DNA from: an uncultured Acidobacteriaceae bacterium
GTDB lineage: Bacteria > Acidobacteriota > Terriglobia > Terriglobales > Acidobacteriaceae
NCBI GenBank assembly: GCA_963735915.1
Contig: CAVTMX010000030.1
Coordinates: 187,501-251,500, forward strand
Direction of reading: 5' to 3'
DNA length: 64,000 nt
The notes beneath the pieces are model-generated. The model worked only from the letters and a program-made list of their open reading frames with translations. It had not been told where the DNA came from and did not search any database. The translations under genes were made by a program, and so were the position numbers. This document shows positions 1 to 64,000 of the stretch, piece after piece. How positions within the stretch are numbered: position 1 is the stretch's first letter; each line of letters opens with the position of its first letter.

Positions 1-1193
1 CGACTTCAAGGTCGATCCGACGCCGACGGACAATCGGCTCTTCGATCTGCACGCCTTCGCCGAGTATGGCAAGGAGGGCGTGCTGGCGCTGTTTCAGGAT
101 TCGACCAACGTCGAGCGCCGCGGCTACACGCCGAGCGAACGCGCGGTGCGCGCGCGCTTCGAGGAGATTTTCGCGCGCGCCGAACGACGCTGTTCATCTC
201 CTGCTTCTCGTCGTCGATCCATCGCATCAAGCTGGCGATGGACCAGGCCTTCGAGAACGGGCGCAAGGTCGCGCTGGTCGGGCGCTCCATGATGGAGTCG
301 ACCGAGATCGCGCAGGACCTCGGCTACATCGACATTCCCGACGGGCTGCTCATCCATCCCGCGCAGATCAGCGAGCTGCCGCCCGACAAGGTCTGCGTGC
401 TCATCAGCGGCACGCAGGGCGAGCCCATGTCGGCGCTGTCGCGCGCCGCGGTCGACAATCACAAGCACGCGCGCATTCAGCCCGGCGACACGGTCGTGCT
501 CTCGTCGCGCATCATTCCCGGCAACGAGAAGGCGATCTATCGCGTCGATCGATCACCTCTTCCGCCGCGATGCGCACGTCATCTACGACGACGGCTCGTC
601 GCCGCCGGTGCACGTCAGCGGACACGCCAGCCAGGAAGAGCTGAAGCTCATCATCAACCTGGTGAAGCCGCAATACTTCATTCCCATTCACGGCGAGTAT
701 CGCCAGCTCAAGCTGCATGCCGAGCTGGCCGGCGCGATGCACGGCTCGGTCGGCAAGGTGATGATGATCGAGAGCGGCGACATTCTGGAGTTCGACGAGC
801 TGGGCGCGCGCAAGGCGGGCAAGGTCAGCGTCGGCCGCATCTGCATCGATTCGAACTCCATGGGCGATGTGGTGGAGGACCTGGTCATTCGCGACCGCCG
901 TCACCTGAGCGAAGACGGCATCGTGCTGCCGATCATCGCCATCAACAAGCTGACCGGCGAAGTCGAGAGCGCGCCGGAGATCGTGATGCGCGGCTTCGGC
1001 GCAGCATGGCCGAGAACGGCTTCCTCGACAGGCGCGCGCAGCACCGTGATGAGCACGCTGCGAAGCGTCCAGCGACGAAGAGAAGGGCGACTACGGCATG
1101 ATCAAGGAAAAGATCCGCCAGGACCTGAAGCGCTTCATCGTGAAGAACACTTCGCGCCGCCCGCTGATCATGCCGGTGATTCTGGAAGTGTGA
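1..1193 (+). pseudogene. rnj: Ribonuclease J (beta-CASP metallo-beta-lactamase RNase); 5' end cut by window edge; about 5 frameshifts as assembled
   Basis: Pieces in three frames join into one RNase J: FQDSTNVERRGYTPSERAV | FISCFSSSIHRIKLAMDQAFENGRKVALVGRSM...IIPGNEKAIYRV | IDHLFRRDAHVIYDDGSSPPVHVSGHASQEELKLIINLVKPQYFIPIHGEYRQL...EIVMRGFG | MAENGFLD | [11 protein letters not shown] | [39 protein letters not shown]; stop 1191-1193 (ORFs 80-292, 238-1101, 608-1531). Confidence 0.85.
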
Positions 1194-2438
1194 CCACGGT
1201 TCCCTGGCAAGGCCGCAGCCCGTCGCGCAAGGCGCGCCTGCTGGCCTGGCTTCCTGCTGCTGGTTCCGATTCTACTCGCCCTGCTCTATCCCATCGCGCA
1301 GGACTATCTGCGCGCGGCCTCGCTGCTGGAGCGCATCTCCGATCCGCACGCGACAGGCTGGATCGCCAACTACGATGTGCATCCGGTCGATGTACACGAC
1401 AGCACCTTCGACTTCCGCGGCCAGCACGATTCCGGCGCGCATTTATTTGCCGCGCGGCGTCGGCTTCGCGCCGGGCATCGTGGTGGTGCACGGCATGCAC
1501 GAGCTCGGCATCGACGAGCCGCGCCTGGTGAGCTTCGCGCGCTCACTGGCGGCGAGCGGCTTCTTCGTCATGACGCCGCTGGTCCCCGGCATCGCCGACT
1601 ATCGCGTTGAGGCCGAATCGGCCGACGTGATCGGTACTGCGGCGCAGAGCTTCGCGCAGCAACTCAACGTGCCGCAGCGTCGGAGTGCTGGCCATCAGTT
1701 TTTCCGGCGGCCTGGCGCTGCTGGCAGCCAGCGATCCGCAATATGCTGCGTCGTTCGCCTGGATCGCATCCGTCGGCGGATACTACGATCTCGCGCATGT
1801 GCTGCGCTTCTTCGCCACCGGCAGACGCTGTGCGGCCCGACGGCAAAGTCGAGCACCTCACGCCGCACGAATATGGCGCGCTGATCGTGATCGATGACGA
1901 GCCCGGCGATTTCTTCTCGCCGCACGATGCGCCGCTGGCACACGAAGCCTTCAAGCTGCTGCTCGCCGGCGATGGCAAGGAATCCGAGGCGCTCACACAG
2001 CGCATGACGCCAGCCGGGCAGCAGGTCATGCAGGACATCTACCACAAGCAGCGCGCCAGTCTTACGCCGGCGATTCTGGCCGAGATCGACAAGCAGCGGG
2101 ACAAGCTCGCAGCGGCCTCTCCCGCCGGCCATCTGCGATTCATTCGAGCGCCGGTGCTGCTGTTGCACGGCTCCGACGACACGCGTAATCCCGCCGACCG
2201 AGCTGTTGTGGCTGAAGCGCGACATTCCGCAAGATCATCTGGTCGAGGCGCTGGTCAGCCCGGCCATCACTCACGTCGAGGTCGGCGGCAAGCCCAGCTT
2301 CGCGACCGGCTCGCACTTGTACACTGGATGGAGGAGATGATTCAGGTGGCGCGCAGCACCACTCGTGGCGGCCCGCCGGAGAGTTTACCTGCGGGCGCGT
2401 GGATCGCGAAACAATCAACCTGGGTCTCGCCGTTCTAG
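1190..2438 (+). pseudogene. Membrane-anchored alpha/beta-fold hydrolase (dienelactone-hydrolase-like); at least 4 frameshifts as assembled
   Basis: GTG 1190 overlaps the rnj stop (GTGA). TM helix FLLLVPILLALLYPIA, then IYLPRGVGFAPGIVVVHGMHELG...FFVMTPLVPG | VLAISFSGGLALLAA (nucleophile-elbow-like SFSGG) | ...FIRAPVLLLHGSDDT | ...LALVHWMEEMIQVA. Pieces lie in ORFs 1375-1884, 1685-1897, 1743-2438. Confidence 0.55.
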
Positions 2439-2490
2439 CCATCTTGCGGCTAGGGCGGGGCAGTTCGTCAACGTATCAGCAGGATTACGT

Positions 2491-3470
2491 TTGGTGACAC
2501 TGGCCCAAGTCCGGCAGGCGCAGATGCGCATGCAGGGCGTTGCTGTTCGCACGCCGCTGGTCCCCTACTTCCCTGCCGCAGGCACAGAAAACGGTTCGCG
2601 TGGACAGCTCTGGCTCAAGCCGGAAAACCTTCAGCCCATCGGTGCGTTCAAGATTCGCGGGGCGTACAACAAGATCGCATCGCTTACCGAAGCTGAACGC
2701 CAGCGCGGCGTCATTACCTATTCCAGCGGCAATCACGCCCAGGGAGTCGCCTACGCGGCGCGGGCGCTGGGAGTGAAAGCCGTGATCGTAATGCCGCGCA
2801 ACGCGCCGCGACTAAAGGTGCAGGCCACAGCCGCGCTGGGAGCGGAGATCGTCACGGTTGGTCCTGCGCAGCACCGAGCGCCTTCGCAAAGCCGAAGAGT
2901 TGGCCGCGCAGCACGGTTACGTGATCGTGCCTCCCTACAATGACGAGCAGATTATCGCCGGCCAGGGCACTACCGGCCTGGAGATCCTGCAGGACAGCCC
3001 CGATGTAGATCTGGTGCTGGTTCCTACCGGCGGCGGTGGGCTGATCAGCGGCGTCTCCGCCGCGCTGAAGCTGAGCGGCTCGAAGGCGAAGATCGTCGGC
3101 GTGGAGCCGGAGCTGGCCAATGACGCGCAGCAGAGCTTTCGCATGGGTGAGATCGTCGAACTTCCCGCCGAGCGCGTTTCGAGCACGCTGGCCGATGGCT
3201 TGCGCACGCAGTCGGTCGGGCCGATCAACTTCGAACACATCCGCAGATTCGTCGATGACATGATCGCGGTGAGCGAAGATGAAATTCGCGCGGCCATGAG
3301 GCACATGGTCATGAACGCGCATTTGGTCGCAGAGCCTAGCGGAGCAGTGACTTTCGCTGCGTGGCTGTTTCATCCGAAGCGAACTGCCGGAATCGAAGAA
3401 GACGGTCGCGGTGGTCAGCGGCGGCAACGTCGATCCGCAATTGCTGGCGCAGGTGCTGGCAACCGATTGA
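2491..3470 (+). pseudogene. PLP-dependent threonine/serine dehydratase (threonine ammonia-lyase / serine racemase family); 2 frameshifts as assembled
   Basis: LKPENLQPIGAFKIRGAYNK (PLP-lysine motif), YSSGNHAQGVAYAA, PTGGGGLISG; third-frame tail VAVVSGGNVDPQLLAQVLATD with stop 3468-3470. ORFs 2365-2943 and 2858-3976. Confidence 0.75.
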
Positions 3471-3499
3471 TGTCGCCGGCCCGTAGAATGAATAGGCAA

Positions 3500-4498
3500 A
3501 TGATCATGAGAGCTGCAGTTCTCATCACGTCAGCACCAATCACCCAACAACCACTGCGCATCGAAGACGTACCCAGGCCGGAGGTCATGCCCGGTCACGT
3601 TTTGCTGAAAGTCCGCGCCTGCGGGGTCTGTCGCACCGACTTGCACATCGTCGAAGGCGAACTGGCGCCCCGGCTGGAGCACGTAGTTCCTGGCCACCAG
3701 ATCGTGGGCGATGTAGTCGAGGGCGCCTCGGCCGAGTTGCCGAAGGGGACACGAGTGGGCGTCTCCTGGATCGGCGGCACCGACGGTACGTGTTGGTATT
3801 GCCGCCATGCGATGGAGAACCTCTGCGACGCACCCACCTTCACCGGCTACACCGTGAACGGGGGTTATGCGGAGTATGCGATCGCGCGCGCCGATTTTGT
3901 CTTTCCGCTGCCGGCAGCAGCTCGACGATCTTCACGCGGCGCCATTGTTGTGCGCGGGCATCATCGGCTTCCGTAGCTTGCGGGTGGCGGGCACGCAGCC
4001 CGGCGAGCGCGTCGGACTCTTCGGGTTTGGGGCCTCGGCGCACTTGGCAATCGAGGTACTGCATGCCTGGAAATGCGACGTTTACGTTTCCACGCGGGGC
4101 GAGTCGCATCGCAAGCTGGCGGAGTCTCTGGGGGCGAAGTGGGTGGGCGCGGAGACCGAAAGGCCCCCCGTGGGCCTCGATCGCGCCATCACGTTTGCAC
4201 CCAGCGGCGATGTCGTGGTTGCCGCGCTTTCGAGCTTGCGCAAGGGCGGAGTGGTCGCAATCAACGCAATACATCTGGACCACATGCCAGAGTTCGATTA
4301 CGACACGCTGTTGTGGGGCGAACGCCAGATTCGCAGTGTGGCCAACATGACGCGCGAGGATGCCCGAGACTTCCTTAACCTGGCCGCCAAGATCAACTTG
4401 CATCCGAAGGTGACGTCGTTCTCGCTGGATCAGGCGAATGAGGCGTTGCTCGCGGTGAAAGGGGATGCGATTGATGGGCAGCCGCCATTCTGCCGTGA
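3500..4498 (+). pseudogene. Zinc-dependent alcohol dehydrogenase family (MDR superfamily); 2 frameshifts as assembled
   Basis: GHVLLKVRACGVCRTDLHIVEG, VPGHQIVG, CWYCRHAMENLC (structural Zn cysteines), GLFGFGASAH (Rossmann). Adding one G at 4476-4478 restores the ending ...AIDGAAAILP with stop 4496-4498. ORFs 2858-3976 (C-terminal part) and 3867-4697. Confidence 0.8.
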
Positions 4499-4561
4499 AG
4501 CCGTCGTCCCACCCAAGCAAAAGACGCTTGGATGGGGCACCCAGCCGTCAGTGACCGATCC

Positions 4562-5005
4562 CTACATGATGCGCGGCAGGCCGAGCAGTGGCACCATGCA
4601 GCCCTTGGCGGCGTCCCAGTATTCCACCTGCTGGATATCTACCTTGAGTAGGACCAGCCCGGGGTCTTCAGGGCCGCCCGACAGCCAGGACTTATAGCTC
4701 GGATCCCACAACTGTTTTGCCAGCGCGTGGTCGCGCACTAACTCGCAAAAGCCGCTGACGGAAACGTACCGCTGGGACGCGTGGTCGGCATAGGCGACGT
4801 TGACGCGCTGATTGGTCCGGACCGCCTCCACCTTCTCCGAATTGTTGTGGGTGAGAAACCACAGGACGCCGCTGTCGTCGGCGGGGTGCGTGGCCATGGG
4901 ACAGCTGTGCAAGGTGTCATCGGGACGGATGGTGGTAAGTACAGCCGTGGCAATTCCCTTCACCATCTCGTTCAAGCGGGCGATGAGAGCGATCGCGTCT
5001 GGCAT
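4562..5005 (-). CDS. Pyridoxamine 5'-phosphate oxidase-like FMN-binding protein (general stress protein 26 family)
   Basis: ORF 4562-5032. MPDAIALIARLNEMVKGIATAVLTT...LWFLTHNNSEKVEAVRTNQRVNVAYADHASQRYVSVSGFCELVRD...LLKVDIQQVEYWD has the typical GSP26/PNPOx-like pattern. Start taken at the second Met. Confidence 0.65.
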   Translation of the reverse strand: MPDAIALIARLNEMVKGIATAVLTTIRPDDTLHSCPMATHPADDSGVLWFLTHNNSEKVEAVRTNQRVNVAYADHASQRYVSVSGFCELVRDHALAKQLWDPSYKSWLSGGPEDPGLVLLKVDIQQVEYWDAAKGCMVPLLGLPRIM

Positions 5006-5196
5006 GTAATCTCCTGAATTCCCAGTTTGCAACTAATACTCCGATGTTGGCAATGTCTCTGCTACCGAAAGCTTACTCCGGGGTGTCTATCAGAAGAGGG
5101 AGAGTTTGGCGGATCTCTGCGCCTAGGTGGAACAAAACCCCATGTCCCCTCGTATCAATCATCAGGAACGAAGGCTGCCCGGGTGCGGAGGGAGCA

Positions 5197-6410
5197 GTGG
5201 CGAACGGCAAGAATCATAAGAAGAAGCGCTGGCTGGTGATGACGGCTGGTCTCGGTCGCGGTCGTGGCGCTGGTCATCGTAGCGGTAGCGGCAACGCGCG
5301 GCGGCACCAAGATCGATCCCGACCAAGCTGGCCAAAGTCGAGCGCGGCGATCTCACCAAGAGCGTCGTCGCGACCGGCAAGATCACGCCCATCACCAAGG
5401 TCGAAATCAAGTCCAAGGCCAGCGGCATCGTGAAGAAGCTCTATGTGGACTACCGGCGACCATGTGAAGCAGGGCCAGGTGCTGGCGGAGCTGGACGGGT
5501 GGAGATCGAGGCGCAGGTGAATTCGGCGCGGGCGCAGCTGCTGTCGTCGCAGGCCAATCTGAAGAGCGCGCAGGCCGACGAGAAGCGCGCCGAAGTCGAC
5601 GCCCAGGGCGTCGACATTCCCACCTTGCAGCGCGCCTATGAGCGCGCGCAGGAGATGTCGAAGGACGGCGTCGTTTCGCAGTCAACGCTGGACGACGCCG
5701 AGCGCAGCTACATCATGGCCGTGAACAAGCGCGACGTGGCGCGCGCGCAGCTGACCGTGAACAAGGCCAAGGTAGCGCAGGCGCAGGCGCGAGGTCGAGA
5801 AGGACCAGGCCAGCCTGAAGCAATTCGAAGAGCAGCTGAGCTATACCACGATCACCGCGCCCATCGACGGCGTAGTGCTGTCGCGCGATGTCGAAGTGGG
5901 CGATGCGGTCAGCTCCATTCTCGTGCTCGGCTCCGGCGCGACGCTGGTGATGACGCTCGGCGACACCAGCGAGGTCTACGTCAAAGGCAAGGTCGACGAG
6001 AGCGATATCGGCAAGGTTTATCTGGGCCAGCCCGCGCGCATTCGCGTGGAGACCTTCAAGGACAAGACCTTCACCGGCCACGTCACCAAGATTTCGCCGA
6101 TGGGCGTCGAGAAAGACAACGTGACTACCTTCGAGGTGCGCGTCTCGATCAACAATCCCGGCGGCGAGCTGAAGGCGGAGATGACCGCCAACGCCGAGAT
6201 CATCCTCGACGAGCACCACAACGTGCTGATGATTCCCGAAGGCGCCATCATGTACGACAAGGACAAGAAGGCGTCGGTCGACATCCCCGATCCGCACGGC
6301 AAGGACGGCATGAAGAAGATCGCCGGTCAACATCGGCATCTCGAACGGCGTGAAGACCGAAGTTGCAGTCCGGCCTGAAAGAAGGCGACCAGGTGGTGCT
6401 GCAGCAGTGA
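5197..6410 (+). pseudogene. HlyD/MacA-type efflux membrane-fusion (periplasmic adaptor) protein; at least 4 frameshifts as assembled
   Basis: GTG 5197 follows GGAGGGAG. TM anchor, KVEIKSKASGIVKKLYVD, coiled-coil QVNSARAQLLSSQANLKSAQADEKRAEV, TITAPIDGVVLSRDVEVGDAV...VYVKGKVDESDIGKV...FTGHVTKISP, tail VNIGISNGVKTEVQSGLKEGDQVVLQQ with stop 6408-6410. Confidence 0.75.
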
Positions 6411-6465
6411 AAGGCCTGGGCGATTAAAGCGCTGACTCATCGGAAGGCGTCGTGTAGTAGAGGAC

Positions 6466-6495
6466 TGTCATTACGAGCGGTGACAATCTTCTGAT
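6466..6495. repeat. Divergent copy of the GTCATYNNGAGCG box repeat
   Basis: tgtcattacgagcggtgacaatcttctg resembles the boxes at 19250, 26714 and (reverse) 39958. Confidence 0.35.
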
Positions 6496-6569
6496 TCGCA
6501 CTGCTTTTGCTGAGTTCGCCCGTTCTACTCGCTTGACTCCTCTCACCTCTGCGGCTACTGTGCGGAGGC

Positions 6570-7382
6570 ATGTCGGAACGCCGTATCGTCACCCTCACCA
6601 CCGATTTTGGTCTGAGCGATCCCTTCGTCGGTATCATGCACGGCGTGGTCTTGAACGTTCATCCTGAAACGACAATCGTTGATGTCTCTCACGCCGTCGC
6701 TTCCTACGACGTGTTTGACGGCGCCCTGACCATCGCCCAGGCTTACCGTTTCTTCCCGGTGCGAACGGTACATGTCGTCGTAGTCGATCCCGGCGTTGGC
6801 AGCGAACGTCGGCCCATCATCGTCGAAACCGATGACTACATCTTCGTCGCGCCCGACAATGGTGTGCTGTCCCTGGTGGAAGCCCGCGAAGAGAAGTTTG
6901 TGGTGCGGCACGTTACTGCCGAGCGGTACTTTCTCCACCCTGTCAGCCGGACGTTCCATGGACGCGACGTTTTCGCCTCCGTTGCGGGTTGGTTGAGCAA
7001 CGGAGTTGCGCCGGAGGAGTTCGGGCCGGAGATCTCCGACTATGTGCGCCTGCCGTTGCGGCAGGTGGAGATTGTCGGCGAGAACAGCCTGCGTGGCGAG
7101 GTCATCAAGGTCGACAAATTCGGTAACCTGATCACGAATATCGGCGAGATGGATGCGCCTGCGCTGTTTCAAAGCGACAGGCCGGCAGTGAGCATACTCA
7201 TTGCCGGCCAGACAATCACCCGGGTATGTACGTCGTATGCGGAAGGTGAAGGCGACGAAGTCTTCCTCATCATCGGAAGTTCAGGATATCTGGAGATTGC
7301 CGCCCGGCAGGCCTCGGCTGCGGAGAGGCTTGGCGCAGTGGTGGGCACTCCGGTAGGACTGGTGCTGGGCGTTGGCAGTTGA
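6570..7382 (+). CDS. SAM hydrolase / SAM-dependent halogenase family protein (DUF62, SAM hydroxide adenosyltransferase-like)
   Basis: MSERRIVTLTTDFGLSDPFVGIMHGVV...VHVVVVDPGVGSERRPII...YIFVAPDNGVLS. The TDFG and DPGVG motifs are typical of DUF62. Confidence 0.8.
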   Translation: MSERRIVTLTTDFGLSDPFVGIMHGVVLNVHPETTIVDVSHAVASYDVFDGALTIAQAYRFFPVRTVHVVVVDPGVGSERRPIIVETDDYIFVAPDNGVLSLVEAREEKFVVRHVTAERYFLHPVSRTFHGRDVFASVAGWLSNGVAPEEFGPEISDYVRLPLRQVEIVGENSLRGEVIKVDKFGNLITNIGEMDAPALFQSDRPAVSILIAGQTITRVCTSYAEGEGDEVFLIIGSSGYLEIAARQASAAERLGAVVGTPVGLVLGVGS

Positions 7383-7454
7383 CGCAAGTTCCAACCGAGG
7401 CCAGTGCTGCCCATTGCTTAAGCACAGGCCGCTTCGCAAAGCCACACTGGACCC

Positions 7455-8147
7455 ATGAAGATTATTCCGGCTAGCGACTCGTCGTTGTTGGTGGTCTTCG
7501 GAAATGAAATCTCGCCCGCACTCCATCAGCGCGTGATGGCGCTTTTTCATGGATTGCAGGACGCGCGTGACCCGCGCATTCGCAACCTGCATCCCGGCTA
7601 CGCATCGCTGCTGATCGATTTTGATCCGCTGCGGCTCTCGGACGCCGAACTCGACTCGATTCTTCAACAACTGGCGACGGCACACGGCCACCTAGTCGAA
7701 TCCCCGCAGGACGTGGCGACCATTCCGGTCTGTTATGACATCGAATTCGGCCCCGACCTGCCGGATGTCGCGCAGCATGCCGAGATTTCACCGGAAGAAG
7801 TCGTTCGGCTACATTCCTCACCCACGTATCTCGTATATTTCCTGGGATTTTCTCCCGGTTTCGTCTACCTCGGCGCCCTGCCGCAGGCTTTGCATATGCC
7901 TCGGCTGCCGACTCCCCGGCGTGCGGTTGCCGGCGGCAGTGTGGGCATTGCCGGCAATCAGACGGGAATCTATCCTCTCGATTCACCCGGAGGGTGGAGG
8001 CTGATTGGACGAACGCCTCTTCACATGTTCGATCCCGTGGCGACACCTCCGACCCGCCTGCAACCCGGCGACAGGGTGAAATTTTGCCCAGTCGACCGCG
8101 CGACCTTCGACCACATGGAACAATCTGCGGAGGCCCGGCTCCGATGA
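7455..8147 (+). CDS. pxpB: 5-oxoprolinase subunit B (KipI / allophanate hydrolase subunit 1 family)
   Basis: IIPASDSSLLVVFG...YLVYFLGFSPGFVYLGALP...GSVGIAGNQTGIYP. ATGA overlap with the next gene. Confidence 0.85.
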   Translation: MKIIPASDSSLLVVFGNEISPALHQRVMALFHGLQDARDPRIRNLHPGYASLLIDFDPLRLSDAELDSILQQLATAHGHLVESPQDVATIPVCYDIEFGPDLPDVAQHAEISPEEVVRLHSSPTYLVYFLGFSPGFVYLGALPQALHMPRLPTPRRAVAGGSVGIAGNQTGIYPLDSPGGWRLIGRTPLHMFDPVATPPTRLQPGDRVKFCPVDRATFDHMEQSAEARLR

Positions 8148-9073
8148 CGATTCGGGTCGAAACACCGGGATTGTCGACGACGATCCAGGACCTTGGCCGC
8201 TTCGGTTACGCTCATCTCGGCATCTCTCCCGCGGGAGCCGCCGATTCGTTATCGTTCCGTATCGCCAATCTCCTGGTGGGGAACGATGAGAGCGCGCCCG
8301 CGCTGGAGATGACGCTGCTCGGCGCAAAATTGAAGTTCGACGAGAGCGCCGTAGTCGCGCTCACGGGCGCCGCTTGCGACTGCAAGGTTGGTTCCGCGCA
8401 CATGCCGGCCAACGCCGTGTTCGATGTGCCCGCGGGCACAGTTCTGGAATGCGGAAGCATGACCGACGGCGCGCGCTGCTATCTTTCTGTGCAAGGCGGA
8501 TTCGATGTCCCGTTGGTCATGGCAAGCGCATCCACCTTGGCCGCCGGACACATTGGAGGGTTCCAGGGGCGCAGATTGCAGAGCGGCGACGTGTTGCGGG
8601 TGCGGCGGCACGGACCGATGCGGGTCAACTCGCTGCGTGCCGGCGCGCTTGACGCGTTGCGCGCTCCGCAGCCCCTGCGGGTGACCGAAGGTCCGCAGCA
8701 GGACTGGTTCGGCGCTGAGGCCTTCGAGACGTTGTTTTCGAGCGCGTACATTGTGAGCGAGCAGTCGGACCGTTCCGGTCTACGGCTCAGGGGAGAAGCC
8801 GTGCGGCCACACGAACCATCCGAATTGCTCACCGAGGGTGTTTCCCTCGGCGCGATTCAGGTGCCCCAGGATGGCCAGCCGATCATTCTGTTTGTTGATC
8901 AGCAGACCACCGGCGGCTATCCCAAGATCGCGAATGTCATTGCCGCCGACATGCATCGCGTCGGTCAGTTGCGGCCGCGCGACACGGTGCGATTGGTTGA
9001 AGTCTCGATCCCGGAAGCGGTAGAAATACAGCGCCGCCGGGAGCACTGGCTGACGGAGATATTTGTCTCCTGA
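8144..9073 (+). CDS. pxpC: 5-oxoprolinase subunit C (KipA / allophanate hydrolase subunit 2 family)
   Basis: MTIRVETPGLSTTIQDLGRFGYAHLGISPAGAAD...DQQTTGGYPKIANVIAADMHRVGQLRPRD. Internal Met of ORF 7994-9073 chosen because of the ATGA coupling with pxpB. Confidence 0.85.
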   Translation: MTIRVETPGLSTTIQDLGRFGYAHLGISPAGAADSLSFRIANLLVGNDESAPALEMTLLGAKLKFDESAVVALTGAACDCKVGSAHMPANAVFDVPAGTVLECGSMTDGARCYLSVQGGFDVPLVMASASTLAAGHIGGFQGRRLQSGDVLRVRRHGPMRVNSLRAGALDALRAPQPLRVTEGPQQDWFGAEAFETLFSSAYIVSEQSDRSGLRLRGEAVRPHEPSELLTEGVSLGAIQVPQDGQPIILFVDQQTTGGYPKIANVIAADMHRVGQLRPRDTVRLVEVSIPEAVEIQRRREHWLTEIFVS

Positions 9074-9103
9074 TCGAGGGGTCAGGCGTGGAGTAGGTTC
9101 AAA

Positions 9104-9928
9104 GTGCCGGAGATTCGTGTCGATATCAATGCCGACTTGGGCGAGTCCGAAGAGAGGCTCGCGAACGGGAGCGACTTCGAACTGATGCGCTATATCACGT
9201 CCGCCAATATCGCATGCGGTGGACACGCGGGCAACGAACGGACCATGCGCGAAACGCTCTCGGCAGCGCGCGAGCTGAAGGTTGCCGCAGGAGCGCATCC
9301 GGGCTATCCCGATCCCGCGAACTTCGGACGGCTGGAGTTACCGCTCTCTCCGGCGGACGTCGAGGATTCTGTGCGGCGGCAGATCGCCGAACTGGCGAAG
9401 CTTGCAGCACGGTTGGACGTGCAATTGGTACACGTGAAACCGCACGGCGCGCTGTATCACGCGGCCAGCACGAGGCGAGAGGTGGCCTTGGCAATCGGAC
9501 GCGCGGTAATGGCAATCGATTCCGGGCTTATCCTGCTCGGCCAGGCCGGCTCCCCCGCTCTGGATGTCTGGCGCGCGATGGGATTACACGCCGCTGCCGA
9601 AAGTTTCGCCGATCGCAGTTACGAGCCGAACGGCACGCTGCGAAAGCGCACTCTCGCCGGCGCGCTGCTCAGCGATCCGGCGCGGGCCGCGCAGCAAGCG
9701 GTTGACCTCGCACTTCGGCACAGGGCAGTTGCCAGCGACGGCTCCGAATTGACGGTTGACGGGGACACCATCTGCATACACTCCGACACGCCGGGCAGCG
9801 TTTCGATCGCGCGCGAAGTCAATCGCGCGCTGAAAGCGGCAGGCGTCCTCGTGCAGTGCTTGTCATGGGAGGAGCTTTATAAACTCCAGCCAATTCCGAG
9901 TTCGGAAGCAAAGAAAAGCCCGGCGTAA
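9104..9928 (+). CDS. pxpA: 5-oxoprolinase subunit A (LamB/YcsF family)
   Basis: VDINADLGESEE, ANIACGGHAGN, HVKPHGALYH. Confidence 0.9.
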   Translation: MPEIRVDINADLGESEERLANGSDFELMRYITSANIACGGHAGNERTMRETLSAARELKVAAGAHPGYPDPANFGRLELPLSPADVEDSVRRQIAELAKLAARLDVQLVHVKPHGALYHAASTRREVALAIGRAVMAIDSGLILLGQAGSPALDVWRAMGLHAAAESFADRSYEPNGTLRKRTLAGALLSDPARAAQQAVDLALRHRAVASDGSELTVDGDTICIHSDTPGSVSIAREVNRALKAAGVLVQCLSWEELYKLQPIPSSEAKKSPA

Positions 9929-9936
9929 AGCCGGGC
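9908..9936 (-). terminator. Rho-independent terminator of cspA; its loop contains the pxpA stop codon
   Basis: Stem gcccggc (9918-9924) / gccgggc (9930-9936). On the minus strand it is followed by TTTTCTTTGC. Confidence 0.5.
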
Positions 9937-9959
9937 TAAGGAATCTAGGATGTTACAGG

Positions 9960-10169
9960 TTACTGCGTTCGGACTACGTTGCCGGCCTGCGGACCTTTCT
10001 GGCCCTCGACAATCTCGAATTCCACTTGATCGCCTTCCTGCAAACTCTTGTAGCCGTCCGAATTGATCGCGCTGTAGTGCACAAAAACGTCGGCATTGCC
10101 GTCGTCGCGACCGATGAAGCCGAAGCCCTTTGCGTTATTGAACCACTTGACGGTCCCTTTCAATTTCAC
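9960..10169 (-). CDS. cspA: Cold-shock protein (CspA family)
   Basis: [66 protein letters not shown] (RNP1 KGFGFI, RNP2 VFVHY). GTG 10169 is preceded by GGAGGA. Confidence 0.9.
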
Positions 10170-10341
10170 TTTCTTCTTCCTCCGGGCAGAGCCCAACAGC
10201 ACCCCCACCCCGAGGGTGCCGGTCTTGAATTGCGTCCATCAGGTTGAGTCCCGAACCAGAGTTTAGGAGAGTCTTCGGAAGGAGCCATCCCCACATGAGT
10301 CTATGGCACGGCGTCGGAGCCTGCTTGAACTGCGTATTCCA

Positions 10342-10370
10342 ACTATGCTCTTGTTTTTGGGTGTTGTCAA
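10342..10370 (-). promoter_or_regulatory. Candidate sigma70 promoter of cspA (TTGACA-N17-CATAGT), implying a ~165-nt 5' UTR
   Basis: On the minus strand, TTGACA lies at 10370-10365 and CATAGT at 10347-10342, with a 17-nt spacer. Confidence 0.35.
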
Positions 10371-10455
10371 GAGAGTATACAGCTCAGAGCCCTATTTTTA
10401 GCGGGTTTGCGGCCTTAGTTTCACCTTAACCCTAAATTAAGGTCGTAATGCGATA

Positions 10456-11082
10456 TTATTTCAGGTCGCCGCGCGCAAACGCCTCCGCCAGCCAGAGCAC
10501 CCCGGCGATGGTCTTGCCGTCGCGGATCTTGCCGGAGAATATCCAGTCAATCACCTGCGACATGAGGACCAGCTTGCATTCGATGGATTCATCCTCTTCC
10601 GGCTCGGCCTCGCCGGAGGTCAGTCCCCGCGCGAAATAGATGGCCATGGTCTCATCGAGAAAGCCAGGGCTGGAGTAGAAGATCACCGCCCGCTTCCACT
10701 GCCGGGCACGATATCCCGTCTCCTCGATTAACTCGCGCTTGGCGCCGGCCAGCGGCTCTTCACCGGGATCGATGCGGCCGGCGGGCAGCTCCCAGAGATA
10801 ATCCTGCGCGGCGTAGCGGTATTGGCGTTCGAGAAGGACACGCGGCTCGGCGCCTGCTTCGTCGATGGCCAGCACGACGATGGAGCCGGAATGGCGGACG
10901 ACATCGCGCGTTGCGGTAATGCCGCTGGGCTCCTTGACCTTGTCACAGGTGACTTTGAACACCTTGCCGTCGTAGACGATCTTCGAGGACAGGACCTGGG
11001 CGGCTTTACCGCGCTTCTGAGCGGGCCGAGTAGATCTCCTGGGACGCTTTGGCATGGAACCAATATAAGGCAAGCGCGTCAC
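10456..11082 (-). CDS. NUDIX hydrolase (ADP-ribose pyrophosphatase-like)
   Basis: Nudix box GRIDPGEEPLAGAKRELIEETGY. The start may instead be the Met at 11055. Confidence 0.75.
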   Translation of the reverse strand: MTRLPYIGSMPKRPRRSTRPAQKRGKAAQVLSSKIVYDGKVFKVTCDKVKEPSGITATRDVVRHSGSIVVLAIDEAGAEPRVLLERQYRYAAQDYLWELPAGRIDPGEEPLAGAKRELIEETGYRARQWKRAVIFYSSPGFLDETMAIYFARGLTSGEAEPEEDESIECKLVLMSQVIDWIFSGKIRDGKTIAGVLWLAEAFARGDLK

Positions 11083-11134
11083 CGCCCATGGGGGCGCGGG
11101 ACGTGAGTGACTTCGAATCTGCTATTCTCGCGCC

Positions 11135-12004
11135 GTGCCCGCAAAACCAACATCGCCTAGGCCGACCGTCAGCATTGTTGGCCCGGGAAATCTCGGCCAT
11201 GCGCTGGCGTTGACGCTGTCCGCAGCGGGATACCGGGTGGAATGCATCGCCGTACGGGCGGGCAGCGGGCATTTGCGGCGATCGCGGATGCTGGCGCGGC
11301 GAATCGGTGCGCAGGTGGTCGTGGCCGGAAAGCAGCCGCTCACCGGTGACATCCTTTGGATTACCGTGCCTGACGACGTCATCGCGGGTGTCGCGCATGC
11401 GCTGGCGCGAAGCGGCGAAGGGAAGGGCAAGATTGTTTTCCATTCGAGCGGCGCGCTCACCAGCGATGATCTCGCGCCGCTGCGAGCCAAGGGCGCGAAG
11501 GTCGCGTCGGTGCACCCGATGATGACCTTCGTTCGCGGCGAAGTACCGAACATGACGGGCGTGGCCTTCGCTATCGAAGGCGACGCTGCCGCGGCGCGCG
11601 TGGCCAGACTAATTATTCAAGACGTGAACGGCAGGCCACTCACCATCAAGAAAGAAAACAAGGTGCTCTACCATGTCTTCGGCAGCTTCGGATCGCCGCT
11701 GGTAATCGCGCTGATGGCCGCTATGGAAGAAGTGGCGCTGGCGGCAGGCATTCGCAAACGGGAGATCCAGCAGGTGATCCACCCGTTGTTACAGCAAACT
11801 TTGCGCAATTACTTCAAGTGCGATGCCGCAGCCGCCTTCAGCGGACCCCTGGCGCGAGGGGATGTCGCGACAGTGCGCAAGCACTTGGCAAGTCTCAAAA
11901 AGCTGCCGCAAATGCGCGAAGTTTACCTTGCGCTGGCGAAGACAGCATCGAGAACTCTGCCGGTAAGGAATCGCCAAAATATTGAGACAGAATTGAGAGA
12001 TTGA
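11135..12004 (+). CDS. Rossmann-like plus DUF2520 domain protein (predicted NAD(P) oxidoreductase)
   Basis: VSIVGPGNLGHALALTLSAAGY (GxGxxG), ...VASVHPMMTF..., ...FSGPLARGDVATVRKHL, typical of DUF2520 proteins. Confidence 0.6.
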   Translation: MPAKPTSPRPTVSIVGPGNLGHALALTLSAAGYRVECIAVRAGSGHLRRSRMLARRIGAQVVVAGKQPLTGDILWITVPDDVIAGVAHALARSGEGKGKIVFHSSGALTSDDLAPLRAKGAKVASVHPMMTFVRGEVPNMTGVAFAIEGDAAAARVARLIIQDVNGRPLTIKKENKVLYHVFGSFGSPLVIALMAAMEEVALAAGIRKREIQQVIHPLLQQTLRNYFKCDAAAAFSGPLARGDVATVRKHLASLKKLPQMREVYLALAKTASRTLPVRNRQNIETELRD

Positions 12005-12008
12005 AGAC

Positions 12009-12671
12009 CTACCGCTCCGTAAACAAGTGTCCCATCTTCTCTTTCTTCGTGCGCAGATAGTTCTCGGAGTGCTCGTAAGGCTCTACCTCGGCCGATACGC
12101 GCTCGATCACCTCAATGCCGGCTTGCTCCAGCGCGGCCACCTTGTCCGGGTTGTTGGACATGAGCCGCACCTGCTTCACGCCTAACTGGCGCAGAATTTC
12201 AGCGGGAAGCTTGTACTCGCGATAGTCGTTGTCGTAGCCGAGCTCGACATTGGCTTCGACGGTATCCAAGCCGCGATCTTGAAGTTCGTAGGCTTGCAGC
12301 TTAGCCATCAGCCCGATGCCGCGGCCCTCCTGCTGCTCATAAATCAGGATTCCAGAGCCGGTCTCAGCGATCGAAGAGAGCGCCAGCTCGAGCTGCTGCC
12401 GGCAATCGCAACGCATAGAGTGGAACACGTCGCCGGTGAGACATTGCGAGTGAATGCGCACCAGCGGCGGGGCGGAATGGATGTCGCCCATCACGAGCGC
12501 GACGGCGGTTTCCTTCTCCAGGCAGGCCTGGCCGTCACAGTTGCTGCCGTTTCCCTTCGCTGCCTCGGAAACCGTGGCCTCACATTGCGCTTCAAAGCCG
12601 TGAATGCGGAAGGATCCCCAGCGGGTCGGGAAATTGGCCTCGGCGACCTTCTTGACTACGAAATCGCTCAC
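12009..12671 (-). CDS. ribA: GTP cyclohydrolase II
   Basis: VKKVAEANFPTRWGSFRIHGFE...VRIHSQCLTGDVFHSMRCDCRQQLE...LIYEQQEGRGIGLMAKLQAYELQD...LMSNNPDKV...TKKEKMGHL is collinear with E. coli RibA. GTG 12671 chosen over the TTG at 12752. Confidence 0.85.
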   Translation of the reverse strand: MSDFVVKKVAEANFPTRWGSFRIHGFEAQCEATVSEAAKGNGSNCDGQACLEKETAVALVMGDIHSAPPLVRIHSQCLTGDVFHSMRCDCRQQLELALSSIAETGSGILIYEQQEGRGIGLMAKLQAYELQDRGLDTVEANVELGYDNDYREYKLPAEILRQLGVKQVRLMSNNPDKVAALEQAGIEVIERVSAEVEPYEHSENYLRTKKEKMGHLFTER

Positions 12672-12790
12672 TGTTCGATTATAAGCCGCCGATGCGGTGC
12701 GGACTGGCCAGGCGACTTTCCGGCAGCATCCTGCAGTTGGAATTTCTTGCAACGCAACTTCAGGACATTACCGATTTTCGCCAGCCGACC

Positions 12791-14302
12791 CTACGGCGAG
12801 CCGGCGACGGCGCTCTTGCCAGAATCGGCTGCGGCAATTTGCAGGCAATGGCAGCCCCACGGCGGCAAATCGACATAGAGTCCGGGCGCGAACATACCGT
12901 CGCCGCTGCGTTCATAAGTTGCGCCGGTCAGCGCGTCGGTCAGTCGCCACTGTTTGGCGCGAAGTTCTTCCCGTGCGACCCGCACATTCGCCTGGGCCGC
13001 ACGATCGCTCAGGTTAACCACGATCAGCCGCGCGTCATCACCGCGCGTCCAAGCCCACGCGACCAGGTTCTGGAAGCTCGCGTTATCGGGCCAGCCGCTC
13101 CGGTCGCAGAGAGCCCAGTCGCCCTGGCGAAAAATCGGCGCGTTGACGAACGCCAGCAGCCGGCTATAGAACTCCTGCATTTCCGCATCGACGTGCTCAT
13201 GGGGCCGCCTGCCCAGGAACACCGGAAGCCTCACCTTGCGGCCCTCGAATTGGCCCTCATGGAACATCCTGGCGCCGACGAGAGTCGAGGTGACCACTGC
13301 AGCCGCGCGTTCCTTCGCTGGGGCAAACGCGGCGGCGGCGCGAGGCTCGTCGTGGTTCTCCAGGAAGCGCAACAAGTGCTGCTGGTATGCCGGATCGGCG
13401 CACAGATGCTGGCGCACACGCTCCGCGTTCTCGTGCTCCAGTCGGTCATACAGGCGCTTGTCGTAGCAGAAATCGAAGCCCTTCTGTTGCAGCTCCCACT
13501 CGAGGTCCCAATAGGCTTCGGCAATGAACAGGAAATCGGGATGCACTTGCTTGATGGCGGGAATCACGTCGCTCCAGTACTCCGTCGCTGGCCTGCTCCC
13601 GGCGCGCGCGCCCCAGGTGCGCTCGAAGACATCGTTCAGCAGCAGCATGGCCATATCGCAACGCACGCCATCGCACTGGCCCGCGAGATCGCTTACGGTT
13701 TCCACCACGGCCCTGCGCAGGCCTGGCTGGAAGGCGTTGAGTTGGAGCACATCATGCCAAGCCGGGAAGTACGGGTCCTTGCCGCAGGCGAAAACGTTGT
13801 CCCCTACCACAATGTAAGAGGCAGGATCGTCGCGCGCCTCGTCGGCGCTTCCGTGAATGAAGTATTCCGGATGCTGCACCACCCAGGGATGATCGGGCGC
13901 GACGTGGTTGGGCACGAAATCCAGCAGCAGGCGCATGCCCCGGCGTGCCAGCTCCGCACGAGCGCAGGCCAGTCCTTCGCGTCCGCCCAGCCGCGAATCC
14001 ACCACATACCCGCGAACGCAGTACGGAGAGCCGACGTTGTCCTCCGGGCGGAAGTCGGGCAGCGCGCGGTGAAAGTCCGCCAGATTGTTCTCATTGTGGT
14101 TGGAAATGGCGATCCCGGCGGGACTGCGCTGCCACACGCCCATGAACCAAACCGCGTCGAACCCGAAGCTCGCGATGGCGTCCCACTCCGACGCGGGAAC
14201 GGAACCGAGATCCACTTGCTCGCCGTACTTGAATTCCAGCTCGCCCAGCCAGACCCAGGTGTTGATCTCATACAATGTGGGATATCGAGGCCATGCTGAC
14301 AT
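12791..14302 (-). CDS. GH13 (alpha-amylase family) glycoside hydrolase
   Basis: GH13 regions I-IV: LLLDFVPNHVAPDH, GVRCDMAML, FIAEAYWD, FLENHDEPR. Confidence 0.75.
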   Translation of the reverse strand: MSAWPRYPTLYEINTWVWLGELEFKYGEQVDLGSVPASEWDAIASFGFDAVWFMGVWQRSPAGIAISNHNENNLADFHRALPDFRPEDNVGSPYCVRGYVVDSRLGGREGLACARAELARRGMRLLLDFVPNHVAPDHPWVVQHPEYFIHGSADEARDDPASYIVVGDNVFACGKDPYFPAWHDVLQLNAFQPGLRRAVVETVSDLAGQCDGVRCDMAMLLLNDVFERTWGARAGSRPATEYWSDVIPAIKQVHPDFLFIAEAYWDLEWELQQKGFDFCYDKRLYDRLEHENAERVRQHLCADPAYQQHLLRFLENHDEPRAAAAFAPAKERAAAVVTSTLVGARMFHEGQFEGRKVRLPVFLGRRPHEHVDAEMQEFYSRLLAFVNAPIFRQGDWALCDRSGWPDNASFQNLVAWAWTRGDDARLIVVNLSDRAAQANVRVAREELRAKQWRLTDALTGATYERSGDGMFAPGLYVDLPPWGCHCLQIAAADSGKSAVAGSP

Positions 14303-14412
14303 GATGTCCTCCTACAGCGGCCAAGCCGGCGCCCAGGCTGAGGGTTTGCGGGTCAACTGTAGCACGAGTGCGTGGGCTGGCTATGTGATCTCAGCCTGAA
14401 ACCTCGGTGTCC

Positions 14413-16037
14413 TCAGCGCGTGGCTTCCGCCCTTGCCAGCACAATTGCCGTTCCTGACGACATGGCCTGATAGTAGCCGACGAAGCGCTGCGTCTCGTCA
14501 GTGTGATAAGGCGCCAGATTATGCGCCCAGCGGAACCCGATTGGCTGGTACCACAGCTCGGCCTCGATGTGAAACGGCCCCTGCGCACCGTCCAGCGCGA
14601 CAGAGTATTCGATACGGCTGCCCGCATCGGTGAACTTGGGATCATCGGCCGCCTCGCCCACCACGGCGATGTCGTGCTCGGCGGTTTGCTTGTTGAAGCC
14701 ATGGGGCAGTAGCCGATTGTCCTTGAGGTATCGCACCGCTTGCAGCAAGCCGGTGGTGACGTGCCCATTCGAGTCGCCGAGGATGGGCTCGTAAATCTCC
14801 ACCTGGTCGCTGCTGGTGATGCGACGGTAGTGCGGCTCGTAGCACGACGGATCGGCATCGTTGTCGTTGCCTACGATGGAGCCGTCAGTATTGAGCGCGC
14901 CGGACTCGAACACTGTCTTGCCATTGCGATCGCGCACGGCGACATGCAACCACACCCGGCGCGACGGAAAGGCGGTGGGCAGCTTGTGGCCGGTAAGGTT
15001 CTCGACGGCGACCTGGATGTCCAACCTGCCGGCGTCCGAGGTGATGCTCGGGATGGTCACGCGCGCAGATCCGGAGCGCAGAAAGTCAGAAGTGCGCTCG
15101 GCGGCGCTGGTCAACTCCTGCGGCAACGCCTTCACCGCAAGCTCGTCACGATAGCGGTTCAGCAGGCGCTGCATGAAGAAATTTCCGCCGCTGAAATAAT
15201 GCTCCGCCACGCCGAACCGATCGACCCCCAGCACAGCGGCAATTGGCGCAGGCCCGTGCACTTCAGGCATGTGGCACGACTGGCAACTCTGCTTGCCGGC
15301 ATAGTCGCTGTGCAGCCATTCCAGAAACGGCATCTGCTCGGGAAAGTGCCCAGGTCTTTGCCGCCCTCGCCGCGCGCGGTCGTATACAAAGTGTGACAAG
15401 TGCCGCACAGCGCCGAGTCGGTTACATGCAAGCCGTGCGTGGGCCGAAAGCCGCCGGTGGAGCTTTGCATTACCAGCGCTTGCCCTGGCTCGATCAGGTA
15501 CGGCCCAAATTCCGGATGATGGTCCTTGGACGCGGGCTGCTCCACCACGAAGCCGCCGGTGAAGCTCTCCTTGGCGCCCAGATTCTGACTGCTGATCTGA
15601 TGGCACACGGAGCAGGTCACGCCGTCCTCTGCCTGCGCGCTTTCGCGATCGCTATGCTGGCTAAACGGCAGGAAGGCGAACACCTCGCCCTCTTTGCCCC
15701 GCGCTTTCGCCTCGTAGCGCGTGATCGGCATGTGGCAAACGGAGCACTCGTCTTGCACCTGAGTGCTCACCTCAGAATGATCGAGGGTTTCGCGGCGAAC
15801 GCTGGCCTGCCAGTAGGGATCGCGCGATGAGTTTGCCATTATGCTCGCTCGCCATGCGTACCCGATGGAGACGTCCTTGCCGTCAGGCGTAGTGAGCCCG
15901 TTGTGGCAGGCGAGGCAACGGTCGGAAGTGTGGAAGGCCGGCTTGGGCGAGTTGTCGTCCGCGCCGCCGCGGGCGGGCTCGCGAAGCCACGGTACCAGCA
16001 GCAGAACCAATCCGAGATAGCAGAACTTTCTCATCAC
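14413..16037 (-). pseudogene. Secreted pentahaem c-type cytochrome with a ~270-aa haem-free C-terminal domain; 1 frameshift (~15338) as assembled
   Basis: Signal peptide MMRKFCYLGLVLLLVPW. Five CXXCH motifs: CLACH, CSVCH, CSVCH, CGTCH, CQSCH. ORFs 15159-16037 and 14413-15606 join at ...GKDLGTFP|EQMPFLEWL. Confidence 0.75.
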
Positions 16038-17224
16038 CAGCCGTGAAGCAGGCTCCCCTCCTGCCAGTCCCAGAGAACATAGAACAGCACCTGCGTCGAC
16101 CGGCCCTGCGTGTAGTTAACCGGCACGCGCACGCCCACGTTGCCGCGAACATGCTGACGCTTGCTGAGCGTCACCTGCATTTCGGGCAGCACGTCCCAAT
16201 CGGTGTGAGTGTGATTGACAAGATCGCGGTCGGCCAGAAACTCGCACATCGGCGAGAACAGGCGGCCAAGACCATTGCCTTGCGGAAACATCTGTCCCAC
16301 TGCGGTGTACCAGAAAACCGATTGCGGAGCCTTGCTGGTATCGGTCGGCAAGGTCGCGCCGGTCTGAAACTGGATGAACGTTCTGGTCGGGAACAGTTGG
16401 CCGAACTCGGCGAGCGGCTCGAACGCCGTGGTCCCGCTACCAAGTCCGTGGGTGCTGTTTCCTGTCGGGATGTTGATATTGCCCTGAAGACTAAAGATAG
16501 TGCCCGCGCCCCAACCTTCGTCGGAACTCAGGTGCGAGAACATGACATGCTTCACACCCATCGAAACATCGCCGACACCGCCATACCAGGTATGGTCGGG
16601 CTTCATGAACTCGATTGGCACGTCGACTTCAAGCTGGTTCTTCACGCCAAAGCGCTGTTCGTAGATGACGTGACTGGTGACGCCGCTGGGTCCCGTCGCA
16701 TTCACGCCGGAGGTCAGCACCACTTCGTCCTCGGGGTACGGCTTCTCGGTCACCAGTGCCAACGGAAGATTGAGCTCGCCGCGGGGCCAACGCTCTGTAG
16801 GACAGAAACCCCTGATATACCGTACGACCTCGTCGATCTGGTGCGGCGTCAGCGCCTCCTTGAACGAAGGCATGATCTGCGAGAAGCCGCGATAGGGGCC
16901 ACCATTGGTCACCACGGCCCGGTAGTCGTTGTTGAGTTCGGAGGTGGTCTGATCGCAGCGCGTGAAGTCGGGGAACGTGGACGGCTGCTTGAACCCGCGC
17001 TGTTCGGCGGGCACGCCCTTGCCCTCGGGCCCGTGGCAGGCAATGCAGGCAGTGTGGTAGATCTCTTTGCCGGTCGCTAAGTGCAGTGCGGTGCTATCCG
17101 GCGGCGCCGAGTGCGCCGCGGGGCTCAACAAAGCGCATCCTGCGACGGCGAGCACAGCCGCAAAAACGGAACCCAGGCTGCGATGGGTTTTGCTGCGAAT
17201 GCGGACTGGGGAACCGTGTGACAT
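16034..17224 (-). CDS. Class-I cytochrome c domain fused to a putative 12-strand outer-membrane beta-barrel (MetA/TodX-like)
   Basis: Signal peptide; GKEIYHTACIACHGPEG ... FSQIMPSF (CXXCH plus Met ligand). Then ~270 aa of alternating amphipathic strands ending ...LLHGW. The stop overlaps the start of the downstream pentahaem gene (GTGATG). Confidence 0.6.
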   Translation of the reverse strand: MSHGSPVRIRSKTHRSLGSVFAAVLAVAGCALLSPAAHSAPPDSTALHLATGKEIYHTACIACHGPEGKGVPAEQRGFKQPSTFPDFTRCDQTTSELNNDYRAVVTNGGPYRGFSQIMPSFKEALTPHQIDEVVRYIRGFCPTERWPRGELNLPLALVTEKPYPEDEVVLTSGVNATGPSGVTSHVIYEQRFGVKNQLEVDVPIEFMKPDHTWYGGVGDVSMGVKHVMFSHLSSDEGWGAGTIFSLQGNINIPTGNSTHGLGSGTTAFEPLAEFGQLFPTRTFIQFQTGATLPTDTSKAPQSVFWYTAVGQMFPQGNGLGRLFSPMCEFLADRDLVNHTHTDWDVLPEMQVTLSKRQHVRGNVGVRVPVNYTQGRSTQVLFYVLWDWQEGSLLHGW

Positions 17225-17424
17225 CGCCAGGACATGAAATGTTCGTTAGACAGCCTGGGCGGCACCGGAGTTGCAAATCCTTTGTAACATGTTGCAGGTA
17301 AGTTTTCAGGAATCAGCGGACATCGTGGCCCGCTACTCAGGAGGGAGTCGCAAACGCAGTGTAGATGGTCGTGGACGATTAACTTCAGGTTAACCGGTAA
17401 GTTTCCCCGACCACTATCCACTTC

Positions 17425-17859
17425 TCAGGCCCGCAGTTTTTTCAAATGCAATTCCGACCCTTTGCGGCGATAACTCACGTCATCCATCAAGCTTCGCATC
17501 AGGTGAATGCCACGGCCGTGCTGAGTGAGGTTAGTTCCGTCCTCACTCACGTCAGTCGCCTCCGCGGAATCGAAACCCGGTCCGGGGTCGCGAACGGTGA
17601 ATTCGATCGCCAATGGACTGATCTCAACCGTGCAATGCACAAGCTTGGCGGCATCGCCTTGGCAGCCGTGGAGGATGGCATTTGCCAAAGCCTCCTGCAA
17701 TGCAATCATGATATCGATCTCTTGCTGCTCGTCGGCACAGTAGCGGCGAACATATTCCATGATGGCATCGCGCGCAGGCGGCAGGGCGGCCAAACTGCCG
17801 GTGAGCACGAAATCGCGGGAGAGCGTCTGTTGCTCCACGGGTGGGCGCGTCTCCGGCAA
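17425..17859 (-). CDS. Anti-sigma-factor-type serine kinase (RsbW/SpoIIAB-like HATPase)
   Basis: N-box ALQEALANAILHG, G1 VRDPGPGF, G2 GRGIHLM. Confidence 0.75.
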   Translation of the reverse strand: MPETRPPVEQQTLSRDFVLTGSLAALPPARDAIMEYVRRYCADEQQEIDIMIALQEALANAILHGCQGDAAKLVHCTVEISPLAIEFTVRDPGPGFDSAEATDVSEDGTNLTQHGRGIHLMRSLMDDVSYRRKGSELHLKKLRA

Positions 17860-17869
17860 GGTTCCTCCG

Positions 17870-18229
17870 CTAGGCGGTCATCGTCTGCCATGCATCCGAG
17901 CCGCTGGTGTCGGGGGCGTCCAGCGGCAAGCCGGTGACGTGCAACACGCGATCCAGACTGGCCAGGGCGATCAGGCGACGCGCCGGCAACGATGGATTGG
18001 CGATGCTCAAGCTGGCGTACCGTTGCTGGGCCCAAACGTGCAACTCGACCAGTAGGCCGAGCCCTGCAGCGTCGATGGTATGCACTCGGCTCAGTTCCAG
18101 CAGGAGATGGCGCTCAGCCCGCGACTTGGCCGCGCAGCGCAACGTCTCCGCCTCCACTCCCAGCACAATTCGCCCGGAGCAAATCAGGGTCACGACCGGC
18201 GGCGCGCTCTGGATGTCGACTTTCAGCAT
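17870..18229 (-). CDS. STAS-domain anti-sigma-factor antagonist-like protein
   Basis: Fold pattern ...LLLELSRVHTIDAAGLGLLVEL... The canonical DSSGLG phospho-serine position reads DAAGLG. Lies 10 nt upstream of the kinase gene. Confidence 0.7.
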   Translation of the reverse strand: MLKVDIQSAPPVVTLICSGRIVLGVEAETLRCAAKSRAERHLLLELSRVHTIDAAGLGLLVELHVWAQQRYASLSIANPSLPARRLIALASLDRVLHVTGLPLDAPDTSGSDAWQTMTA

Positions 18230-18457
18230 GATGTTTCCCGAAGCTCCTAAGTTGAGTACGTGACGGCCGGCCCGGTGGTTTCAATTCCACCTGGCTTTTT
18301 AGCCAGTATGACGAAGTTGGATTGCAGAACGATGAATACGGGTGCAGAAAAGACGCAATGGGTATCGGAACATCAACGCTCAGATAGGAGCGAAGCCGGG
18401 CGGAGCAGCCCGGCTTGCGATCTCGTTTACTACTGAGACGTCGAAGACGCGTTCTAC

Positions 18458-19133
18458 TTAGCGCCGGTTTGCACGCCCGACCCCGCCTTGTGCGCCGTTC
18501 CAGCCCCTGCCGAATGTCCCGGCTCGGTGATCTTAATGTGCGTGATCTTCGGCGGATCGTAGGGCTTGTCATTGCGCGGATCGGCGACAAGCGGGCAATC
18601 TTCTTCACCACGTCAATGTCCTGGCACTGGCCAAAAATGCTGTAGTGGCTGTTCAGCGACTTCATCGGAACCTCGGTAATGAAGAACTGCGAGCCATTCG
18701 TATTCGGGCCGCTGTTGGCTATCGCCAGCTTCCCGGCTGCATTGAACGTCAGAGCGGAGCTGACCTCGTCCTTGATCTGGTAGCCGGGATCGCCGGTGCC
18801 GGTCCCCATCGGATCGCCGCCCTGAATCATGAAGTTCGGAATCACGCGATGAAAGATGGTGCCGTCGTACAGCGGCACGCCGTGCATCATCTTGCCGGTT
18901 TTGGGATCCTTCCAGTCCTTCGTGCCCGTCGCCAGGCCAATAAAGTTGGCCACTGACAGCGGGGCCTGGTTGGGAAACAACGTGCAGGTGATGTTGCCGG
19001 CCGTCGTCTCGATCACCGCCGTCGGCTCGGCTGTCTTCTGATTGCTCTTCTCGGTTGTTGAATGTTGCTGCGAAGTCGTCTGCGCCGTCGCAAGACTCGC
19101 CAGACAAAGAATTGCGATAAAGATTCGATTCAT
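18458..19133 (-). pseudogene. Secreted cyclophilin-type peptidyl-prolyl isomerase; 1 frameshift (~18590) as assembled
   Basis: MNRIFIAILCLASLATAQ..., FHRVIPNFMIQGGDP, SGPNTNGSQFFIT, ...DVVKKIAR | DPRNDKPYDPPKITHIKITEP...GAK with stop 18458-18460. Confidence 0.85.
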
Positions 19134-19249
19134 AATTCCTCCAAAGAACGTTGGTATAGTGGTTATGGACAGTGAATACTTCGAGGACCGGCGCTGCCCG
19201 AAACTAGGTAAGCCTACCGGGCAAGCCGAAGAACTGCTCAAAGTACTGA

Positions 19250-19283
19250 TGTCATCCCGAGCGCAGCGAGGCGATCTGCATCC
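19250..19283. repeat. GTCATCCYGAGCG box repeat
   Basis: tgtcatcccgagcgcagcgaggcgatctgcatcc closely resembles 26714-26746. Confidence 0.5.
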
Positions 19284-19322
19284 ATCCGGCTGACGATCAA
19301 GCGATCCCGCGCTTTGCTCGAG

Positions 19323-20593
19323 TCACAATCCCCCAGTCCACCAGCATTGCATTTCTGCATTTCTCCTCGACACCTTCTCCACTTCTCCAAACACTCTCAG
19401 CAGATTTCCGCCAAGAATCTTATCAAGATCGGCCGCCGAATAGCCGCGCTGGGAGAGCGCTTCCGTGATCTTCGGCAGATCGGCCGCCGAATCCAGCCCC
19501 TGCGGCGAGCAATCGATGCCATCGAAATCCGATCCCAGCCCCACATGATCCACGCCCGCAACCTTCACCATGTGGTCGATGTGATCGATCAGATCGCTGA
19601 ACGGCGGCCGCGGCAGCTTCGGCGCCAGCTTCGCCTTGGCCTCCGCCAACTGCTTCACGACCTCCGGCGTCTGCGGCTTGATGAACAGCGCCTGCACCGC
19701 CTCAGTAATCCGGATCGTGCTGCGCCGCCAGCTGCTTCGCCGTGTCCAGATACTTCTGCGAAACAAACGCGCAATAGTAATTCACCTGCGCCACGCCGTT
19801 CTTCGCGGCCAGCGCCTTCAGCATGTCGTCGGTCATATTGCGCGGCGCGTTGGTCAGCGCGCGCGACGACGAATGCGACGCAATCACCGGCGCCTTGCTC
19901 AACTCCAGCGCCTGGTAGAACGTCGAGTCGGCAACATGCGAGATGTCGACCATCATCCCCATCCGGTTCATCTCCGTCACCACTTCGCGGCCAAACGGGG
20001 TGAGCCCGCCGTGATGCTGAATGTTCTGGTCGGTCATGTCGCCGCTGGAGTCGCCAATGTCGTTGGTGTTCGACCACGTCAGCGTCATGTAGCGCACGCC
20101 CAGCCGGTAATAGTCGCGCAGGATGCGGATGTCGCCCTCGATCGCGTGCCCGCCCTCAACGCCCAGCAGCGCCGCCAGCTTGTGCTCGCGATGCGCAACG
20201 AGGATGTCGTGCGTGCCGAACGCCATCATCATCTTGTCGGGATGCCGCCGCGCCTGCTCGTACACCGAGTCGATCATGTCGAGCGCGCGCTTGGCTTCGT
20301 TGCCCTTGATTCGCCTTGGGCTCGACCCAGATGGAGAAGAACTCCGCGCCCAGATTGCCGGCCTTGATTTTGTTGAAGTCGAGATAGCCCGTGCCGGCGT
20401 CCTGCGCCAGATCGAAGTTCTCATCGACGAATCGCCCCGGCGTGTCGGCATGCGTGTCGATGATGATGGCGGAATTGTGGATCGCACGCCAGCCGTTATC
20501 GTTGTGCGCGCTCGCCGACGGCTTTCCCGTTTGCGCGAAGGCAACGCTCACACAGAGTAGGAGTAAGGGTGTAAGCCGAAATGAACTTGGCAT
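19323..20593 (-). pseudogene. Membrane dipeptidase (peptidase M19, renal dipeptidase family); 2 frameshifts as assembled
   Basis: Signal peptide; IIIDTHADTP, LLGVEGGHAIEGD, MMVDISHVAD, VIASHSSSRAL, HVGLGSDFDGI, spread over ORFs 20156-20593, 19702-20544 and 19323-19766. Confidence 0.85.
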
Positions 20594-20807
20594 CGAATAT
20601 GTGTTCAGATGAGCCAGGCGATTGGATTGTAAATTATTCGAAGGGGCACAGGCGTCGAAGAGACCGTCAATGTGTCCTTTAGCGCAACAGCAGATTTCTT
20701 ATGTGCAGAGGGTAGCAAGCCAATAACACCAGGCGCTCTGTACAGTCTAATCCCGGTCGCCTGTTTCTCGTACGTCACAGCCGATGAATAAGCACCGGGT
20801 GCTCCGC

Positions 20808-21275
20808 TCACGCCGAATGCCCGGCCAGAGCGGACGCGACCTGCCGCGCGCGAGTGCCTTCATATCCAACCGAGGCGAAATAGGACACGCGATCGAACAG
20901 GCGATCCAGCGCGAACAGCAGCTCCAATTCGCTAATCAGCCCCTCCGGCTCCAGTAGCCCTTCCTGGCGCAGGAACTCCCACAGGTGTTCCTTCACCGCC
21001 TGAATCGCGTAGAGCATCTGGCTGAAGGGCACGTCCTGCTGGGCGCGGCGCGTTCCCAGCCCGATGTAGCGTTCCTCCACCTCGGCGTAGTCCCGGGTGA
21101 TAATCCAGTCGCTGATGTGGCGATAGATCTCCCACGCCCGGTGTTTCAATTCGTCGTCTGGAACCAGCCGAAGCATGTCCTCGCAAGCCTCGGAGGCCTT
21201 GAGTTTACGGAGCAGACCTTCCGAGAGTTGGTCCGCGTGGTCTTCGATGAGTCGCACCAGCCTGATCGCAAACAT
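20808..21275 (-). CDS. Hypothetical protein, possibly an RsbR N-terminal (non-haem globin)-like sensor domain
   Basis: Met 21275 follows GAGGAGG. MFAIRLVRLIEDHADQLSEGLLRKL...YIGLGTRRAQQDVPFSQMLYAIQAVKEHLWEFL is an all-helical pattern. The family assignment is weak. Confidence 0.35.
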   Translation of the reverse strand: MFAIRLVRLIEDHADQLSEGLLRKLKASEACEDMLRLVPDDELKHRAWEIYRHISDWIITRDYAEVEERYIGLGTRRAQQDVPFSQMLYAIQAVKEHLWEFLRQEGLLEPEGLISELELLFALDRLFDRVSYFASVGYEGTRARQVASALAGHSA

Positions 21276-21511
21276 GACCAGCCTCCTCGAGTGGGCCAGG
21301 CCTGCCTCCCGAGCAGGAAGTACTGGTTCGGTCGCATCCATCACAGGGCCGGAGAGACACGCTCCGGCCGCAACGGCGAACGGCAGGTCTCGCCAACTTG
21401 GATGGTAGCCGCCGAGCACGGTTTTGTCTGTGATGTGGGGCACGTCACGCGGCCCAGGATGTTGGCTGACACGCGTCAGCTACCTACGCGCATTGGCGCA
21501 GTCAGGGAGCC

Positions 21512-22954
<1,443 letters not shown>

Positions 22955-23127
22955 GCTGTGCTTCTCGCGCTGGTTATTATGATTCCATGGACTCACGTTT
23001 TATTGGATGTCCCGCTTGCTGCCGTGATGGAGTAAATCACCCGCCGGACCGCACGTAACATGGAATTACGGTGCGCTTACGAACTAGTTCCCGCACTATT
23101 GGCCCGGAGCGAAGCCTGCGGCGTTAG

Positions 23128-25605
23128 TTATCGCGGAGTGTGCCACCGGAAGCCGATTCGCGCCAGAATCGGCTGGCCGAGGTTCGGCGTCGGCGTCTTC
23201 GCGATGAAGTACTGGTCGTTGGTCAGGTTCTCGCCCTGGAAGAAGACGTCGAAGCCCTTTGGCAGCGGCCGCGATACGGTCGCGCTCAACACAAATGCCG
23301 AGCCCAACGGGAACTGGTTCTGATCGTCATCGAACTCGTTGCTCTCCGTGCGGCCTTGAATGGCCACCGTGAACCGCTGCGGCGCCAGCCATGTGCCCTG
23401 GAAGGTGAAGATGCTGCGCGGTACCAGCGGGATCAGGTTGCCGACGAGTGCCGGATTCGCGGGGTAGGTCGCGACGGTCGACTCGGTGAACTGATACCCC
23501 GCGGCCAGGGTGATGCGGCTGGTGAAGCGGATATCGGTGCCAAGCTGAAAGCCGATTGAGTCGGTGCGCCCCAGGTTCTCGCGCACGCGGGTGATCAGGG
23601 TCGGGCTCGAGCTTATCGTGACATTCGCGACCGGATTCGTAACCACGCCGCCAAAGACGTTGCCATGAATGGACACGCGGTTGTTCAGCATGGTGGCGCG
23701 CGCGCCGGCCTCGCCTCCGCTGAAGCGCTCGGCGCGCAGGAATGCATTGGAGTTCGTCACTACGTTGCCCACTCGAAATGAGCGGTACAGTTCATTCAGT
23801 GTCGGCGCGCGGAAGGAGCGATAACCGGAGGCGTACAGCACGATGTGGTCGGTTGCTCGATACGAAGTGGTCACCCGCGGGTCGAAGGCGTTCTGCCCGC
23901 GCGCAGGATAGTGAGTCATGGTCTCCGCCCCGTGCACCGGGATGCGGATCGAGCTGCCGTCGTAGTTGCTCCACAAGTCTTCCCTGCCCGCCAGCGTCAC
24001 CGACCAGCGCGGCGTGATCTGGACGATCCCCTCCACAAAAGCCCCGAGCGCCTCCTGGGTGCCGCCGTTGGAGAGGTTGGCCGTGCGCGCGCCGCTGGAA
24101 GACGTAGTTTCCAGGCTCACCCCCTGCACATAGGTCCCGTCGAGCCCGGCAAGCAACGTCAGGCGCGAGAAAACTTGCTTCGACCACTGCCCGATCAGTC
24201 CCATGTGTTGCGCGGGCACGTACTGATTGTCGGTGAGCGATTCGCTGTCACGGTTTGCAGCGACGGAAGAGAACGTCTGGTGATAGTTCTGCGTGCCGCC
24301 GTACAGCCGCAGCGTGAACAGCCCGGCCTTCGCGGTGTCGTAGTCGGTGCCGAATGCCAGTTGACGGATGGTGGTGTCGTTGATTTGCAACGCGGTGCCG
24401 TTCTGCCGGTCTTCGCCATAGATTTCGCCGTCCAGAAACATGCGGCCGCGCTCGCCGAAGAGCCGCTCCAGGCGCAGGTTGCCGGTGCCGTATTGCAGGT
24501 TGGCGTCACGGTCGACGGTGCCGCGCAGGTCCTTAGGCACGGGAATGTATCCGTCGGTGCGAAAACCTTCGCCGCCCGCGGAGATGTCCCACTGGCCGAA
24601 GCGCAAGGCTCCCCAACCCGACCCGAAGGGGGAGTTTTCATTACCGTAGGAGCCCGTAACCTCGCCGGAGGTCTGGACGGCGCTGCGCGTCTCCAGGTTC
24701 ACGACTCCACCCAGTGCGTCATTGCCATATAGCGCTGAAACACCGCCGGGCACGATCTGCACCTCGTTCAGCGAGGCTTGCGGCACGCGCGCCCAGTAAA
24801 TCCAGCCGCCGAAGGGATCGTTGATGGGAATGCCGTCAACCAGCACCAGAGCGCGACTGGCGCCGCTGGCCCCCAAGCCGCGCAGCGAGACGCCCTGCGA
24901 TGTGGGATTCGCCGTCTGGCTGCCCGAGCGCCGCAACAGCGTAAAGCCGGGGACCTGGCGCAGCTTGTCATCCGTTGTCTGCGGCCCCCACTGCTCCAGT
25001 TGCGTGCTGCTGACGACAACCGCGTCGGGCTGGGACTCGACATTGTCCACGCCGGTGGGAAGGATGGACGTGCGCGTGGCCGTGACGTCCAAGCTCTGCT
25101 GCACGGTGGCGGCCGGGAGCGTGATCTTCAGCGCAGCTTCGCCTGCATGCCAGCCTGCGGTGGTGGTCGCAAAGCCAGGCGCGTTGACTTGAACCGTGCC
25201 GGAGGTCGCGTCGATGCCGCTGAACACGAATGTTCCATCCGGTTGCGTAGTAGCAACGAGGTTCAGTCCATTGACCTTCAGCACCACTCGCGCCCGCGCT
25301 ACGACGGCGCCGCTGCGGTCCTCGACCACTCCGCGGACCTCGCTCGCCGCTGCCGCCCAAAGCAGCGAACACAAGAGCAACGCCAACAGGGAGAGGCGCC
25401 AGACCAGCCACAAAATGGAACGCGCAACGCGGCACGCTGCGCGGCGTTGGGGCTCTGGTTGGAGGGCTGGCATGGGCACTGATTGTACCGCGACTGTCGG
25501 GTGCCCCGGGTCTCGCGGACTTCGAGACCCGGGCGGGTACAAGGGAACGCCCGGCCGCATCCAGCTCGGCAATTGACCGGGGCCAGTATTCATCTCATAA
25601 TCCAT
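23128..25605 (-). CDS. TonB-dependent receptor with N-terminal CarboxypepD_reg-like domain (intact)
   Basis: VRGVVEDRSGAVVARARVVL...DGTFVFSG; plug GVSLRGLGASGASRALVLVDGIPINDPFGGWIYW; long barrel. The true start is probably the Met at 25473. Confidence 0.8.
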   Translation of the reverse strand: MDYEMNTGPGQLPSWMRPGVPLYPPGSRSPRDPGHPTVAVQSVPMPALQPEPQRRAACRVARSILWLVWRLSLLALLLCSLLWAAAASEVRGVVEDRSGAVVARARVVLKVNGLNLVATTQPDGTFVFSGIDATSGTVQVNAPGFATTTAGWHAGEAALKITLPAATVQQSLDVTATRTSILPTGVDNVESQPDAVVVSSTQLEQWGPQTTDDKLRQVPGFTLLRRSGSQTANPTSQGVSLRGLGASGASRALVLVDGIPINDPFGGWIYWARVPQASLNEVQIVPGGVSALYGNDALGGVVNLETRSAVQTSGEVTGSYGNENSPFGSGWGALRFGQWDISAGGEGFRTDGYIPVPKDLRGTVDRDANLQYGTGNLRLERLFGERGRMFLDGEIYGEDRQNGTALQINDTTIRQLAFGTDYDTAKAGLFTLRLYGGTQNYHQTFSSVAANRDSESLTDNQYVPAQHMGLIGQWSKQVFSRLTLLAGLDGTYVQGVSLETTSSSGARTANLSNGGTQEALGAFVEGIVQITPRWSVTLAGREDLWSNYDGSSIRIPVHGAETMTHYPARGQNAFDPRVTTSYRATDHIVLYASGYRSFRAPTLNELYRSFRVGNVVTNSNAFLRAERFSGGEAGARATMLNNRVSIHGNVFGGVVTNPVANVTISSSPTLITRVRENLGRTDSIGFQLGTDIRFTSRITLAAGYQFTESTVATYPANPALVGNLIPLVPRSIFTFQGTWLAPQRFTVAIQGRTESNEFDDDQNQFPLGSAFVLSATVSRPLPKGFDVFFQGENLTNDQYFIAKTPTPNLGQPILARIGFRWHTPR
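25505..25533 (-). promoter_or_regulatory. 11-bp GC-rich hairpin in the probable 5' leader of the TonB-dependent receptor gene
   Basis: cccgggtctcg / cgagacccggg with a 7-nt loop, ~32 nt upstream of Met 25473. Confidence 0.25.
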
Positions 25606-25643
25606 GTGCCTGCGATTTTTCGCTACTCACAAGGTGCCTTGCT

Positions 25644-25883
25644 GTGAACGAGCAGAACCGGAGCGCTGGCCGTCCCTTCTCCACGGCCGGCCAGCGGCTC
25701 GACGACATACTGGGCGACGCCTCGGCGCGCATCGAGGAAGAGACGCAAGCGCTGATCGAGTACATCAACGACGAACTGGTCCCGGCCATCCGGCAGCACT
25801 CCAGCCACGCGCTGCGCATGGCCAGCGAGAAGCTGTCCCAGGCCGCCGAACACATGGACTCGAGCAAACAGAACAAGCGCTAG
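25644..25883 (+). CDS. Hypothetical small helical protein (79 aa)
   Basis: Intact GTG-initiated ORF in a spacer, ending 23 nt before rlpA. No recognised motif. Confidence 0.4.
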   Translation: MNEQNRSAGRPFSTAGQRLDDILGDASARIEEETQALIEYINDELVPAIRQHSSHALRMASEKLSQAAEHMDSSKQNKR

Positions 25884-25906
25884 TCCGGCTGGAGCCAAAG
25901 GTCCCC

Positions 25907-26641
25907 GTGTTGCGTCGTGCGTCGCACACTGCGCTGATTGCCATCATTGCGTCTGCGTTGCTGCTCTCCGGATGCGGCGGGCACAAGACCGCCCGCAGCC
26001 AGCGCGTGCCTCCTCCTCCGACCATAGCAACCGAACAGCCCGCACCCGAAAGCACCAATCCGCCAAGCGTTCCCGAACACCCCCGTAACGCCAAACCTAT
26101 CTACGTCGAAACCGGTCTGGCGAGTTGGTACGGGCCTCCGTATCACAACCGGCGAGGGGCTAACGGCGAGGTCTACAACCAGAACGCTATGACCGCAGCG
26201 CATCGCACGCTGCCGCTGAACTCGATGGTGCGCGTCACCAACATCAGCACGGGACACGCGGCGGTGGTACGCATCACCGACCGCGGGCCGTTCGTGGAAG
26301 ATCGCGTGATTGATCTCTCGCTGGCGGCCGCAAAGGCCGTCGACGTCTGGAGGCCGGGGACCGCCGAGGTGAAGGTGGAAGTATTGTCGGCGCCGGCGCC
26401 CATCGCCGACGGCGGCCGCTGGTGCGTGCAGATTGGCGCGTTCCACAGCGAACACGAGGCACGCAAGCTCAAAGAGAAGCTGGAGGACCGCTACCAGAAC
26501 GCCAACGTCATTCAGTTCACCGGCCCCACCGGGGAGTGGGTGCGCATCCGGCCGCTCGGCGACGACAAGCGCCAGGCCGAAGAGGTCGCGAGCAGGACCC
26601 ACGTCAAAGAGGGCGGAGTTTTTCTGGTGCGGCTCGATTGA
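25907..26641 (+). CDS. rlpA: Septal-ring lytic transglycosylase RlpA family lipoprotein with SPOR domain
   Basis: Lipobox LLLSGC; DPBB core GLASWYGPPYHNRRGANGEVYN...AAHRTLPLNSMVRVTN...VVRITDRGPF; SPOR WCVQIGAFHSEHEARKLKEKL. Confidence 0.85.
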   Translation: MLRRASHTALIAIIASALLLSGCGGHKTARSQRVPPPPTIATEQPAPESTNPPSVPEHPRNAKPIYVETGLASWYGPPYHNRRGANGEVYNQNAMTAAHRTLPLNSMVRVTNISTGHAAVVRITDRGPFVEDRVIDLSLAAAKAVDVWRPGTAEVKVEVLSAPAPIADGGRWCVQIGAFHSEHEARKLKEKLEDRYQNANVIQFTGPTGEWVRIRPLGDDKRQAEEVASRTHVKEGGVFLVRLD

Positions 26642-26644
26642 AGG

Positions 26645-26672
26645 CAGTTGTCAGTTGTCGGTTGTCAGTTGT
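26645..26672. repeat. Four tandem heptamers, CAGTTGT CAGTTGT CGGTTGT CAGTTGT
   Basis: Read directly; begins 4 nt after the rlpA stop. Confidence 0.8.
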
Positions 26673-26713
26673 AGGACCAGGTTAGCAAGGAATGCCCGCC
26701 CTTTCTCACTCGG

Positions 26714-26746
26714 TGTCATCCTGAGCGGAGCGAAGGACCTCTACCT
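26714..26746. repeat. GTCATCCYGAGCG box repeat
   Basis: tgtcatcctgagcggagcgaaggacctctacct. The core gtcatcctgagcg is identical to the reverse complement of 39973-39985. Confidence 0.5.
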
Positions 26747-26946
26747 TGCCATTGCCCTCTCTCTCGCCGCGTTTCGACTAGAGCCGAGCGGCAGCGGCTC
26801 CGCCCTCCCGCACAAATTCCAAAGCCGACTCGCTTGTCAAGGACATCGCCGGTTACGAAAGTATAAGAGCTTCCTGATTCGGACTTAGCCTTTCGTGTAG
26901 TCCGCCATCACAGACCCCAACCCGCCGCCTTTTTCAAGATAGAAGG

Positions 26947-29900
26947 GTGAACGGAGCCGGCGACCAATCCCCAATGCGAACCGTTCCCACCTTGGTTCGC
27001 GCCGAAGCTTATTGGCTGTTTGTCCTGCTCTCGACCTCCTGCCTCCTCTCCATTGCTCTCCTGCTCCCGCCGTGGGCGTGGGCACAAGACGGTTCGACTT
27101 CTTTGCAGGGGACGATTGAAGACGCGAGCGGCGCGCGGATTCCCGCGGCGGTTGTAGTGGTGACCGATCCGCTGCGAGGGCTCCGCTTCCAGGACAAGAC
27201 CGACGCACAGGGAAATTTTACCTTCGGCATGCTGCCGCCGGGACGCTACGATGTGAGCGCCTCCGCTCCAGGCATGGCCACTCGGACCAGCCATGGAGTC
27301 GATCTGCTGGTCGGCGGCACATCGTCTGTCCGATTGCGGCTCCCGCCGGTAGCGGTCGTGCAGACAGTCACGGTTACGGCAACTCCGACGCCGATAGAAA
27401 CTCAAACCGGTGACATCTCCAGTGTGGTGACCCAGCAGGCGATCGAAGGGCTGCCTTTGAACGGGCGCCGCTTTACCGATCTGGCGTTGCTCTCCCCGGA
27501 CGTGGTCCAGGACCCGCGCGGGCTCACTTCCGAATTCCAACGGCGACTTGTCGGTGGGAGGCGTACGCGGCTTTCAGAACAGCTTCCTGGTCGACGGGAC
27601 GGATGACAACAATTCGTTCTTCGCGCAGGCGCGCGGCCGTTATCGCGCGCCGTACCAGTTCAGCAACGAGGTGATCCAGGAGTTTCGCGTCTCGAAGAAC
27701 TCCTATAGCGCCGAACTGGGCCGTTCAGGCGGGGCGGTGTTCAACGTGGTGACCAAGTCCGGCACCAACCACTGGCACGGCAGTGGTTTCTATTTTTTGC
27801 GCGACCGCCAGTTTGACGCGCAGCAGCCGTATGCCGACAGCAAGCCTGACGATCGCCAGCAGCAGTTCGGCGGAACGATCGGCGGGCCGCTACGCAAAGA
27901 TCGCGTCTTCTTTTATGCCGGCTTCGATCAGCATCTGCTGACCGTGCCGTCGATCGTCCAGTTCGGCAACGGAGCCAGTACGGTGGTGCCCCAGCCCACC
28001 GATTACGACTACACCGACAGGCCGATGGTCTTCGCCGCGGCGCAGAAGCTGAACAGCATGGGCGGAGTCTATCCGACGACCATGCAGGGCAATGCCGGTT
28101 TCGCCAAGGTCGACTTCAACCTGATCGTCCAAGCAACTGGCATTCGTGCGGGTCAGCACGTCAATGCTGACGGGCACCAACAACGTCTTCTTCGACCCGT
28201 CCAGCCCGATTACCGGCTATGCGGCCAGCGCGAACGGTACCGAGGATGTCCAGACCGAGAGCGTCGCGGCGGCCCTGGTCAGCTCCTGGAGCCCGAACCT
28301 CGCCACCAATCTGCGGCTCGCAGTTCTCGCGCGATCTGCAGCAGTCGATCACCAACTCCGATGAGCCGTGGACCAAGATCTACGACCTGGTGGACGGCTT
28401 CGGCGGGTCCAGCATTCTGCCGCGCGAGACCAGCGAGCAGCAAACTGCACGTGGCCGATACCGTCAGCTACGAACATGGCCGCATGCACTGGAAGTTCGG
28501 CGGCGACTTCATCCAGGCGTGGATCTACAACTACTATCCGTATCTGTTCGGCGGCGAATATTACTTCGACAACGTGAAGGTGAACCCATGGACCTACGCT
28601 CCGGAGCATATGGCGAGCCGCTGACGCCGCTGCGCGCTTACGCGCACGGTGTCCCGCGCTACTACATGCAGGACTTTGGCAACGCGGTGTCGCATCCCGA
28701 CTCGCGCTTCTACTGCGGCTTTCGTGCAGAACACTTATCGCATGACGCGAGAACTTCACGCTGAACGCTGGGGCTGCGCTACGACCTGCAAACTTTCGAG
28801 CCCGGCCCGCTGATAAGCAATCCGCTGTACGCTCCCGTCGGGCAAGGTGCCGACTGACCTGAACAACTTTTCGCCGCGCTTGGGATTCGCCTACTCCCTG
28901 GGCGAGCAAGCATCCCGCTGGTGATCCGCGGCGGCGGCGGCATTGTTCTACATGCCCATCCCCGCGATGTACGCGTCGCAGGTGGCCAACCGACAACGGA
29001 ATCGACAATCGTCGCAGCTGTTTCTGGACATGATGAAGCCGGCGCAGGCGGCGCTGTTCCCGTCCTATCCCAAACGCGCTGGTGAATTGCCCCTCGGGAA
29101 CTACTGGTATGCAGGCCGCCTGCATCGGTGGCCAGCTTATCTGACGACCAACGATTTCGGCGTTCGCGCCCAACTTCCAGACGCCGTATACCGAGCAGGC
29201 CAACATCGACCGTGCAGCGGGAGTTTGGGCAACGCATCGTGGCCAGCGCCAGCTACGCCTACGTGCACGGCGTGCACGAGATCCGTTCGCTCGACGTGAA
29301 CCTTCCCAAGCCGACAATCATCGACTATCCCGTCTACAACGACACCGGCTCGGTGTTGCTCGGCATGTACTCCGGTGGCGTCGTTCTGCAACCTGGCAGA
29401 CCACGCCGTCCGTCACTTGTCCTTATCCGCCGTGCATCAATCCGCGTGCAGCGGCCGATCCGCAGCTGGGCACCATCAATTCCTTTCAGAGCGAGCCAGC
29501 AGCATGTACAGCGGCATGACCGTTTCCGTGAAGCGCCAGCTAAGCCACGGCATGTACTTCCAGGTCGGCTACACATTGGCGAAAGCGATGGATGACGGCC
29601 CGGACGCGCTAGTGGTCGGGCGTCCCGGCAATGTTCAGAACTCGTATGCAACCGCTGCGGAATGGGGACCCAGCGTCAACGATCAGCGAAATCGATTTGT
29701 CGCGGCATGCGGTGGCCGAGCCCAAGTTTCACTTCGAAACGGAGCGCTGAACCTAGCCAACAACTGGAAACTGTCCAGCGTCGTCACCTCCGGTTCGGGA
29801 CGGCCGATCAACGCAACAATTGCCGGGCGATCCCAACGGCGACGGCAACATCTACAACGATCGCCTGCCCGGGTACACCCGAAATGCATTCATCGGCCCC

Positions 29901-30186
29901 GATTACTTCAGCACCGACTTGCGTCTCACGCGCAGCATCCGCTGCGGCGAGCATGTCGTCTGGAACCTGATCGCCGAGTCCTTCAAGTATTCAATCGCAC
30001 CAACGCGCGGGTGCAGATCAGCGATGACGGCTACTACAACTCCGCCGGACAGTTCGTCGCCTACTCGACCACGGTCAAGGGCAAGCTCTATCCCGGGAGA
30101 ATTCCTGATGAACTCGCAGTTTCTTGACGCCCACCAATGCGTATGCACCGCGGCAGGTGCAATTCTCGGTAAGGCTTAGTTTTTAA
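26947..30186 (+). pseudogene. TonB-dependent receptor / CarboxypepD_reg-type outer-membrane protein, shattered by well over ten frameshifts
   Basis: SLQGTIEDASGARIPAAVVVVTD...GNFTFGMLPPGRYDV | GDLSVGGVRGFQNSFLVDGTDDNNSFF...VFNVVTKSGTNHWHGSGFYFLRD | ...KLHVADTVSYEHGRMHWKFGGDF | ...LRYDLQTFEPGP | LNNFSPRLGFAYSLG | ...SMYSGMTVSVKRQLSHGMYFQVGYTLAKAMDD | ...FSTDLRLTRSI | ...NAYAPRQVQFSVRLSF with stop 30184-30186. Confidence 0.75.
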
Positions 30187-30259
30187 GGGAGATAGTCGAA
30201 GCCCCAACTCTACTTTAGTGCCTGTAGGAGTAACCACAGGTGGTGACTCAAGTCTTCGC

Positions 30260-30289
30260 TTGACTTCCCCTGGTAACACTAGGGATAAC
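30260..30289 (+). promoter_or_regulatory. Weak candidate promoter of rpsU (TTGACT-N18-GATAAC)
   Basis: TTGACT at 30260-30265 and GATAAC at 30284-30289. Confidence 0.2.
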
Positions 30290-30330
30290 TACTAGTGTCC
30301 ATATGGGACGAGTCTGGGGGTGTTTCCTGT

Positions 30331-30528
30331 TTGGCGGAAGTTCGCATTCAAGAGGGCGAGTCGTTAGAGAACGCCCTGCGTCGCTTCAAGCGCAAAGTCC
30401 AGCAAGAGGACATCATTAAGGAAGTGAAGCGTCACTCCTTCTACCTCAAGCCGGGCGAAAAGAAGCGCGTGAAAGAAGCGCTGGCGCGCAAGCGCAGCCG
30501 CAAGAAGGCTCGTAAAGAGCAGGACTAA
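30331..30528 (+). CDS. rpsU: 30S ribosomal protein S21
   Basis: (L)AEVRIQEGESLENALRRFKRKVQQEDIIKEVKRHSFYLKPGEKKRVKEALARKRSRKK. TTG start at 30331. Confidence 0.9.
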   Translation: MAEVRIQEGESLENALRRFKRKVQQEDIIKEVKRHSFYLKPGEKKRVKEALARKRSRKKARKEQD

Positions 30529-30537
30529 TTCACAGCT

Positions 30538-30570
30538 GGGCCGCCGTTACAAGGGCGGCCCTTACTTTTT
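30538..30570 (+). terminator. Rho-independent terminator of rpsU
   Basis: GGGCCGCC-gttacaag-GGCGGCCC followed by TTACTTTTT, 10 nt after the stop. Confidence 0.7.
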
Positions 30571-30785
30571 CCATTCCTGAAGTGTGGGGTGTTCATGCAG
30601 GTCGTACCGCAGTCTTCAGTAGTAGACCATGCGCATTCAAGCATGGTGGGCCGAACCCAGGGGTGTGTACCTGAGCACTGGAATTTGTGATTGCCGTAGG
30701 AACGCTCAGTCCGGTTCTCGCTGTCAGTCGCAAGTTGACCCCGTCTATGTGCTTGGGAGTCACGGGCTGAAGGGAGCAACTCTCC

Positions 30786-31095
30786 ATGGAATTCCAGGAC
30801 AAGGTACTAAAGTGTATTGACTGCGGCGCTGACTTCGTCTTCACCGCCGGAGAACAACTGTTCTTCCACGACAAGCAGTTCAAGAACGAACCCAAACGCT
30901 GCAAAGCCTGCAAGGCAAAACGCGCTTCCACCTTGGGGCCTACCACTCCGGGAGACTATCCCAAGGTGGAAACCCGCACGAATTGTTCCGGCGTGTGGCA
31001 AGGAGACCACCGTCCCCTTCAAACCCACGCAAGGCCGGCCGGTCTTCTGCCGGGAGTGTTTCCAGCAGCGGCGAACCAGTGCTGCTACTGCCTGA
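30786..31095 (+). pseudogene. CxxC-x17-CxxC zinc-ribbon protein (two repeats); 1 frameshift (~30975) as assembled
   Basis: MEFQDKVLKCIDCGADFVFTAGEQLFFHDKQFKNEPKRCKACK... | ...NCS|ACGKETTVPFKPTQGRPVFCRECFQQRR. Confidence 0.6.
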
Positions 31096-31138
31096 CCAGC
31101 CGCATTTCAGTCATACTATAGCGCCCCCGCTCATAATC

Positions 31139-32128
31139 ATGGACGCAGAGGGACGTTGTGTCTCTGTCCATCTTTCTGACATCACCGCATCATGGTCTGA
31201 AAAGCAGATCTCGCTGTTGCAGAGAGGATTCTGCGCACTGACGCTGCTCATTGGAGTCGCAATTCCAATAGCCGCTGCTTCGAGCGCGCTGCGGATTTCC
31301 TGGCTGCCGCACACCATCGCCGTGGGGTCGCCCTGCCTCGTTCCGCGTGAGATGTCGACCAGCCCGGTTGCCAGCATGCGCGGCGAGTGGATGGGGCACG
31401 AGATCACGTTCTTCCCTTCCAGCGAGCGCCACGCCTGGTACGGACTGGCGGGCGTCGATGTTGAGGCCAAGCCCGGCAGCTACAAGCTCTCACTGGAAGC
31501 TACGCTGGCCGATGGCAGGGTCGTTCGCGATGAGCAGACCATCGTCGTGCAGAGCGGCCATTACAAAACCGAAAAGCTGACGGTGCCGGAGAAGTTCGTG
31601 CAGCCCGAGCCAGAGACGCTGCGTCGCATCGAGGCCGAGAAGAAGATCAAGGACGCGGCGTTTTCTCACGTAATTGCTCAGCCGGAATGGTCGGGCAATT
31701 TCGTTCCGCCGATTGACACGACTGTGTCGGAGGGTTTCGGCACGCGGCGGACCTTCAACGGCAAACTCGCCAGCGTTCATCGTGGTCTGGATTATCACGC
31801 CAAGCCCGGCTCACCGGTAACGGCTGCTAACTCGGGCGAAGTGGTGCTGGCGCGCGAACTGTTTTACGAAGGCAACTGCGTCATCGTCGATCACGGACAG
31901 CAGTTCTACACGCTGTACATGCATCTTTCGCATCTTGAAGTCAGCGAGGGCGAGAAAGTAGAAAAAGGGCAAGAGATTGGATTGTCGGGTGCGACCGGCC
32001 GCGCCACGGGACCTCATCTTCATACCGCGGTGCGCTGGCAGGGAGCGTATCTCGATCCCGCACAGTTATGGCTTCTGCCTTTGCCGCAGCTGCCGTCAAC
32101 CGGGCAGTCGCAGACCAACAGCAAATAG
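31139..32128 (+). CDS. M23 family metallopeptidase (LytM-type)
   Basis: HRGLDYHAKPGSPVTAANSGEVV, VIVDHGQQFYTLYMHLS, GATGRATGPHLH. Confidence 0.85.
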   Translation: MDAEGRCVSVHLSDITASWSEKQISLLQRGFCALTLLIGVAIPIAAASSALRISWLPHTIAVGSPCLVPREMSTSPVASMRGEWMGHEITFFPSSERHAWYGLAGVDVEAKPGSYKLSLEATLADGRVVRDEQTIVVQSGHYKTEKLTVPEKFVQPEPETLRRIEAEKKIKDAAFSHVIAQPEWSGNFVPPIDTTVSEGFGTRRTFNGKLASVHRGLDYHAKPGSPVTAANSGEVVLARELFYEGNCVIVDHGQQFYTLYMHLSHLEVSEGEKVEKGQEIGLSGATGRATGPHLHTAVRWQGAYLDPAQLWLLPLPQLPSTGQSQTNSK

Positions 32129-32227
32129 GAAACATCCAGGCGCCAAAAGCAAACGCGATGATCATTCAGAAATGACCACCGCGTAATCCATAGCTAACGT
32201 CTCGTTAAAGCCTTCTGTAGGTCGAAG

Positions 32228-32689
32228 CTACTCGGCTCTTTTAACCGATGCCTGCCGCTCAGTGCGGGCGCCCTCGGCGATTGCGGCTTTCCTCACGCCG
32301 TTCCTCTGCCCAAGCATCTTCTGATCCTGATGTGTAATCAGCAGCGCTTCCAGCTGCCGCAGCAGTTCCGGAGTATTGACTGGCTTCACCAGCAGAGATT
32401 GCGCTCCCTTGCTCTTCCATTCGTTGCCGAGCGACGGGTAGGCGGTGAGCAGAGCCGTTGCTGGATCGTACGGCTGCTGGCGGGCGGTGCGGATGACGTC
32501 ATAGCCCGACGTTTCGTTTTCCATCCGCATGTCGGTAATCACCATCTCGTAGACGCCATTCTTCAGCTTATTCTGCGCCTCTTTGGCGGAGGCCGCGGTG
32601 TCGACCTCGAAGCCATTCATTTCCAGAATTGCGCGCAGGGTGAGAAGAATTGCCAACTCGTCATCAACTAGCAGAATGCGACGTTTCAT
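32228..32689 (-). CDS. Stand-alone response-regulator receiver domain (CheY-like)
   Basis: MKRRILLVDDE...MVITDMRM...LLTAY...LVKP. No output domain. Confidence 0.85.
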   Translation of the reverse strand: MKRRILLVDDELAILLTLRAILEMNGFEVDTAASAKEAQNKLKNGVYEMVITDMRMENETSGYDVIRTARQQPYDPATALLTAYPSLGNEWKSKGAQSLLVKPVNTPELLRQLEALLITHQDQKMLGQRNGVRKAAIAEGARTERQASVKRAE

Positions 32690-32865
32690 GGGGAACTCCA
32701 TACCAGACGCTACCGCTAACGGCGGCTGATTAAGATGCGGCGATCGCTCTTACGGTTGCTGAACAGGTATCAATCGACTGATTTTGCCATCCGTTGACTG
32801 TGATCGTACACCCGTTTCGACGCCGCACGCAAAGCATCACCGATGACGCTCAGTATAATTAGCCT

Positions 32866-34225
32866 GTGGCGACCTACCATGTGGAGAACTTCGGCTGCCG
32901 TGCGACGCAGGCCGATGGCGCAGCAATCGAGCGGCAACTGCTCGAGCGCGGCCTGGAACGCGCGGGCGATGCCAGCGCGGCCGAAGTCGTCGTCCTGAAT
33001 ACCTGCACGGTCACCGCTGCTGCCGATCAGGACGCGCGCTCCGCCATTCGCCGCATTCATCGCGAGAATCCTGGGGCGAGGATTCTGGTGACTGGCTGCT
33101 ATGCGCAGCGCGCTCCCGAGGAATTGTCGGCGATTCCCGGCGTCAGCCTGGTTATCGGCAATTCCCACAAGCACGTCAACTAGTCGCGATTGATCTGCCC
33201 GCAACTGCCCGGTTTTGTCCCGTTGGCGCAAATTGGCGCGACGGCCGATCCTAGGGTCAGTGTCATCGTCGGTGACATCTTCGCGCATACCGAATTAATG
33301 GCGGCGCCGGTATTCGACGGATCGTCGGAGAAGACGCGACCGAATCTGAAAGTGCAGGACGGCTGCAATAATCGCTGCTCGTTCTGCATCATCCCGTACG
33401 TGCGGGGCAAGAGCCGCTCACTGAAGCTGGAAGAAGTCGTGCGCGAAGTCGATGCGCTGGTCGCCAGCGGATATCGCGAGATTGTTCTTTCGGGCATCAA
33501 TCTCGGACGCTGGGGACGCGAGCTGACGCCGCAGACCAATTTCGCAACCATGCTGCGCGCGATTCTGGAGCGAACCACCATCGAAAAGATTCGTATCAGC
33601 TCGGTCGAGCCGATGGACTGGACCAACGAGGTGGTTGAACTGGTCGCGTCGTCGCCGCGGATCTGCAAGCACGCGCATGTGCCGATGCAGTCAGGCAGCG
33701 ACAACATCCTGCGCAAGATGCATCGCAAGTATCGGCCGTGGCATTATGCCGATCGCATCGAGCGAATTCGGCAGGCGATGCCGGATGCGGCAATCGGCGC
33801 GGATGTCATGGTCGGTTTTCCTGGCGAGACTGATGACGACTTCGAACAGACACGCGCGTTGATCGAACGGCTGCCGTTTACCTATCTGCACGTCTTCACC
33901 TATTCGTCGCGGCCGGGAACGCCATCAGCCGCAATGCCGGATCAGGTGCCGGTGCAGCTCGCTCGGGAACGCAATCGCGTGCTGCGGGAGTTGGCTGCGC
34001 AAAAGAAGCGCGGGTTCATGGAATCGTTCGTTGGGCGCGAAGTTGAAGCGATCACGCTGACACACTTCGACGGCGAGTACACGGAAGCGCTGACGGACAA
34101 CTACCTGAAGTTGCAAGCTCAGCGGCAAGCGCGAACCCAACCGGTGGGGAATTTATATAACGCGGCGCCTACTCAATTCCGAGGGGGTCTCGCCCGCCTG
34201 TGCCTCACGGCAAGATCACTCATGA
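32866..34225 (+). pseudogene. mtaB: tRNA threonylcarbamoyladenosine methylthiotransferase MtaB (radical SAM); 1-2 frameshifts; 3' end uncertain
   Basis: HVENFGCRATQADG...VVLNTCTVT (UPF0004), CNNRCSFCIIPYVRG (radical SAM), HVPMQSGSD, VGFPGETDDDF, ...TDNYLKL|KLSGKREPNRW. ORFs 32866-33183 and 33190-34287. Confidence 0.8.
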
Positions 34226-35060
34226 GCTTTGAAACCGATACTCCGATTTCAGATGTATCGACATCGTTTGGAACGAGGAACCCATAGGTTGCATCTCCGC
34301 TGGTGACAGTGCACATAATTCCTTGTGATTGTTGCTCCATATCAACATCACTGGCGCGGGGGTCGGATGATTTAACAGCATTTTCTATAAGCACCTTTCG
34401 CAACCGTATATCTAATCTCCGATCCAATTCTTCATTAAGGTTGCGCAGGGCTGCCGTCGTGGTCTGCGCGATTGCCGTCGCGGTCTCCGGTGGCCGGTTC
34501 AGGTTTCGGACTAGAGCTAACACCTCTTCCACCATGTCGCGGATGTCGCGTCCCGTCCCGGCGGCGGCGCTAGAGCCTTCCGCATCGGGCAAGCTGTTTA
34601 GCTTCGACTCGAGTTTAGGCCACCATACCTCAAAGGCTTCATCTATATGCGATTCAGCGAGAGCTGCCTCTCCAAGTGCGCTATTCAGGGTTTTTATGAG
34701 TTTGAGGACCTCACCTTTTGCTGCCCGTGTCGCCTGGAATTGGGCCAGCGGTTGCTCGACATCCGCAGGCTCTAAGCCGATTAGAAATGGACAAACGTAG
34801 GTGTTCTCGATTGTCTTGGAAAGGGCCCCGGCTTCGAACAGCAACCAATCCGAGTGGAGATTATCCGGTGTCAAACAAATGATCCCGCCTTTGCAGTCCT
34901 TCAGCTTGGTTGCGATCTCCGTTCCCCACCGCGCGCCTTTGTCGATATCCGCTGCTGAAAGCCACGGCTTTAGAGCATTGATGATTTTAGGTAACCAATC
35001 CCGTAATGCTTCGGCAGCGGCTCCGCTGCGTTTGCCAGACCAACTGATGAACACGTCCAT
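34173..35060 (-). CDS. TIR-domain protein with unassigned ~150-aa C-terminal region
   Basis: MDVFISWSGKRSGAAAEALRDWLPKIINALKPWLSAADIDKGARWGTEIATKLKDCKGGIICLTPDNLHSDWLLFEAGALSK shows TIR_2 hallmarks, including the conserved Glu. The segment is visibly AT-richer than its flanks. Alternative start at 35093. Confidence 0.8.
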   Translation of the reverse strand: MDVFISWSGKRSGAAAEALRDWLPKIINALKPWLSAADIDKGARWGTEIATKLKDCKGGIICLTPDNLHSDWLLFEAGALSKTIENTYVCPFLIGLEPADVEQPLAQFQATRAAKGEVLKLIKTLNSALGEAALAESHIDEAFEVWWPKLESKLNSLPDAEGSSAAAGTGRDIRDMVEEVLALVRNLNRPPETATAIAQTTTAALRNLNEELDRRLDIRLRKVLIENAVKSSDPRASDVDMEQQSQGIMCTVTSGDATYGFLVPNDVDTSEIGVSVSKLMSDLAVRHRRARPPRN

Positions 35061-35120
35061 GTCGCGGATTGTTCCACAACCGCAAGCTGTCAAGCCAGCA
35101 AAAACTCAGTGCGAATCCCA

Positions 35121-35129
35121 TGCTATACT
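35121..35129 (+). promoter_or_regulatory. Candidate extended -10 element (TGcTATACT) upstream of infC
   Basis: tgctatact lies 32 nt before the ATC start. No good -35. Confidence 0.2.
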
Positions 35130-35160
35130 TCCCACTACTGCAGCCACAGCGGAGGACTGT

Positions 35161-35835
35161 ATCGATAAACGTTTTATCCGCACCAATGAGCGCATTCGTG
35201 TCCGCGAAATTCGCGTCATCGACGATGAAGGCAACCAGCTTGGCATCATGCCGCCCTTCGAAGCGCTCAAAATTGCCCGGGAAAAAAGCCTCGACCTGGT
35301 AGAAGTTTCACCCACCGCGCAGCCGCCGGTTTGCCGCATCATGGACTACGGCAAATATCTGTACCAGCAGGAAAAGCGCGAGCGCGAAGCCAAGAAGCAC
35401 CAGCACCAGATCACGGTCAAGGAAGTGAAGTTCCGCATCAACGTGGACGATCACGACTACGAGACCAAGAAGAACCACGTGCTGCGCTTCCTCGACGAAG
35501 GCGACAAGGTGAAGGCGACCATCTTCTTCCGCGGACGCGAAATGACGCGCCAGAGGCTGGGCCGCGAGATTCTGGACCGGCTGATCAAGGACCTGGGCGA
35601 CAAGGCCATGGTGGAGTTCCGTCCGCGGCAGGAAGGCAACACGCTGCACTTGATCCTGGCGCCGCCGAAGGTGCAAGCCCCCGGCCAAGCCGCACGCGCC
35701 CAAGCCGGACAAGCAAGCCGCGCCGCCGGCGCCGCGCCCGCCCGCGCCGACACAGCAGCTCGCAGTGAAGCGACTACGACTGGCCCAATCTGCGCGTTCT
35801 ATGTTGTAATAGATAAATCGTTATGCCAAAGCTGA
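35161..35835 (+). CDS. infC: Translation initiation factor IF-3, with a non-AUG (ATC) start; C-terminal tail frame uncertain
   Basis: GGAGGA-ctgt-[33 protein letters not shown]...[25 protein letters not shown]...[18 protein letters not shown]...FFRGREM. An alternative tail frame gives [14 protein letters not shown]... with a stop at about 35808. Confidence 0.85.
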
Positions 35836-36016
35836 AGACTCACAGCGGAGCGGCCAAGCGCTTCAAGAAGACAGGTACGGGCAAGATCAAGCGCGGTCAC
35901 GCGTTCAAGCGCCACATCCTGACTTCCAAGGGCACCAAGCGCAAGCGCCAGCTCGATACCGACGTGATGGTCGACAAGGCCGACTGCCCAAGATCAAGCG
36001 CATGATCCCCTACTAG
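35823..36016 (+). pseudogene. rpmI: 50S ribosomal protein L35; 1-nt deletion near the 3' end as assembled
   Basis: [44 protein letters not shown]...VDKADCP|KIKRMIPY. The frame is restored by one extra C at 35987-35990. Confidence 0.85.
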
Positions 36017-36165
36017 CCGCATGGTGCGGCAACCGGCGGCATCGATTCGATCCAGAGTCGATGACGGTCAACAGCGTGTGAAGAGGTATATCGGCCCCTC
36101 CTGCCGCGGCGGGCGCGGTCACCTTCTTACCTCCAGCCGCTTAACGCAGATGAAAAGGAGCAGCC

Positions 36166-36519
36166 ATGCCTCGCGTAAAACGTGGTACCAAGCGCCGTGC
36201 GCGCCGCAAAAAGATTCTTGAGCGCGCAAGCGGCTATTACCTGACAAAATCCAAACTCTACCGCTCGGCAAAAGAGTCGGTGGAGCGCGGCCTGAAGTTC
36301 GCCTACAGCGGCCGCAAGCAGAAGAAGCGCCAGTTCCGCTCCATCTGGATCGTGCGCATCGGCGCCGCCGCCAAGCTGAATGGATCAGCTACGCAGTTCA
36401 TCAGCGGACTGAAGAAGGCCGGCATCGAGCTGGATCGCAAGATCCTGGCCGACCTGGCGGTGAACGATCCAGCGGGGTTTGCGACACTGTGCAAGCAGGC
36501 GCAAAGCGCGGCAGCCTGA
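36166..36519 (+). CDS. rplT: 50S ribosomal protein L20
   Basis: [65 protein letters not shown]...[18 protein letters not shown]. Confidence 0.9.
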
Positions 36520-36563
36520 CACTCGCTCCAGCTCAAAGCACCAGGCGCGTTCGCCATCAGCTC

Positions 36564-38222
36564 ATGCGACTTCCTCTGAGACCCGCATTGTTCGCGGCCC
36601 TGCTCTTTTTGCAGGCGCTGTGCCTCAGCGCGCAGACTGGTCCGAAATTTGAAGTTGTGGTCCCCGCGACGGCGCACGCGCAGCCCATCACCGGCCGCGT
36701 CTACGTCATCCTCAGTCGCAAGCAGAGCGACGACCTGCGGGAACGCATCGGCTCCTGGCAGCAGGAGACTCCCTTCTTCGGCAGCGACGTCAGCGCTCTT
36801 GCGCCCGGCGTCCCCGGCATCATCGACGGCGACACGCCCGGCTACCCGCTGCACAGCCTGAAAGACATTCCCGCCGGCGACTACTACGTGCAGGCGCTGG
36901 TCAACGTTTACACGGAGTTCCACCGCGCCGACGGCCACGTCATCTGGGCGCACATGGACCAGTGGGAGGGCCAGCAGTTCAACCAGCTCGCCCGGCAACC
37001 TGTACAGCGAGGTGCAGAAGCTGCACCTCGATCCGGCAACGGGCTACGACGTCAAGCTGGATGCGAGCCAAGATGATCCCGCCGGTCGAGCTGCCGCCGA
37101 CACGCAGTGGGTGAAGCACATCAAGTTCGAAAGCAAGCTGCTGACAAGGTTCTGGGGCCATCCGATCTACCTCGGCGCAACCGTGCTGCTGCCGAAGGAC
37201 TACGACGAGCACCCCAACGTGCGCTATCCGGTCATCTACGAGCAGGACCACTTCGGGCTGGCCCGCCGCTGTTCATGCAGATGGAGCCCCCGAAGGATGG
37301 CTCGAAGTGGGGCCCGCTTCGCTACCAGGCGTTTCAGGCGTGGAGCGGCGACAATTCCCGCGCATGATCGGCGTGACGTTTCAGCACCCGACGCCCTACT
37401 TCGACGACTCCTACGCCGTGAACTCCGCCAACAACGGCCCCTATGGCGACGCGATCATGCAGGAACTGATCCCGTATCTGGAGCAGCACTTCCGCATCAT
37501 TCGCGAGCCCTGGGCGCGCGTGCTGATCGGCGGCTCGACCGGCGGCTGGGAGTCGCTGGCGCTCCAGCTCTATCATCCGGAATTTTTCGGCGGCACCTGG
37601 ACCGGCTTCCCCGACCCAATCGATTTCCGCCACGACCAACTGGTCGAACATCTACGAGGACGCGAACGCCTTCGACGTGCCGGGATACGAGTGGGTGCAG
37701 CGCGAGCGCCCACTGATGCGCACCGCCGAGGGACAGGTGGTCGAGACCGATGCGGCAGATGAGCCAACTGGAAGACGTGCTCGGATCCATGGCCGCTCGG
37801 CGCAGCAACTCGAGACCTGGGAAGCGGTCTATGGTCCGGTCGGCGCGGACGGCTATCCCAAGCCGCTGTGGGACAAGCGCACCGGCGCGATCGATCGCAC
37901 GGTAGCAAACTACATGCGCGACCACGGGTACGACCTGCGGTATTACCTGCAACAGAATTGGGCGCGGATCGGCCCGCAGATCATGGACAAGATATTCATC
38001 TGGGTCGGCGACATGGACAATTTTTACCTGAATCTCGCCGTGTACGACATGGAGGACTTCCTCAAATCGCACCCCGAGGCGCATGCGAAGTTCGAGTACG
38101 GCCGCCCGGAGAAAGGCCACGGCTGGTTCCCGTGGGAACCGAAGGACTTCATCAAGATGATGGCCGACCACATGGCCGCGCACGCGCCGGCTGGCGCGGA
38201 CACGAAGAGCTGGCATTATTAG
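36564..38222 (+). pseudogene. Secreted esterase-family (enterochelin-esterase-like alpha/beta) protein; at least 5 frameshifts as assembled
   Basis: Signal peptide MRLPLRPALFAALLFLQALCLSAQ; ...IMQELIPYLEQHFRIIREPWARVLIGGSTGGWESLALQLYHPEFFGG...; tail ...FIWVGDMDNFYLNLAVYDMEDFL...GHGWFPWEP. Pieces in ORFs 36489-37076, 37012-37716, 37307-37762 and 37677-38222. Confidence 0.6.
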
Positions 38223-38224
38223 CG

Positions 38225-39361
38225 ATGTACACCGTTCCTAAACTCGAGGACTATTCGCCTGACGCGCTCGACCGCGCGGTTGCCGAACTGTTGCGTGCAC
38301 TCGACGAAGAAGCCGCCACGCTGAAAGACGAATCCGACTGGAAGACCTTCCGAGATCGTTGGCTCGCGCGCAAGAACGGCGTACTTACGCAGGTCAACGA
38401 CACCTGGCTCAAGGCTGCGCCGGGCCCCGCGAAGCGCGATGTCGGCCAGCGCGTGAACGCGCTCAAGGCGCACGTCGAATCCGCTGTGGATGAGGCGCTA
38501 GCGAAACTCTTGCCTCGGCCGGGCGTTAATATCTCAAAGGTTGTTGGATATGCGGCCCTGAAAAGAGCTGCGGAGCCCGATCTCGACATCACCCTCCCCG
38601 GCATCCACCGCCCCATCGGCGTCAAGCACCCCATCCTCCGCGCGATGGACGACATCGTCGCCGTCTTCAAGGCCATGGGCTACTCCATCGGCGAAGGTCC
38701 CGAGGTCGAGACCGACTACTACAACTTCGAGTCGCTGAATTTTCCGCCCAACCACCCGGCGCGCGACACGCAGGACACGCTGTTCATCGCCGGCCAGGAC
38801 GAGAAGCCCGCGCGCGACCGCCTGCTGCTGCGCACGCACACGTCGCCGGTGCAGATTCGCACCATGGAGCGGCAGCCGCCGCCGGTGCGCATCGTCATCC
38901 CCGGCAAGGTGCACCGCAACGATCCGCTCGACGCGACGCACTCGCCGGTCTTCCACCAGGTCGAAGGGCTGGCGGTCGACACCAACATCACCTTTTGCGA
39001 CCTGAAGGGCACGCTGGACCACGCCATGAAGGCGCTGTTCGGCTCGTCGGTGAAGACGCGCTTCTACCCATCGTTCTTCCCTTTCACCGAGCCGAGCGCC
39101 GACATGCAGGTGAGCTGCATCTTCTGCGGCGGCAAAGGCTGCCGCAAATGCAAATTCAGCGGCTGGATCGAGCTGCTGGGCTGCGGCATGGTCGACCCGA
39201 ACGTCTTCGAGTTCGTGAAGCACAACGGCTACGACTCGTCGAAGATCAGCGGCTTCGCCTTCGGCATGGGTGTGGAGCGTATCGCGATGCTGAAGTACGA
39301 GGTGGAAGAGATCCAGTTGTTCTACGAGGGCGACGTGCGCTTCCTGGAGCAGTTCGCGTGA
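38225..39361 (+). CDS. pheS: Phenylalanine--tRNA ligase alpha subunit
   Basis: FPPNHPARDTQDTLF, HTSPVQIR, FHQVEGL, GFAFGMGVERIAML. Met 38225 lies inside ORF 37868-39361. Confidence 0.95.
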   Translation: MYTVPKLEDYSPDALDRAVAELLRALDEEAATLKDESDWKTFRDRWLARKNGVLTQVNDTWLKAAPGPAKRDVGQRVNALKAHVESAVDEALAKLLPRPGVNISKVVGYAALKRAAEPDLDITLPGIHRPIGVKHPILRAMDDIVAVFKAMGYSIGEGPEVETDYYNFESLNFPPNHPARDTQDTLFIAGQDEKPARDRLLLRTHTSPVQIRTMERQPPPVRIVIPGKVHRNDPLDATHSPVFHQVEGLAVDTNITFCDLKGTLDHAMKALFGSSVKTRFYPSFFPFTEPSADMQVSCIFCGGKGCRKCKFSGWIELLGCGMVDPNVFEFVKHNGYDSSKISGFAFGMGVERIAMLKYEVEEIQLFYEGDVRFLEQFA

Positions 39362-39409
39362 TGGAGCAGCGTTCAAGCTGGAATGGACGAGCGGGCCGCT
39401 ATGAAAAGA

Positions 39410-39577
39410 GCGCCGTAGGCGCGGAAGAGCTCAGCCCAGCGCTTCAGCGCTGGGTAGCGTTCCATGATGCGGTGAGTGCCGTAGGCACGGCACAGCCCGG
39501 ATTCTCTGCCGTCCCTACGGGATCCGGAGCAACTTCTGACGCCTACCCAGCGCTCAAGCGCTGGGCTAAGCTCTTCC
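39410..39577. repeat. Composite hairpin repeat between pheS and pheT: 37-nt inverted repeats flanking CCGTAGG-type hairpins
   Basis: IR-L 39423-39459 ggaagagctcagcccagcgcttcagcgctgggtagcg versus the reverse complement of IR-R 39540-39577: 2 mismatches plus 1 indel. Inner hairpins are gcgccgtaggcgc, gtgccgtaggcac and ccgtccctacgg. Confidence 0.8.
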
Positions 39578-39686
39578 GTCCCGGGAGCGGGACTCTGCCA
39601 TTCGCGCTTCTGGCCTCCTGCCATTCAGCAAGATTTCATGAGAGCCAGATTGAGCTTCCGTTTGTAAACGCGAACAGGGAGTTGGC

Positions 39687-41900
39687 GTGAGAATTCTTCC
39701 CGCATGGTTGCGTGAGTTTGTTGATATCGCGGCTGACGACCGTCAGCTCGCCGAGGCGCTGACTTCAGCCGGCATCGCGGTGGAGTCCGTCCAGCAAGAA
39801 CGGGGCCAGACGGTTTACGAGATGGACCTCACGACCAACCGCGTGGACGCGATGAACCATTACGGCGTCGCGCGGGAAGCGTCGGCCATCTACGACGTTG
39901 AGCTGAAGAAGGTCGAGCCGAAGCTGCCTGCCAACAATAGGGGTCCTTCGACTCCGGGGCGAGGCGCGCCTGCGCTCAGGATGACACCCGATAAGAGGGC
40001 GTCGCCAATCGTGGCCGCCCGCAGCGCGAGTGATGCCTTCCCGATCCTCATCGAGGACCCGCAAGGCTGCGCGCGATATACCGCCCGCATTGTTCGCAAT
40101 GTAAAGATCGGCGCTTCACCGGAACGCGTCGTCAAGCGGCTGGAACTGCTCGGCTCGCGCTCCATCAACAACGGCGCAGATGCGACCAACTACGCGATTA
40201 ACGAACTCGGCCATCCCACGCATGCGTTCGATCTTGATTTACTCGAAGGCGGCACGATCATCGTGCGGCGGGCCCGCGAAGGCGAGGTTCTCAAGACGCT
40301 CGACGGCGTTGACCGCAAGCTCACGACAGACGACCTCGTCATCGCCGATGCTAGGAAGCCGGTGGCGCTCGCCGGCGTGATGGGCGGCTTCGACACCATG
40401 ATCACCGAGCGCACGCAGAACGTGCTCATCGAGTCGGCGTGGTTCGAGCGGTGGACGGTGCGCGGCATGGCCAAGCGTCACGGGATGCACACGGACGCCT
40501 CGCATCGCTTCGAGCGCGGGGCTGACTACGGCATCACCCCGCTGGCGTGCGACCGCGTGGCCGAACTGATTCTGCAGAGCGCCGGCGGCGAACGGCATGG
40601 CGAGCGCATCGATACAATCGGCCGTGAGTTGCAGCGCGCACCCATCACATTGCGCAGCTCCGAGGTGCGGCGCAATCTTGGGACCGACATCGCAGCGGAG
40701 GAGATCGAGCGCATTCTGCGCAGATTAGGATTCGCGACGACGAGCGCCGCCAAATCGGCAGCGTCAACCGAGACCTGGAACGTTCAGGCTCCTACCTGGC
40801 GCCTTGACGTCGAGCGCGAGATCGACCTGCTGGAAGAAATCGCGCGCATCTACGGCTACAACAAATTTCCCAACACCCTGCCGGCATTCTCGGGCGCGGT
40901 CGTCGAGCTGCCGGACGAGGCGAAGAACGCCAGAGTTCGCCAGACCATGCTCGCGCTCGGTTACAACGAGGCTATCTCGATCACGTTCATCTCGGAGCAG
41001 GACGCGCGCACCTTCGCCTCCCACCCTTTCGCCAACACCGGGGGAAAGGACGGGGCACCCACATCTGATGGTGCGCCCGCATCCGATGGGGCACCCCCGT
41101 CCGAGCCGCTGGATCTGGCCAATCCCCTGAGCGAAGAAGCGCGTTGCATGCGCACCTCACTTTTGCCCGGGCTCTTGGACCTGGTTGGTTACAACTTGAA
41201 TCGCGGGACGAACAATGTCCGGCTGTTCGAAGCCGGCGAGGTCTTCGAGAAAATCGGTCATCGGCACGATGAGCGCCGGCATCTGGGATTGGTCGCCACC
41301 GGAGAGGCGATTGCCAAAGACGTGCACCGCAGCCAGGCGGAGCCCTACACCTTCTTTCACATGAAGGGCGACCTAGAAGAATTGCTCGCGGCATTTCAGC
41401 ATCAGTCGCTGCACTTCGACGCTATTGTCCCGGCCTATCTTCATCCCGGCCGGGCGACGCGCGCCATCATGGATGGTGAGACTGTCGCTGTGTTCGGACA
41501 ATTGAATCCCGAGCAGGCAGCCGCGCGCAAACTGCGCCAGGACGTTTACCTGGCCGAGGTGAGGCTCGACCGTGTCTATCGGCACGGCCTGCGCGAGCCG
41601 CGCTATCGTCGCATCTCGAAGTTCCCTGCCGTCGGGCGCGACTTCTCGTTTGTCTTCGACGATGGGGTGACGTGGGAGAAGACCAACTCTGCGGTGCAAG
41701 AGCTTCGCATCGCCGAACTCGTCAACCTACAGCCGGCCGAGATCTATCGCGGTGAGAAGGTCGGCGCCGGCAAGTACTCGCTTCTCGTCCACGCCGAGTT
41801 CCAGTCCCAGGAACGCACGCTGCGCGACGACGAAGTGGCGCAATGGTCAGCGCAGATCATCCGCCGGCTAGAATCGTTGGGCGGAACCCTGCGCGCGTGA
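39687..41900 (+). CDS. pheT: Phenylalanine--tRNA ligase beta subunit (form lacking the EMAP-type tRNA-binding domain)
   Basis: MRILPAWLREFV...DLTTNRVDAMNHYGVAREA...CARYTARIV...SPERVVKRLELLGSRSINN...; FDX-ACB tail ...FSFVFDDGVTWE...SLLVHAEFQSQERTLRD. Confidence 0.95.
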   Translation: MRILPAWLREFVDIAADDRQLAEALTSAGIAVESVQQERGQTVYEMDLTTNRVDAMNHYGVAREASAIYDVELKKVEPKLPANNRGPSTPGRGAPALRMTPDKRASPIVAARSASDAFPILIEDPQGCARYTARIVRNVKIGASPERVVKRLELLGSRSINNGADATNYAINELGHPTHAFDLDLLEGGTIIVRRAREGEVLKTLDGVDRKLTTDDLVIADARKPVALAGVMGGFDTMITERTQNVLIESAWFERWTVRGMAKRHGMHTDASHRFERGADYGITPLACDRVAELILQSAGGERHGERIDTIGRELQRAPITLRSSEVRRNLGTDIAAEEIERILRRLGFATTSAAKSAASTETWNVQAPTWRLDVEREIDLLEEIARIYGYNKFPNTLPAFSGAVVELPDEAKNARVRQTMLALGYNEAISITFISEQDARTFASHPFANTGGKDGAPTSDGAPASDGAPPSEPLDLANPLSEEARCMRTSLLPGLLDLVGYNLNRGTNNVRLFEAGEVFEKIGHRHDERRHLGLVATGEAIAKDVHRSQAEPYTFFHMKGDLEELLAAFQHQSLHFDAIVPAYLHPGRATRAIMDGETVAVFGQLNPEQAAARKLRQDVYLAEVRLDRVYRHGLREPRYRRISKFPAVGRDFSFVFDDGVTWEKTNSAVQELRIAELVNLQPAEIYRGEKVGAGKYSLLVHAEFQSQERTLRDDEVAQWSAQIIRRLESLGGTLRA
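39958..39986 (-). repeat. GTCATCCTGAGCG box embedded in frame within pheT
   Basis: The reverse complement of 39973-39985 equals gtcatcctgagcg (identical to 26715-26727). In pheT it is translated as ...GRGAPALRMTPDK... Confidence 0.5.
41049..41102 (+). repeat. Three imperfect 18-bp tandem repeats inside pheT (DGAPTS DGAPAS DGAPPS)
   Basis: gacggggcacccacatct gatggtgcgcccgcatcc gatggggcacccccgtcc. Confidence 0.8.
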
Positions 41901-41980
41901 ATTCGTCGCAGAGCTACAGGGCTAAGAGTCCTTACTCGCGATATGCGTTTATAGCAGAGACTTGCCTGGCCGGCTCAGGA

Positions 41981-42697
41981 TTAAGCGGGCTTGAGCTCCC
42001 GGATTCCGCCCGCGGCGGCGACCACAACAACGCTAGCCAACCCGATAAACAATCCGTGGTCGACGATGCCGGCCCGGCCATCGAGTGCGCGCGCCAGCTT
42101 GACGACATCGGGAATCGGTCCGAAGTCGCAATCCAGGATCATATTGCCCTGATCGGTCCGGTACTCCTCGCCGCTGCGCGTCTGCCGCACGATGTACTTC
42201 CCCCTGAGCGACTCCAGAAAGCGCGCCTGCGAGCGCCAGCCGAACGGCATCACCTCGACCGGCAGCACATGCAGGGTACCAAGTCGCGGCGACAGTTTGC
42301 TCTCGTCAAGAATGATGATCTCTTTCGCCGACGCCTGCGCCACCAGCTTCTCGCGCAACAGTGCGCCGCCGCCGCCCTTCACCAGGTTGAGCTGCGGATC
42401 GACTTCGTCGGCGCCATCGATGGTCACGTCGACGTTCTTCGGCAGGTCCTCGGTCAGCATCGGGATCTCGAGCTCGACGGCCGCATCCCAGGACGCGCGT
42501 GACGTTGCAAAGCCGACGATGTCCTTCAGTCCGCCACTCTTGAGCAGCTCGCCGATGCGGCGGATGGCGAAGATGGAGGTTGAGCCGGTGCCGAGTCCGA
42601 CCGTCATCCCGGAGCGGATGTACTGGGTGACGGCGTACTCCGCGGCTTCTTTCTTCAGCGCGGCTTGGGGATCGGGTGATGGTGTCGGTGCGTGCAT
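41981..42697 (-). CDS. rpiA: Ribose-5-phosphate isomerase A
   Basis: GMTVGLGTGSTS, TIDGADEVDPQLNLVKGGGGALLREK, ...GIVDHGLF. Confidence 0.9.
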   Translation of the reverse strand: MHAPTPSPDPQAALKKEAAEYAVTQYIRSGMTVGLGTGSTSIFAIRRIGELLKSGGLKDIVGFATSRASWDAAVELEIPMLTEDLPKNVDVTIDGADEVDPQLNLVKGGGGALLREKLVAQASAKEIIILDESKLSPRLGTLHVLPVEVMPFGWRSQARFLESLRGKYIVRQTRSGEEYRTDQGNMILDCDFGPIPDVVKLARALDGRAGIVDHGLFIGLASVVVVAAAGGIRELKPA

Positions 42698-42722
42698 GGG
42701 CTTCCTTGGAACGAGTGTTTTG

Positions 42723-42746
42723 GGTAGAGCAGGTCTTCAGACCTGC
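42723..42746. repeat. GGTAGAGC-hairpin module
   Basis: ggtagagc overlapping the hairpin gcaggtc-ttca-gacctgc. The same GGTAGAGC-plus-hairpin layout occurs at 51601 and 63640. Confidence 0.55.
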
Positions 42747-42771
42747 GTTCAGCGACATTTCAAGGTTGGTT

Positions 42772-42866
42772 GGTGCCCCAGGTTCGCGTGCGTTTTTTGC
42801 ACGCTAACCTGGGCCATTTGGGATGCGACCCAGGTTAGCCCAAAAGAGGGGCGAACCTGGGGCACC
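42772..42866. repeat. 95-bp nested-palindrome (MITE-like) element between rpiA and pgi
   Basis: Perfect 16-nt terminal inverted repeats, ggtgccccaggttcgc (42772-42787) and gcgaacctggggcacc (42851-42866). Inner hairpins are gcgtgc-gtttttt-gcacgc and taacctggg...cccaggtta. Confidence 0.8.
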
Positions 42867-42871
42867 GTGAC

Positions 42872-44524
42872 TTAGTTTTTCCTGCCCAGCGCGGCGCGAT
42901 AGCGCTTGATCAGCGCATTGGTCGAGCTGTCGTGCTTCAACTGCGGCGCGGCATCGCTCTCCAGCTCCGGCACAATGCGCTTCGCCAGCACCTTGCCCAG
43001 CTCCACGCCCCACTGGTCGAACGAGTCGATGTTCCACACTGCGCCCTGCGTGAACACGTTATGTTCGTAGAGCGCGACCAGCCTGCCGAGAGCCCGCGGC
43101 GTGAGCTTGTCGGCGAGAACCATGTTCGTCGGCCGGTTGCCTTCGCATACCCGGAACGGCGTCTGGAAATCTGGTGAGCCTTCCGCCTTCAGCTCCTCGG
43201 CCGTCTTCCCGAACGCCAGCGCCTCGGCCTGCGCGAACAGGTTGGCCATCAGCAGATCGTGTTGGCTCTTCAGCGGGCTCAGCGGCTGGCAGAAGCCGAT
43301 GAAGTCGCAGGGGATCAGCTTCGTGCCCTGATGGATCAACTGATAGAACGAGTGCTGGCCATCGGTGCCCGGCTCGCCCCAGATGATCGGCCCCGTCTGC
43401 CACTCTACCGGAACGCCTTCGAGGTCGACGTGCTTGCCGTTGCTCTCCATCTGCAGCTGCTGGAGATAGGCGGTAAAACGCTTCAGGTTGTCGGCGTACG
43501 GCATGATGCCGACGGTCTGCGCGCCGAAAAAGTCGTTGTACCACACTGTCAGAAGTCCCATCAATGCCGGCAGGTTCTTCTCCAGCGGGGCGGTGCAGAA
43601 GTGCTCGTCGATGTCGTGGAAGCCGGCCAGCAGCTCGCGGTAATTGTCCGGCCCAATGGCGATCATGTTCGACAAGCCGATGGCTGAATCCATGGAGTAG
43701 CGGCCCCCGACCCAGTCCCAGAAGCCGAACATGTTGGCGGTATCGATGCCGAACTTCGAGACAGCCTCGGCATTGGTGGAAACAGCCACGCAGTGCTTCG
43801 CGATCGCGCTTTCACTCTTCAGCCCGTTCACGATCCAGTCACGTGCAGCGGCGGCGTTGGTCATCGTTTCCAGCGTGGTGAAGGTCTTCGACGAGATGAT
43901 GAACAGCGTCTCGGCGGGATCGATGCCGTGGGTGGCGTCGTGGAAGGCCGCGCCGTCAACATTGGCGACAAAGCGGAAATCCATTGCCGGATCGGCGAAG
44001 TCGCGCAGTGCGGCATTCGTCATCTCCGGCCCCAAGTACGAGCCCCCGATGCCGATGTTGATGACCTTCTTGATGCGCTTGCCGGTGTGACCCTTCCATT
44101 CCCCGCTGCGCACCCGGTTGGCGAATCCCCCCATCTTGTCCAGGACTTCGTGGACTTCAGCGACTACGTCCTTGCCGTCAACTTCAATCTTCGTCCCCTT
44201 CGGCGCGCGCAGCGCGACGTGCAGGACGGCGCGCTTCTCGGTGTTGTTGATCTTCTCGCCGCGGAACATCGCATCACGACGCGCTTCCACGCCGCGCTCG
44301 CGCGCCAGTTCTACCAGCAGCTTCATGGTTTCGTCGGTGACGCGGTTCTTCGAGTAGTCGAGAAACAGCCCGGCGCCCTCGGCGGTCAGGCGCGTCCCAC
44401 GTTGTGGATCATCGGCAAACATTCGCCGGAGATGGACGTCCTTGATCTTCTCGTAATGCGCCTGGAGGTCTTTCCAGGCGGGCGTGTCGACGGGGCGCTG
44501 GGTGGCTATCTTGGCTTCCGGCAT
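42872..44524 (-). CDS. pgi: Glucose-6-phosphate isomerase
   Basis: [43 protein letters not shown]...[13 protein letters not shown]...[11 protein letters not shown]...[10 protein letters not shown]. Met 44524 lies within ORF 42872-44599. Confidence 0.95.
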
Positions 44525-44595
44525 GGTTTGCTCCTGTTCATGACTGAATGACTGCTGTTTCTGGGTATCCAGATGCGACTTCGAACTCGGGTGGA

Positions 44596-44721
44596 GCACC
44601 GCTTCAGCGGTGCATTACCGTGCAAGTGAAACCCGGCTTCAGCCGCTGCGGTAACCCTTACCTCAGACGCTAAAGCGCAACCTTATGAATTGCTGCGGTC
44701 TTGCACGCCTGAAAGGCGTGC
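44596..44721. repeat. Cluster of TTCAG/CTGAA-loop hairpins between pgi and tal
   Basis: gcaccgc-ttca-gcggtgc (44596-44613), cggcttcagccg (44634-44645), gcacgcc-tgaaa-ggcgtgc (44703-44721). Confidence 0.7.
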
Positions 44722-44743
44722 TCCGCCCGTGAACTGCGTAAAT

Positions 44744-45820
44744 CTACTTCAGCGCTTTGCTCTTGCTCTCGATTGACTCGAGCAAGTTCTTCCACGAATC
44801 CACAAACGACTTCGCGCCGTCGCTCTGCAAGTCGGCGGCGAGCTTCGTCACATCGATACCCGTGCGGGTGATCGCCATCAACACCTGCTCGCAGTCGCCG
44901 CCGTCGCGCGGGACTGGATTGCACACCTCGCCATGGTCCGCGAAAGCGAGCAGCGTCTCCTCCGGCATGGTGTCGATGGTATTCGGCGCGGCGAACTGGC
45001 CGATGTACATCACGTCCGAAGCTTTCGGATCTTTCGTCCCGGTGCTGGCAAATAGCAGCCGCTGCGGACGCGCGCCCAGGCCCTCCAGCCGCTGCCAGCG
45101 CTCGGACTCCAGCACATCGCGATAGGCCTTGTAGGCCTGCCGCCCAATCGCTGGACCAAGTTTGTTGCGCAGCTCCGACGGGAGCTTGTCCATCGTGGAC
45201 TTGTCCCAGCGGCTAACAAACAGCGACGCCACCGAGCGCACGTCGGGGCTCAGGCCGGCTTCCACCCGGCGCTCCAGACCTCGCATGTAGGCATCGGCCG
45301 CGCCCAGATAATGATTGCGATCGAACAGCAGCGTGACATTCACGGTGACGCCCGCAAAGATCGCCTCTTCAATCGCGAACCTGCCCTCCGGCGTTCCCGG
45401 AATCTTGATAAACACATTGGGTCGCGCGGCCTGCCGGTGCAGCTTCTTGGCGACCTCGACCGTCATCCTGGCGTCATACGCCAGCAGCGGTGAGACCTCC
45501 AGCGACACCCATCCATCCACCGTTGCCGTGCGCTCGTGAATCGGCGCGAACAAATCCGCAGCCCGCCGCAGATCGTCGATCGCCATCTCGAAAAACGCGT
45601 CTTCCGTTGTCATCCCGGAAGACATGAGACGCCCCATATCGTCGTTGTAGGCGTCCCCCTTCGACATGGCGTGGTCGAAGATGGTCGGGTTCGACGTCAG
45701 ACCGGTAACTGAGAGCTCGTCGATATAGTGTTTCAGCGTGCCGTTGTCGAGCATCTGGCGCGTGATGTTGTCCAGCCAGAGGCTCTGACCCAGCTCATGT
45801 AGTTGTTGCGTGGGTTTCAT
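44744..45820 (-). CDS. tal: Transaldolase (long form)
   Basis: GQSLWLDNITRQML...TGLTSNPTIF..., VFIKIPGTPEG, ...ASTGTKDP... Confidence 0.9.
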   Translation of the reverse strand: MKPTQQLHELGQSLWLDNITRQMLDNGTLKHYIDELSVTGLTSNPTIFDHAMSKGDAYNDDMGRLMSSGMTTEDAFFEMAIDDLRRAADLFAPIHERTATVDGWVSLEVSPLLAYDARMTVEVAKKLHRQAARPNVFIKIPGTPEGRFAIEEAIFAGVTVNVTLLFDRNHYLGAADAYMRGLERRVEAGLSPDVRSVASLFVSRWDKSTMDKLPSELRNKLGPAIGRQAYKAYRDVLESERWQRLEGLGARPQRLLFASTGTKDPKASDVMYIGQFAAPNTIDTMPEETLLAFADHGEVCNPVPRDGGDCEQVLMAITRTGIDVTKLAADLQSDGAKSFVDSWKNLLESIESKSKALK

Positions 45821-45850
45821 CTGTTTCGGCTCCTACCCTACAGATTCGCC

Positions 45851-46603
45851 TCAAGCGCCTTGAGATGCGGCCCGTTTCATCGGCAGGAAGTCCGATTTCT
45901 TCATGTGCAGCATGTCTGCGATACGGCGAATGCTGAAGTCGGCGGCAGGGTACTTCGCGTTAGCCGCCTTGTCGGCGGCGTAATGTCCCTGCTGTACGAA
46001 CACCGTAGTCACGCGGTCCTTCCAGATCTCCTTGATGGCCGCCAGCAGCCGCAACTTGTCGTCCACCATCACGTAGTGTTTCGCCGGATAGAACTTTTCC
46101 ACCCAATCCAGCTCGCGTTCTTTGTGGATGAAGATCAGCACGTTTCCGCCAAAGCCCTTCCATAGCCCGGCCTGCTCGACTTTGCGCGGCTGGAAGACGG
46201 CGTCGCCATCGGAGAGGATCGCCGCCTTGCCCCAGCGCCGGCACTGCTCGACCACATCGTGCGCGCCGGGAAAGACGCGCTTGGCGAACGGATATTCGAT
46301 CAGCCAGTTGGAGGTGCTAAGAAAGCGCGGGTCATGCATCTTCTCCAGGCGATAACGCTCAATGGCGCCCAGATAATCGGCATATCCGAGTTCCTTGCGC
46401 AGCTCTTCGTAGATTTCGTGGTAGCGCTGGCGCGCCTCCGTCCCGAAGGCCCGTCCGATGTGGCCGAACAGGTCGCTCGACATGCGATCGTTGTCGAACA
46501 GCGTGTTGTCCACATCGAACAGGAAAACCAGCTCGTGCTCCGCATTCCGCGAGGAGGCGGCGCGCTTCTTACTCTGCGACGGCGCTGCTTTCTTTGCGCT
46601 CAT
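45851..46603 (-). CDS. HAD-superfamily hydrolase embedded in the zwf-tal string
   Basis: DxDxT motif LFDVDNTLFDN, ...AILSDGD..., ...MVDDKL... Met 46603 lies 2 nt after the zwf stop. Confidence 0.7.
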   Translation of the reverse strand: MSAKKAAPSQSKKRAASSRNAEHELVFLFDVDNTLFDNDRMSSDLFGHIGRAFGTEARQRYHEIYEELRKELGYADYLGAIERYRLEKMHDPRFLSTSNWLIEYPFAKRVFPGAHDVVEQCRRWGKAAILSDGDAVFQPRKVEQAGLWKGFGGNVLIFIHKERELDWVEKFYPAKHYVMVDDKLRLLAAIKEIWKDRVTTVFVQQGHYAADKAANAKYPAADFSIRRIADMLHMKKSDFLPMKRAASQGA

Positions 46604-46605
46604 GG

Positions 46606-48030
46606 TTAGTGTCCTGCCGCCTGCGAGCGGCCTTCCTCTTGCGTCGGTTTGGGATCGATCCACGGCCCGTCGCCTCCGATGAGCTGGCAGATCTCGTCCG
46701 GACCCCAGCTTCCCGGCTCGTAGCCGTACACTGGCGTCACGTTGTCGAGCACCGGCTGCACCACGCGCCACTGCGCCTCCACCAGGTCCTGGCGCGCGAA
46801 GAGCTCGCCCTTGCCGTGCATGGCATCGCCCAGCAGGCGCTCGTAAGGCGGCATCTCGTGCGCCGCGTGGCTCTTCAATTCCAGCTCCACGTCCTGCCCC
46901 GCCATGCGCTCGCCGGGCACCTTCACGCGCACACCCATGCCTATGACGATGTCGGGACTGACCCGGAAGCGCATGTGCGAGGAGCGCAGCGGCACCAGCT
47001 CATGGTAGGTCTCGCGCGGCGGACGCTTGAATTCCACGACCGCCTCCATGCAGGTCATGGGCAGGACCTTGCCGGCGCGGATGTAGATGGGCACGCCCGC
47101 CCAGCGCCAGCTATCGATGAAGCAGCGGATGGCGACGAACGTCTCCACCGTCGATGCGGGCGCCACACCAGCGACGTCCTTGTAGCCGTTGTATTGCCCG
47201 CGCACGATGTCGTTCGGCGTGAGCGGACGCACGGCTTTCAGCAATGCCGCTTTCGAATCGCGATCGGCTTCGTTGTCCTCGCCCGTGGGCGGATCCATCG
47301 TCAGGTTCGCCAGCACCTGGAGCATGTGGTTCTGTACCACGTCGCGCAGCGCGCCGGTCTCGTCATAGAACTTGCCGCGATCGCTTACGCCAAAGCTCTC
47401 GGCCATCGTGATCTGAATGCTGCGAATGTGGTCGCGGTTCCAGATAGGCTCGAAGATGGGATTGGCAAAGCGGGTGTAGATGATGTTCTGCACCGGCTCC
47501 TTGCCCAGGTAGTGGTCGATGCGATAGATGGCGCTTTCGGGGAAGACCTTGTGCAAGGCGCGATTCAGTTCCAGCGCGGTTTCCAGGTTGTGGCCGAAGG
47601 GCTTTTCGATGACCACGCGCGAGTTGTTCGAGCATCCCGCCTTCTGCAAGCCTTGCGCCACCGTGCCGAACAAGCTGGGAGGCACGGCCAGATAGTGCAG
47701 TGGCGCCTGCGACTTACCCAGTTGCTTGCGCAGCTCGGTGAAGGTGGCCGGATCGCCGTAGTCGCCGTCCACGTAGCGCAGCAGGGTGAGCATCTTCTCG
47801 AACGCTGCCTGCTCCAGCCCGCCATGATGCTCCAGGCTGTCCTTGGCGCGGGCCTTGAGCTGATCGAGGTTCCATCCGGCTTTGGCGACGCCGATGATGG
47901 GCACGTTCATTCCCTGATCGCGGATGAGGTTTTGCAGCGACGGGAAAATTTGTTTGTAGGCCAGGTCGCCCGTGGCCCCGAAGAATACGAACGCATCCGA
48001 ATGTCCGTTAGCATGTTCGTTTGACGTCAT
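46606..48030 (-). CDS. zwf: Glucose-6-phosphate 1-dehydrogenase
   Basis: FVFFGATGDLAYKQIFPSL, EKPFG, YRIDHYLGKE. Met 48030 lies within ORF 46606-48108. Confidence 0.95.
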   Translation of the reverse strand: MTSNEHANGHSDAFVFFGATGDLAYKQIFPSLQNLIRDQGMNVPIIGVAKAGWNLDQLKARAKDSLEHHGGLEQAAFEKMLTLLRYVDGDYGDPATFTELRKQLGKSQAPLHYLAVPPSLFGTVAQGLQKAGCSNNSRVVIEKPFGHNLETALELNRALHKVFPESAIYRIDHYLGKEPVQNIIYTRFANPIFEPIWNRDHIRSIQITMAESFGVSDRGKFYDETGALRDVVQNHMLQVLANLTMDPPTGEDNEADRDSKAALLKAVRPLTPNDIVRGQYNGYKDVAGVAPASTVETFVAIRCFIDSWRWAGVPIYIRAGKVLPMTCMEAVVEFKRPPRETYHELVPLRSSHMRFRVSPDIVIGMGVRVKVPGERMAGQDVELELKSHAAHEMPPYERLLGDAMHGKGELFARQDLVEAQWRVVQPVLDNVTPVYGYEPGSWGPDEICQLIGGDGPWIDPKPTQEEGRSQAAGH

Positions 48031-48044
48031 TTTGTCCCCATTAA

Positions 48045-48229
48045 GCGCCCTTGGGCGCCCGCGAGATTTGAAAGGGCACGGCTTTAGCCGTGCCGTCTCG
48101 AGATTCATTGAATGACGGCTTTAGCCGCTGAGGGGACTTAGCACTCGAACGAAGTACGAGTTCCCTCAGGGGCTAAAGCCCAGCCTGTTTTACGCCGTAG
48201 TGGCACGGCTGAAGCCGTGCCCTTTCAAA
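48045..48229. repeat. MITE-like composite between zwf and tkt with 28-nt terminal inverted repeats
   Basis: tttgaaagggcacggctttagccgtgcc (48067-48094) versus ggcacggctgaagccgtgccctttcaaa (48202-48229). Inner hairpins are cggctttagccg, ctgagggga...tccctcag and gggctaaagccc. An additional hairpin gcgccc-tt-gggcgc lies at 48045-48058. Confidence 0.8.
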
Positions 48230-48264
48230 ACCGATTCCACGAGACGGCCGACGGGCGCTCGTTG

Positions 48265-50371
48265 CTAGTTGCTGGCCGCTTTCTTCATCGCTTCCTTCGC
48301 CGCGCTGACGACGTGGTCCACGGTGAAGCCGAAGTGCTCCATCACGACCTTCATGGGCGCGGACATGCCGAAGGTGCTCATGCCCAGCACGACGCCATTG
48401 CGTCCGGCATAGCGCTCCCACCCGATCGGCGACGCTTCTTCAACCGTCACGCGCGCGCCCACCGATGGCGGCAGCACGCTGTCGCGATAGGCCTGGTCCT
48501 GTGCGTCGAACAGCGCCCATGCCGGCATGCTGACCACGCGCGTCTTCACGCCTTCGGCCGTCAGCTTGTTCCCATGCCTTGACAGCAAAGACCGACTTCG
48601 CTGCCGCAGCCGATCAGGATCACGTCCGGCTTGCCGTCTGGCGCATCGGCCAGAACGTAGGCGCCCTTTGCCGACCGCTGGCCGCGGCAAACTTCGTGCG
48701 ATCGTAGATCGGCAGTGCCTGCCGGCTGCAGACGATCGCGCAACGGATGATCCTTCGACGACATCGCCACGCGATACGCTTCCACCAACTCGTTGGCGTC
48801 GGCAGGTCGGATGACGATCATGCCCGGCACGGCGCGCAGCGAGACCAACTGCTCGATGGGCTGATGCGTCGGCCCATCCTCACCCAGGCTGATGGTGTCG
48901 TGCGTCCAGATGTGCAGCGCTGGGATGTCCATCAGCGACGAGAGCCGGATGGCGCCGCGCGCGTAATCGGTGAAGATCAGGAAGCCGGAGCCGAAGGCGC
49001 GCAAGCCGGTGAGCACCATGCCGTTGACGATGGCGCACATGGCGTGCTCGCGAATACCGAAGTGGAAGTTGCGGCCTTTGTAGTTGCCGAGCTGGTGTCG
49101 CCTGGAAGTCGCCGGCGAACTCGAACTCCAGCCGCGTCTTGGTGCTGGGATACAGATCGGCGGCGCCGCCCAGCAGCCACGGAATCTTCTGCGCGAGTGC
49201 GTTCAGCACCTTGCCCGAAGCATCGCGCGTCGACATGCCTCTCTCGCTCGTCGGGAAGCTGGGCAGCGCCTTCTCCCAACCCGCAGGCAGATCGCGTTTG
49301 TTCATGCGCTCGATGTTGGTCGGCCAGGTCGGGATACTGCGCCTTGTAACGGGCGAACATCTCGTCCCACTCCTTCCGCAGCTTCGCGCCGCGCGCGCCC
49401 ATGCCTTTGGCGAAGTGCTCGCGCACCTCCGGCGGCACCACGAACGACTCGTCGGGCGAGAAGCCGAAGAACTCTTTCGTCAGCCGCACTTCTTCCGGCC
49501 CGAGCGGCTCGCCGTGCGCGGCCGAGGTGTCCTGCTTGTGCGGCGCGCCGTAGCCAATGTGGCTGTGCACCACGATCAGCGTGGGACGATCTTTCGGCGT
49601 CATGGAAGTGCTTCAGCGCGCGCTCGACCTGCTCGATATCGTTGGGGTCGCTGACGCGGTGCACCTCCCAGCCATATGCCAGGAAGCGCGACGCTACGTC
49701 CTCGGTGAACGAAATGTCGGTGTGGCCCTCGATGGTCACGCGGTTGGAGTCGTAGATCCAGCAAAGGTTCGACAGCTTCAGGTGCGCGGCCAGCGACGCC
49801 GCTTCGCTGACGAGACGCCTTCCTTCAGGCAGCCATCGCCGCACAGCGCATACGCGTTGAAGTTGAACAGGTCGAAACCTGGACGGTTGTAGGTTGCTGC
49901 CAGCCACTTGCTTGAAATCGCCATGCCGACGCTGGTCGCAAGCCCCTGACCCAGCGGTCCGGTTGTCGCTTCCACTCCGGTGGTCCAGCCGTACTCCGGA
50001 TGTCCCGGGCAGCGGCTCCCTTCCTGGCGAAACGCCTTCAGGTCGTCGACCGTCACCGCCTCGCGATCGGCGCCCTTGTAGCTGGCGTTCGCGGCCTTGA
50101 TTCCGGCGCAGTGAATCAGCGCATACAGCAGCATGGAAGCGTGTCCCGCCGAAAGCACGAAGCGATCGCGATTGGGCCACCACGGATTTTGCGGATCGTA
50201 ACGCAGCGCCTTCTGCCACACGGTATAGGCGGTAGGTGCGGCCCCCATCGGCGTGCCTGGGTGGCCGGAATTGGCCTTTTGCACGCCATCGATCGCTAAC
50301 GTGCGAATAGTGTTGACTGCCAGCTGGTCCAACGCGCTGGTTGACGCTTCGCGTGCCTGTTGCGGAATCAT
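48265..50371 (-). pseudogene. tkt: Transketolase; at least 6 frameshifts as assembled
   Basis: ...ANSGHPGTPMGAAP..., GDGCLKEGVS|EAASLAAHLKLSNLCWIYDSNRVTIEG, ...PTLIVVHSHIGYGAP..., ...HFGIREHAMCAIVNG..., THDTISLGEDGPTHQPIEQ, ...VVSMPAWALFD..., spread over ORFs 49778-50371, 49302-50219, 48977-49603, 48880-49305, 48561-49040 and 48265-48690. Confidence 0.9.
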
Positions 50372-50457
50372 AGAACCATCCTCGGTTTAATTCTTGCTTG
50401 CTTTCGGAGAGATTCGGTTGCGGTGAAACTTAAAAGCCTAACGTTGAAGTGCGGGGA

Positions 50458-50485
50458 ATTTTATCTCATCTAGACGAATAAGCAA
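50458..50485 (-). promoter_or_regulatory. Candidate sigma70 promoter of the tkt string (TTGCTT-N16-TAAAAT)
   Basis: On the minus strand, TTGCTT lies at 50485-50480 and TAAAAT at 50463-50458, about 85 nt upstream of the tkt ATG, in an AT-rich spacer. Confidence 0.3.
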
Positions 50486-50581
50486 ACAAAATCGTGAGCC
50501 GATTGCGATAGCGTCAAAAGGCGCTGCCCAAGCGGGTTAAGTAGCCTTAGTCGAGGCGAACTGGGGCATACGAAAAATCGT

Positions 50582-51595
50582 CTAAACCGGCCCGCCACGC
50601 TCGACTTTTTGGACGAAAGCTATCGCCTGACGCTCCGCCCAGCGCCCGTCGTATCCGTTGGGACTAGCCAAAAAGGCGCAGTGTCCACCGTGTTTTGTTT
50701 CCACGAAGGTGATGTGAGGATTGTTGAGCAGCTTTTCGCGAGTGGGCGGAAGCACGCGGATGAACGGGTCGTCTTCCGCGTGAAGGATGAGCGTCGGCAC
50801 CGCGATGCGGTCCAGGACGTTGGCGGAAGCCGCGCGGGCGTAGTAGTCATCCGCATCGCGATAGCCGCAGTAGGGCGACACAATCTGGTCATCGTACTCG
50901 CGGATGCTGCGCAGCCGGCGCAAATCGCGGCGGCTGACCGTGTAGCGCTCGGGATAGAGCGTCGCCTTGCGCAACATACGGCGCCGCAGGCCGTTCAGAA
51001 ATTTCCACTCGTAGATGCGATTGCCGGGACGGTGCAGCGCATCGGCCGACGGTGCCAGATCCATGACGGGAGAGACGCCCACCCCGGCCCTCACTTCAGG
51101 CGGCGCCTGCTCGCCCCATTCCCCCAGCAGCTTTAGTACGAGATTTCCTCCCATCGAATAGCCCACCAGCGCCAGCTTGCGCACGCCGTCTTCCGCGATG
51201 AGCGTCCGCGCCACCGCGCCCACATCGCCTGACATGCTGGAGTTGTACAGCGTTGGTCCAAGGTTCTCCGTATCGCCGCAATTGCGCATGTTCATGCGCA
51301 CAACGTTCATCCCCGCCGCCCAGGCTTTGCTGCCGGTGCCGATGACGTATTGCGACTCGCTGGAGCCTTCCAGTCCGTGCACGATGACAAGCGTCATCGT
51401 CGAGCGCCGGTCGGCCTGCCAATGGCAATGGCAGAGCACCTGTACTTCGGGCTCCACGCTGAACAGGCGCTCTTCAGGAGGAGGCAACAGGTTCTGGCGC
51501 GGCAGGAAATTGCCAACAATGGTCTGCGCATGTCCACCGGTGAGGAAGCGGCGCGGACGAAACGGCTCGCCGAAGTTGTCTTGCGGAGTTGGCAT
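50582..51595 (-). CDS. YheT-type alpha/beta hydrolase
   Basis: ...FLTGGHAQT..., LVIVHGLEGSSES, LVGYSMGGN (GxSxG), ...ILHAEDDPF..., ...KHGGHCAF. Confidence 0.75.
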   Translation of the reverse strand: MPTPQDNFGEPFRPRRFLTGGHAQTIVGNFLPRQNLLPPPEERLFSVEPEVQVLCHCHWQADRRSTMTLVIVHGLEGSSESQYVIGTGSKAWAAGMNVVRMNMRNCGDTENLGPTLYNSSMSGDVGAVARTLIAEDGVRKLALVGYSMGGNLVLKLLGEWGEQAPPEVRAGVGVSPVMDLAPSADALHRPGNRIYEWKFLNGLRRRMLRKATLYPERYTVSRRDLRRLRSIREYDDQIVSPYCGYRDADDYYARAASANVLDRIAVPTLILHAEDDPFIRVLPPTREKLLNNPHITFVETKHGGHCAFLASPNGYDGRWAERQAIAFVQKVERGGPV

Positions 51596-51600
51596 TTTCA

Positions 51601-51743
51601 GGTAGAGCGGCGCTTCAGCGCCGCGTTGCTGCGACGTTGATTGTAAGAGAGCCCGCTTTAGCGGGCGACACCCTGCCGTCGGCTTCAGGCCGACTCGAAC
51701 CCTAAGAACCAGCTTGGACGCGGGCCTGAAGGCCCGCTCTACC
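51601..51743. repeat. Hairpin-repeat composite bounded by GGTAGAGCG / CGCTCTACC
   Basis: Four hairpins: gcggcgc-ttca-gcgccgc (51607-51624), gcccgc-ttta-gcgggc (51651-51666), gtcggc-ttcag-gccgac (51678-51694), gcgggcc-tgaa-ggcccgc (51720-51737). The outer inverted 9-mers lie at 51601-51609 and 51735-51743. Confidence 0.75.
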
Positions 51744-51792
51744 CGTTAGCCTGTTTACAGCAGGCTTACGTCGACCCGCGCGAAAATTTGGA

Positions 51793-52599
51793 CTAAAACC
51801 CCATCAGGTTCGGCGTGATCTTCTTGTATCCGTGTTCGCTTGCCCACAGGTCCAGAGGCACTGTGGCCACTTCATCCACCAGCGGTACAGCCAGTCCGTC
51901 AACCGTCATGTCGATCGACTTCAAATAGAAGTGGCAGGTGTCGCACGCCTCAACGCGCACGGCGTCGAGCTCCTCGGCACTGTAGCGCGGCAGATGGCGA
52001 TGGTTCTCCTCGCCGCAAGCGGGACAAAGAATTCGCCGGAACTCCCACTCCGTCAGACACAGCGAGCACAGCAGAAAGCGCTTTCCGCCGTCGCCTTCAG
52101 GGCGCAGCACCGCGGCCTGCGGGCGGCTCTCGCACAGCGGACAAACTCTCTTATCGCCCGTGTACGGCGGCACGGGCGACGAGGCGGCAACCCGCTCGGC
52201 ATAAGGCTGTAAGAGCACGCGAGCGAAGAAAACGTGCTCGGAGGGCCCGCCGGCGACAAAGCTTTCGAGCATTGCAACGTTTAGTTCCGCAGATTCGCCG
52301 CGAATCGTATGCGCGTCCTCGGCCAGCTTTGCCGTGCCCCGCTCTTCGACAAGCGACAGCAATGCGGGCAGATGCCGGGCAGCATCGACGGCGTCGAGGC
52401 GGTCGCATAGCCGGCCTTCGCTGCTCGCGGGCGCCGCGGAAATTCCCTCGAAGATTCTCTGTTGCAGCTTCAGCACCTCGCCGTAGAAGGCGAGAATCTC
52501 CCGCGCGTATGCGAATCGGTCAGCCAGCGTGGCTGCTCGCTGCACGCGCTTCTCCCACTCCGATTTCCTCATTGTCGAAGCTTGCTCAGCGTAGGGCAT
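51793..52599 (-). CDS. fdhE: FdhE-family protein (formate dehydrogenase accessory, rubredoxin-like CxxC clusters)
   Basis: CPLCESRP...[22 protein letters not shown]...[15 protein letters not shown]...[12 protein letters not shown]. Confidence 0.75.
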
Positions 52600-54256
52600 T
52601 GTTCACAATCTGCTGTGCCTCGGCGACAATCGCTTCCAGATGCGACTCGTCCTTGAAGCTCTCAGCGTAGATTTTATAGATGTTCTCGGTCCCCGAGGGC
52701 CGAGCGGCAAACCAACCGGTGGCGGCGACGACCTTCAGCCCGCCGATCGGGGCATCGTTGCCGGGCGCGCGCGTGAGCTTGGCAACGATGGGTTCACCGG
52801 TTAGTTCGCGCTCCTTCACCGCGTCGGGCGAGAGCTTGCCCAACTTCAACTTCTGCTCCGGCGTGGCGGGCGCATCGATGCGCGTGTAATACGGCATCCC
52901 GAATTCATTGGCCAGCGCGCGGAAGTGCTCGCCCGGATCTTTTCCGGTGCGCGCGGTTATCTCCGCCGCGAGCAGGTCCATGAGGATGCCGTCTTTGTCA
53001 GTAGTCCAAACCGTGGCATCGCGGCGCAGGAAACTCGCGCCGGCGCTCTCCTCGCCGCCGAAGCAACACGTGCCGTCGAACAGCCCGGGGGCAAACCACT
53101 TGAAGCCGACCGGCACCTCCCACAATGTATGACCAAGCTTTTTCACTACCCGATCGATCATGCTGCTACTGACGAGCGTCTTGCCGACGACCGCCTTCTG
53201 CGGCCAGCGCTCGCGATGCTGGAGCAGATACTGAATCGCAACCGCCAAGTAATGGTTCGGGTTCAGCAGCCCAGCCGAAGGAGTCACGATGCCGTGCCGG
53301 TCGGAGTCCGTATCATTGCCGAAGGCGACCTGGTACTTGTCCTTTAACTTCACCAAGCTGGCCATCGCATACCGGCTGGAGCAGTCCATGCGAATCTTGC
53401 CGTCATGGTCAACCGTCATGAACGAGAAGGTCGGATCGACTTTCTGGTTGACGATGTCGAGGTCCAGACCGTAAGCGGCCCTGATCGGCTCCCAGTACGG
53501 CAGCGACGCGCCACCCAGCGGATCGACCGCCAGCTTCAGCCCCGCCGCTCGAACTGCATCCAGGTCGATGACGTTGCTGAGATCGTCCACATACGGCGCA
53601 ATGAAATCGTGGGCGTGTGTGCTGCCAGCCTTGAGCGCAGCGTCACGCAAGACCCGTTTCACTCCGGCATTGTTTGCGCGCAGCAGTTCGTTGGCGCGGC
53701 CTTGGATCCAGCCGGTAACGTCGGTATCGGCCGGCCCGCCGTTGGTCGGGTTGTACTTGAAGCCGCCATCCTCCGGCGGGTTGTGCGAAGGCGTAATCAC
53801 AATTCCGTCAGCCAGGTGCTGCTTGCGCCCGCGGTTATAAGTCAGGATGGCGTGGGAGACGACCGGCGTCGGGGTGTAGCCGTCGTCCCGCTGAAGGAAC
53901 GTCTCAACCCCGTTGGCGGCCAGCACCTCGAGCGCGGTGATCTGCGCAGGCCCGGAAAGCGCGTGCGTGTCCTTGCCCATGTACAGCGGGCCGTCAACAC
54001 CCCGGTCGCGGCGATACTCGCAGATGGCCTGCGTGATCGCGAGGATGTGCGCTTCGGTGAACGTGCCGCGCAGCGACGATCCGCGATGCCCGCTGGTGCC
54101 GAAGGCGACCAGTTGGTTCGGGTCGCTCACGTCCGGACGAGTGTCGTAATACGCCTGCTCCAGTTGGGCAACGTCAACCAGCATCTCTTTCGGCGCGGGC
54201 TTGCCGGCGAGCGGCGACACCTGTTCCTGGGATTTGACCTCGGTGGCCATCGGCAC
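52586..54256 (-). CDS. pgm: Phosphoglucomutase (alpha-D-glucose phosphate-specific)
   Basis: [10 protein letters not shown] (phosphoserine loop), GNDTDSDRH (metal site), GGEESAG. Confidence 0.9.
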
Positions 54257-54383
54257 TTCCTGTTCGGAGGAAATCGCGAAGAACCATTAGATGCACCGGT
54301 CGGCGGGTACGTCAACCGATCTTGAGGACGAGCTGCTTGTCAAAGCAACGGAGCGTGCGCCTGCGAGAGCTGTAATCGCCAAA

Positions 54384-54413
54384 TTGACCGCAACCATTTG
54401 CGAACCATAGAAT
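54384..54413 (+). promoter_or_regulatory. Candidate sigma70 promoter (TTGACC-N18-TAGAAT) upstream of the FmdB-like gene
   Basis: TTGACC at 54384-54389 and TAGAAT at 54408-54413, 30 nt before GTG 54443. Confidence 0.35.
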
Positions 54414-54442
54414 CCATTTGTTTAGAACGGCGGTGAACCGCG

Positions 54443-54772
54443 GTGCCTCTCTACGAATACCAGTGCAAGAAATGCCATAGCCTGACCGAGCGGATCCAGA
54501 AATTTTCCGATCCGCCGCTGACCAGCTGCCCCCATTGCGGAGGCGAGCTGGAACAACTTCTTTCGGCGCCGGCCGTCCAATTCAAGGGTTCGGGCTGGTA
54601 CGTCACCGATTACGCGCGCAAGTCGGGCAAGAGCGCACCGAGCGGAAATGGCGCCGGGTCAGCCGGCGCTTCGGAGTCGAAGTCCGGAGAGTCGAAGTCA
54701 CGCGAAGGCCACGGGACAAGTTCGACCGGTGGGGAGAAGAGCGGCGGAGCCGAAGAAAAGGCGAATAAATAG
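54443..54772 (+). CDS. FmdB-family zinc-ribbon protein (CxxC_CxxC_SSSS)
   Basis: (M)PLYEYQCKKCHSLTERIQKFSDPPLTSCPHCGG, then a low-complexity G/S/K/E tail. Confidence 0.8.
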   Translation: MPLYEYQCKKCHSLTERIQKFSDPPLTSCPHCGGELEQLLSAPAVQFKGSGWYVTDYARKSGKSAPSGNGAGSAGASESKSGESKSREGHGTSSTGGEKSGGAEEKANK

Positions 54773-54788
54773 CCCCCCCCCCCCCCCC
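54773..54788. repeat. Homopolymeric C16 tract immediately after a stop codon
   Basis: Counted directly: 16 consecutive C, from 54773 to 54788. Confidence 0.95.
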
Positions 54789-54835
54789 ACTGTGTCAGAT
54801 TTGACACGGTGTGTTCAGTGCTGACACAGTGGGGG
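54784..54835 (+). terminator. 15-bp perfect hairpin using the last five Cs of the C16 tract (terminator-like, no U tract)
   Basis: cccccactgtgtcag (54784-54798) pairs with ctgacacagtggggg (54821-54835); 22-nt loop. Confidence 0.35.
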
Positions 54836-55042
54836 CCCGAGTGGGACTTCCCATCGGCATCAGCGGGTTCGCCGTGACTTATGTGCGGCTCGAAGCCTCG
54901 GCGCTCGGGCGTCACAACGCTCTGTGACGCCCGTCGCCAGTGAACCGGCATCGAACCAGTAGAATTTAATCGTTCGAACACTCGTTCGCACCCGGCTTCT
55001 TCAAAATTCATACCGTTCGTTTCCGACAGGAGGTACGCGGTC

Positions 55043-56353
55043 ATGCCGAAGGACGCTTTGACCATCACCGATCAACGCACCACTCAAACCTACGAAGCAC
55101 CCATCGAGCACGAAACCATTCGTGCGATGGACCTGCGCAAGATCAAGACCAAGCCCGACGAGTTCGGGATCATGACCTACGATCCTGCGTTCATGAACAC
55201 CGCATTCTGCAAGAGCAGCATCACCTTCATCGACGGCGACAAAGGCATCCTTCGCTACCGCGGTTACGACATCGAAACCCTGGCCGAGCACTGCACGTAC
55301 CTCCAGGTCGCGTACCTGCTCCTCTATGGCGAGCTGCCGACTCCGCAGCAGGAGAAGGACTGGGTGTGGGAGATTACGCACCACACCATGCTGCATGAGA
55401 GCACCAAGCACTTCATCGACGGTTTCCGCTACGACGCGCACCCCATGGGCATCCTGGTGAGCACGCTGGCGGCGCTGTCAACGGTCTATCCGGAGGCCAA
55501 AAACATTCACGATCCGGAAAACCGGCAGAAGCAGATTGTCCGCCTGATCGCCAAAATGGCCACCCTGGCGGCGTACGCATACCGCCACCGCCGCGGGTAT
55601 CCGTACGTGCACCCCGACAATGACCTCACCTATCCCGAAAACTTCATGAACATGCTGTGGAAGATGACGGAGCCGAAGTACGCGGCCAGCCCGGTGATCG
55701 CACGCGCGCTGGACGTGCTCTTCATCCTCCACGCCGACCATGAACAGAACTGCAGCTCAACCACCATGCGCGTCATCGGCAGCGCGCAGACTGATCCGTA
55801 TCTCTCCATGGCGGGCGCGGCTTCCGCCCTCGCCGGCCCGCTGCACGGCGGCGCCAACGAGGAAGTGCTGCGCATGCTGGACGAGATCGGCTCGGTGAAG
55901 AACATCCCGAACTACATCAAGCGGGTCAAGGCTGGCGAGATCAAGCTGATGGGATTCGGGCACCGCGTCTACAAGAACTACGATCCGCGCGCCCGCATCA
56001 TCAAAGCGGTCGCCAACGAGGTGTTCGAGGTGACCGGTCGCAACGAGCGGCTCGACACCGCCCTGGAGCTCGAGCGCATCGCGCTACAGGACGATTACTT
56101 CGTCACCCGCAAGCTCTACCCGAACGTCGACTTCTACTCGGGCATCATCTATCAGGCCATGGGCTTCCAGCCGGAGATGTTCACTGTGCTGTTCGCGATT
56201 CCGCGCGCGGCCGGCTGGCTGGCGCAGTGGAACGAGATGGTGCAGGACCCGGAGCAGAAGATCGCGCGTCCGCGGCAGATCTATACCGGCATCGACCGCC
56301 GCGCGTTCCCGACGGCACAGCAGGAAGAGAAGACCGCGGTAAAAGTCGGGTAA
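55043..56353 (+). CDS. gltA: Citrate synthase (type II, hexameric-type)
   Basis: ...ITFIDGDKGILRYRGY..., LHADHEQNCSSTT, GFGHRVYKNYDPRA. Confidence 0.95.
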   Translation: MPKDALTITDQRTTQTYEAPIEHETIRAMDLRKIKTKPDEFGIMTYDPAFMNTAFCKSSITFIDGDKGILRYRGYDIETLAEHCTYLQVAYLLLYGELPTPQQEKDWVWEITHHTMLHESTKHFIDGFRYDAHPMGILVSTLAALSTVYPEAKNIHDPENRQKQIVRLIAKMATLAAYAYRHRRGYPYVHPDNDLTYPENFMNMLWKMTEPKYAASPVIARALDVLFILHADHEQNCSSTTMRVIGSAQTDPYLSMAGAASALAGPLHGGANEEVLRMLDEIGSVKNIPNYIKRVKAGEIKLMGFGHRVYKNYDPRARIIKAVANEVFEVTGRNERLDTALELERIALQDDYFVTRKLYPNVDFYSGIIYQAMGFQPEMFTVLFAIPRAAGWLAQWNEMVQDPEQKIARPRQIYTGIDRRAFPTAQQEEKTAVKVG

Positions 56354-56425
56354 TTGTGACTCGGCTGAATAGACAAAGAGCGGACCTTCAGGTTCGCTCT
56401 TTTGTTTTGGAATGCAAGCAGGGAT

Positions 56426-56629
56426 TCACCACGCCCGCCTTGGCCCGCGCAGGATTCGCGCCGGCAGGAAGATGATGGCTTTCACCAGCTCCAGCACTCC
56501 CTCCACCGCAATCCCCAGGATCCTGAACGGCAGGAGAATCAGCCAGATGATTGGGTAGAGCACCAGGAACAACAAGGCCAGCGGCCAGCAGAAGAAAAGA
56601 AGCACAAGCCAAAGTAAAAAAGCGAGCAT
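56426..56629 (-). CDS. Small hydrophobic membrane protein (67 aa)
   Basis: MLAFLLWLVLLFFCWPLALLFLVLYPIIWLILLPFRILGIAVEG... gives two predicted TM helices. Internal Met of ORF 56426-56722. Confidence 0.4.
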   Translation of the reverse strand: MLAFLLWLVLLFFCWPLALLFLVLYPIIWLILLPFRILGIAVEGVLELVKAIIFLPARILRGPRRAW

Positions 56630-56799
56630 AGCGCCACCTGAATCAATGCTACGCGCGCTCGAACAGTAAAGTTCCCTCATCCTGAAGTCATCCTTTCGCG
56701 CTTTCCCGTTTCGGCTTGCCACTGCCGGGTCCGTTCCCGCCGCGACAGCGCGTTCTCAAGGGTAAGAGGTACTATGGGGGACACACAGCGGAGGATCCC

Positions 56800-59136
56800 A
56801 TGGTTCGTGAAGATATTCTCCAGCAATTTCCAGAGTTGTTTGGCGACAAGAGGGTCAACGGCCGAATCGTCAATGTCGAAGAGGCGATTGCGACGCTGAC
56901 TCGCGAGCTGCGTCCGGCCATTGCCGAGGCCCTGAGCGCCCGCCGGGCCCTGCTCGAGAGCTTCGAGCCGGTGCGCAGCAAGTATGCCTGGCCACAGTGG
57001 GACGAGTCGTTCGTAGACCCGCTCACTGGACGCCGCTGGACGTTCCGCCAGATCGTCGAGGGCATGATCGACAACTTCCAGGATAGCCAGAGCGAAAACC
57101 GCTGGCGCCTCAACGATGACGTGCCCATCCCTGTCGACGTGCATCCACTGCAAAACCCCGGGCTGGAGCTCACCGGGCCGTGGCATCCGCTGGACATGGC
57201 CTTCAACGCCCTCAACAGCGCCGCGCCCATGAACATGCCGGACTTCGAAGACGCCTCGCCCTCGCACTTCCGGCCCGAGGGCGCGGCCGCCGGCCAGCCG
57301 GTTGGGGCCTTTGCCGCCCTCCAGAACGCGAAGGAAATCTTCGAAGGCCGCTGGGACGGTAAGCCGTACGAGGTTGTAAAAAAGGGCGGCACGCGCTCCT
57401 ACCAAATCAACTCGCAGCCGCAGAAGTGGCCGACGCGCCTGGTTCGGCCGCCCAGCATCCACGTGCTCTATGAGCACATTGCGGTCGATGATGCACCTGT
57501 CCCTGGGCTGGTTGCGGTGGTCGTTCTCTGGGTCTTGAACAGCTTTGACGCACTGAAACGAGCCGGCACCGGCGTCTATTTCTACATCCCCAAGATGCAG
57601 ACGCCGCGCGAAGCGCTCATTGTTGAGAAGCTGCTGGCGCGGGTGGAAGAGATGATTGATGTTCCCGCCGGCACGTTCAAGATCAAGGTCCTGTATGAAG
57701 AGGGCAACGGCGGCCGATACCTGCCGGCCATTGCCTGGGCCCTCCGGCGGCGGCTGCTGGGGACCAACGTGGGCCGCTGGGACTATCTCGGCAGCCTGAT
57801 CGAGATGTGGAAAGACGACCCGAACGGTGTCTTCCCTGACCCGCAGAGCATAGGCATGGCATCGCCCAATATGATCGCCTACCAGCGCTATAACGCGCTG
57901 GTGATGCTCATGGCCGGCATGAAGCATCGCCAACTGACGCAGGGCGCACCCATCGGCGGTATGGCGGCAGTGATGATCTATCAGCAAAGCGACGCTTACG
58001 GCCGCTCGCGCTACAACCCGGTCGCGATGCGCGCGATCGTGGTGGACAAGCTTCGCGAGCGCCTGCTGGGACTGATGTTCGTGCCCGACGAAGCGATCGC
58101 CGCCAACCAGCAGGTCACGCTCGACGATATTTTCGCCGGACGCACCAAGGGACGGCTCTACGACGCCTATCGCCAGAGCTGGGTCGCGAGTCCCGAGCCG
58201 GCGTATGTGGCTGCGGGCAATGCTCCACTGCGAGTACCGGTTGCGCGGTTGCAGGCGATGCTGGATGCGCCCCGCGCCACCGTCGACGCAAACGGCAAAG
58301 ACGTACCCACGGTCGAGAGCGGACTGGCCGACTCGGAGCGGGCACTGCTCCAATCGCGCGGCTTGCTGAACCCTGCCGGCAAGGTCACTCCGGCCATCGT
58401 CAGCCGGCAAGCGCTGGACACTCCCGACAGGTTCTTAGCCCGCGAGCTGTGGGAAGCCATTTACAGTGTCCCCCAGGGTGACATCACCATGGAGCACATC
58501 CAGCATGCGTTTTACATGGCGGCAAACTATGGCTTCCAGATCCTGAACGGCAACTTCGCTGCGGCCATCGACGACTACGAACTCAAGCAGCGCTTCATGA
58601 ACGATCTCGCCACCTATCGCATTGATGTTGCCTGGCTATGGACGCTGGTGCAGCACCAGGCGGTGATCACGAAAACCGGCCATTTCCAGCGCTCGGCGCT
58701 TAGTGAAGACGGTGTTGTGCTGGCGCCGAGCACCGAGGAAGTGAGTGCGGGGACCCGCTTCACGCCGGAGCTGTTCCAGAAGGTGTGGGAGTATCACAAT
58801 GAATGGACGGCGGAATTCTTCGCGGAACTGGACCGGCGCGGCGACCCGGGGCGCTTCGACCGCAGCAAAGCGCCGGTGATTATGGAGTTGCTGAAGCGGC
58901 AACTGCTCTCGCCGCGATACCTTCAGCACAGCGCGCGCGTGCTGTTCGTGCTGGCCGCGGCCGGAAGTGAAGAGCGCGAGCAAATTCTGGAGGCGATCTT
59001 CGACCTCTCGCGCGACCATCTCGTTGAGCGGGTCAACGAAGGCGCCATGCAGCCCGGCGCCTTGGCTGCTCATGATTATGTCCATGACATTCCGCCCACC
59101 GGCGGGGAGCAGCGCGCGATGTCTACTCCAAGCTGA
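56800..59136 (+). CDS. Divergent, long (about 778 aa) malate-synthase-superfamily protein
   Basis: Collinear with AceB motifs: LELTGPWHPLDMAFNALNSAAPMNMPDFEDASPS, GVYFYIPKMQTPREA, KIKVLYEEGN, GTNVGRWDYLGS, PIGGMAAVM, FMNDLATYRI (Asp position retained). About 250 extra residues relative to MSA. Confidence 0.65.
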   Translation: MVREDILQQFPELFGDKRVNGRIVNVEEAIATLTRELRPAIAEALSARRALLESFEPVRSKYAWPQWDESFVDPLTGRRWTFRQIVEGMIDNFQDSQSENRWRLNDDVPIPVDVHPLQNPGLELTGPWHPLDMAFNALNSAAPMNMPDFEDASPSHFRPEGAAAGQPVGAFAALQNAKEIFEGRWDGKPYEVVKKGGTRSYQINSQPQKWPTRLVRPPSIHVLYEHIAVDDAPVPGLVAVVVLWVLNSFDALKRAGTGVYFYIPKMQTPREALIVEKLLARVEEMIDVPAGTFKIKVLYEEGNGGRYLPAIAWALRRRLLGTNVGRWDYLGSLIEMWKDDPNGVFPDPQSIGMASPNMIAYQRYNALVMLMAGMKHRQLTQGAPIGGMAAVMIYQQSDAYGRSRYNPVAMRAIVVDKLRERLLGLMFVPDEAIAANQQVTLDDIFAGRTKGRLYDAYRQSWVASPEPAYVAAGNAPLRVPVARLQAMLDAPRATVDANGKDVPTVESGLADSERALLQSRGLLNPAGKVTPAIVSRQALDTPDRFLARELWEAIYSVPQGDITMEHIQHAFYMAANYGFQILNGNFAAAIDDYELKQRFMNDLATYRIDVAWLWTLVQHQAVITKTGHFQRSALSEDGVVLAPSTEEVSAGTRFTPELFQKVWEYHNEWTAEFFAELDRRGDPGRFDRSKAPVIMELLKRQLLSPRYLQHSARVLFVLAAAGSEEREQILEAIFDLSRDHLVERVNEGAMQPGALAAHDYVHDIPPTGGEQRAMSTPS

Positions 59137-59307
59137 TGCGCGGAACTTGACCGGGAGAACGGCGACGGCGCTGATCGAAGCAGGATGCCGGCATGTTTTC
59201 CTGTTCACGCGTCACATATTGCAGGCGCCCGGCTCTATTAACATGTAGGGTGAAGGCGCCCATCAGGCGCTTAATCCAAATGAGCAGCGTATTCTCAGGG
59301 TGCGAAG

Positions 59308-59559
59308 ATGTCTGAACCGACTTACGACGAACTGAAGGCCAAGCTGGCGGAACTGGAGAAGCAAGTCCAAGGACGCAAGCGCGGCGTCATCGATTTCAAG
59401 GTCAGCGAGAAGGGCGGGGTGAGCGTTTACGGTTTGGGGCGCTTCCCAGTGACTTTGTATTACGAGCAATGGGTGCGGCTGCTGGACCACGCCGAGCAGA
59501 TCAGGGGCTTCCTGGAGGAAAACAAGAGCCGCCTCAAGATGAAGGGTGGGGACAGCTAG
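59308..59559 (+). CDS. Hypothetical small protein (83 aa): N-terminal coiled-coil plus conserved-looking core
   Basis: MSEPTYDELKAKLAELEKQVQ...FKVSEKGGVSVYGLGRFPVTLYYEQWVRLLD... Clean ATG-initiated ORF in a spacer. Confidence 0.45.
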   Translation: MSEPTYDELKAKLAELEKQVQGRKRGVIDFKVSEKGGVSVYGLGRFPVTLYYEQWVRLLDHAEQIRGFLEENKSRLKMKGGDS

Positions 59560-59570
59560 GGAACGATTTT

Positions 59571-59700
59571 CGGTGAAAGGGCACGGCTTCAGCCGTGCCG
59601 AAAGGGCCCGGATGGAACCGTGCTTTAGCCGCGGCGAGCCGGGGCTAAAGCCACCATCAATGGCCCATTGTTTCGCCGGGCTGAAGCCCGGCGCTCCACC
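59571..59700. repeat. Dispersed ~115-130-bp hairpin-repeat unit (copy 1)
   Basis: ggcacggc-ttca-gccgtgcc (59580-59599), gctttagc, ggctaaagcc, ccgggc-tgaa-gcccgg (59676-59691). Roughly 80% identical by eye to 63498-63612. Confidence 0.8.
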
Positions 59701-59713
59701 CCTGTCGAGCGCC

Positions 59714-60739
59714 TTACTGCGGAGCCGCTGCCGTGGCCTGAGTGGCGCCCTGGATCCTGGCGATGTCGGCGCGGACATGGTCGGCGCGCGGTCCCTTGGG
59801 CTCCTCCTTAAGGAACAGTTGAAACTCCGCCAGCGCCGGTTGTTGCTTGTTCTGTTGCTGATACGCACGGGCCGCGATGTAATGTACGAAGGACGCGTGC
59901 TCACGCGAAGATGTGTGTGCCTTGTCGGCGGTGGCGATGGCCGCGTCGAAGTGGCGGAGCATGTACTGCGAATCGGCAAGCAGTAAGAGGCTCTCGGGAT
60001 TGTCCGGATCCTGCGCGGCCGCCTTCTCCAGCAGCGTCTCCGCCTGGGGAAAGTTTTTCTGCCGGATAGACAACTTGGCGTAATTCAGCAACGCGGGCGC
60101 GAAGTGTTCGTCCAGACTGACCGCCTTCTTTAATGCCTGCTCCTCGTTGGCTACGTCGTCCGTCTTGGCGTAGAGCACCGCCAGGTTGTTGTAGGCGGTA
60201 ACGTAGTTAGGATCGAGGGCGAGCGCCTTGTCGAGGTGCTCTTTGGCCTTCTTCCAGTCGCGCAGCGCCATCGACTCATTGGCTTTGTCGAGCTCCTTGC
60301 GCGCCTTATCGGGAACATTGAGGTCGGCCGCCGACACCGTTCCAGAATGTCCCGATACAGGGGTGGGACCGGCGTCCTCGGCGCTCTTGCGCACCACGAC
60401 GTACTCCGCCTGGCTCATCTTGCGGTTGTCAACTTCGAAGGTCTCGCTGTCGGTGGTCTGAATGCCCTCGCCGCTGATCTGCACGTGATAGTCGCCGAGG
60501 GGAACGGCCACAAACCGGGCCTCGCCGCGATCGTCGGTGTAAGTTGTACTCACGACACTGGCGCTGGAACCCTGCATCAACCGCACCAGCAGATACGGCC
60601 CCGCGCCGCGATCGTTGTCCAGGGTCACATGGATATGCACGTTGCCCACATTCATGCCAACGCCGCCCCCGCGCAGCTGGGCTTGCACATTGATGAGGAG
60701 AAGAGGAAGGACGAGGGGAGCGAGCCAACGGTACTGCAT
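59714..60739 (-). CDS. Secreted TPR-repeat protein with N-terminal CarboxypepD_reg-like beta-sandwich
   Basis: Signal peptide MQYRWLAPLVLPLLLINVQAQ; ...DDRGEARFVAVPLGDYHVQISG...; TPR helices ...ALALDPNYVTAYNNLAVLYAK... Confidence 0.75.
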   Translation of the reverse strand: MQYRWLAPLVLPLLLINVQAQLRGGGVGMNVGNVHIHVTLDNDRGAGPYLLVRLMQGSSASVVSTTYTDDRGEARFVAVPLGDYHVQISGEGIQTTDSETFEVDNRKMSQAEYVVVRKSAEDAGPTPVSGHSGTVSAADLNVPDKARKELDKANESMALRDWKKAKEHLDKALALDPNYVTAYNNLAVLYAKTDDVANEEQALKKAVSLDEHFAPALLNYAKLSIRQKNFPQAETLLEKAAAQDPDNPESLLLLADSQYMLRHFDAAIATADKAHTSSREHASFVHYIAARAYQQQNKQQPALAEFQLFLKEEPKGPRADHVRADIARIQGATQATAAAPQ

Positions 60740-61084
60740 TGTAGCCTCCTCGAGATGCGCTCACCGGAGAAGCGATCTCGAATCGGGCCAAGCGAGCGGA
60801 GCTTCGAAAAATGGCCCGACGAAGCAGGCAGACCGCGGTGGCCGGCGGGAACAGTGCGAGCGGTCACCCCAACGATCCGCTCATTGCTGCGCCTGATTCT
60901 ATACCTGCGTCAAGGGGCCAAACGAGGAAAGATGTGAAATTATTGTCACCAGAGCTGGACAGCCTGGGCTCCGGGTGAAACGACCGTATAGGCCGGCGCA
61001 ACTGTCGCCGGCCGGGACTCGTGCAAGAATTAGCTTTCATCGCCCGCTGGGCCCGACCAGCGGGGGAGCCGGAAGGACGCAATC

Positions 61085-62295
61085 ATGGTGACGAAAGCCG
61101 TAGCGGAAGTGATGGCCGCGAGCCGCATGATCAACGTGCGGTATGCCATACGCGATGTCGTCGCCGCGGCCGAGGCGGTCGCGCGCGAAGGGCACCAGAT
61201 TCTGTATCTGAACATCGGCGATCCCTGCAAGTTCGACTTTCATACGCCGCCGCACATGATCGAGGCGGTGCTGAAAGCGATGGTCGACGGCCATAACGGC
61301 TACGCCGAATCGTTGGGCATCAAGCCCGCTCTTGAAGCGATTCGCCACGAAGCCGAGCGCAATGGCTTTCGTGAGATTCAAAGCATCTTCATCGGCTACG
61401 GCAGCGGCGAGGTCATCGACAGTTGCCTGACGGCGCTGCTCAACCCCGGCGATAACGTGCTTACGCCCAGCCCCGAGTATCCGCTGTACGGCGCGATCAT
61501 GGCCAAGCTGGATTGCCCGGCGAACGCCTACGCTCTCGATGAGGACAACGGGTGGGAGCCGGATGTGAACGAACTGGCGCGCAAAATTAACTCGCGCACG
61601 CGCGCGATTCTGCTGATCAGCCCGAACAATCCCACCGGGGCGGTCTACTCCCGGCGCACGCTGGAAGGCATCCTCGAGCTGGCGCGACGGCACAACCTGA
61701 TCATCTTTGCCGACGAGATTTACGACAAGCTGGTCTTCGACCCGGACGCAAAGCATGTGTCGATTGCGACGCTGGCGGCGGATGTGCCCATCGTGACCTT
61801 CAACGGGCTTTCCAAGGCGTACCTGGTGCCGGGCTGGCGCATCGGATGGGCGATTGCTACCGGCCCGCGCGAGCTGCTGCATCCTTATATGGAAGCCGTG
61901 CACCGCCTGCTGCGAGCGCGCCTGTGCGCGCCGCATCCCTTCCAGCACGCGATCAAGCCCGCGCTGGAAGGCCCGCAGGACCACATCGAACAGACGCTGC
62001 GCAAATTGCGGCGGCGGGCGGAGATCACGATGCAGTGGGCGAAGCGCACTCCGCACGTGAAGCTGGTCGCGCCCGGGGCGCCTTCTATGCCCATCCCACG
62101 CTGCAAATACCCGAGGATGATTTGACCTTCGTCACCGATCTGCTCAAGCAGAAGCACGTGCTGGTGGTACACGGTTCGGGCTTCGGCCAGAAGCCCGGGA
62201 CGCGGCACATCCGCATCGTCTTCCTGCCGCCCGAGCATGTGCTGAGCGAGGCCTACGAAAAGATCACCGCTTTCATGAACGAGCGTTATGGCTGA
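61085..62295 (+). pseudogene. Class I/II PLP aminotransferase (alanine-aminotransferase-like); 1 frameshift (~62075) as assembled
   Basis: LNIGDPCKFDF, ISPNNPTGAVY, FNGLSKAYLVPGWRIGW (PLP Lys), ...VAPGAPS|GAFYAHPTL...VVHGSGFGQKPGTRHIRIVFLP. Confidence 0.85.
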
Positions 62296-62366
62296 AGGGC
62301 AGTTTCAGGTTTCAAGTTTCGACAGCTCTCTACAACTCGAAACTGGAAACTTGAAGCTGTTTTCTC

Positions 62367-63077
62367 ATGGTCGACATTCACTGCCATATCCTGCCGGGCA
62401 TCGACGATGGCTCGAGGTCCTGGGAGATGACAGCCGAGATGTGCCGCGTGGCCGCGGACGACGGCATCACGCACATCGTCGCGACGCCCCATGCCAATCC
62501 CGAGTTTGCTTACGACCGCGAGCGCTACGCCGGAATGCTGGGGGAGTTACATGATGTGGCGGATGGGAAGCTGACTTTCAGCATTGGCTGCGACTTTCAT
62601 TTCTCGCACGACAATTTGCAGGATGCCCTCGAGCGTCCCGGGCGCTACACCATCGGCGACACCCAGTACCTGCTCATCGAGTTCAGCGACTACGCCATTC
62701 CGCCCAGTGCGCCGCAAGACATATTCGCGCTGCGCAGCCGCGGCCTCGTTCCCATCGTCACCCATCCCGAGCGCAACCCGTTGCTGCTGAAGAAACCTGA
62801 GATGGTGCTGCGACTGGTGGAACAGGGCTGCCTGGTGCAGGTGACGGCGAACGCCGTGACGGGCGGCTGGGGCAAGCCTTCCCAGAAGATGGTGAGCTGG
62901 CTGCTGGAGCGCGACGCCGTGCACGTCGTCGCCAGCGACGCTCACGACCCGGTGAGGCGCAAACCTGTTTTGTCGGAAGCCCGCGACGCCATCGCGAAGA
63001 TTCGTGGCGTGGAAGTCGCGGAAGCGTTGGTCAGGCTCAACCCGGCCGCAATTGTAGAGGGAAAAAGTCCGAACTGA
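62367..63077 (+). CDS. PHP-family tyrosine-protein phosphatase (CpsB/CapC type)
   Basis: MVDIHCHILPGIDDGS, THIVATPH, THPERN, VASDAHD. Confidence 0.8.
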   Translation: MVDIHCHILPGIDDGSRSWEMTAEMCRVAADDGITHIVATPHANPEFAYDRERYAGMLGELHDVADGKLTFSIGCDFHFSHDNLQDALERPGRYTIGDTQYLLIEFSDYAIPPSAPQDIFALRSRGLVPIVTHPERNPLLLKKPEMVLRLVEQGCLVQVTANAVTGGWGKPSQKMVSWLLERDAVHVVASDAHDPVRRKPVLSEARDAIAKIRGVEVAEALVRLNPAAIVEGKSPN

Positions 63078-63094
63078 GTCGCATCGGCCCCTGG

Positions 63095-63346
63095 TCACGC
63101 GGAGCGTTGCCCGCCGGTGCAGCGCATCTTGCCCACATCGCATCCATTCACCGAGACAATGCCCGTCCGCCCCTTGCTCTTCGAGCCGCCTTCGCGCTCC
63201 TGCTCGGGACCGGGATGCGTCGAGACCGGCCGATCGTCGCGCCTGAGATGTAGCTTGCGAGCGCGCGCGCTCACATCGTGAATGCCGGCCTTCAGGCGTT
63301 CCGCCCCATGTCCCTCCGCATCGCGCAGCTTACTCGTCACGCTCAT
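63095..63346 (-). CDS. Doubtful hypothetical ORF (83 aa, low complexity)
   Basis: Only support is an open frame plus a GGAGG-like sequence upstream of Met 63346. No motif recognised. Confidence 0.2.
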   Translation of the reverse strand: MSVTSKLRDAEGHGAERLKAGIHDVSARARKLHLRRDDRPVSTHPGPEQEREGGSKSKGRTGIVSVNGCDVGKMRCTGGQRSA

Positions 63347-63464
63347 CTCGGCCTCCGCTGACAGGAAAAGATGCAACTAAGAAGGAATTGGAAACCATAC
63401 CGCCAGGAAAAACAAGGGGGCACGGTGGAGGGTGGTGGGTCAGTTCGGAATCTGAGCGGTGGAA

Positions 63465-63612
63465 GGGCACCCTTCGACTTCGCTCAGGGCAGGCTCGTTC
63501 AGCCGTGCCGAAAGGACGTCGATCGAACCGGGCTTTGGCCCCGGCTGGCCGCGGCTGAAGCCGCCGTCAACGGCCCGTTGTTTCGCTGGGCTGAAGCCCG
63601 GCGCTTCCACCG
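63465..63612. repeat. Dispersed hairpin-repeat unit (copy 2), carrying a nested ~27-nt insertion
   Basis: The copy-1 hairpin gggcac|ggc|ttcagccgtgcc is split here by ccttcgacttcgctcagggcaggctcg (63471-63497). The rest is collinear with 59586-59700. Confidence 0.8.
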
Positions 63613-63639
63613 CCACAAATTCCAAACTGACCCATACCC

Positions 63640-63669
63640 GGTAGAGCAGGCCTGCAGGCCTGCTCTACC
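63640..63669. repeat. Perfect 30-nt palindrome (GGTAGAGC-hairpin module) 5 nt downstream of the permease stop
   Basis: ggtagagcaggcctgcaggcctgctctacc equals its own reverse complement. Confidence 0.9.
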
Positions 63670-63673
63670 CCGC

Positions 63674-64000
63674 TCACTGCCGAATTCGCGGGTTGAACAC
63701 CGAGTACAACAGGTCGGTCAGGAAGTTCACCGCCACGTACGTCAGCCCGATCGCCAGAATGCAGCCCTGCACCAGGTAGTAGTCGCGGTTCGAGATGGCG
63801 CTGATGGTCAGCCTGCCCACGCCCGGCCAGGAAAAGATGGTCTCGGTGACGATCGCGCCGGCGAGCAACGCCCCGAACTGCAAGCCCACAACCGTGAGGA
63901 TTGGGATCATCGCATTGCGCAGCGCATGTCGATACACGACCGTGCTCTCGGGCAGGCCCTTGGCGCGCGCGGTGCGGATGTAATCCTGGCCAAGCTCCTC
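63674..64000 (-). CDS. ABC peptide/nickel-type transporter permease (DppB/OppB family), C-terminal part only
   Basis: ...ALRNAMIPILTVVGLQFGALLAGAIVTETIFSWPGVGRL...FLTDLLYSVFNPRIRQ. The ORF continues past the window edge. Confidence 0.8.
   Translation of the reverse strand, partial: EELGQDYIRTARAKGLPESTVVYRHALRNAMIPILTVVGLQFGALLAGAIVTETIFSWPGVGRLTISAISNRDYYLVQGCILAIGLTYVAVNFLTDLLYSVFNPRIRQ

What the first reader, a model, noticed from the sequence alone, without database searches (positions are those of the whole stretch)
14413..17224. Cytochrome c fused to an outer-membrane-type beta-barrel, translationally coupled to a secreted pentahaem cytochrome
Gene 16034-17224(-) has a signal peptide and one complete class-I cytochrome c domain (GKEIYHTACIACHGPEG ... 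FSQIMPSF, that is CXXCH plus a distal Met). This is fused to ~270 aa containing about 12 alternating amphipathic strands and ending in the aromatic ...LLHGW, which looks like a MetA/TodX-type outer-membrane barrel. Its TGA overlaps the GTG/ATG (GTGATG) of gene 14413-16037(-). That downstream gene encodes a secreted protein with five CXXCH motifs (CLACH, CSVCH, CSVCH, CGTCH, CQSCH) followed by ~270 haem-free residues. The known ways to move electrons across an outer membrane are fused monohaem cytochrome-porins (Cyc2 Fe(II) oxidases of Acidithiobacillus and Zetaproteobacteria) and porin plus multihaem complexes (MtrAB, Pcc). This pair combines both layouts. The cytochrome module here is a full class-I domain, not the short Cyc2 N-terminus, so I claim architectural analogy only, not homology. 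I know of no characterised acidobacterial example.
Basis: partly seen in the sequence, partly recalled or inferred. Interest (0 to 1): 0.65.

Follow-up and report, generated by a model that had tools for sequence, protein, structure and literature searches.

The report
Outer-membrane-anchored cytochrome with swappable redox partner
A soil acidobacterium carries a conserved two-gene unit, a cytochrome c fused to a small outer-membrane barrel plus a five-haem partner, whose function is untested; the partner gene looks broken in this sequence, almost certainly through a sequencing error.

Summary
Gene 1 (16034-17224, minus strand) is as described. It has a signal peptide, a class-I His/Met cytochrome c domain, an invariant linker and a predicted 12-strand outer-membrane barrel distantly related to COG4313/PF13557.

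"Gene 2" is not one ORF. One C is missing at 15348, so the fifth haem motif and the C-terminal domain lie in another frame. Transketolase, RNase J and a dipeptidase are also frameshifted. Restoring the C gives the 540-codon gene seen in all relatives. I read this as assembly error.

Gene 2 is homologous to the T. tepidum penta-haem c552 (five-haem cap plus Ig-like stem). It lacks the catalytic Cys and Sec of the related Geobacter polysulfide reductase MccSep/ExtKL.

The two genes are adjacent in 80 of 80 testable loci, mostly Terriglobia. In Gemmatimonadota the same cytochrome-barrel is coupled to a blue-copper protein instead. This suggests the partner is an electron carrier.

The protein is not Cyc2: it has 12 strands, not 16, and no PXFAR motif. 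The barrel is too narrow for an Mtr-type haem wire. The likeliest mechanism follows Cyc2 logic, with a haem at the periplasmic mouth of a narrow channel. That mechanism is inferred, not shown.

The parts
16034..17224 (-). Gene 1: 396-aa fusion of cytochrome c and an outer-membrane barrel (intact ORF)
   Evidence: ORF list and translation. More than 3000 full-length homologue clusters. dN/dS 0.059 against L001.
17108..17224 (-). Gene 1 Sec signal peptide (aa 1-39, likely cleaved after AHS). Cys30 sits in a lipobox-like LAVAGC, but this is not conserved.
   Evidence: N-termini of 35 homologues all have a hydrophobic segment followed by an A-x-S/A-Q-type site. The Cys is variable. The cleavage site was read by eye; no predictor was run.
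16811..17077 (-). Class-I cytochrome c domain (aa 50-138). CIACH lies at 17033-17047 and the distal-Met motif IMPSF at 16862-16876. Cys90 and Cys141 are also invariant and may form a disulfide.
   Evidence: Pfam PF13442 (37.2 bits) and PF00034 (37.1 bits), both above their cut-offs. PDB profile hits to CcoP, QcrC and c6. Invariant columns C60, C63, H64, M118, C90 and C141.
16727..16810 (-). Invariant linker GFCxxxxWPRGELNLPxALVTEKxYPED (aa 139-166), immediately before strand 1. Candidate lumen plug.
   Evidence: It is the most conserved segment of the protein (mean 0.85). In COG4313 and FapF the segment before strand 1 occludes the lumen (PMC4493636; PMC5557850). The AlphaFold2 model is low-confidence here, so the plug role is inferred.
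16064..16726 (-). Predicted 12-strand outer-membrane beta-barrel (aa 167-387), a distant COG4313/PF13557 relative
   Evidence: AlphaFold2 strands with block-mean pLDDT mostly 60-89. Foldseek hits: FapF E 1.3e-6, KdgM TM-score 0.71, NanC 0.60, COG4313 structure 4rl8 0.54. PF13557 hit in 3 of 10 family members. Alternating hydrophobicity, with lumen-facing residues more conserved than lipid-facing ones, 0.83 against 0.75.
16034..16063 (-). C-terminal tail QEGSLLHGW plus the TGA stop; the terminal Trp is invariant
   Evidence: WDWQxGxLxxGW is conserved in 35 of 35 homologues.
16032..16037 (-). GTGATG junction. The gene 1 stop TGA (16036-16034) shares its A with the gene 2 start ATG (16034-16032), which indicates translational coupling.
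   Evidence: Sequence. Homologues start MRK..., which corresponds to the ATG. The closest relatives have the same overlap.
15348..16034 (-). Gene 2, part A (frame A): signal peptide and haem motifs 1-4 (CLACH, CSVCH, CSVCH, CGTCH)
   Evidence: dN/dS 0.128.
15347..15349 (-). Frameshift site: one C is missing next to 15348 (GGGC here, GGGCC in the relative)
   Evidence: It is the single indel in the 2813-nt alignment with L001. Restoring it gives a 1623-nt ORF identical in length to the relative's gene.
14413..15348 (-). Gene 2, part B (frame B): haem motif 5 (CQSCH, 15271-15285) and the Ig-like beta-sandwich domain (about 14413-15081)
   Evidence: AlphaFold2 predicts a beta-sandwich, and Foldseek matches 5ze8 at E 4.7e-8. 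dN/dS 0.112.
14956..15000 (-). Invariant Ig-domain loop NLTGHKLPTA[F/Y]PSRR. It is the counterpart of the MccSep active-site loop HSIPDGUPTPNR, with Phe or Tyr where MccSep has selenocysteine.
   Evidence: Column counts. HMMER alignment to 5ze8. MccSep peptide and structure (PMC13510729). I aligned the MccSep peptide by eye.

Best explanation
This is a conserved, self-contained two-gene operon.

Gene 1 encodes a Sec-exported protein. Its C-terminal 12-strand COG4313-like barrel sits in the outer membrane. Its N-terminal class-I (His/Met) monohaem cytochrome c domain must stay on the periplasmic side, held at the barrel mouth by an invariant linker that probably plugs or gates the narrow lumen.

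Gene 2 is translationally coupled to gene 1. It encodes a soluble periplasmic pentahaem cytochrome of the c552/PHC fold (five-haem cap plus Ig-like stem). It lacks the catalytic Cys and Sec of MccSep, so it most likely acts as an electron carrier.

The two proteins form an outer-membrane-anchored electron-transfer station. The partner shuttles electrons between the respiratory chain and the tethered haem. The tethered haem exchanges them with a small diffusible redox species that enters the channel. That is the logic proposed for Cyc2. It is not a haem wire through the membrane as in Mtr or Pcc.

The single-base frameshift in gene 2 in this window is a sequencing or assembly error.

Shown: gene structure, domain families, the frameshift, gene pairing and partner swapping. 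Predicted by modelling: barrel fold and strand number. Inferred: topology, plug, complex formation, the existence of a channel-borne substrate, and the direction of electron flow.
For: Architecture:
- Pfam cytochrome c domain.
- AlphaFold2 12-strand barrel whose significant fold matches are all outer-membrane barrels.
- Family-level PF13557 hits.
- Invariant terminal Trp and conserved signal peptides.

Periplasmic haem domain: even-stranded outer-membrane barrels have both termini in the periplasm, and c-type haem is attached in the periplasm. This is established knowledge, and the same reasoning was applied to Cyc2 in PMC8406198.

Pairing:
- 80 of 80 testable loci have gene 2 directly downstream, often overlapping.
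- No third conserved gene.
- The pairing also holds in divergent lineages.

Partner as electron carrier:
- Gene 2 matches only the penta-haem c552 structure 5ze8.
- It has five conserved non-motif His (H87, H174, H204, H243, H280) for five haems.
- It has no conserved extra Cys, and Phe or Tyr at the Sec position.
- In Gemmatimonadota, full-length gene 1 homologues (36-39% identity) are coupled in 5 of 5 independent loci, plus one short duplicate contig, to a cupredoxin-Ig protein. That protein has an invariant type-1 copper ligand set H/C/H/M in 30 of 30 sequences.
- A tethered monohaem served by a soluble shuttle needs a third redox partner at the outer membrane.

Channel function: the linker is the most conserved segment and lumen-facing residues are more conserved than lipid-facing ones. 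That is more than a passive anchor would need.

Frameshift as artefact:
- Transketolase is split over at least 4 frames, RNase J over 2 and an M19 dipeptidase over 3.
- dN/dS is equal on both sides of the break.
- Frame-split copies of gene 2 occur in 5 of 39 long-read 'MFD' MAG loci and in 0 of 41 others, p = 0.024.
Against: - There is no experimental datum for any member of the family. No substrate is known and no informative neighbouring gene exists.
- The AlphaFold2 models are only moderately confident (mean pLDDT 61.7 and 52.0). The linker and both haem domains are poorly modelled, so neither the plug nor the interface between the two proteins has been seen.
- COG4313 channels are linked to uptake of hydrophobic molecules, not to redox chemistry.
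- Bis-His multihaem proteins such as c552 are usually low-potential, while His/Met class-I haems and blue copper proteins are usually high-potential. The two alternative partners therefore do not obviously fit one direction of electron flow.
- A 12-strand barrel with a plug may be closed to hydrated ions.
- The window copy of the barrel itself does not reach any Pfam barrel family.
Confidence: 0.45

Rival explanations
1. Anchor-only model. The barrel merely tethers the cytochrome c domain to the inner face of the outer membrane, as a lipid anchor does for Geobacter OmcF. The pair is a periplasmic relay that serves some unlinked outer-membrane or periplasmic process. Nothing passes through the barrel.
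For: The barrel is small and probably plugged. Both alternative partners are soluble periplasmic carriers. No substrate-related gene is linked.
Against: A 230-residue barrel kept at about 76% column identity is an expensive and over-constrained anchor. Its preceding linker is the most conserved segment, and its lumen-facing residues are more conserved than its lipid-facing ones. No barrel-less or lipoprotein version of the family was found among 790 representatives; the apparent barrel-only hits are truncated gene calls.
Confidence: 0.2
2. Import-plus-enzyme model (Ext/MccSep-like). The barrel imports a substrate, for example a hydrophobic or sulfur species. The pentahaem-Ig protein is the catalyst, and the fused cytochrome c only feeds it electrons.
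For: Gene 2 shares its fold family with MccSep, a periplasmic polysulfide reductase encoded next to the outer-membrane barrel ExtI (PMC13510729; PMC6148476). The Ig-domain loop that forms the MccSep active site is invariant in gene 2. COG4313 channels take up hydrophobic molecules.
Against: The two residues that define MccSep catalysis are absent: there is no conserved non-motif Cys, and Sec is replaced by Phe or Tyr. The histidine count fits five bis-His haems. In Gemmatimonadota the partner is replaced by a type-1 copper protein, which is a pure electron carrier.
Confidence: 0.15
3. Mtr/Pcc-like conduit. The pentahaem cytochrome inserts into the barrel and forms a continuous haem chain across the outer membrane.
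For: Gene order (barrel gene next to a multihaem gene) and a weak Pfam hit to MtrC/MtrF domain II/IV (30.8 bits against a cut-off of 30).
Against: The barrel has 12 strands and a lumen of about 10-12 Angstrom even when unplugged. Characterised conduit porins are much larger; ExtI, for example, has 21 strands. No extracellular cytochrome is linked. The one localised relative of gene 2, MccSep, is periplasmic and soluble.
Confidence: 0.03
4. Secretion-pore model (FapF- or autotransporter-like). The barrel exports the co-encoded partner to the cell surface.
For: The best fold match is FapF, a 12-strand plugged secretion pore with a periplasmic N-terminal domain, encoded in an operon with its substrates (PMC5557850). 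The COG4313 fold resembles autotransporter barrels.
Against: FapF substrates cross unfolded. A polypeptide carrying five covalently bound haems is unlikely to thread a pore of about 1 nm (inference). There is no fap-like protease or chaperone gene nearby. MccSep is periplasmic.
Confidence: 0.05
5. The frameshift is real: in this organism gene 2 is a recent pseudogene and the module is inactive.
For: The sequence as given has the deletion. No reads are available to check it.
Against: Essential genes in the same window are frameshifted several times (transketolase, RNase J). There are no further lesions, and dN/dS is equal on both sides of the break. Similar breaks at other positions occur only in long-read MAGs.
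Confidence: 0.1

Closest known systems
Cyc2 fused cytochrome-porin (Acidithiobacillus, Zetaproteobacteria; PMC8406198)
   Same: Signal peptide, a single CXXCH cytochrome at the N-terminus and an outer-membrane beta-barrel at the C-terminus, all in one polypeptide. The haem domain is expected at the periplasmic mouth, with the substrate entering the pore. The protein hands electrons to a soluble periplasmic carrier. In A. ferrooxidans that carrier is the blue-copper protein rusticyanin (my own knowledge of the rus operon), which parallels the cupredoxin partner found here in Gemmatimonadota.
   Different: There is no sequence homology. The PXFAR[QK][TY] motif is absent in 0 of 35 family members. 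The barrel has 12 strands of COG4313 type, not 16 strands of porin type. The cytochrome is a full class-I domain of about 90 residues with a Met ligand, not the short Cyc2 module. The partner gene is obligately and translationally coupled.
T. tepidum low-potential penta-haem cytochrome c552 (PDB 5ze8)
   Same: It is the only significant solved-structure match to gene 2, by sequence profile (E 3.5e-4) and by fold (E 4.7e-8). Both have five CXXCH motifs plus an Ig-like domain and share the loop motif N-L-x-x-H-x-x-P-T-x-x-P-x-R.
   Different: Identity is about 17%. The function of c552 is unknown. Gene 2 is about 100 residues longer. Whether c552 has a barrel partner was not examined.
Geobacter MccSep (= ExtKL) and the extHIJKL cluster (PMC13510729, PMC6148476)
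   Same: A pentahaem cap plus Ig-like stem, exported to the periplasm and encoded beside an outer-membrane barrel gene (ExtI). There is a partial NCBIfam ExtKL hit (E 2.6e-7). The active-site loop is alignable.
   Different: The haem-2 distal Cys and the Sec/Cys that define the enzyme are both missing. ExtI is a separate 21-strand protein with no haem. Rhodanese (ExtH) and ExtJ are absent.
COG4313 / PF13557 channels (Pput2725, PDB 4rl8) and the FapF barrel (PDB 5o65)
   Same: A 12-strand barrel with short loops, preceded by a segment that occludes the lumen. FapF also carries a periplasmic N-terminal domain. Fold matches have TM-scores of 0.5-0.6, and PF13557 is hit by 3 of 10 family members.
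   Different: Neither has a redox cofactor. The known roles are uptake of hydrophobic molecules (COG4313) and amyloid subunit secretion (FapF). The window copy itself is below the Pfam detection limit.
MtrCAB / Pcc porin-cytochrome conduits
   Same: A barrel gene lies next to a multihaem cytochrome gene.
   Different: The barrel is far too small to enclose a cytochrome. There are 6 haems in total, against 20 or more. There is no surface cytochrome.

Membership tests
Cyc2 fused cytochrome-porin | Signal peptide followed by a single CXXCH, N-terminal to a barrel | tested here: met
   One CIACH at aa 60-64 after a conserved signal peptide, with the barrel C-terminal to it.
Cyc2 fused cytochrome-porin | AXPXFAR[Q/K][T/Y] motif 5 aa upstream of the CXXCH (PMC8406198) | tested here: not met
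   A regular-expression search for P.FAR[QK][TY] found it in 0 of 35 family members. The local sequence is LATGKEIYHTACIACH.
Cyc2 fused cytochrome-porin | 16-stranded porin-type barrel | tested here: not met
   AlphaFold2 gives 12 strands. The best-superposing fold matches are 12-strand barrels.
Cyc2 fused cytochrome-porin | Outer-membrane location and Fe(II) oxidation activity | not testable with these tools
   This needs cell fractionation, haem staining and enzyme assays.
COG4313 / PF13557 (Phenol_MetA_deg) outer-membrane channels | Match to the Pfam model | tested here: inconclusive
   The window copy has no hit at E <= 10. Three of 10 barrel-only homologues hit, best E 2.9e-5.
COG4313 / PF13557 (Phenol_MetA_deg) outer-membrane channels | 12-stranded barrel | tested here: met
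   AlphaFold2 secondary structure. Foldseek match to 4rl8, TM-score 0.54 on the target. This rests on a model, not a solved structure.
COG4313 / PF13557 (Phenol_MetA_deg) outer-membrane channels | Segment preceding strand 1 folded into the lumen | tested here: inconclusive
   The 28-residue linker is invariant, but its pLDDT is below 50 in the model.
Class-I cytochrome c (PF00034 / PF13442) | CXXCH plus a distal Met in a domain of about 90 residues that scores above the Pfam cut-offs | tested here: met
   37.2 bits (cut-off 27) and 37.1 bits (cut-off 21.3). C60, C63, H64 and M118 are invariant.
c552 / PHC pentahaem-Ig fold (5ze8, MccSep, cable-bacteria PHC) | Five CXXCH motifs in an N-terminal cap plus a C-terminal Ig-like beta-sandwich | tested here: met
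   Five positionally invariant motifs in 36 of 36 sequences. A beta-sandwich is predicted for aa ~320-541. 5ze8 is the only significant match, by sequence and by fold.
MccSep polysulfide reductase family | Conserved Sec or Cys in the Ig-domain loop (U325) | tested here: not met
   The equivalent position 357 is Phe in 22 and Tyr in 14 of 36 sequences. I aligned the published MccSep peptide by eye.
MccSep polysulfide reductase family | His/Cys-ligated haem 2 (distal C239) | tested here: not met
   No Cys outside the CXXCH motifs is conserved in 36 sequences. H243 lies at about the equivalent position; that placement is an inference from the NCBIfam coordinates.
Mtr / Pcc porin-cytochrome conduits | A large porin that encloses a periplasmic multihaem cytochrome, plus a surface cytochrome | tested here: not met
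   The barrel has 12 strands. No third conserved gene exists.

The most novel reading that the evidence does not exclude
This is a second family of fused cytochrome-barrel outer-membrane oxidoreductases, evolutionarily independent of Cyc2. It is built on a COG4313-type barrel and has an interchangeable periplasmic partner: pentahaem in Terriglobia, blue copper in Gemmatimonadota. Through it, two abundant and mostly uncultured soil phyla would exchange electrons with diffusible extracellular redox species such as Fe(II)/Fe(III) chelates, Mn, or humic and quinone compounds. Haem-count-based surveys of extracellular electron transfer would have missed it, because the pair carries only six haems.
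Probability: 0.3. Interest if true: 0.85.

Novelty: new variant of a known kind. Interest (0 to 1): 0.62.

Why it matters
Only one family of fused cytochrome-barrel proteins, Cyc2, has been characterised. It is the main genetic marker for neutrophilic iron oxidation.

The architecture described here is unrelated in sequence. It is strictly conserved, under strong purifying selection, and present in about 490 species-level genomes, mostly Terriglobia, a dominant soil and peat group. A copper-partnered version occurs in Gemmatimonadota.

Published screens for extracellular electron transfer select clusters rich in haems. One uses a default threshold of at least 15 haems per cluster (PMC11475568). 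The peat study reports systems with 8-13-haem cytochromes (bioRxiv 10.64898/2026.05.27.727921). Such screens would not flag this six-haem pair.

If the module exchanges electrons with extracellular or channel-borne substrates, it would add an unrecognised route to soil iron, manganese or organic-matter redox cycling. It would also supply a new marker gene. A cultured carrier exists (Acidobacteriaceae bacterium KBS 96, locus L043), so the question can be tested directly.

For annotation, the frameshift shows that gene calls in this assembly cannot be taken at face value.

Tried and rejected
- Programmed -1 frameshift. A formal X_XXY_YYZ heptamer (T_TTC_CCG, 15345-15339) lies just downstream of the break. 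However, the relatives are simply in frame with one extra C a few bases upstream. Rejected.
- Lipoprotein anchor for gene 1 (LAVAG|C). The Cys is not conserved. Rejected as a family feature.
- Barrel-only relatives. The ~275-aa hits all start at MPAFG, the internal Met-ligand motif, so they are truncated gene calls. The 560-735-aa hits are frameshifted read-throughs into gene 2.
- A conserved third gene. Clustering ORFs from 82 loci found only antisense shadow ORFs and local synteny in at most 11 loci.
- Promoter and terminator scans gave counts no higher than in shuffled sequence.
- Homology between the Ig-like domains of the two alternative partners. hhalign gave a probability of 0.2%, so no shared docking domain was detected. 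The cupredoxin partner is also unrelated to gene 2 overall.
- The acidobacterial EET1/EET2 clusters of the 2026 peat preprint use 8-13-haem cytochromes and do not mention this pair.
- No paper in the held library links PF13557 with cytochrome c.
- The T. tepidum c552 paper itself is not held.
- NCBIfam has no specific model for either protein; every hit is far below its cut-off.
- The gap in gene 2 of L069 is a run of N, not a deletion.


Full report
**1. Checking the observation**

It has CIACH at residues 60-64, IMPSF at residues 117-121 and the C-terminus ...LLHGW. Its TGA stop shares a base with the ATG of the next gene, inside the string GTGATG.

The second "gene", 14413-16037, is not one reading frame. 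It is 1625 nt long, which is not a multiple of three.
- One frame (15159-16037) encodes a signal peptide and four CXXCH motifs, then runs into a stop.
- Another frame (14413-15606) encodes the fifth motif, CQSCH, and the roughly 285 haem-free residues that follow it.

I aligned the whole 2.8-kb pair with a relative that is 87% identical in DNA (L001). The alignment has a single indel. The window reads CTGGG-CAC where the relative reads CTGGGCCAC, so one C is missing next to position 15348. Putting it back gives a 1623-nt ORF, exactly the length of the relative's gene. dN/dS against that relative is 0.13 upstream of the break and 0.11 downstream, and 0.06 for gene 1.

**2. Is the frameshift real?**

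Almost certainly not. Other genes in the same window are also split across frames, and the pieces match consecutive parts of their Pfam profiles:
- An M19 dipeptidase is split over three frames (profile positions 2-67, 64-250 and 242-318).
- Transketolase is split over at least four frames.
- RNase J is split over two frames.

GC3 frame tracking suggests at least ten such switches in the 64 kb.

Among related loci, gene 2 is frame-split at various positions in 5 of 39 loci from long-read "MFD" MAGs. It is split in none of 41 other loci (Fisher p = 0.024).

A slippery-looking heptamer lies just downstream of the break, but it is a coincidence, because the relatives are simply in frame.

**3. 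What gene 1 is**

- **Cytochrome domain.** Pfam finds only a class-I cytochrome c domain at residues 50-138 (PF13442 and PF00034, both above their cut-offs). The haem Cys and His and the distal Met are invariant. Two further Cys, C90 and C141, are also invariant and may form a disulfide.
- **Barrel.** AlphaFold2 run on a 35-sequence alignment gives twelve long strands between residues 167 and 387, with block-mean pLDDT mostly between 60 and 89. All 36 Foldseek matches with E <= 0.001 are outer-membrane barrels, as is every other row of the 50 listed.
- **Best fold matches.** The matches that superpose best are 12-strand barrels: FapF (E 1.3e-6), KdgM (TM-score 0.71), NanC (0.60) and the COG4313 channel 4rl8 (0.54).
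- **Sequence link to PF13557.** The window copy does not hit any Pfam barrel model. Three of ten barrel-only homologues hit PF13557, best E 2.9e-5.
- **Conservation pattern.** The strands alternate hydrophobic and polar residues. Lumen-facing positions are more conserved than lipid-facing ones (0.83 against 0.75). The 28-residue linker before strand 1 is the most conserved segment of the protein, at 0.85.
- **Possible plug.** In both COG4313 and FapF the segment before strand 1 sits inside the lumen, and an unplugged COG4313 lumen is only about 10-12 Angstrom wide (PMC4493636; PMC5557850).
- **Export signals.** The signal peptide is conserved, the lipobox-like Cys is not, and the terminal Trp is invariant.

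**4. What gene 2 is**

All homologues are single proteins of about 540 aa with five positionally invariant CXXCH motifs.

The only solved structure that matches is the penta-haem cytochrome c552 of Thermochromatium tepidum, PDB 5ze8. It matches by sequence profile (E 3.5e-4, on the motif NLxxHxxPTxxPxR) and by fold (Foldseek E 4.7e-8).

A published analysis groups c552 with Geobacter ExtKL and Gsu2801 and with cable-bacterial pentahaem cytochromes (PMC11976967).

ExtKL has recently been characterised under the name MccSep. It is a periplasmic, tetrameric polysulfide reductase with a five-haem cap and an Ig-like stem. Its haem 2 is His/Cys-ligated (C239), and a selenocysteine (U325) reaches in from the Ig-domain loop HSIPDGUPTPNR (PMC13510729).

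Gene 2 keeps that loop as its most invariant motif, NLTGHKLPTA[F/Y]PSRR, but has Phe or Tyr at the Sec position. No Cys outside the haem motifs is conserved. Five non-motif His are conserved in the haem domain, which is the number needed for five bis-His haems.

Gene 2 is therefore a member of the fold family but not of the enzyme family. It is most simply read as an electron carrier.

**5. Distribution and linkage**

- A scan of one genome per species found 491 genomes with a gene 1 relative. The 80 best are almost all Terriglobia (Acidobacteriaceae, Bryobacteraceae, Acidoferrales, Sulfotelmatobacter) and include one isolate, strain KBS 96.
- Gene 2 lies directly downstream in 80 of 80 testable loci, overlapping gene 1 in the closest relatives.
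- No other gene is conserved around the pair. The window's own neighbours are unrelated housekeeping genes.
- A profile search with the barrel alone against 1.8 billion representative proteins found only 790 proteins. The apparent barrel-only hits start at the internal Met-ligand motif, so they are truncated gene calls. The long hits are frameshifted read-throughs into gene 2. The fusion therefore appears universal within the family.

**6. An alternative partner**

In the most divergent branch, full-length gene 1 homologues share 36-39% identity with gene 1 across both the cytochrome and the barrel. Here the downstream gene is not a pentahaem cytochrome.
- **Linkage.** In 5 of 5 independent loci examined (L082, L088-L091; the short contig L083 repeats L082), a Sec-exported protein of about 250 aa follows. 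It overlaps the upstream gene by 11 nt in three of these loci.
- **Family and taxonomy.** The family has about 110 clusters. Source names place it in Gemmatimonadota (Candidatus Palauibacter, Gemmatimonadales, Longimicrobiales), and JGI repeatedly names it "plastocyanin".
- **Copper site.** A 30-sequence alignment shows an invariant type-1 copper ligand set...NSDATLH(143)NV... and C181-x2-H184-x2-M187. These ligands align with the cupredoxin domain of a copper nitrite reductase, PDB 9cck, though only weakly (E 0.023). The Pfam Cupredoxin_1 hit is also weak (E 0.15).
- **Second domain.** A CarboxypepD_reg-type beta-sandwich follows the cupredoxin.
- **Unrelated partners.** The two partners are not detectably homologous to each other.
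- **Mixed phylum.** Other lineages, including a Longimicrobiales MAG, keep the pentahaem partner.

This is a replacement of one soluble redox protein by an unrelated one. It suggests that the partner's job is electron carriage and that the constant functional core is the barrel-tethered haem. It also parallels the Cyc2-rusticyanin pairing of Acidithiobacillus ferrooxidans. That parallel rests on my own knowledge of the rus operon and was not tested here.

**7. How it most likely works**

*Shown:* the gene structures, the domain families, the strict pairing and the partner swap.

*Predicted by modelling:* the 12-strand barrel fold.

*From established knowledge:* an even-stranded outer-membrane barrel has both termini in the periplasm, and c-type haem is attached there. 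The cytochrome domain is therefore periplasmic. A 12-strand lumen can hold neither that domain nor a multihaem protein.

*Inferred:* a monohaem fixed at the outer membrane and served by a soluble shuttle needs a third redox partner at that membrane. The most economical candidate is a small solute that enters the narrow, probably gated channel. This is the logic proposed for Cyc2, where the haem domain sits at the periplasmic mouth and Fe2+ must enter the pore (PMC8406198).

The direction of electron flow cannot be decided from sequence. The His/Met haem and the copper partner suggest a high-potential chain. The bis-His pentahaem partner suggests a lower potential.

I put about 0.85 on the architecture and topology and about 0.4 on the channel-coupled mechanism. 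The rival explanations are an anchor-only role, an import-plus-enzyme system, an Mtr-like conduit, a FapF-like secretion pore and a genuine pseudogene.

**8. Comparison with known systems and novelty**

- **Cyc2.** The protein is not Cyc2. The diagnostic PXFAR[QK][TY] motif is absent from all 35 family members. The barrel has 12 strands, not 16. The cytochrome is a full class-I domain.
- **Mtr/Pcc conduits.** It is not a conduit of this type.
- **Literature.** Searches of the held library found no description of a cytochrome fused to a COG4313/PF13557 barrel, and none of this pair in Acidobacteriota.
- **Verdict.** I rate it a new variant of a known kind, the fused cytochrome-barrel outer-membrane protein. 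It has an unusual and informative feature, an interchangeable haem or copper partner.

Noticed in passing
window 48268-50429 (-), 1-1528 (+), 19326-20593 (-), 18117-19241 (-): Housekeeping genes are broken by frameshifts. Transketolase is split over at least 4 frames, RNase J over 2 and an M19 dipeptidase over 3. A cyclophilin PPIase ORF runs on for about 150 residues past the end of its Pfam match and overlaps the next gene. GC3 tracking suggests further breaks at 5.3-6.3 kb (HlyD-like) and 36.2-38.2 kb. The assembly is indel-rich, so every ORF call in this window needs checking.
   Followed up: partly
L082 6154-6906; L088-L091 (about 3501-4260): A family of about 110 clusters of ~250-aa Sec-exported proteins combines a cupredoxin, with an invariant type-1 copper H/C/H/M ligand set, and a CarboxypepD_reg beta-sandwich. 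In Gemmatimonadota it is always found directly downstream of a cytochrome-barrel gene. NCBI often names these proteins 'TonB-dependent receptor' or 'carboxypeptidase regulatory-like domain-containing protein'.
   Followed up: yes
window 17425-18229 (-): A partner-switching pair lies directly upstream of gene 1: a STAS anti-anti-sigma protein (17870-18229) and an RsbW-like HATPase_c_2 kinase (17425-17859). It is not conserved next to the cytochrome pair in relatives, so it probably does not regulate it.
   Followed up: partly
window 16802-16810 and 16955-16957 (gene 1 Cys141 and Cys90): Two Cys outside the haem motif are invariant in 35 of 35 homologues. One lies in the cytochrome domain (FTRCDQTT) and one at the start of the linker (GFC). 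They could form a disulfide that staples the haem domain to the linker.
   Followed up: no
L031, L047, L054, L060, L062, L087: In other long-read MAG assemblies, the homologues of gene 2 are also split across frames, each at a different position. This is the same artefact class as in the window.
   Followed up: partly
L025, L078 (Dormibacterota bins), L052 (Verrucomicrobiia bin): A few MAGs assigned to other phyla carry pairs that are 56-58% identical to the window's gene 1, no more distant than many Terriglobia copies. This could be mis-binning or horizontal transfer.
   Followed up: no
window 51796-52602 (-): An FdhE-like protein (formate dehydrogenase accessory protein). Its CXXCH is part of the Cys-rich FdhE motifs, not a haem site. 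I did not check whether formate dehydrogenase genes lie nearby.
   Followed up: no
window 15339-15345 (-): T_TTC_CCG formally fits the X_XXY_YYZ pattern of a -1 slippery site, just downstream of the frameshift. It is a coincidence, because relatives read straight through in frame.
   Followed up: yes

Follow-up and report, generated by a model that had tools for sequence, protein, structure and literature searches.

A TIR-domain gene between mtaB and infC of an uncultured acidobacterium as a candidate one-gene immunity cassette

Between mtaB and infC, on a chromosomal stretch of 64 kb which we analysed as a whole (the window, 64,000 nucleotides), an uncultured soil bacterium of the Acidobacteriaceae carries a single gene for a TIR-domain protein. 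Since homology links this protein to the TIR subunit of an anti-phage system, its gene is most likely an immunity gene. We estimate a probability of about one half that the gene and its short surroundings form an immunity module which is complete with one gene and passes horizontally between genomes, and whose product is a sensor-effector TIR NADase acting by abortive infection.

Results

The TIR gene and its promoter

A preliminary description of this DNA had proposed a lower-GC gene for a TIR-domain protein between mtaB and infC, with no ThsA, SIR2 or other partner adjoining it. We confirmed the open reading frame, its position and the lack of such a neighbour.

34173-35060, minus strand: coding sequence of the TIR-domain protein, 295 aa, with the ATG at 35060 and a TAG stop at 34173-34175

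The 295-aa protein matched Pfam TIR_2 (PF13676) with E=2.6e-9 and 38.0 bits, above the gathering score of 28, and its residues 3-111 correspond to profile positions 1-106 of 122. The PADLOC model TIR-TM (PDLC03016) was matched with E=3.5e-73 and 245 bits over profile positions 1-206 of 293. The flanking genes were identified by their Pfam domains as mtaB on one side (UPF0004 and Radical_SAM) and infC on the other (IF3_N and IF3_C). The GC content of the TIR gene is 0.536 compared with a window mean of 0.616 (sd 0.024, 0.2nd percentile), and no other 888-nt stretch in the 64 kb is lower; its GC3 is 0.56, while that of the neighbouring genes is 0.72-0.86. The 64-kb window holds no second copy of the gene, and the exact-sequence lookup of the protein in public sources returned no gene record and no names.

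We take the ATG at 35060 as the start because the family alignment begins with MDVFISWSG and because the longer extension from TTG 35093 contains a -10 element.

35068-35078, minus strand: extended -10 promoter element TGTGGAACAAT, read from the sequence, with its end 7 nt 5' of the ATG

The element was detected by comparison of loci, while the scan with sigma-70 promoter and intrinsic-terminator consensus gave no match. At seven acidobacterial loci, from four unrelated genomic contexts, a TGTGnnAnAAT element precedes the ATG by 7-10 nt; among 68 metagenomic loci, 45 have an ATAAT-type -10, in 18 cases of the strict form. This suggests that the TIR gene has its own promoter and a leaderless-type transcript. 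An Rfam scan of 33000-37000 returned nothing.

With AACAAT, the window gene has a weaker -10 than the family consensus (CATAAT or GATAAT), which counts against the immunity reading given at the outset.

A conserved N-terminal module with a putative catalytic glutamate

34491-35060, minus strand: conserved N-terminal module, residues 1-190, defined by the alignment, the homologues and Foldseek
34833-34835, minus strand: GAA codon of Glu76, the putative catalytic Glu in the alphaC helix (LLFEAGA), from the alignment and the model

The N-terminal module consists of a TIR fold (about residues 1-140) and a helical extension with an invariant WWP motif (146-148). The family alignment (A2) has 49 invariant columns between residues 4 and 185. 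Residues ~115-190 belong to this conserved module, where the preliminary description had counted the sequence from ~150 onwards as unassigned.

The glutamate of LLFEAGA had been proposed to occupy the catalytic position, and our comparison agrees with this. Glu76 is invariant among 83 aligned homologous sequences, and the family profile puts it at the Glu of WCLDEL in the plant TIR structures 7xoz and 3jrn, with marginal E-values of 0.05-0.6. In the full-length AF2 model (mean pLDDT 85) it lies within a predicted helix (71-83) which directly follows the strand 58-63. The best structural matches found by Foldseek were SPARTA TIR-APAZ (E=7e-5), plant TIRs and BtpA.

The name "TIR-TM" of the PADLOC model had raised the idea that a TM helix was missing or the C-terminus was frameshifted. 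We rejected this since no TM segment was found in 120 homologues; the name denotes the TIR partner of TM proteins in the AC1 system.

A hypervariable and portable C-terminal module

34191-34481, minus strand: C-terminal hypervariable module, residues ~194-290, predicted alpha-beta3-alpha, without a Pfam or PDB match

The C-terminal module is predicted to fold as a long helix followed by a three-stranded antiparallel sheet and another helix, rather than as the small beta-rich tail described before. The full-length model gives it a pLDDT of 94-98, and the module modelled alone one of 88.9 (pTM 0.73). Pfam scans of the window protein and of 41 C-termini found no family for this region. When the isolated domain was compared with the PDB by Foldseek, no fold was matched with E<0.001 and nothing came below E=0.013, and the whole protein gave only TIR matches against the PDB and BFVD. 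The earlier view that residues ~150-295 resemble nothing recognisable therefore holds as far as Pfam families and PDB folds are concerned; however, the variable module begins at ~194 and not at 150. Fold matches of the module to PtuA, HPF and dsRBD-like proteins (TM ~0.3-0.45) were insignificant and were set aside. The mean net charge of the modules is -1.3, and this slight acidity also led us to reject a dsRBD-like role in nucleic-acid binding.

Mean column identity in the module is 17%, with only the Pro of "VPxD" nearly invariant. Alleles at the same junction share 26% identity in the C-terminal module, compared with 73% in the N-terminal one. In two proteins, P0129 and P0142, the same C-terminal module sits on a 2-TM N-terminus instead of a TIR domain. 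The unassigned domain is not confined to this gene but is a family-wide, hypervariable and portable module. The TIR and 2-TM variants have no common upstream partner, and the small upstream ORFs are unrelated to each other.

The divergence of the alleles, the confident predicted fold and the exchange of effector between TIR and 2TM point to a sensor-like C-terminus. The hypervariability could also mean that a domain which serves only for oligomerisation is under relaxed constraint, with no arms race involved.

The mtaB-infC junction is a hotspot

34115-35116, no strand: variable cassette, the interval without homology to the closest relative, L012 (blastn)
35121-35163, plus strand: infC expression signals directly right of the cassette, with an extended -10 TGCTATACT at 35121-35129, the SD GGAGG at 35151-35155 and an ATC start at 35161-35163

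In the blastn comparison, homology to L012 stops at 34114 and restarts at 35117; in L012 the corresponding stretch is 739 nt long and unrelated. The 1002-bp cassette contains the TIR gene alone and leaves no room for a second gene. At its ends (34115/35116) we found no target-site duplication, terminal inverted repeats or meaningful flanking repeats, and the ORF list contains no transposase, integrase or recombinase within the cassette. Identity to L012 is 100% in a tract abutting the junction and only 78-90% in the more distant flank. The block of infC signals was kept in all junction loci inspected, whatever lies upstream, and it probably comprises the expression signals of infC with a non-canonical ATC start. 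A non-AUG start is known for infC.

We surveyed 81 mtaB-infC junctions, taken from 80 related reference genomes and the window. Five were unscorable; of the remaining 76, three (the window and two others) carry the TIR gene, 37 are filled with other cargo and 36 have nothing inserted, so the empty site that had been expected in relatives does exist. MtaB is 77-99% identical and InfC mostly 88-96% identical across these junctions. Five further metagenomic instances of the TIR gene at the same junction were found. The genomes carrying it are scattered on the mtaB tree, and in each of the three syntenic genomes the TIR gene has a GC3 far below that of its flanks (0.56 compared with 0.74-0.82 in the window). 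The junction in this clade is a hotspot, or flexible-genome site, with many alternative inserts, and its description as a normally compact neighbourhood had to be given up. The presence of the gene in three of 76 junctions, the scatter of its carriers, the low GC3 and the tract fully identical to L012 argue for an accessory, probably mobile, character.

The other cargo had no PADLOC match, and PEP-CTERM was its only Pfam match above threshold. Since this cargo is not recognisably defensive, the junction is not a demonstrated defence island, and we dropped that reading.

The 3' end of mtaB

32866-34110, plus strand: mtaB body (UPF0004 and radical SAM), as assembled, interrupted by a TAG at 33181-33183
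34111-34225, plus strand: non-canonical mtaB 3' tail, KLSGKREPNRWGIYITRRLLNSEGVSPACASRQDHS up to the stop in the +1 frame, from the three-frame translation

Compared with the intact copy of L012, mtaB has an extra CG, CGC and G at 33174-33197 and, as assembled, one extra base at 34110-34114. Because the assembly has frame errors, fine detail here is less trustworthy. The mtaB tail and the 3' end of the TIR gene overlap convergently at 34173-34225. This overlap and the MtaB motif KLSGKREPNRW, both noted before, are real only in the +1 frame relative to the upstream mtaB body, so that the motif needs a frameshift to be read. Replacement of the mtaB end by the insertion, also suggested before, applies to the last ~20 codons here, yet to only three of the eight TIR-bearing junctions (the window, L024 and L123). 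In these three the canonical tail (consensus ...NQWVRAIIEAVHSDALVGS... from 80 MtaB tails) is absent, and in the other five it is kept.

Distribution and relation to known systems

The TIR family comprises >2000 homologous proteins, mostly from Acidobacteriota, and the window gene is one of thousands of similar genes. Members are also found on phages, small plasmids and IMG/VR contigs, and at the other loci examined the genes are GC-poorer than their host. No partner gene recurs at seven acidobacterial loci or across 80 metagenomic loci, and AC1-type TM genes are absent from all 80 metagenomic loci and from each acidobacterial locus that we examined.

ThsB-type and AbTir-type proteins had been taken as the reference for this gene, but among characterised proteins its nearest relative is the TIR subunit in the 2TM/1TM/TIR system of phage P2-AC1, with 45.6% identity over residues 1-159 of the window protein (tblastn). 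The P2_AC1, mEp390 and pGT2 proteins are 42-46% identical to the window protein, over spans of 1-159 to 1-187. The P2-AC1 and window TIRs have in common the Glu at the catalytic position and the WWP helical extension, and both genes have low GC relative to their host and lie in a variable hotspot. PADLOC models the three AC1 proteins as 2TM-TIR, 1TM-TIR and TIR-TM, and Rst_2TM_1TM_TIR is the DefenseFinder name of the three-gene system. In the work of Rousset et al. 2022 (PMC9122126), this system, located at the P2-like phage AC1 hotspot, gave protection from lambda, LF82_P8 and P2 when its three genes were cloned. The literature searched by the system names contained no mechanistic study beyond Rousset 2022.

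The two loci also differ. The AC1 TIR gene is preceded by two membrane-protein genes, whereas the window gene stands without them, and the AC1 TM proteins found nothing better than E=1.3 in the window (tblastn). The C-terminal third is different, since the AC1 protein covers positions 1-286 of the 293-position profile (393 bits) and the window protein only 1-206. AC1 is borne by a coliphage, while the window gene is on an Acidobacteriota chromosome. AC1 is validated only as a three-gene unit, and the fact that the TIR of the sole tested relative was cloned with two TM proteins counts against our preferred explanation.

The same 190-residue module, with 42-47% identity, is present in the TIR moron of lambdoid phage mEp390 (mEp390_047), in Acidithiobacillus pGT2 and in a 4.7-kb Serratia plasmid. 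These genes are likewise solitary and form their own transcription units; mEp390_047 lies between the Q and holin genes, with annotated terminators on both flanks. In contrast to the window protein, their products end in helical C-terminal regions that show no relation to the alpha-beta3-alpha module.

Thoeris ThsB, the AbTir/BtpA-type TIRs and SPARTA TIR-APAZ share the TIR fold with a Glu at the catalytic position, but their sequence similarity to the window TIR is limited to the generic TIR core. These TIRs are activated by induced oligomerisation, and by analogy the same working principle may extend to the window TIR. Membership in the respective systems was not indicated. For Thoeris, the neighbours are mtaB and infC with no ThsA (SIR2/SLOG or Macro/TM), PADLOC reports no Thoeris model, and the best Thoeris model (NCBIfam ThcB4) scored 14.9 bits against a cut-off of 220. 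The N-terminal coiled-coil virulence architecture of the AbTir/BtpA-type is missing from the window protein. For SPARTA, there is no adjacent Ago gene, the structural match covers ~160 TIR columns of a ~415-aa target, and the predicted alpha-beta3-alpha fold of the C-terminal module differs from APAZ. The CBASS/Pycsar TIR effector model PF10137 was below threshold (E=0.14), with no adjacent cyclase gene, and SAVED_TIR gave 17.5 bits (E=4e-4), although a SAVED domain is not possible in 295 aa.

Discussion

In the explanation that we prefer, the C-terminal module would be the sensor or regulatory part of the protein, holding the TIR domain inactive until it meets a phage-derived trigger, most likely a protein. 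The trigger would bring about TIR-TIR assembly, which in known TIR enzymes is required to form the active site. Glu76-dependent cleavage of NAD+ would then lead to NAD+ depletion and the infection would be aborted. The cassette would have spread between related genomes via homologous recombination in the conserved flanks and not by transposition.

It is unlikely, in our judgement, that the protein is instead a signal-producing TIR as in Thoeris, which would turn NAD+ into a messenger for an effector encoded elsewhere, for example a membrane protein. Such a role was put forward by the AC1 authors, who proposed for their TIR, acting in an operon with two TM proteins, the production of a nucleotide messenger rather than NAD+ depletion (PMC9122126). 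It would also fit the viral contig L099, where small 2-TM ORFs lie immediately upstream of the TIR gene, and the acidobacterial 2-TM proteins with the same C-terminal module could be partners in trans. However, no partner gene recurs among the >90 loci examined and the window has no AC1-type TM homologue. A lone moving single-gene cassette would, moreover, seldom reach a genome that already holds the matching effector. The TIR and 2-TM parts occupy the same position in the architecture, which suggests alternative effectors and not partners.

We consider it less likely still that the gene has no anti-phage function and encodes a toxin or regulator that consumes NAD and serves dormancy or the control of stress, addiction-type stabilisation or inter-bacterial competition, with a Fis-type HTH minority acting as DNA-bound regulators. 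Some family members do carry an HTH_8 DNA-binding domain in place of the C-terminal module, the other cargo of the junction is non-defensive, and family members repeatedly occupy a few fixed positions on the chromosome (15 of them by xdhC and 7 next to a hydantoinase gene). Yet the patchy distribution, the foreign composition, the occurrence on phages and small plasmids and the homology to a validated defence component speak against such a function, and the TIR protein has neither a signal peptide nor a secretion-system context.

It is very unlikely that the junction arose in assembly, by the chimeric joining of sequence from two strains together with indel errors, which would make the gene position or the mtaB truncation non-biological. 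In favour of such an artefact, the break in L012 homology falls exactly at the extra base which disrupts the mtaB frame, the TAG in mtaB results from a group of small insertions, several other window genes appear split and the source is apparently a long-read MAG. Against it, the same gene, orientation, junction and convergent overlap recur in seven other independent assemblies (L024, L047, L101, L102, L103, L105 and L123), and the TIR ORF is unbroken and can be aligned with its homologues over the full length.

From bacteria to plants and animals, immune signalling has TIR domains as a shared enzymatic core. To our knowledge, how small bacterial TIR proteins sense infection has been established for a few systems only. 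The family described here reduces the validated AC1 system to the TIR alone, which is coupled to a compact, hypervariable module of predicted fold, and the same module is also found on a different, membrane effector. The locus itself records a chromosomal hotspot whose contents probably turn over by recombination, at the price of a rewritten 3' end of a tRNA-modification gene. Should the TIR gene be inactive or a mere signal producer, it would be one more TIR accessory gene.

We propose, tentatively and at odds well below even, that the solo acidobacterial proteins make up a modular one-gene abortive-infection family, in which the alpha-beta3-alpha "reader" directly recognises a phage protein and activates the killing module fused to it. 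If this is true, the killing module would be a TIR NADase in the >2000 proteins, while P0129 and P0142 would kill through their 2-TM membrane module. The outcome would be a single-chain TIR immune receptor which is far smaller than the NLR/Avs-type sensors and abundant in soil Acidobacteriota, and the receptor family would have spread via flank recombination into fixed chromosomal hotspots. If the C-terminal module is indeed the sensor, the family would offer a minimal and experimentally tractable model of trigger-induced TIR activation and a view onto the defence repertoire of a dominant, poorly studied soil phylum.

Composition, boundaries and expression signals of the TIR gene

An ORF encoding a TIR-domain protein had been proposed on the minus strand at 34173-35060. 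It is present in the ORF list, with 295 aa and the N-terminus MDVFISWSGK, and Pfam TIR_2 matched its residues 3-111 (38 bits against a gathering score of 28, E=2.6e-9). The flanking genes were confirmed by Pfam as mtaB (UPF0004 and Radical_SAM) and infC (IF3_N and IF3_C). The segment had also been described as AT-rich, and with a GC of 0.536 the gene is indeed the lowest 888-nt stretch in the 64-kb window (mean 0.616, sd 0.024). Its GC3 is 0.56 compared with 0.72-0.86 in mtaB, infC, rplT, pheS and a response regulator gene; in all three genomes compared, the TIR gene has a GC3 of 0.54-0.57 and the flanks 0.74-0.82. Family genes also had a GC below that of the host at the phage, plasmid and other acidobacterial loci examined. 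The factual observation of the preliminary description is thus confirmed, with a frame caveat on its reading of mtaB.

The closest genome (L012) matches the last 840 nt of the conserved mtaB body at 98.3% identity. Its homology ends at window position 34114 and resumes at 35117, and L012 fills this interval with 739 nt of unrelated sequence. Therefore, the cassette is 1002 bp long.

Features of the cassette and its infC side (window coordinates)
34115-35116: cassette, variable interval with the TIR gene
35068-35078, minus strand: putative TIR promoter TGTGGAACAAT, 7 nt from the ATG
35121-35129: putative extended -10 of infC, TGCTATACT, followed by the SD GGAGG and a non-canonical ATC start at 35161; the block spans 35121-35163

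The motif TGTGnnAnAAT ends 7-10 nt before the ATG in all of the first seven acidobacterial loci compared, which represent four unrelated contexts. An ATAAT-type -10 occupies the same place in 45 of the 68 metagenomic loci, 18 of them with the strict form. The position of TGTGGAACAAT would suit an extended -10 giving rise to a leaderless or near-leaderless mRNA, and the TIR gene travels with this predicted promoter of its own. A longer ORF starting from TTG at 35093 is unlikely, since all homologues begin at the Met of MDVFISWSG (83-sequence alignment) and the promoter-like -10 lies inside the extension. The infC signal block is kept in every junction locus compared (L012-L091), whatever lies upstream, and the right cassette boundary falls just upstream of it. 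Extended -10 promoters work without a -35 element, a possible reason for the tolerance of arbitrary cargo upstream of infC.

A perfect 13-nt direct repeat, CCATGTCGCGGAT, is located at 34532-34544, within the gene at Met175 (…DIRDMVEE…), and at 35057-35069, where it covers the TIR start codon and 5' end. It is probably a chance repeat, since the internal copy has no -10 upstream and is not kept in orthologues.

The N-terminal module is related to the AC1 TIR subunit

A 5.8-billion-protein collection contained at least 2000 homologues of ~270-300 aa. Among the matches listed, all those with a taxon name come from Acidobacteriota MAGs (Candidatus Angelobacter, Sulfotelmatobacter, Acidobacteriia), and the public names, where any, are only 'TIR domain-containing protein' or 'hypothetical protein'; no name for the exact window protein was found in public sources. 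The first ~190 residues are highly conserved, with 49 invariant columns in the 83-sequence alignment, including F4, S6-W7-S8-G9, F75-E76-G78-A79 and W146-W147-P148. The conserved Glu pointed out earlier, E76, is invariant in all 83 sequences, and a PDB profile search aligned it, at marginal E-values, with the Glu of WCLDEL in 7xoz and 3jrn. This Glu is the catalytic residue in plant TIRs. The AlphaFold2 full-length model (mean pLDDT 85) places E76 in the helix 71-83, after the strand 58-63. Foldseek matches to SPARTA TIR-APAZ (E=7e-5), plant TIRs and BtpA always covered the ~160-residue TIR part only. Judged by its sequence, the protein belongs to the TIR_2 fold family and carries the predicted catalytic Glu.

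The preliminary description had compared the protein with ThsB and AbTir. PADLOC matched it instead to the TIR-TM model (E=3.5e-73, profile positions 1-206 of 293 only), and tblastn against phage and plasmid records found a 160-190-residue module with 42-47% identity in Escherichia phage P2_AC1, lambdoid phage mEp390, an Acidithiobacillus plasmid and a 4.7-kb Serratia plasmid. In P2_AC1, the TIR gene follows two small membrane-protein genes; PADLOC assigned the three proteins to '2TM-TIR', '1TM-TIR' and 'TIR-TM', the last at full length with 393 bits. The same three AC1 genes, when cloned, protect against lambda, LF82_P8 and P2, and the TIR was proposed to produce a nucleotide messenger for the TM proteins (Rousset et al. 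2022, PMC9122126). Therefore, the closest characterised relative is the AC1 TIR subunit rather than ThsB or AbTir. We consider the N-terminal module a catalytically plausible TIR, homologous to a validated defence TIR.

Although AC1 and the window protein have the TIR module in common, the AC1 system is defined by its 1TM and 2TM genes. The window locus has neither, and the C-terminal third of the AC1 TIR model is missing from the window protein. Since the AC1-defining gene content is absent, the window gene should not be filed as an AC1 system. Membership tests for Thoeris, CBASS/Pycsar, SPARTA and transposon likewise placed it in none of these. We regard it as a known defence TIR in solo form, joined to a portable module not described before.

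The Acidithiobacillus plasmid is pGT2 (L094, NZ_CP080537.1, 14 kb). It has three annotated TIR-domain genes (277, 385 and 148 aa) within ~4 kb, and neither of the two small ORFs upstream of its family member matches the AC1 1TM or 2TM models.

The C-terminal module is hypervariable and portable

After the conserved '...LEEILALVRNQNR', the C-terminal sequences look unrelated yet can be aligned to a common pattern; the columns are on average 17% identical, and the Pro of 'VPxD' is the only near-invariant position. The predicted structure consists of a long helix, three antiparallel strands and a final helix (pLDDT 94-98 in the full-length model; pLDDT 88.9 and pTM 0.73 when modelled in isolation). 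The C-terminus had been left unassigned, which was largely borne out: it had no Pfam match in 41/41 members and no PDB fold below E=0.013. A TM helix was not found in any family member. The topology is dsRBD-like, but the modules are slightly acidic (mean net charge -1.3), which argues against nucleic-acid binding of the dsRBD kind. In a minority of the family, a Fis-type HTH (PF02954) takes the place of the module (P0037, P0038, P0056, P0084, P0092 and P0104; e.g. L007:8001-8786). P0037, the sole member of this subgroup with its context examined, lies upstream of xdhC.

When 1.84 billion representatives were searched exhaustively with a profile of the C-terminal module, 45 proteins were returned, mostly truncated family members. 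In two acidobacterial proteins, P0129 and P0142, this module follows an N-terminal domain that lacks a TIR and has two predicted TM helices. Their C-terminal regions are 45-53% identical to TIR family members (blastp against the family), and P0142 has the module in common with P0095 (E=4e-23). The P0142 gene (L100:6001-6672) is followed by genes for a 243-aa unknown protein and DUF3800. Among seven full-length alleles from the mtaB-infC junction, mean identity is 73% (60-82%) for the N-terminal module and 26% (18-37%) for the C-terminal module; MtaB of the three genome-resolved TIR carriers is 86-87% identical. From models and alignments, the C-terminal module is predicted to be well folded, is hypervariable and, since P0129 and P0142 carry it on a 2-TM domain instead of TIR, is portable and paired with alternative N-terminal modules.

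The mtaB-infC junction is a flexible site

We surveyed the junction by an MtaB scan with one genome per GTDB species, which gave 80 junctions, nearly all from Korobacteraceae, Acidobacteriaceae or Terriglobales MAGs. The TIR gene was present at two. The expectation of an empty site in relatives held for 36 junctions, which are minimal (mtaB-infC spacer of 32-163 nt), but 37 had other inserts of 213-2663 nt; five were unscorable. The other inserts encode small membrane proteins and secreted and PEP-CTERM proteins, or are repeat elements.

Other cargo at the mtaB-infC junction
L021, L028, L051: 118-129-aa 2-TM proteins with a Cys-rich tail
L020: 217-aa 1-TM coiled-coil protein
L015: 323-aa secreted protein
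L079-L091 (deeper clade): one or two PEP-CTERM proteins
L013-L091: repeat elements with the recurring translations …LYQGT.FSRA… and …EQQVPPRGLKSLVGMT…

Since PADLOC found no matches in this other cargo, the junction is a generic flexible site and not a demonstrated defence island. In the mtaB tree, TIR carriers are scattered, each beside non-carriers. The genes of P0003 and P0006 (57-64% protein identity) occupy the same site between infC and mtaB with a convergent overlap with the mtaB 3' end, and five further metagenomic contigs have the TIR gene at this junction. At other metagenomic sites, family members lie upstream of xdhC (15 loci) or adjoin a hydantoinase-like gene (7); neither AC1-type TM genes nor a recurrent operon partner were found at the metagenomic loci, where neighbour statistics rest on crude ORF calling. 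IMG/VR viral contigs also carry family members, some solitary among morphogenesis genes and one after small 2-TM ORFs.

Compared with L012 (L012:833-6916), the left flank is 78-90% identical at 28.0-30.7 kb, 100% identical and gap-free over 31586-33085, and 97-99% identical up to the junction. On the infC side, identity is only 88%. The pattern points to a recent recombination tract, one end of which lies at the hotspot. The cassette contains no recombinase gene, and its ends show neither target-site duplications nor terminal inverted repeats. We infer exchange of the cassette through homologous recombination in its flanks.

Downstream of infC, L012:8282-12912 has no similarity to the window rpmI-rplT-pheST region (35741-41000), within 4.6 kb, and at another locus, L005, infC and rpmI are separated by an rve-family gene and rplT and pheS by a Y1 transposase. 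The infC-rpmI-rplT-pheST cluster therefore appears insertion-prone in this clade.

Apparent disruption of mtaB

The MtaB ending KLSGKREPNRW and the overlap of the two convergent frames at 34173-34225, both described earlier, do exist, but only in the +1 frame relative to the upstream mtaB body. Compared with the intact L012 copy, mtaB has extra CG, CGC and G and three substitutions within 25 nt (33174-33197), which create an in-frame TAG at 33181-33183. One extra base at 34110-34114, exactly at the homology breakpoint, puts the last ~37 codons into another frame. The canonical MtaB tail of the clade, '...NQWVRAIIEAVHSDALVGS...', is missing in the window and at the TIR-bearing junctions L024 and L123, and the TIR alleles of these three have C-termini most similar to one another. 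Replacement of the last ~25 mtaB codons, as had been suggested, thus fits this allele group, but five other TIR-bearing junctions keep the canonical tail. The disruption may be a real pseudogene, possibly a scar of cassette exchange, or a local long-read assembly error; the source of the window is apparently a long-read MAG.

Elsewhere in the window, a zinc-ribbon protein (30786-31121) is split between two frames, and an esterase-like secreted protein between rplT and pheS (36489-38222) is broken into four overlapping ORFs that differ in frame. Further frame-broken candidates from a crude survey include 293-2438, 15159-17245, 19323-20547 and 48561-49612. These split genes may be assembly errors.

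Proposed function

We read the locus as a solo, self-promoted TIR cassette acting through a C-terminal sensor, NAD+ cleavage and abortive infection (probability about 0.5); within this reading, defence is more likely than specifically self-contained NAD+ depletion. By its sequence, the cassette is solo and putatively self-promoted, with a patchy, recombination-linked distribution and a foreign composition. The C-terminal module would be a sensor or regulator, and the TIR and 2-TM domains alternative effectors. Binding of a trigger would lead to TIR-TIR assembly, which known TIR enzymes need, and Glu76-dependent NAD+ cleavage would then abort the infection.

A TIR that produces a signal for an unlinked effector would have its precedent in AC1, but the family has no recurrent partner and we consider this unlikely. 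Slightly more doubtful still is an NAD-linked toxin or regulator with a role outside defence. An assembly artefact at the mtaB-infC junction of the window is highly improbable, since the same arrangement is present in seven independent assemblies.

To a specialist, neither the TIR call nor the insertion would come as a surprise. For the solo TIR cassette, the parts worth experiment are the swap between TIR and 2-TM modules, the hypervariable minimal 'reader' domain and the putatively leaderless, self-contained cassette.
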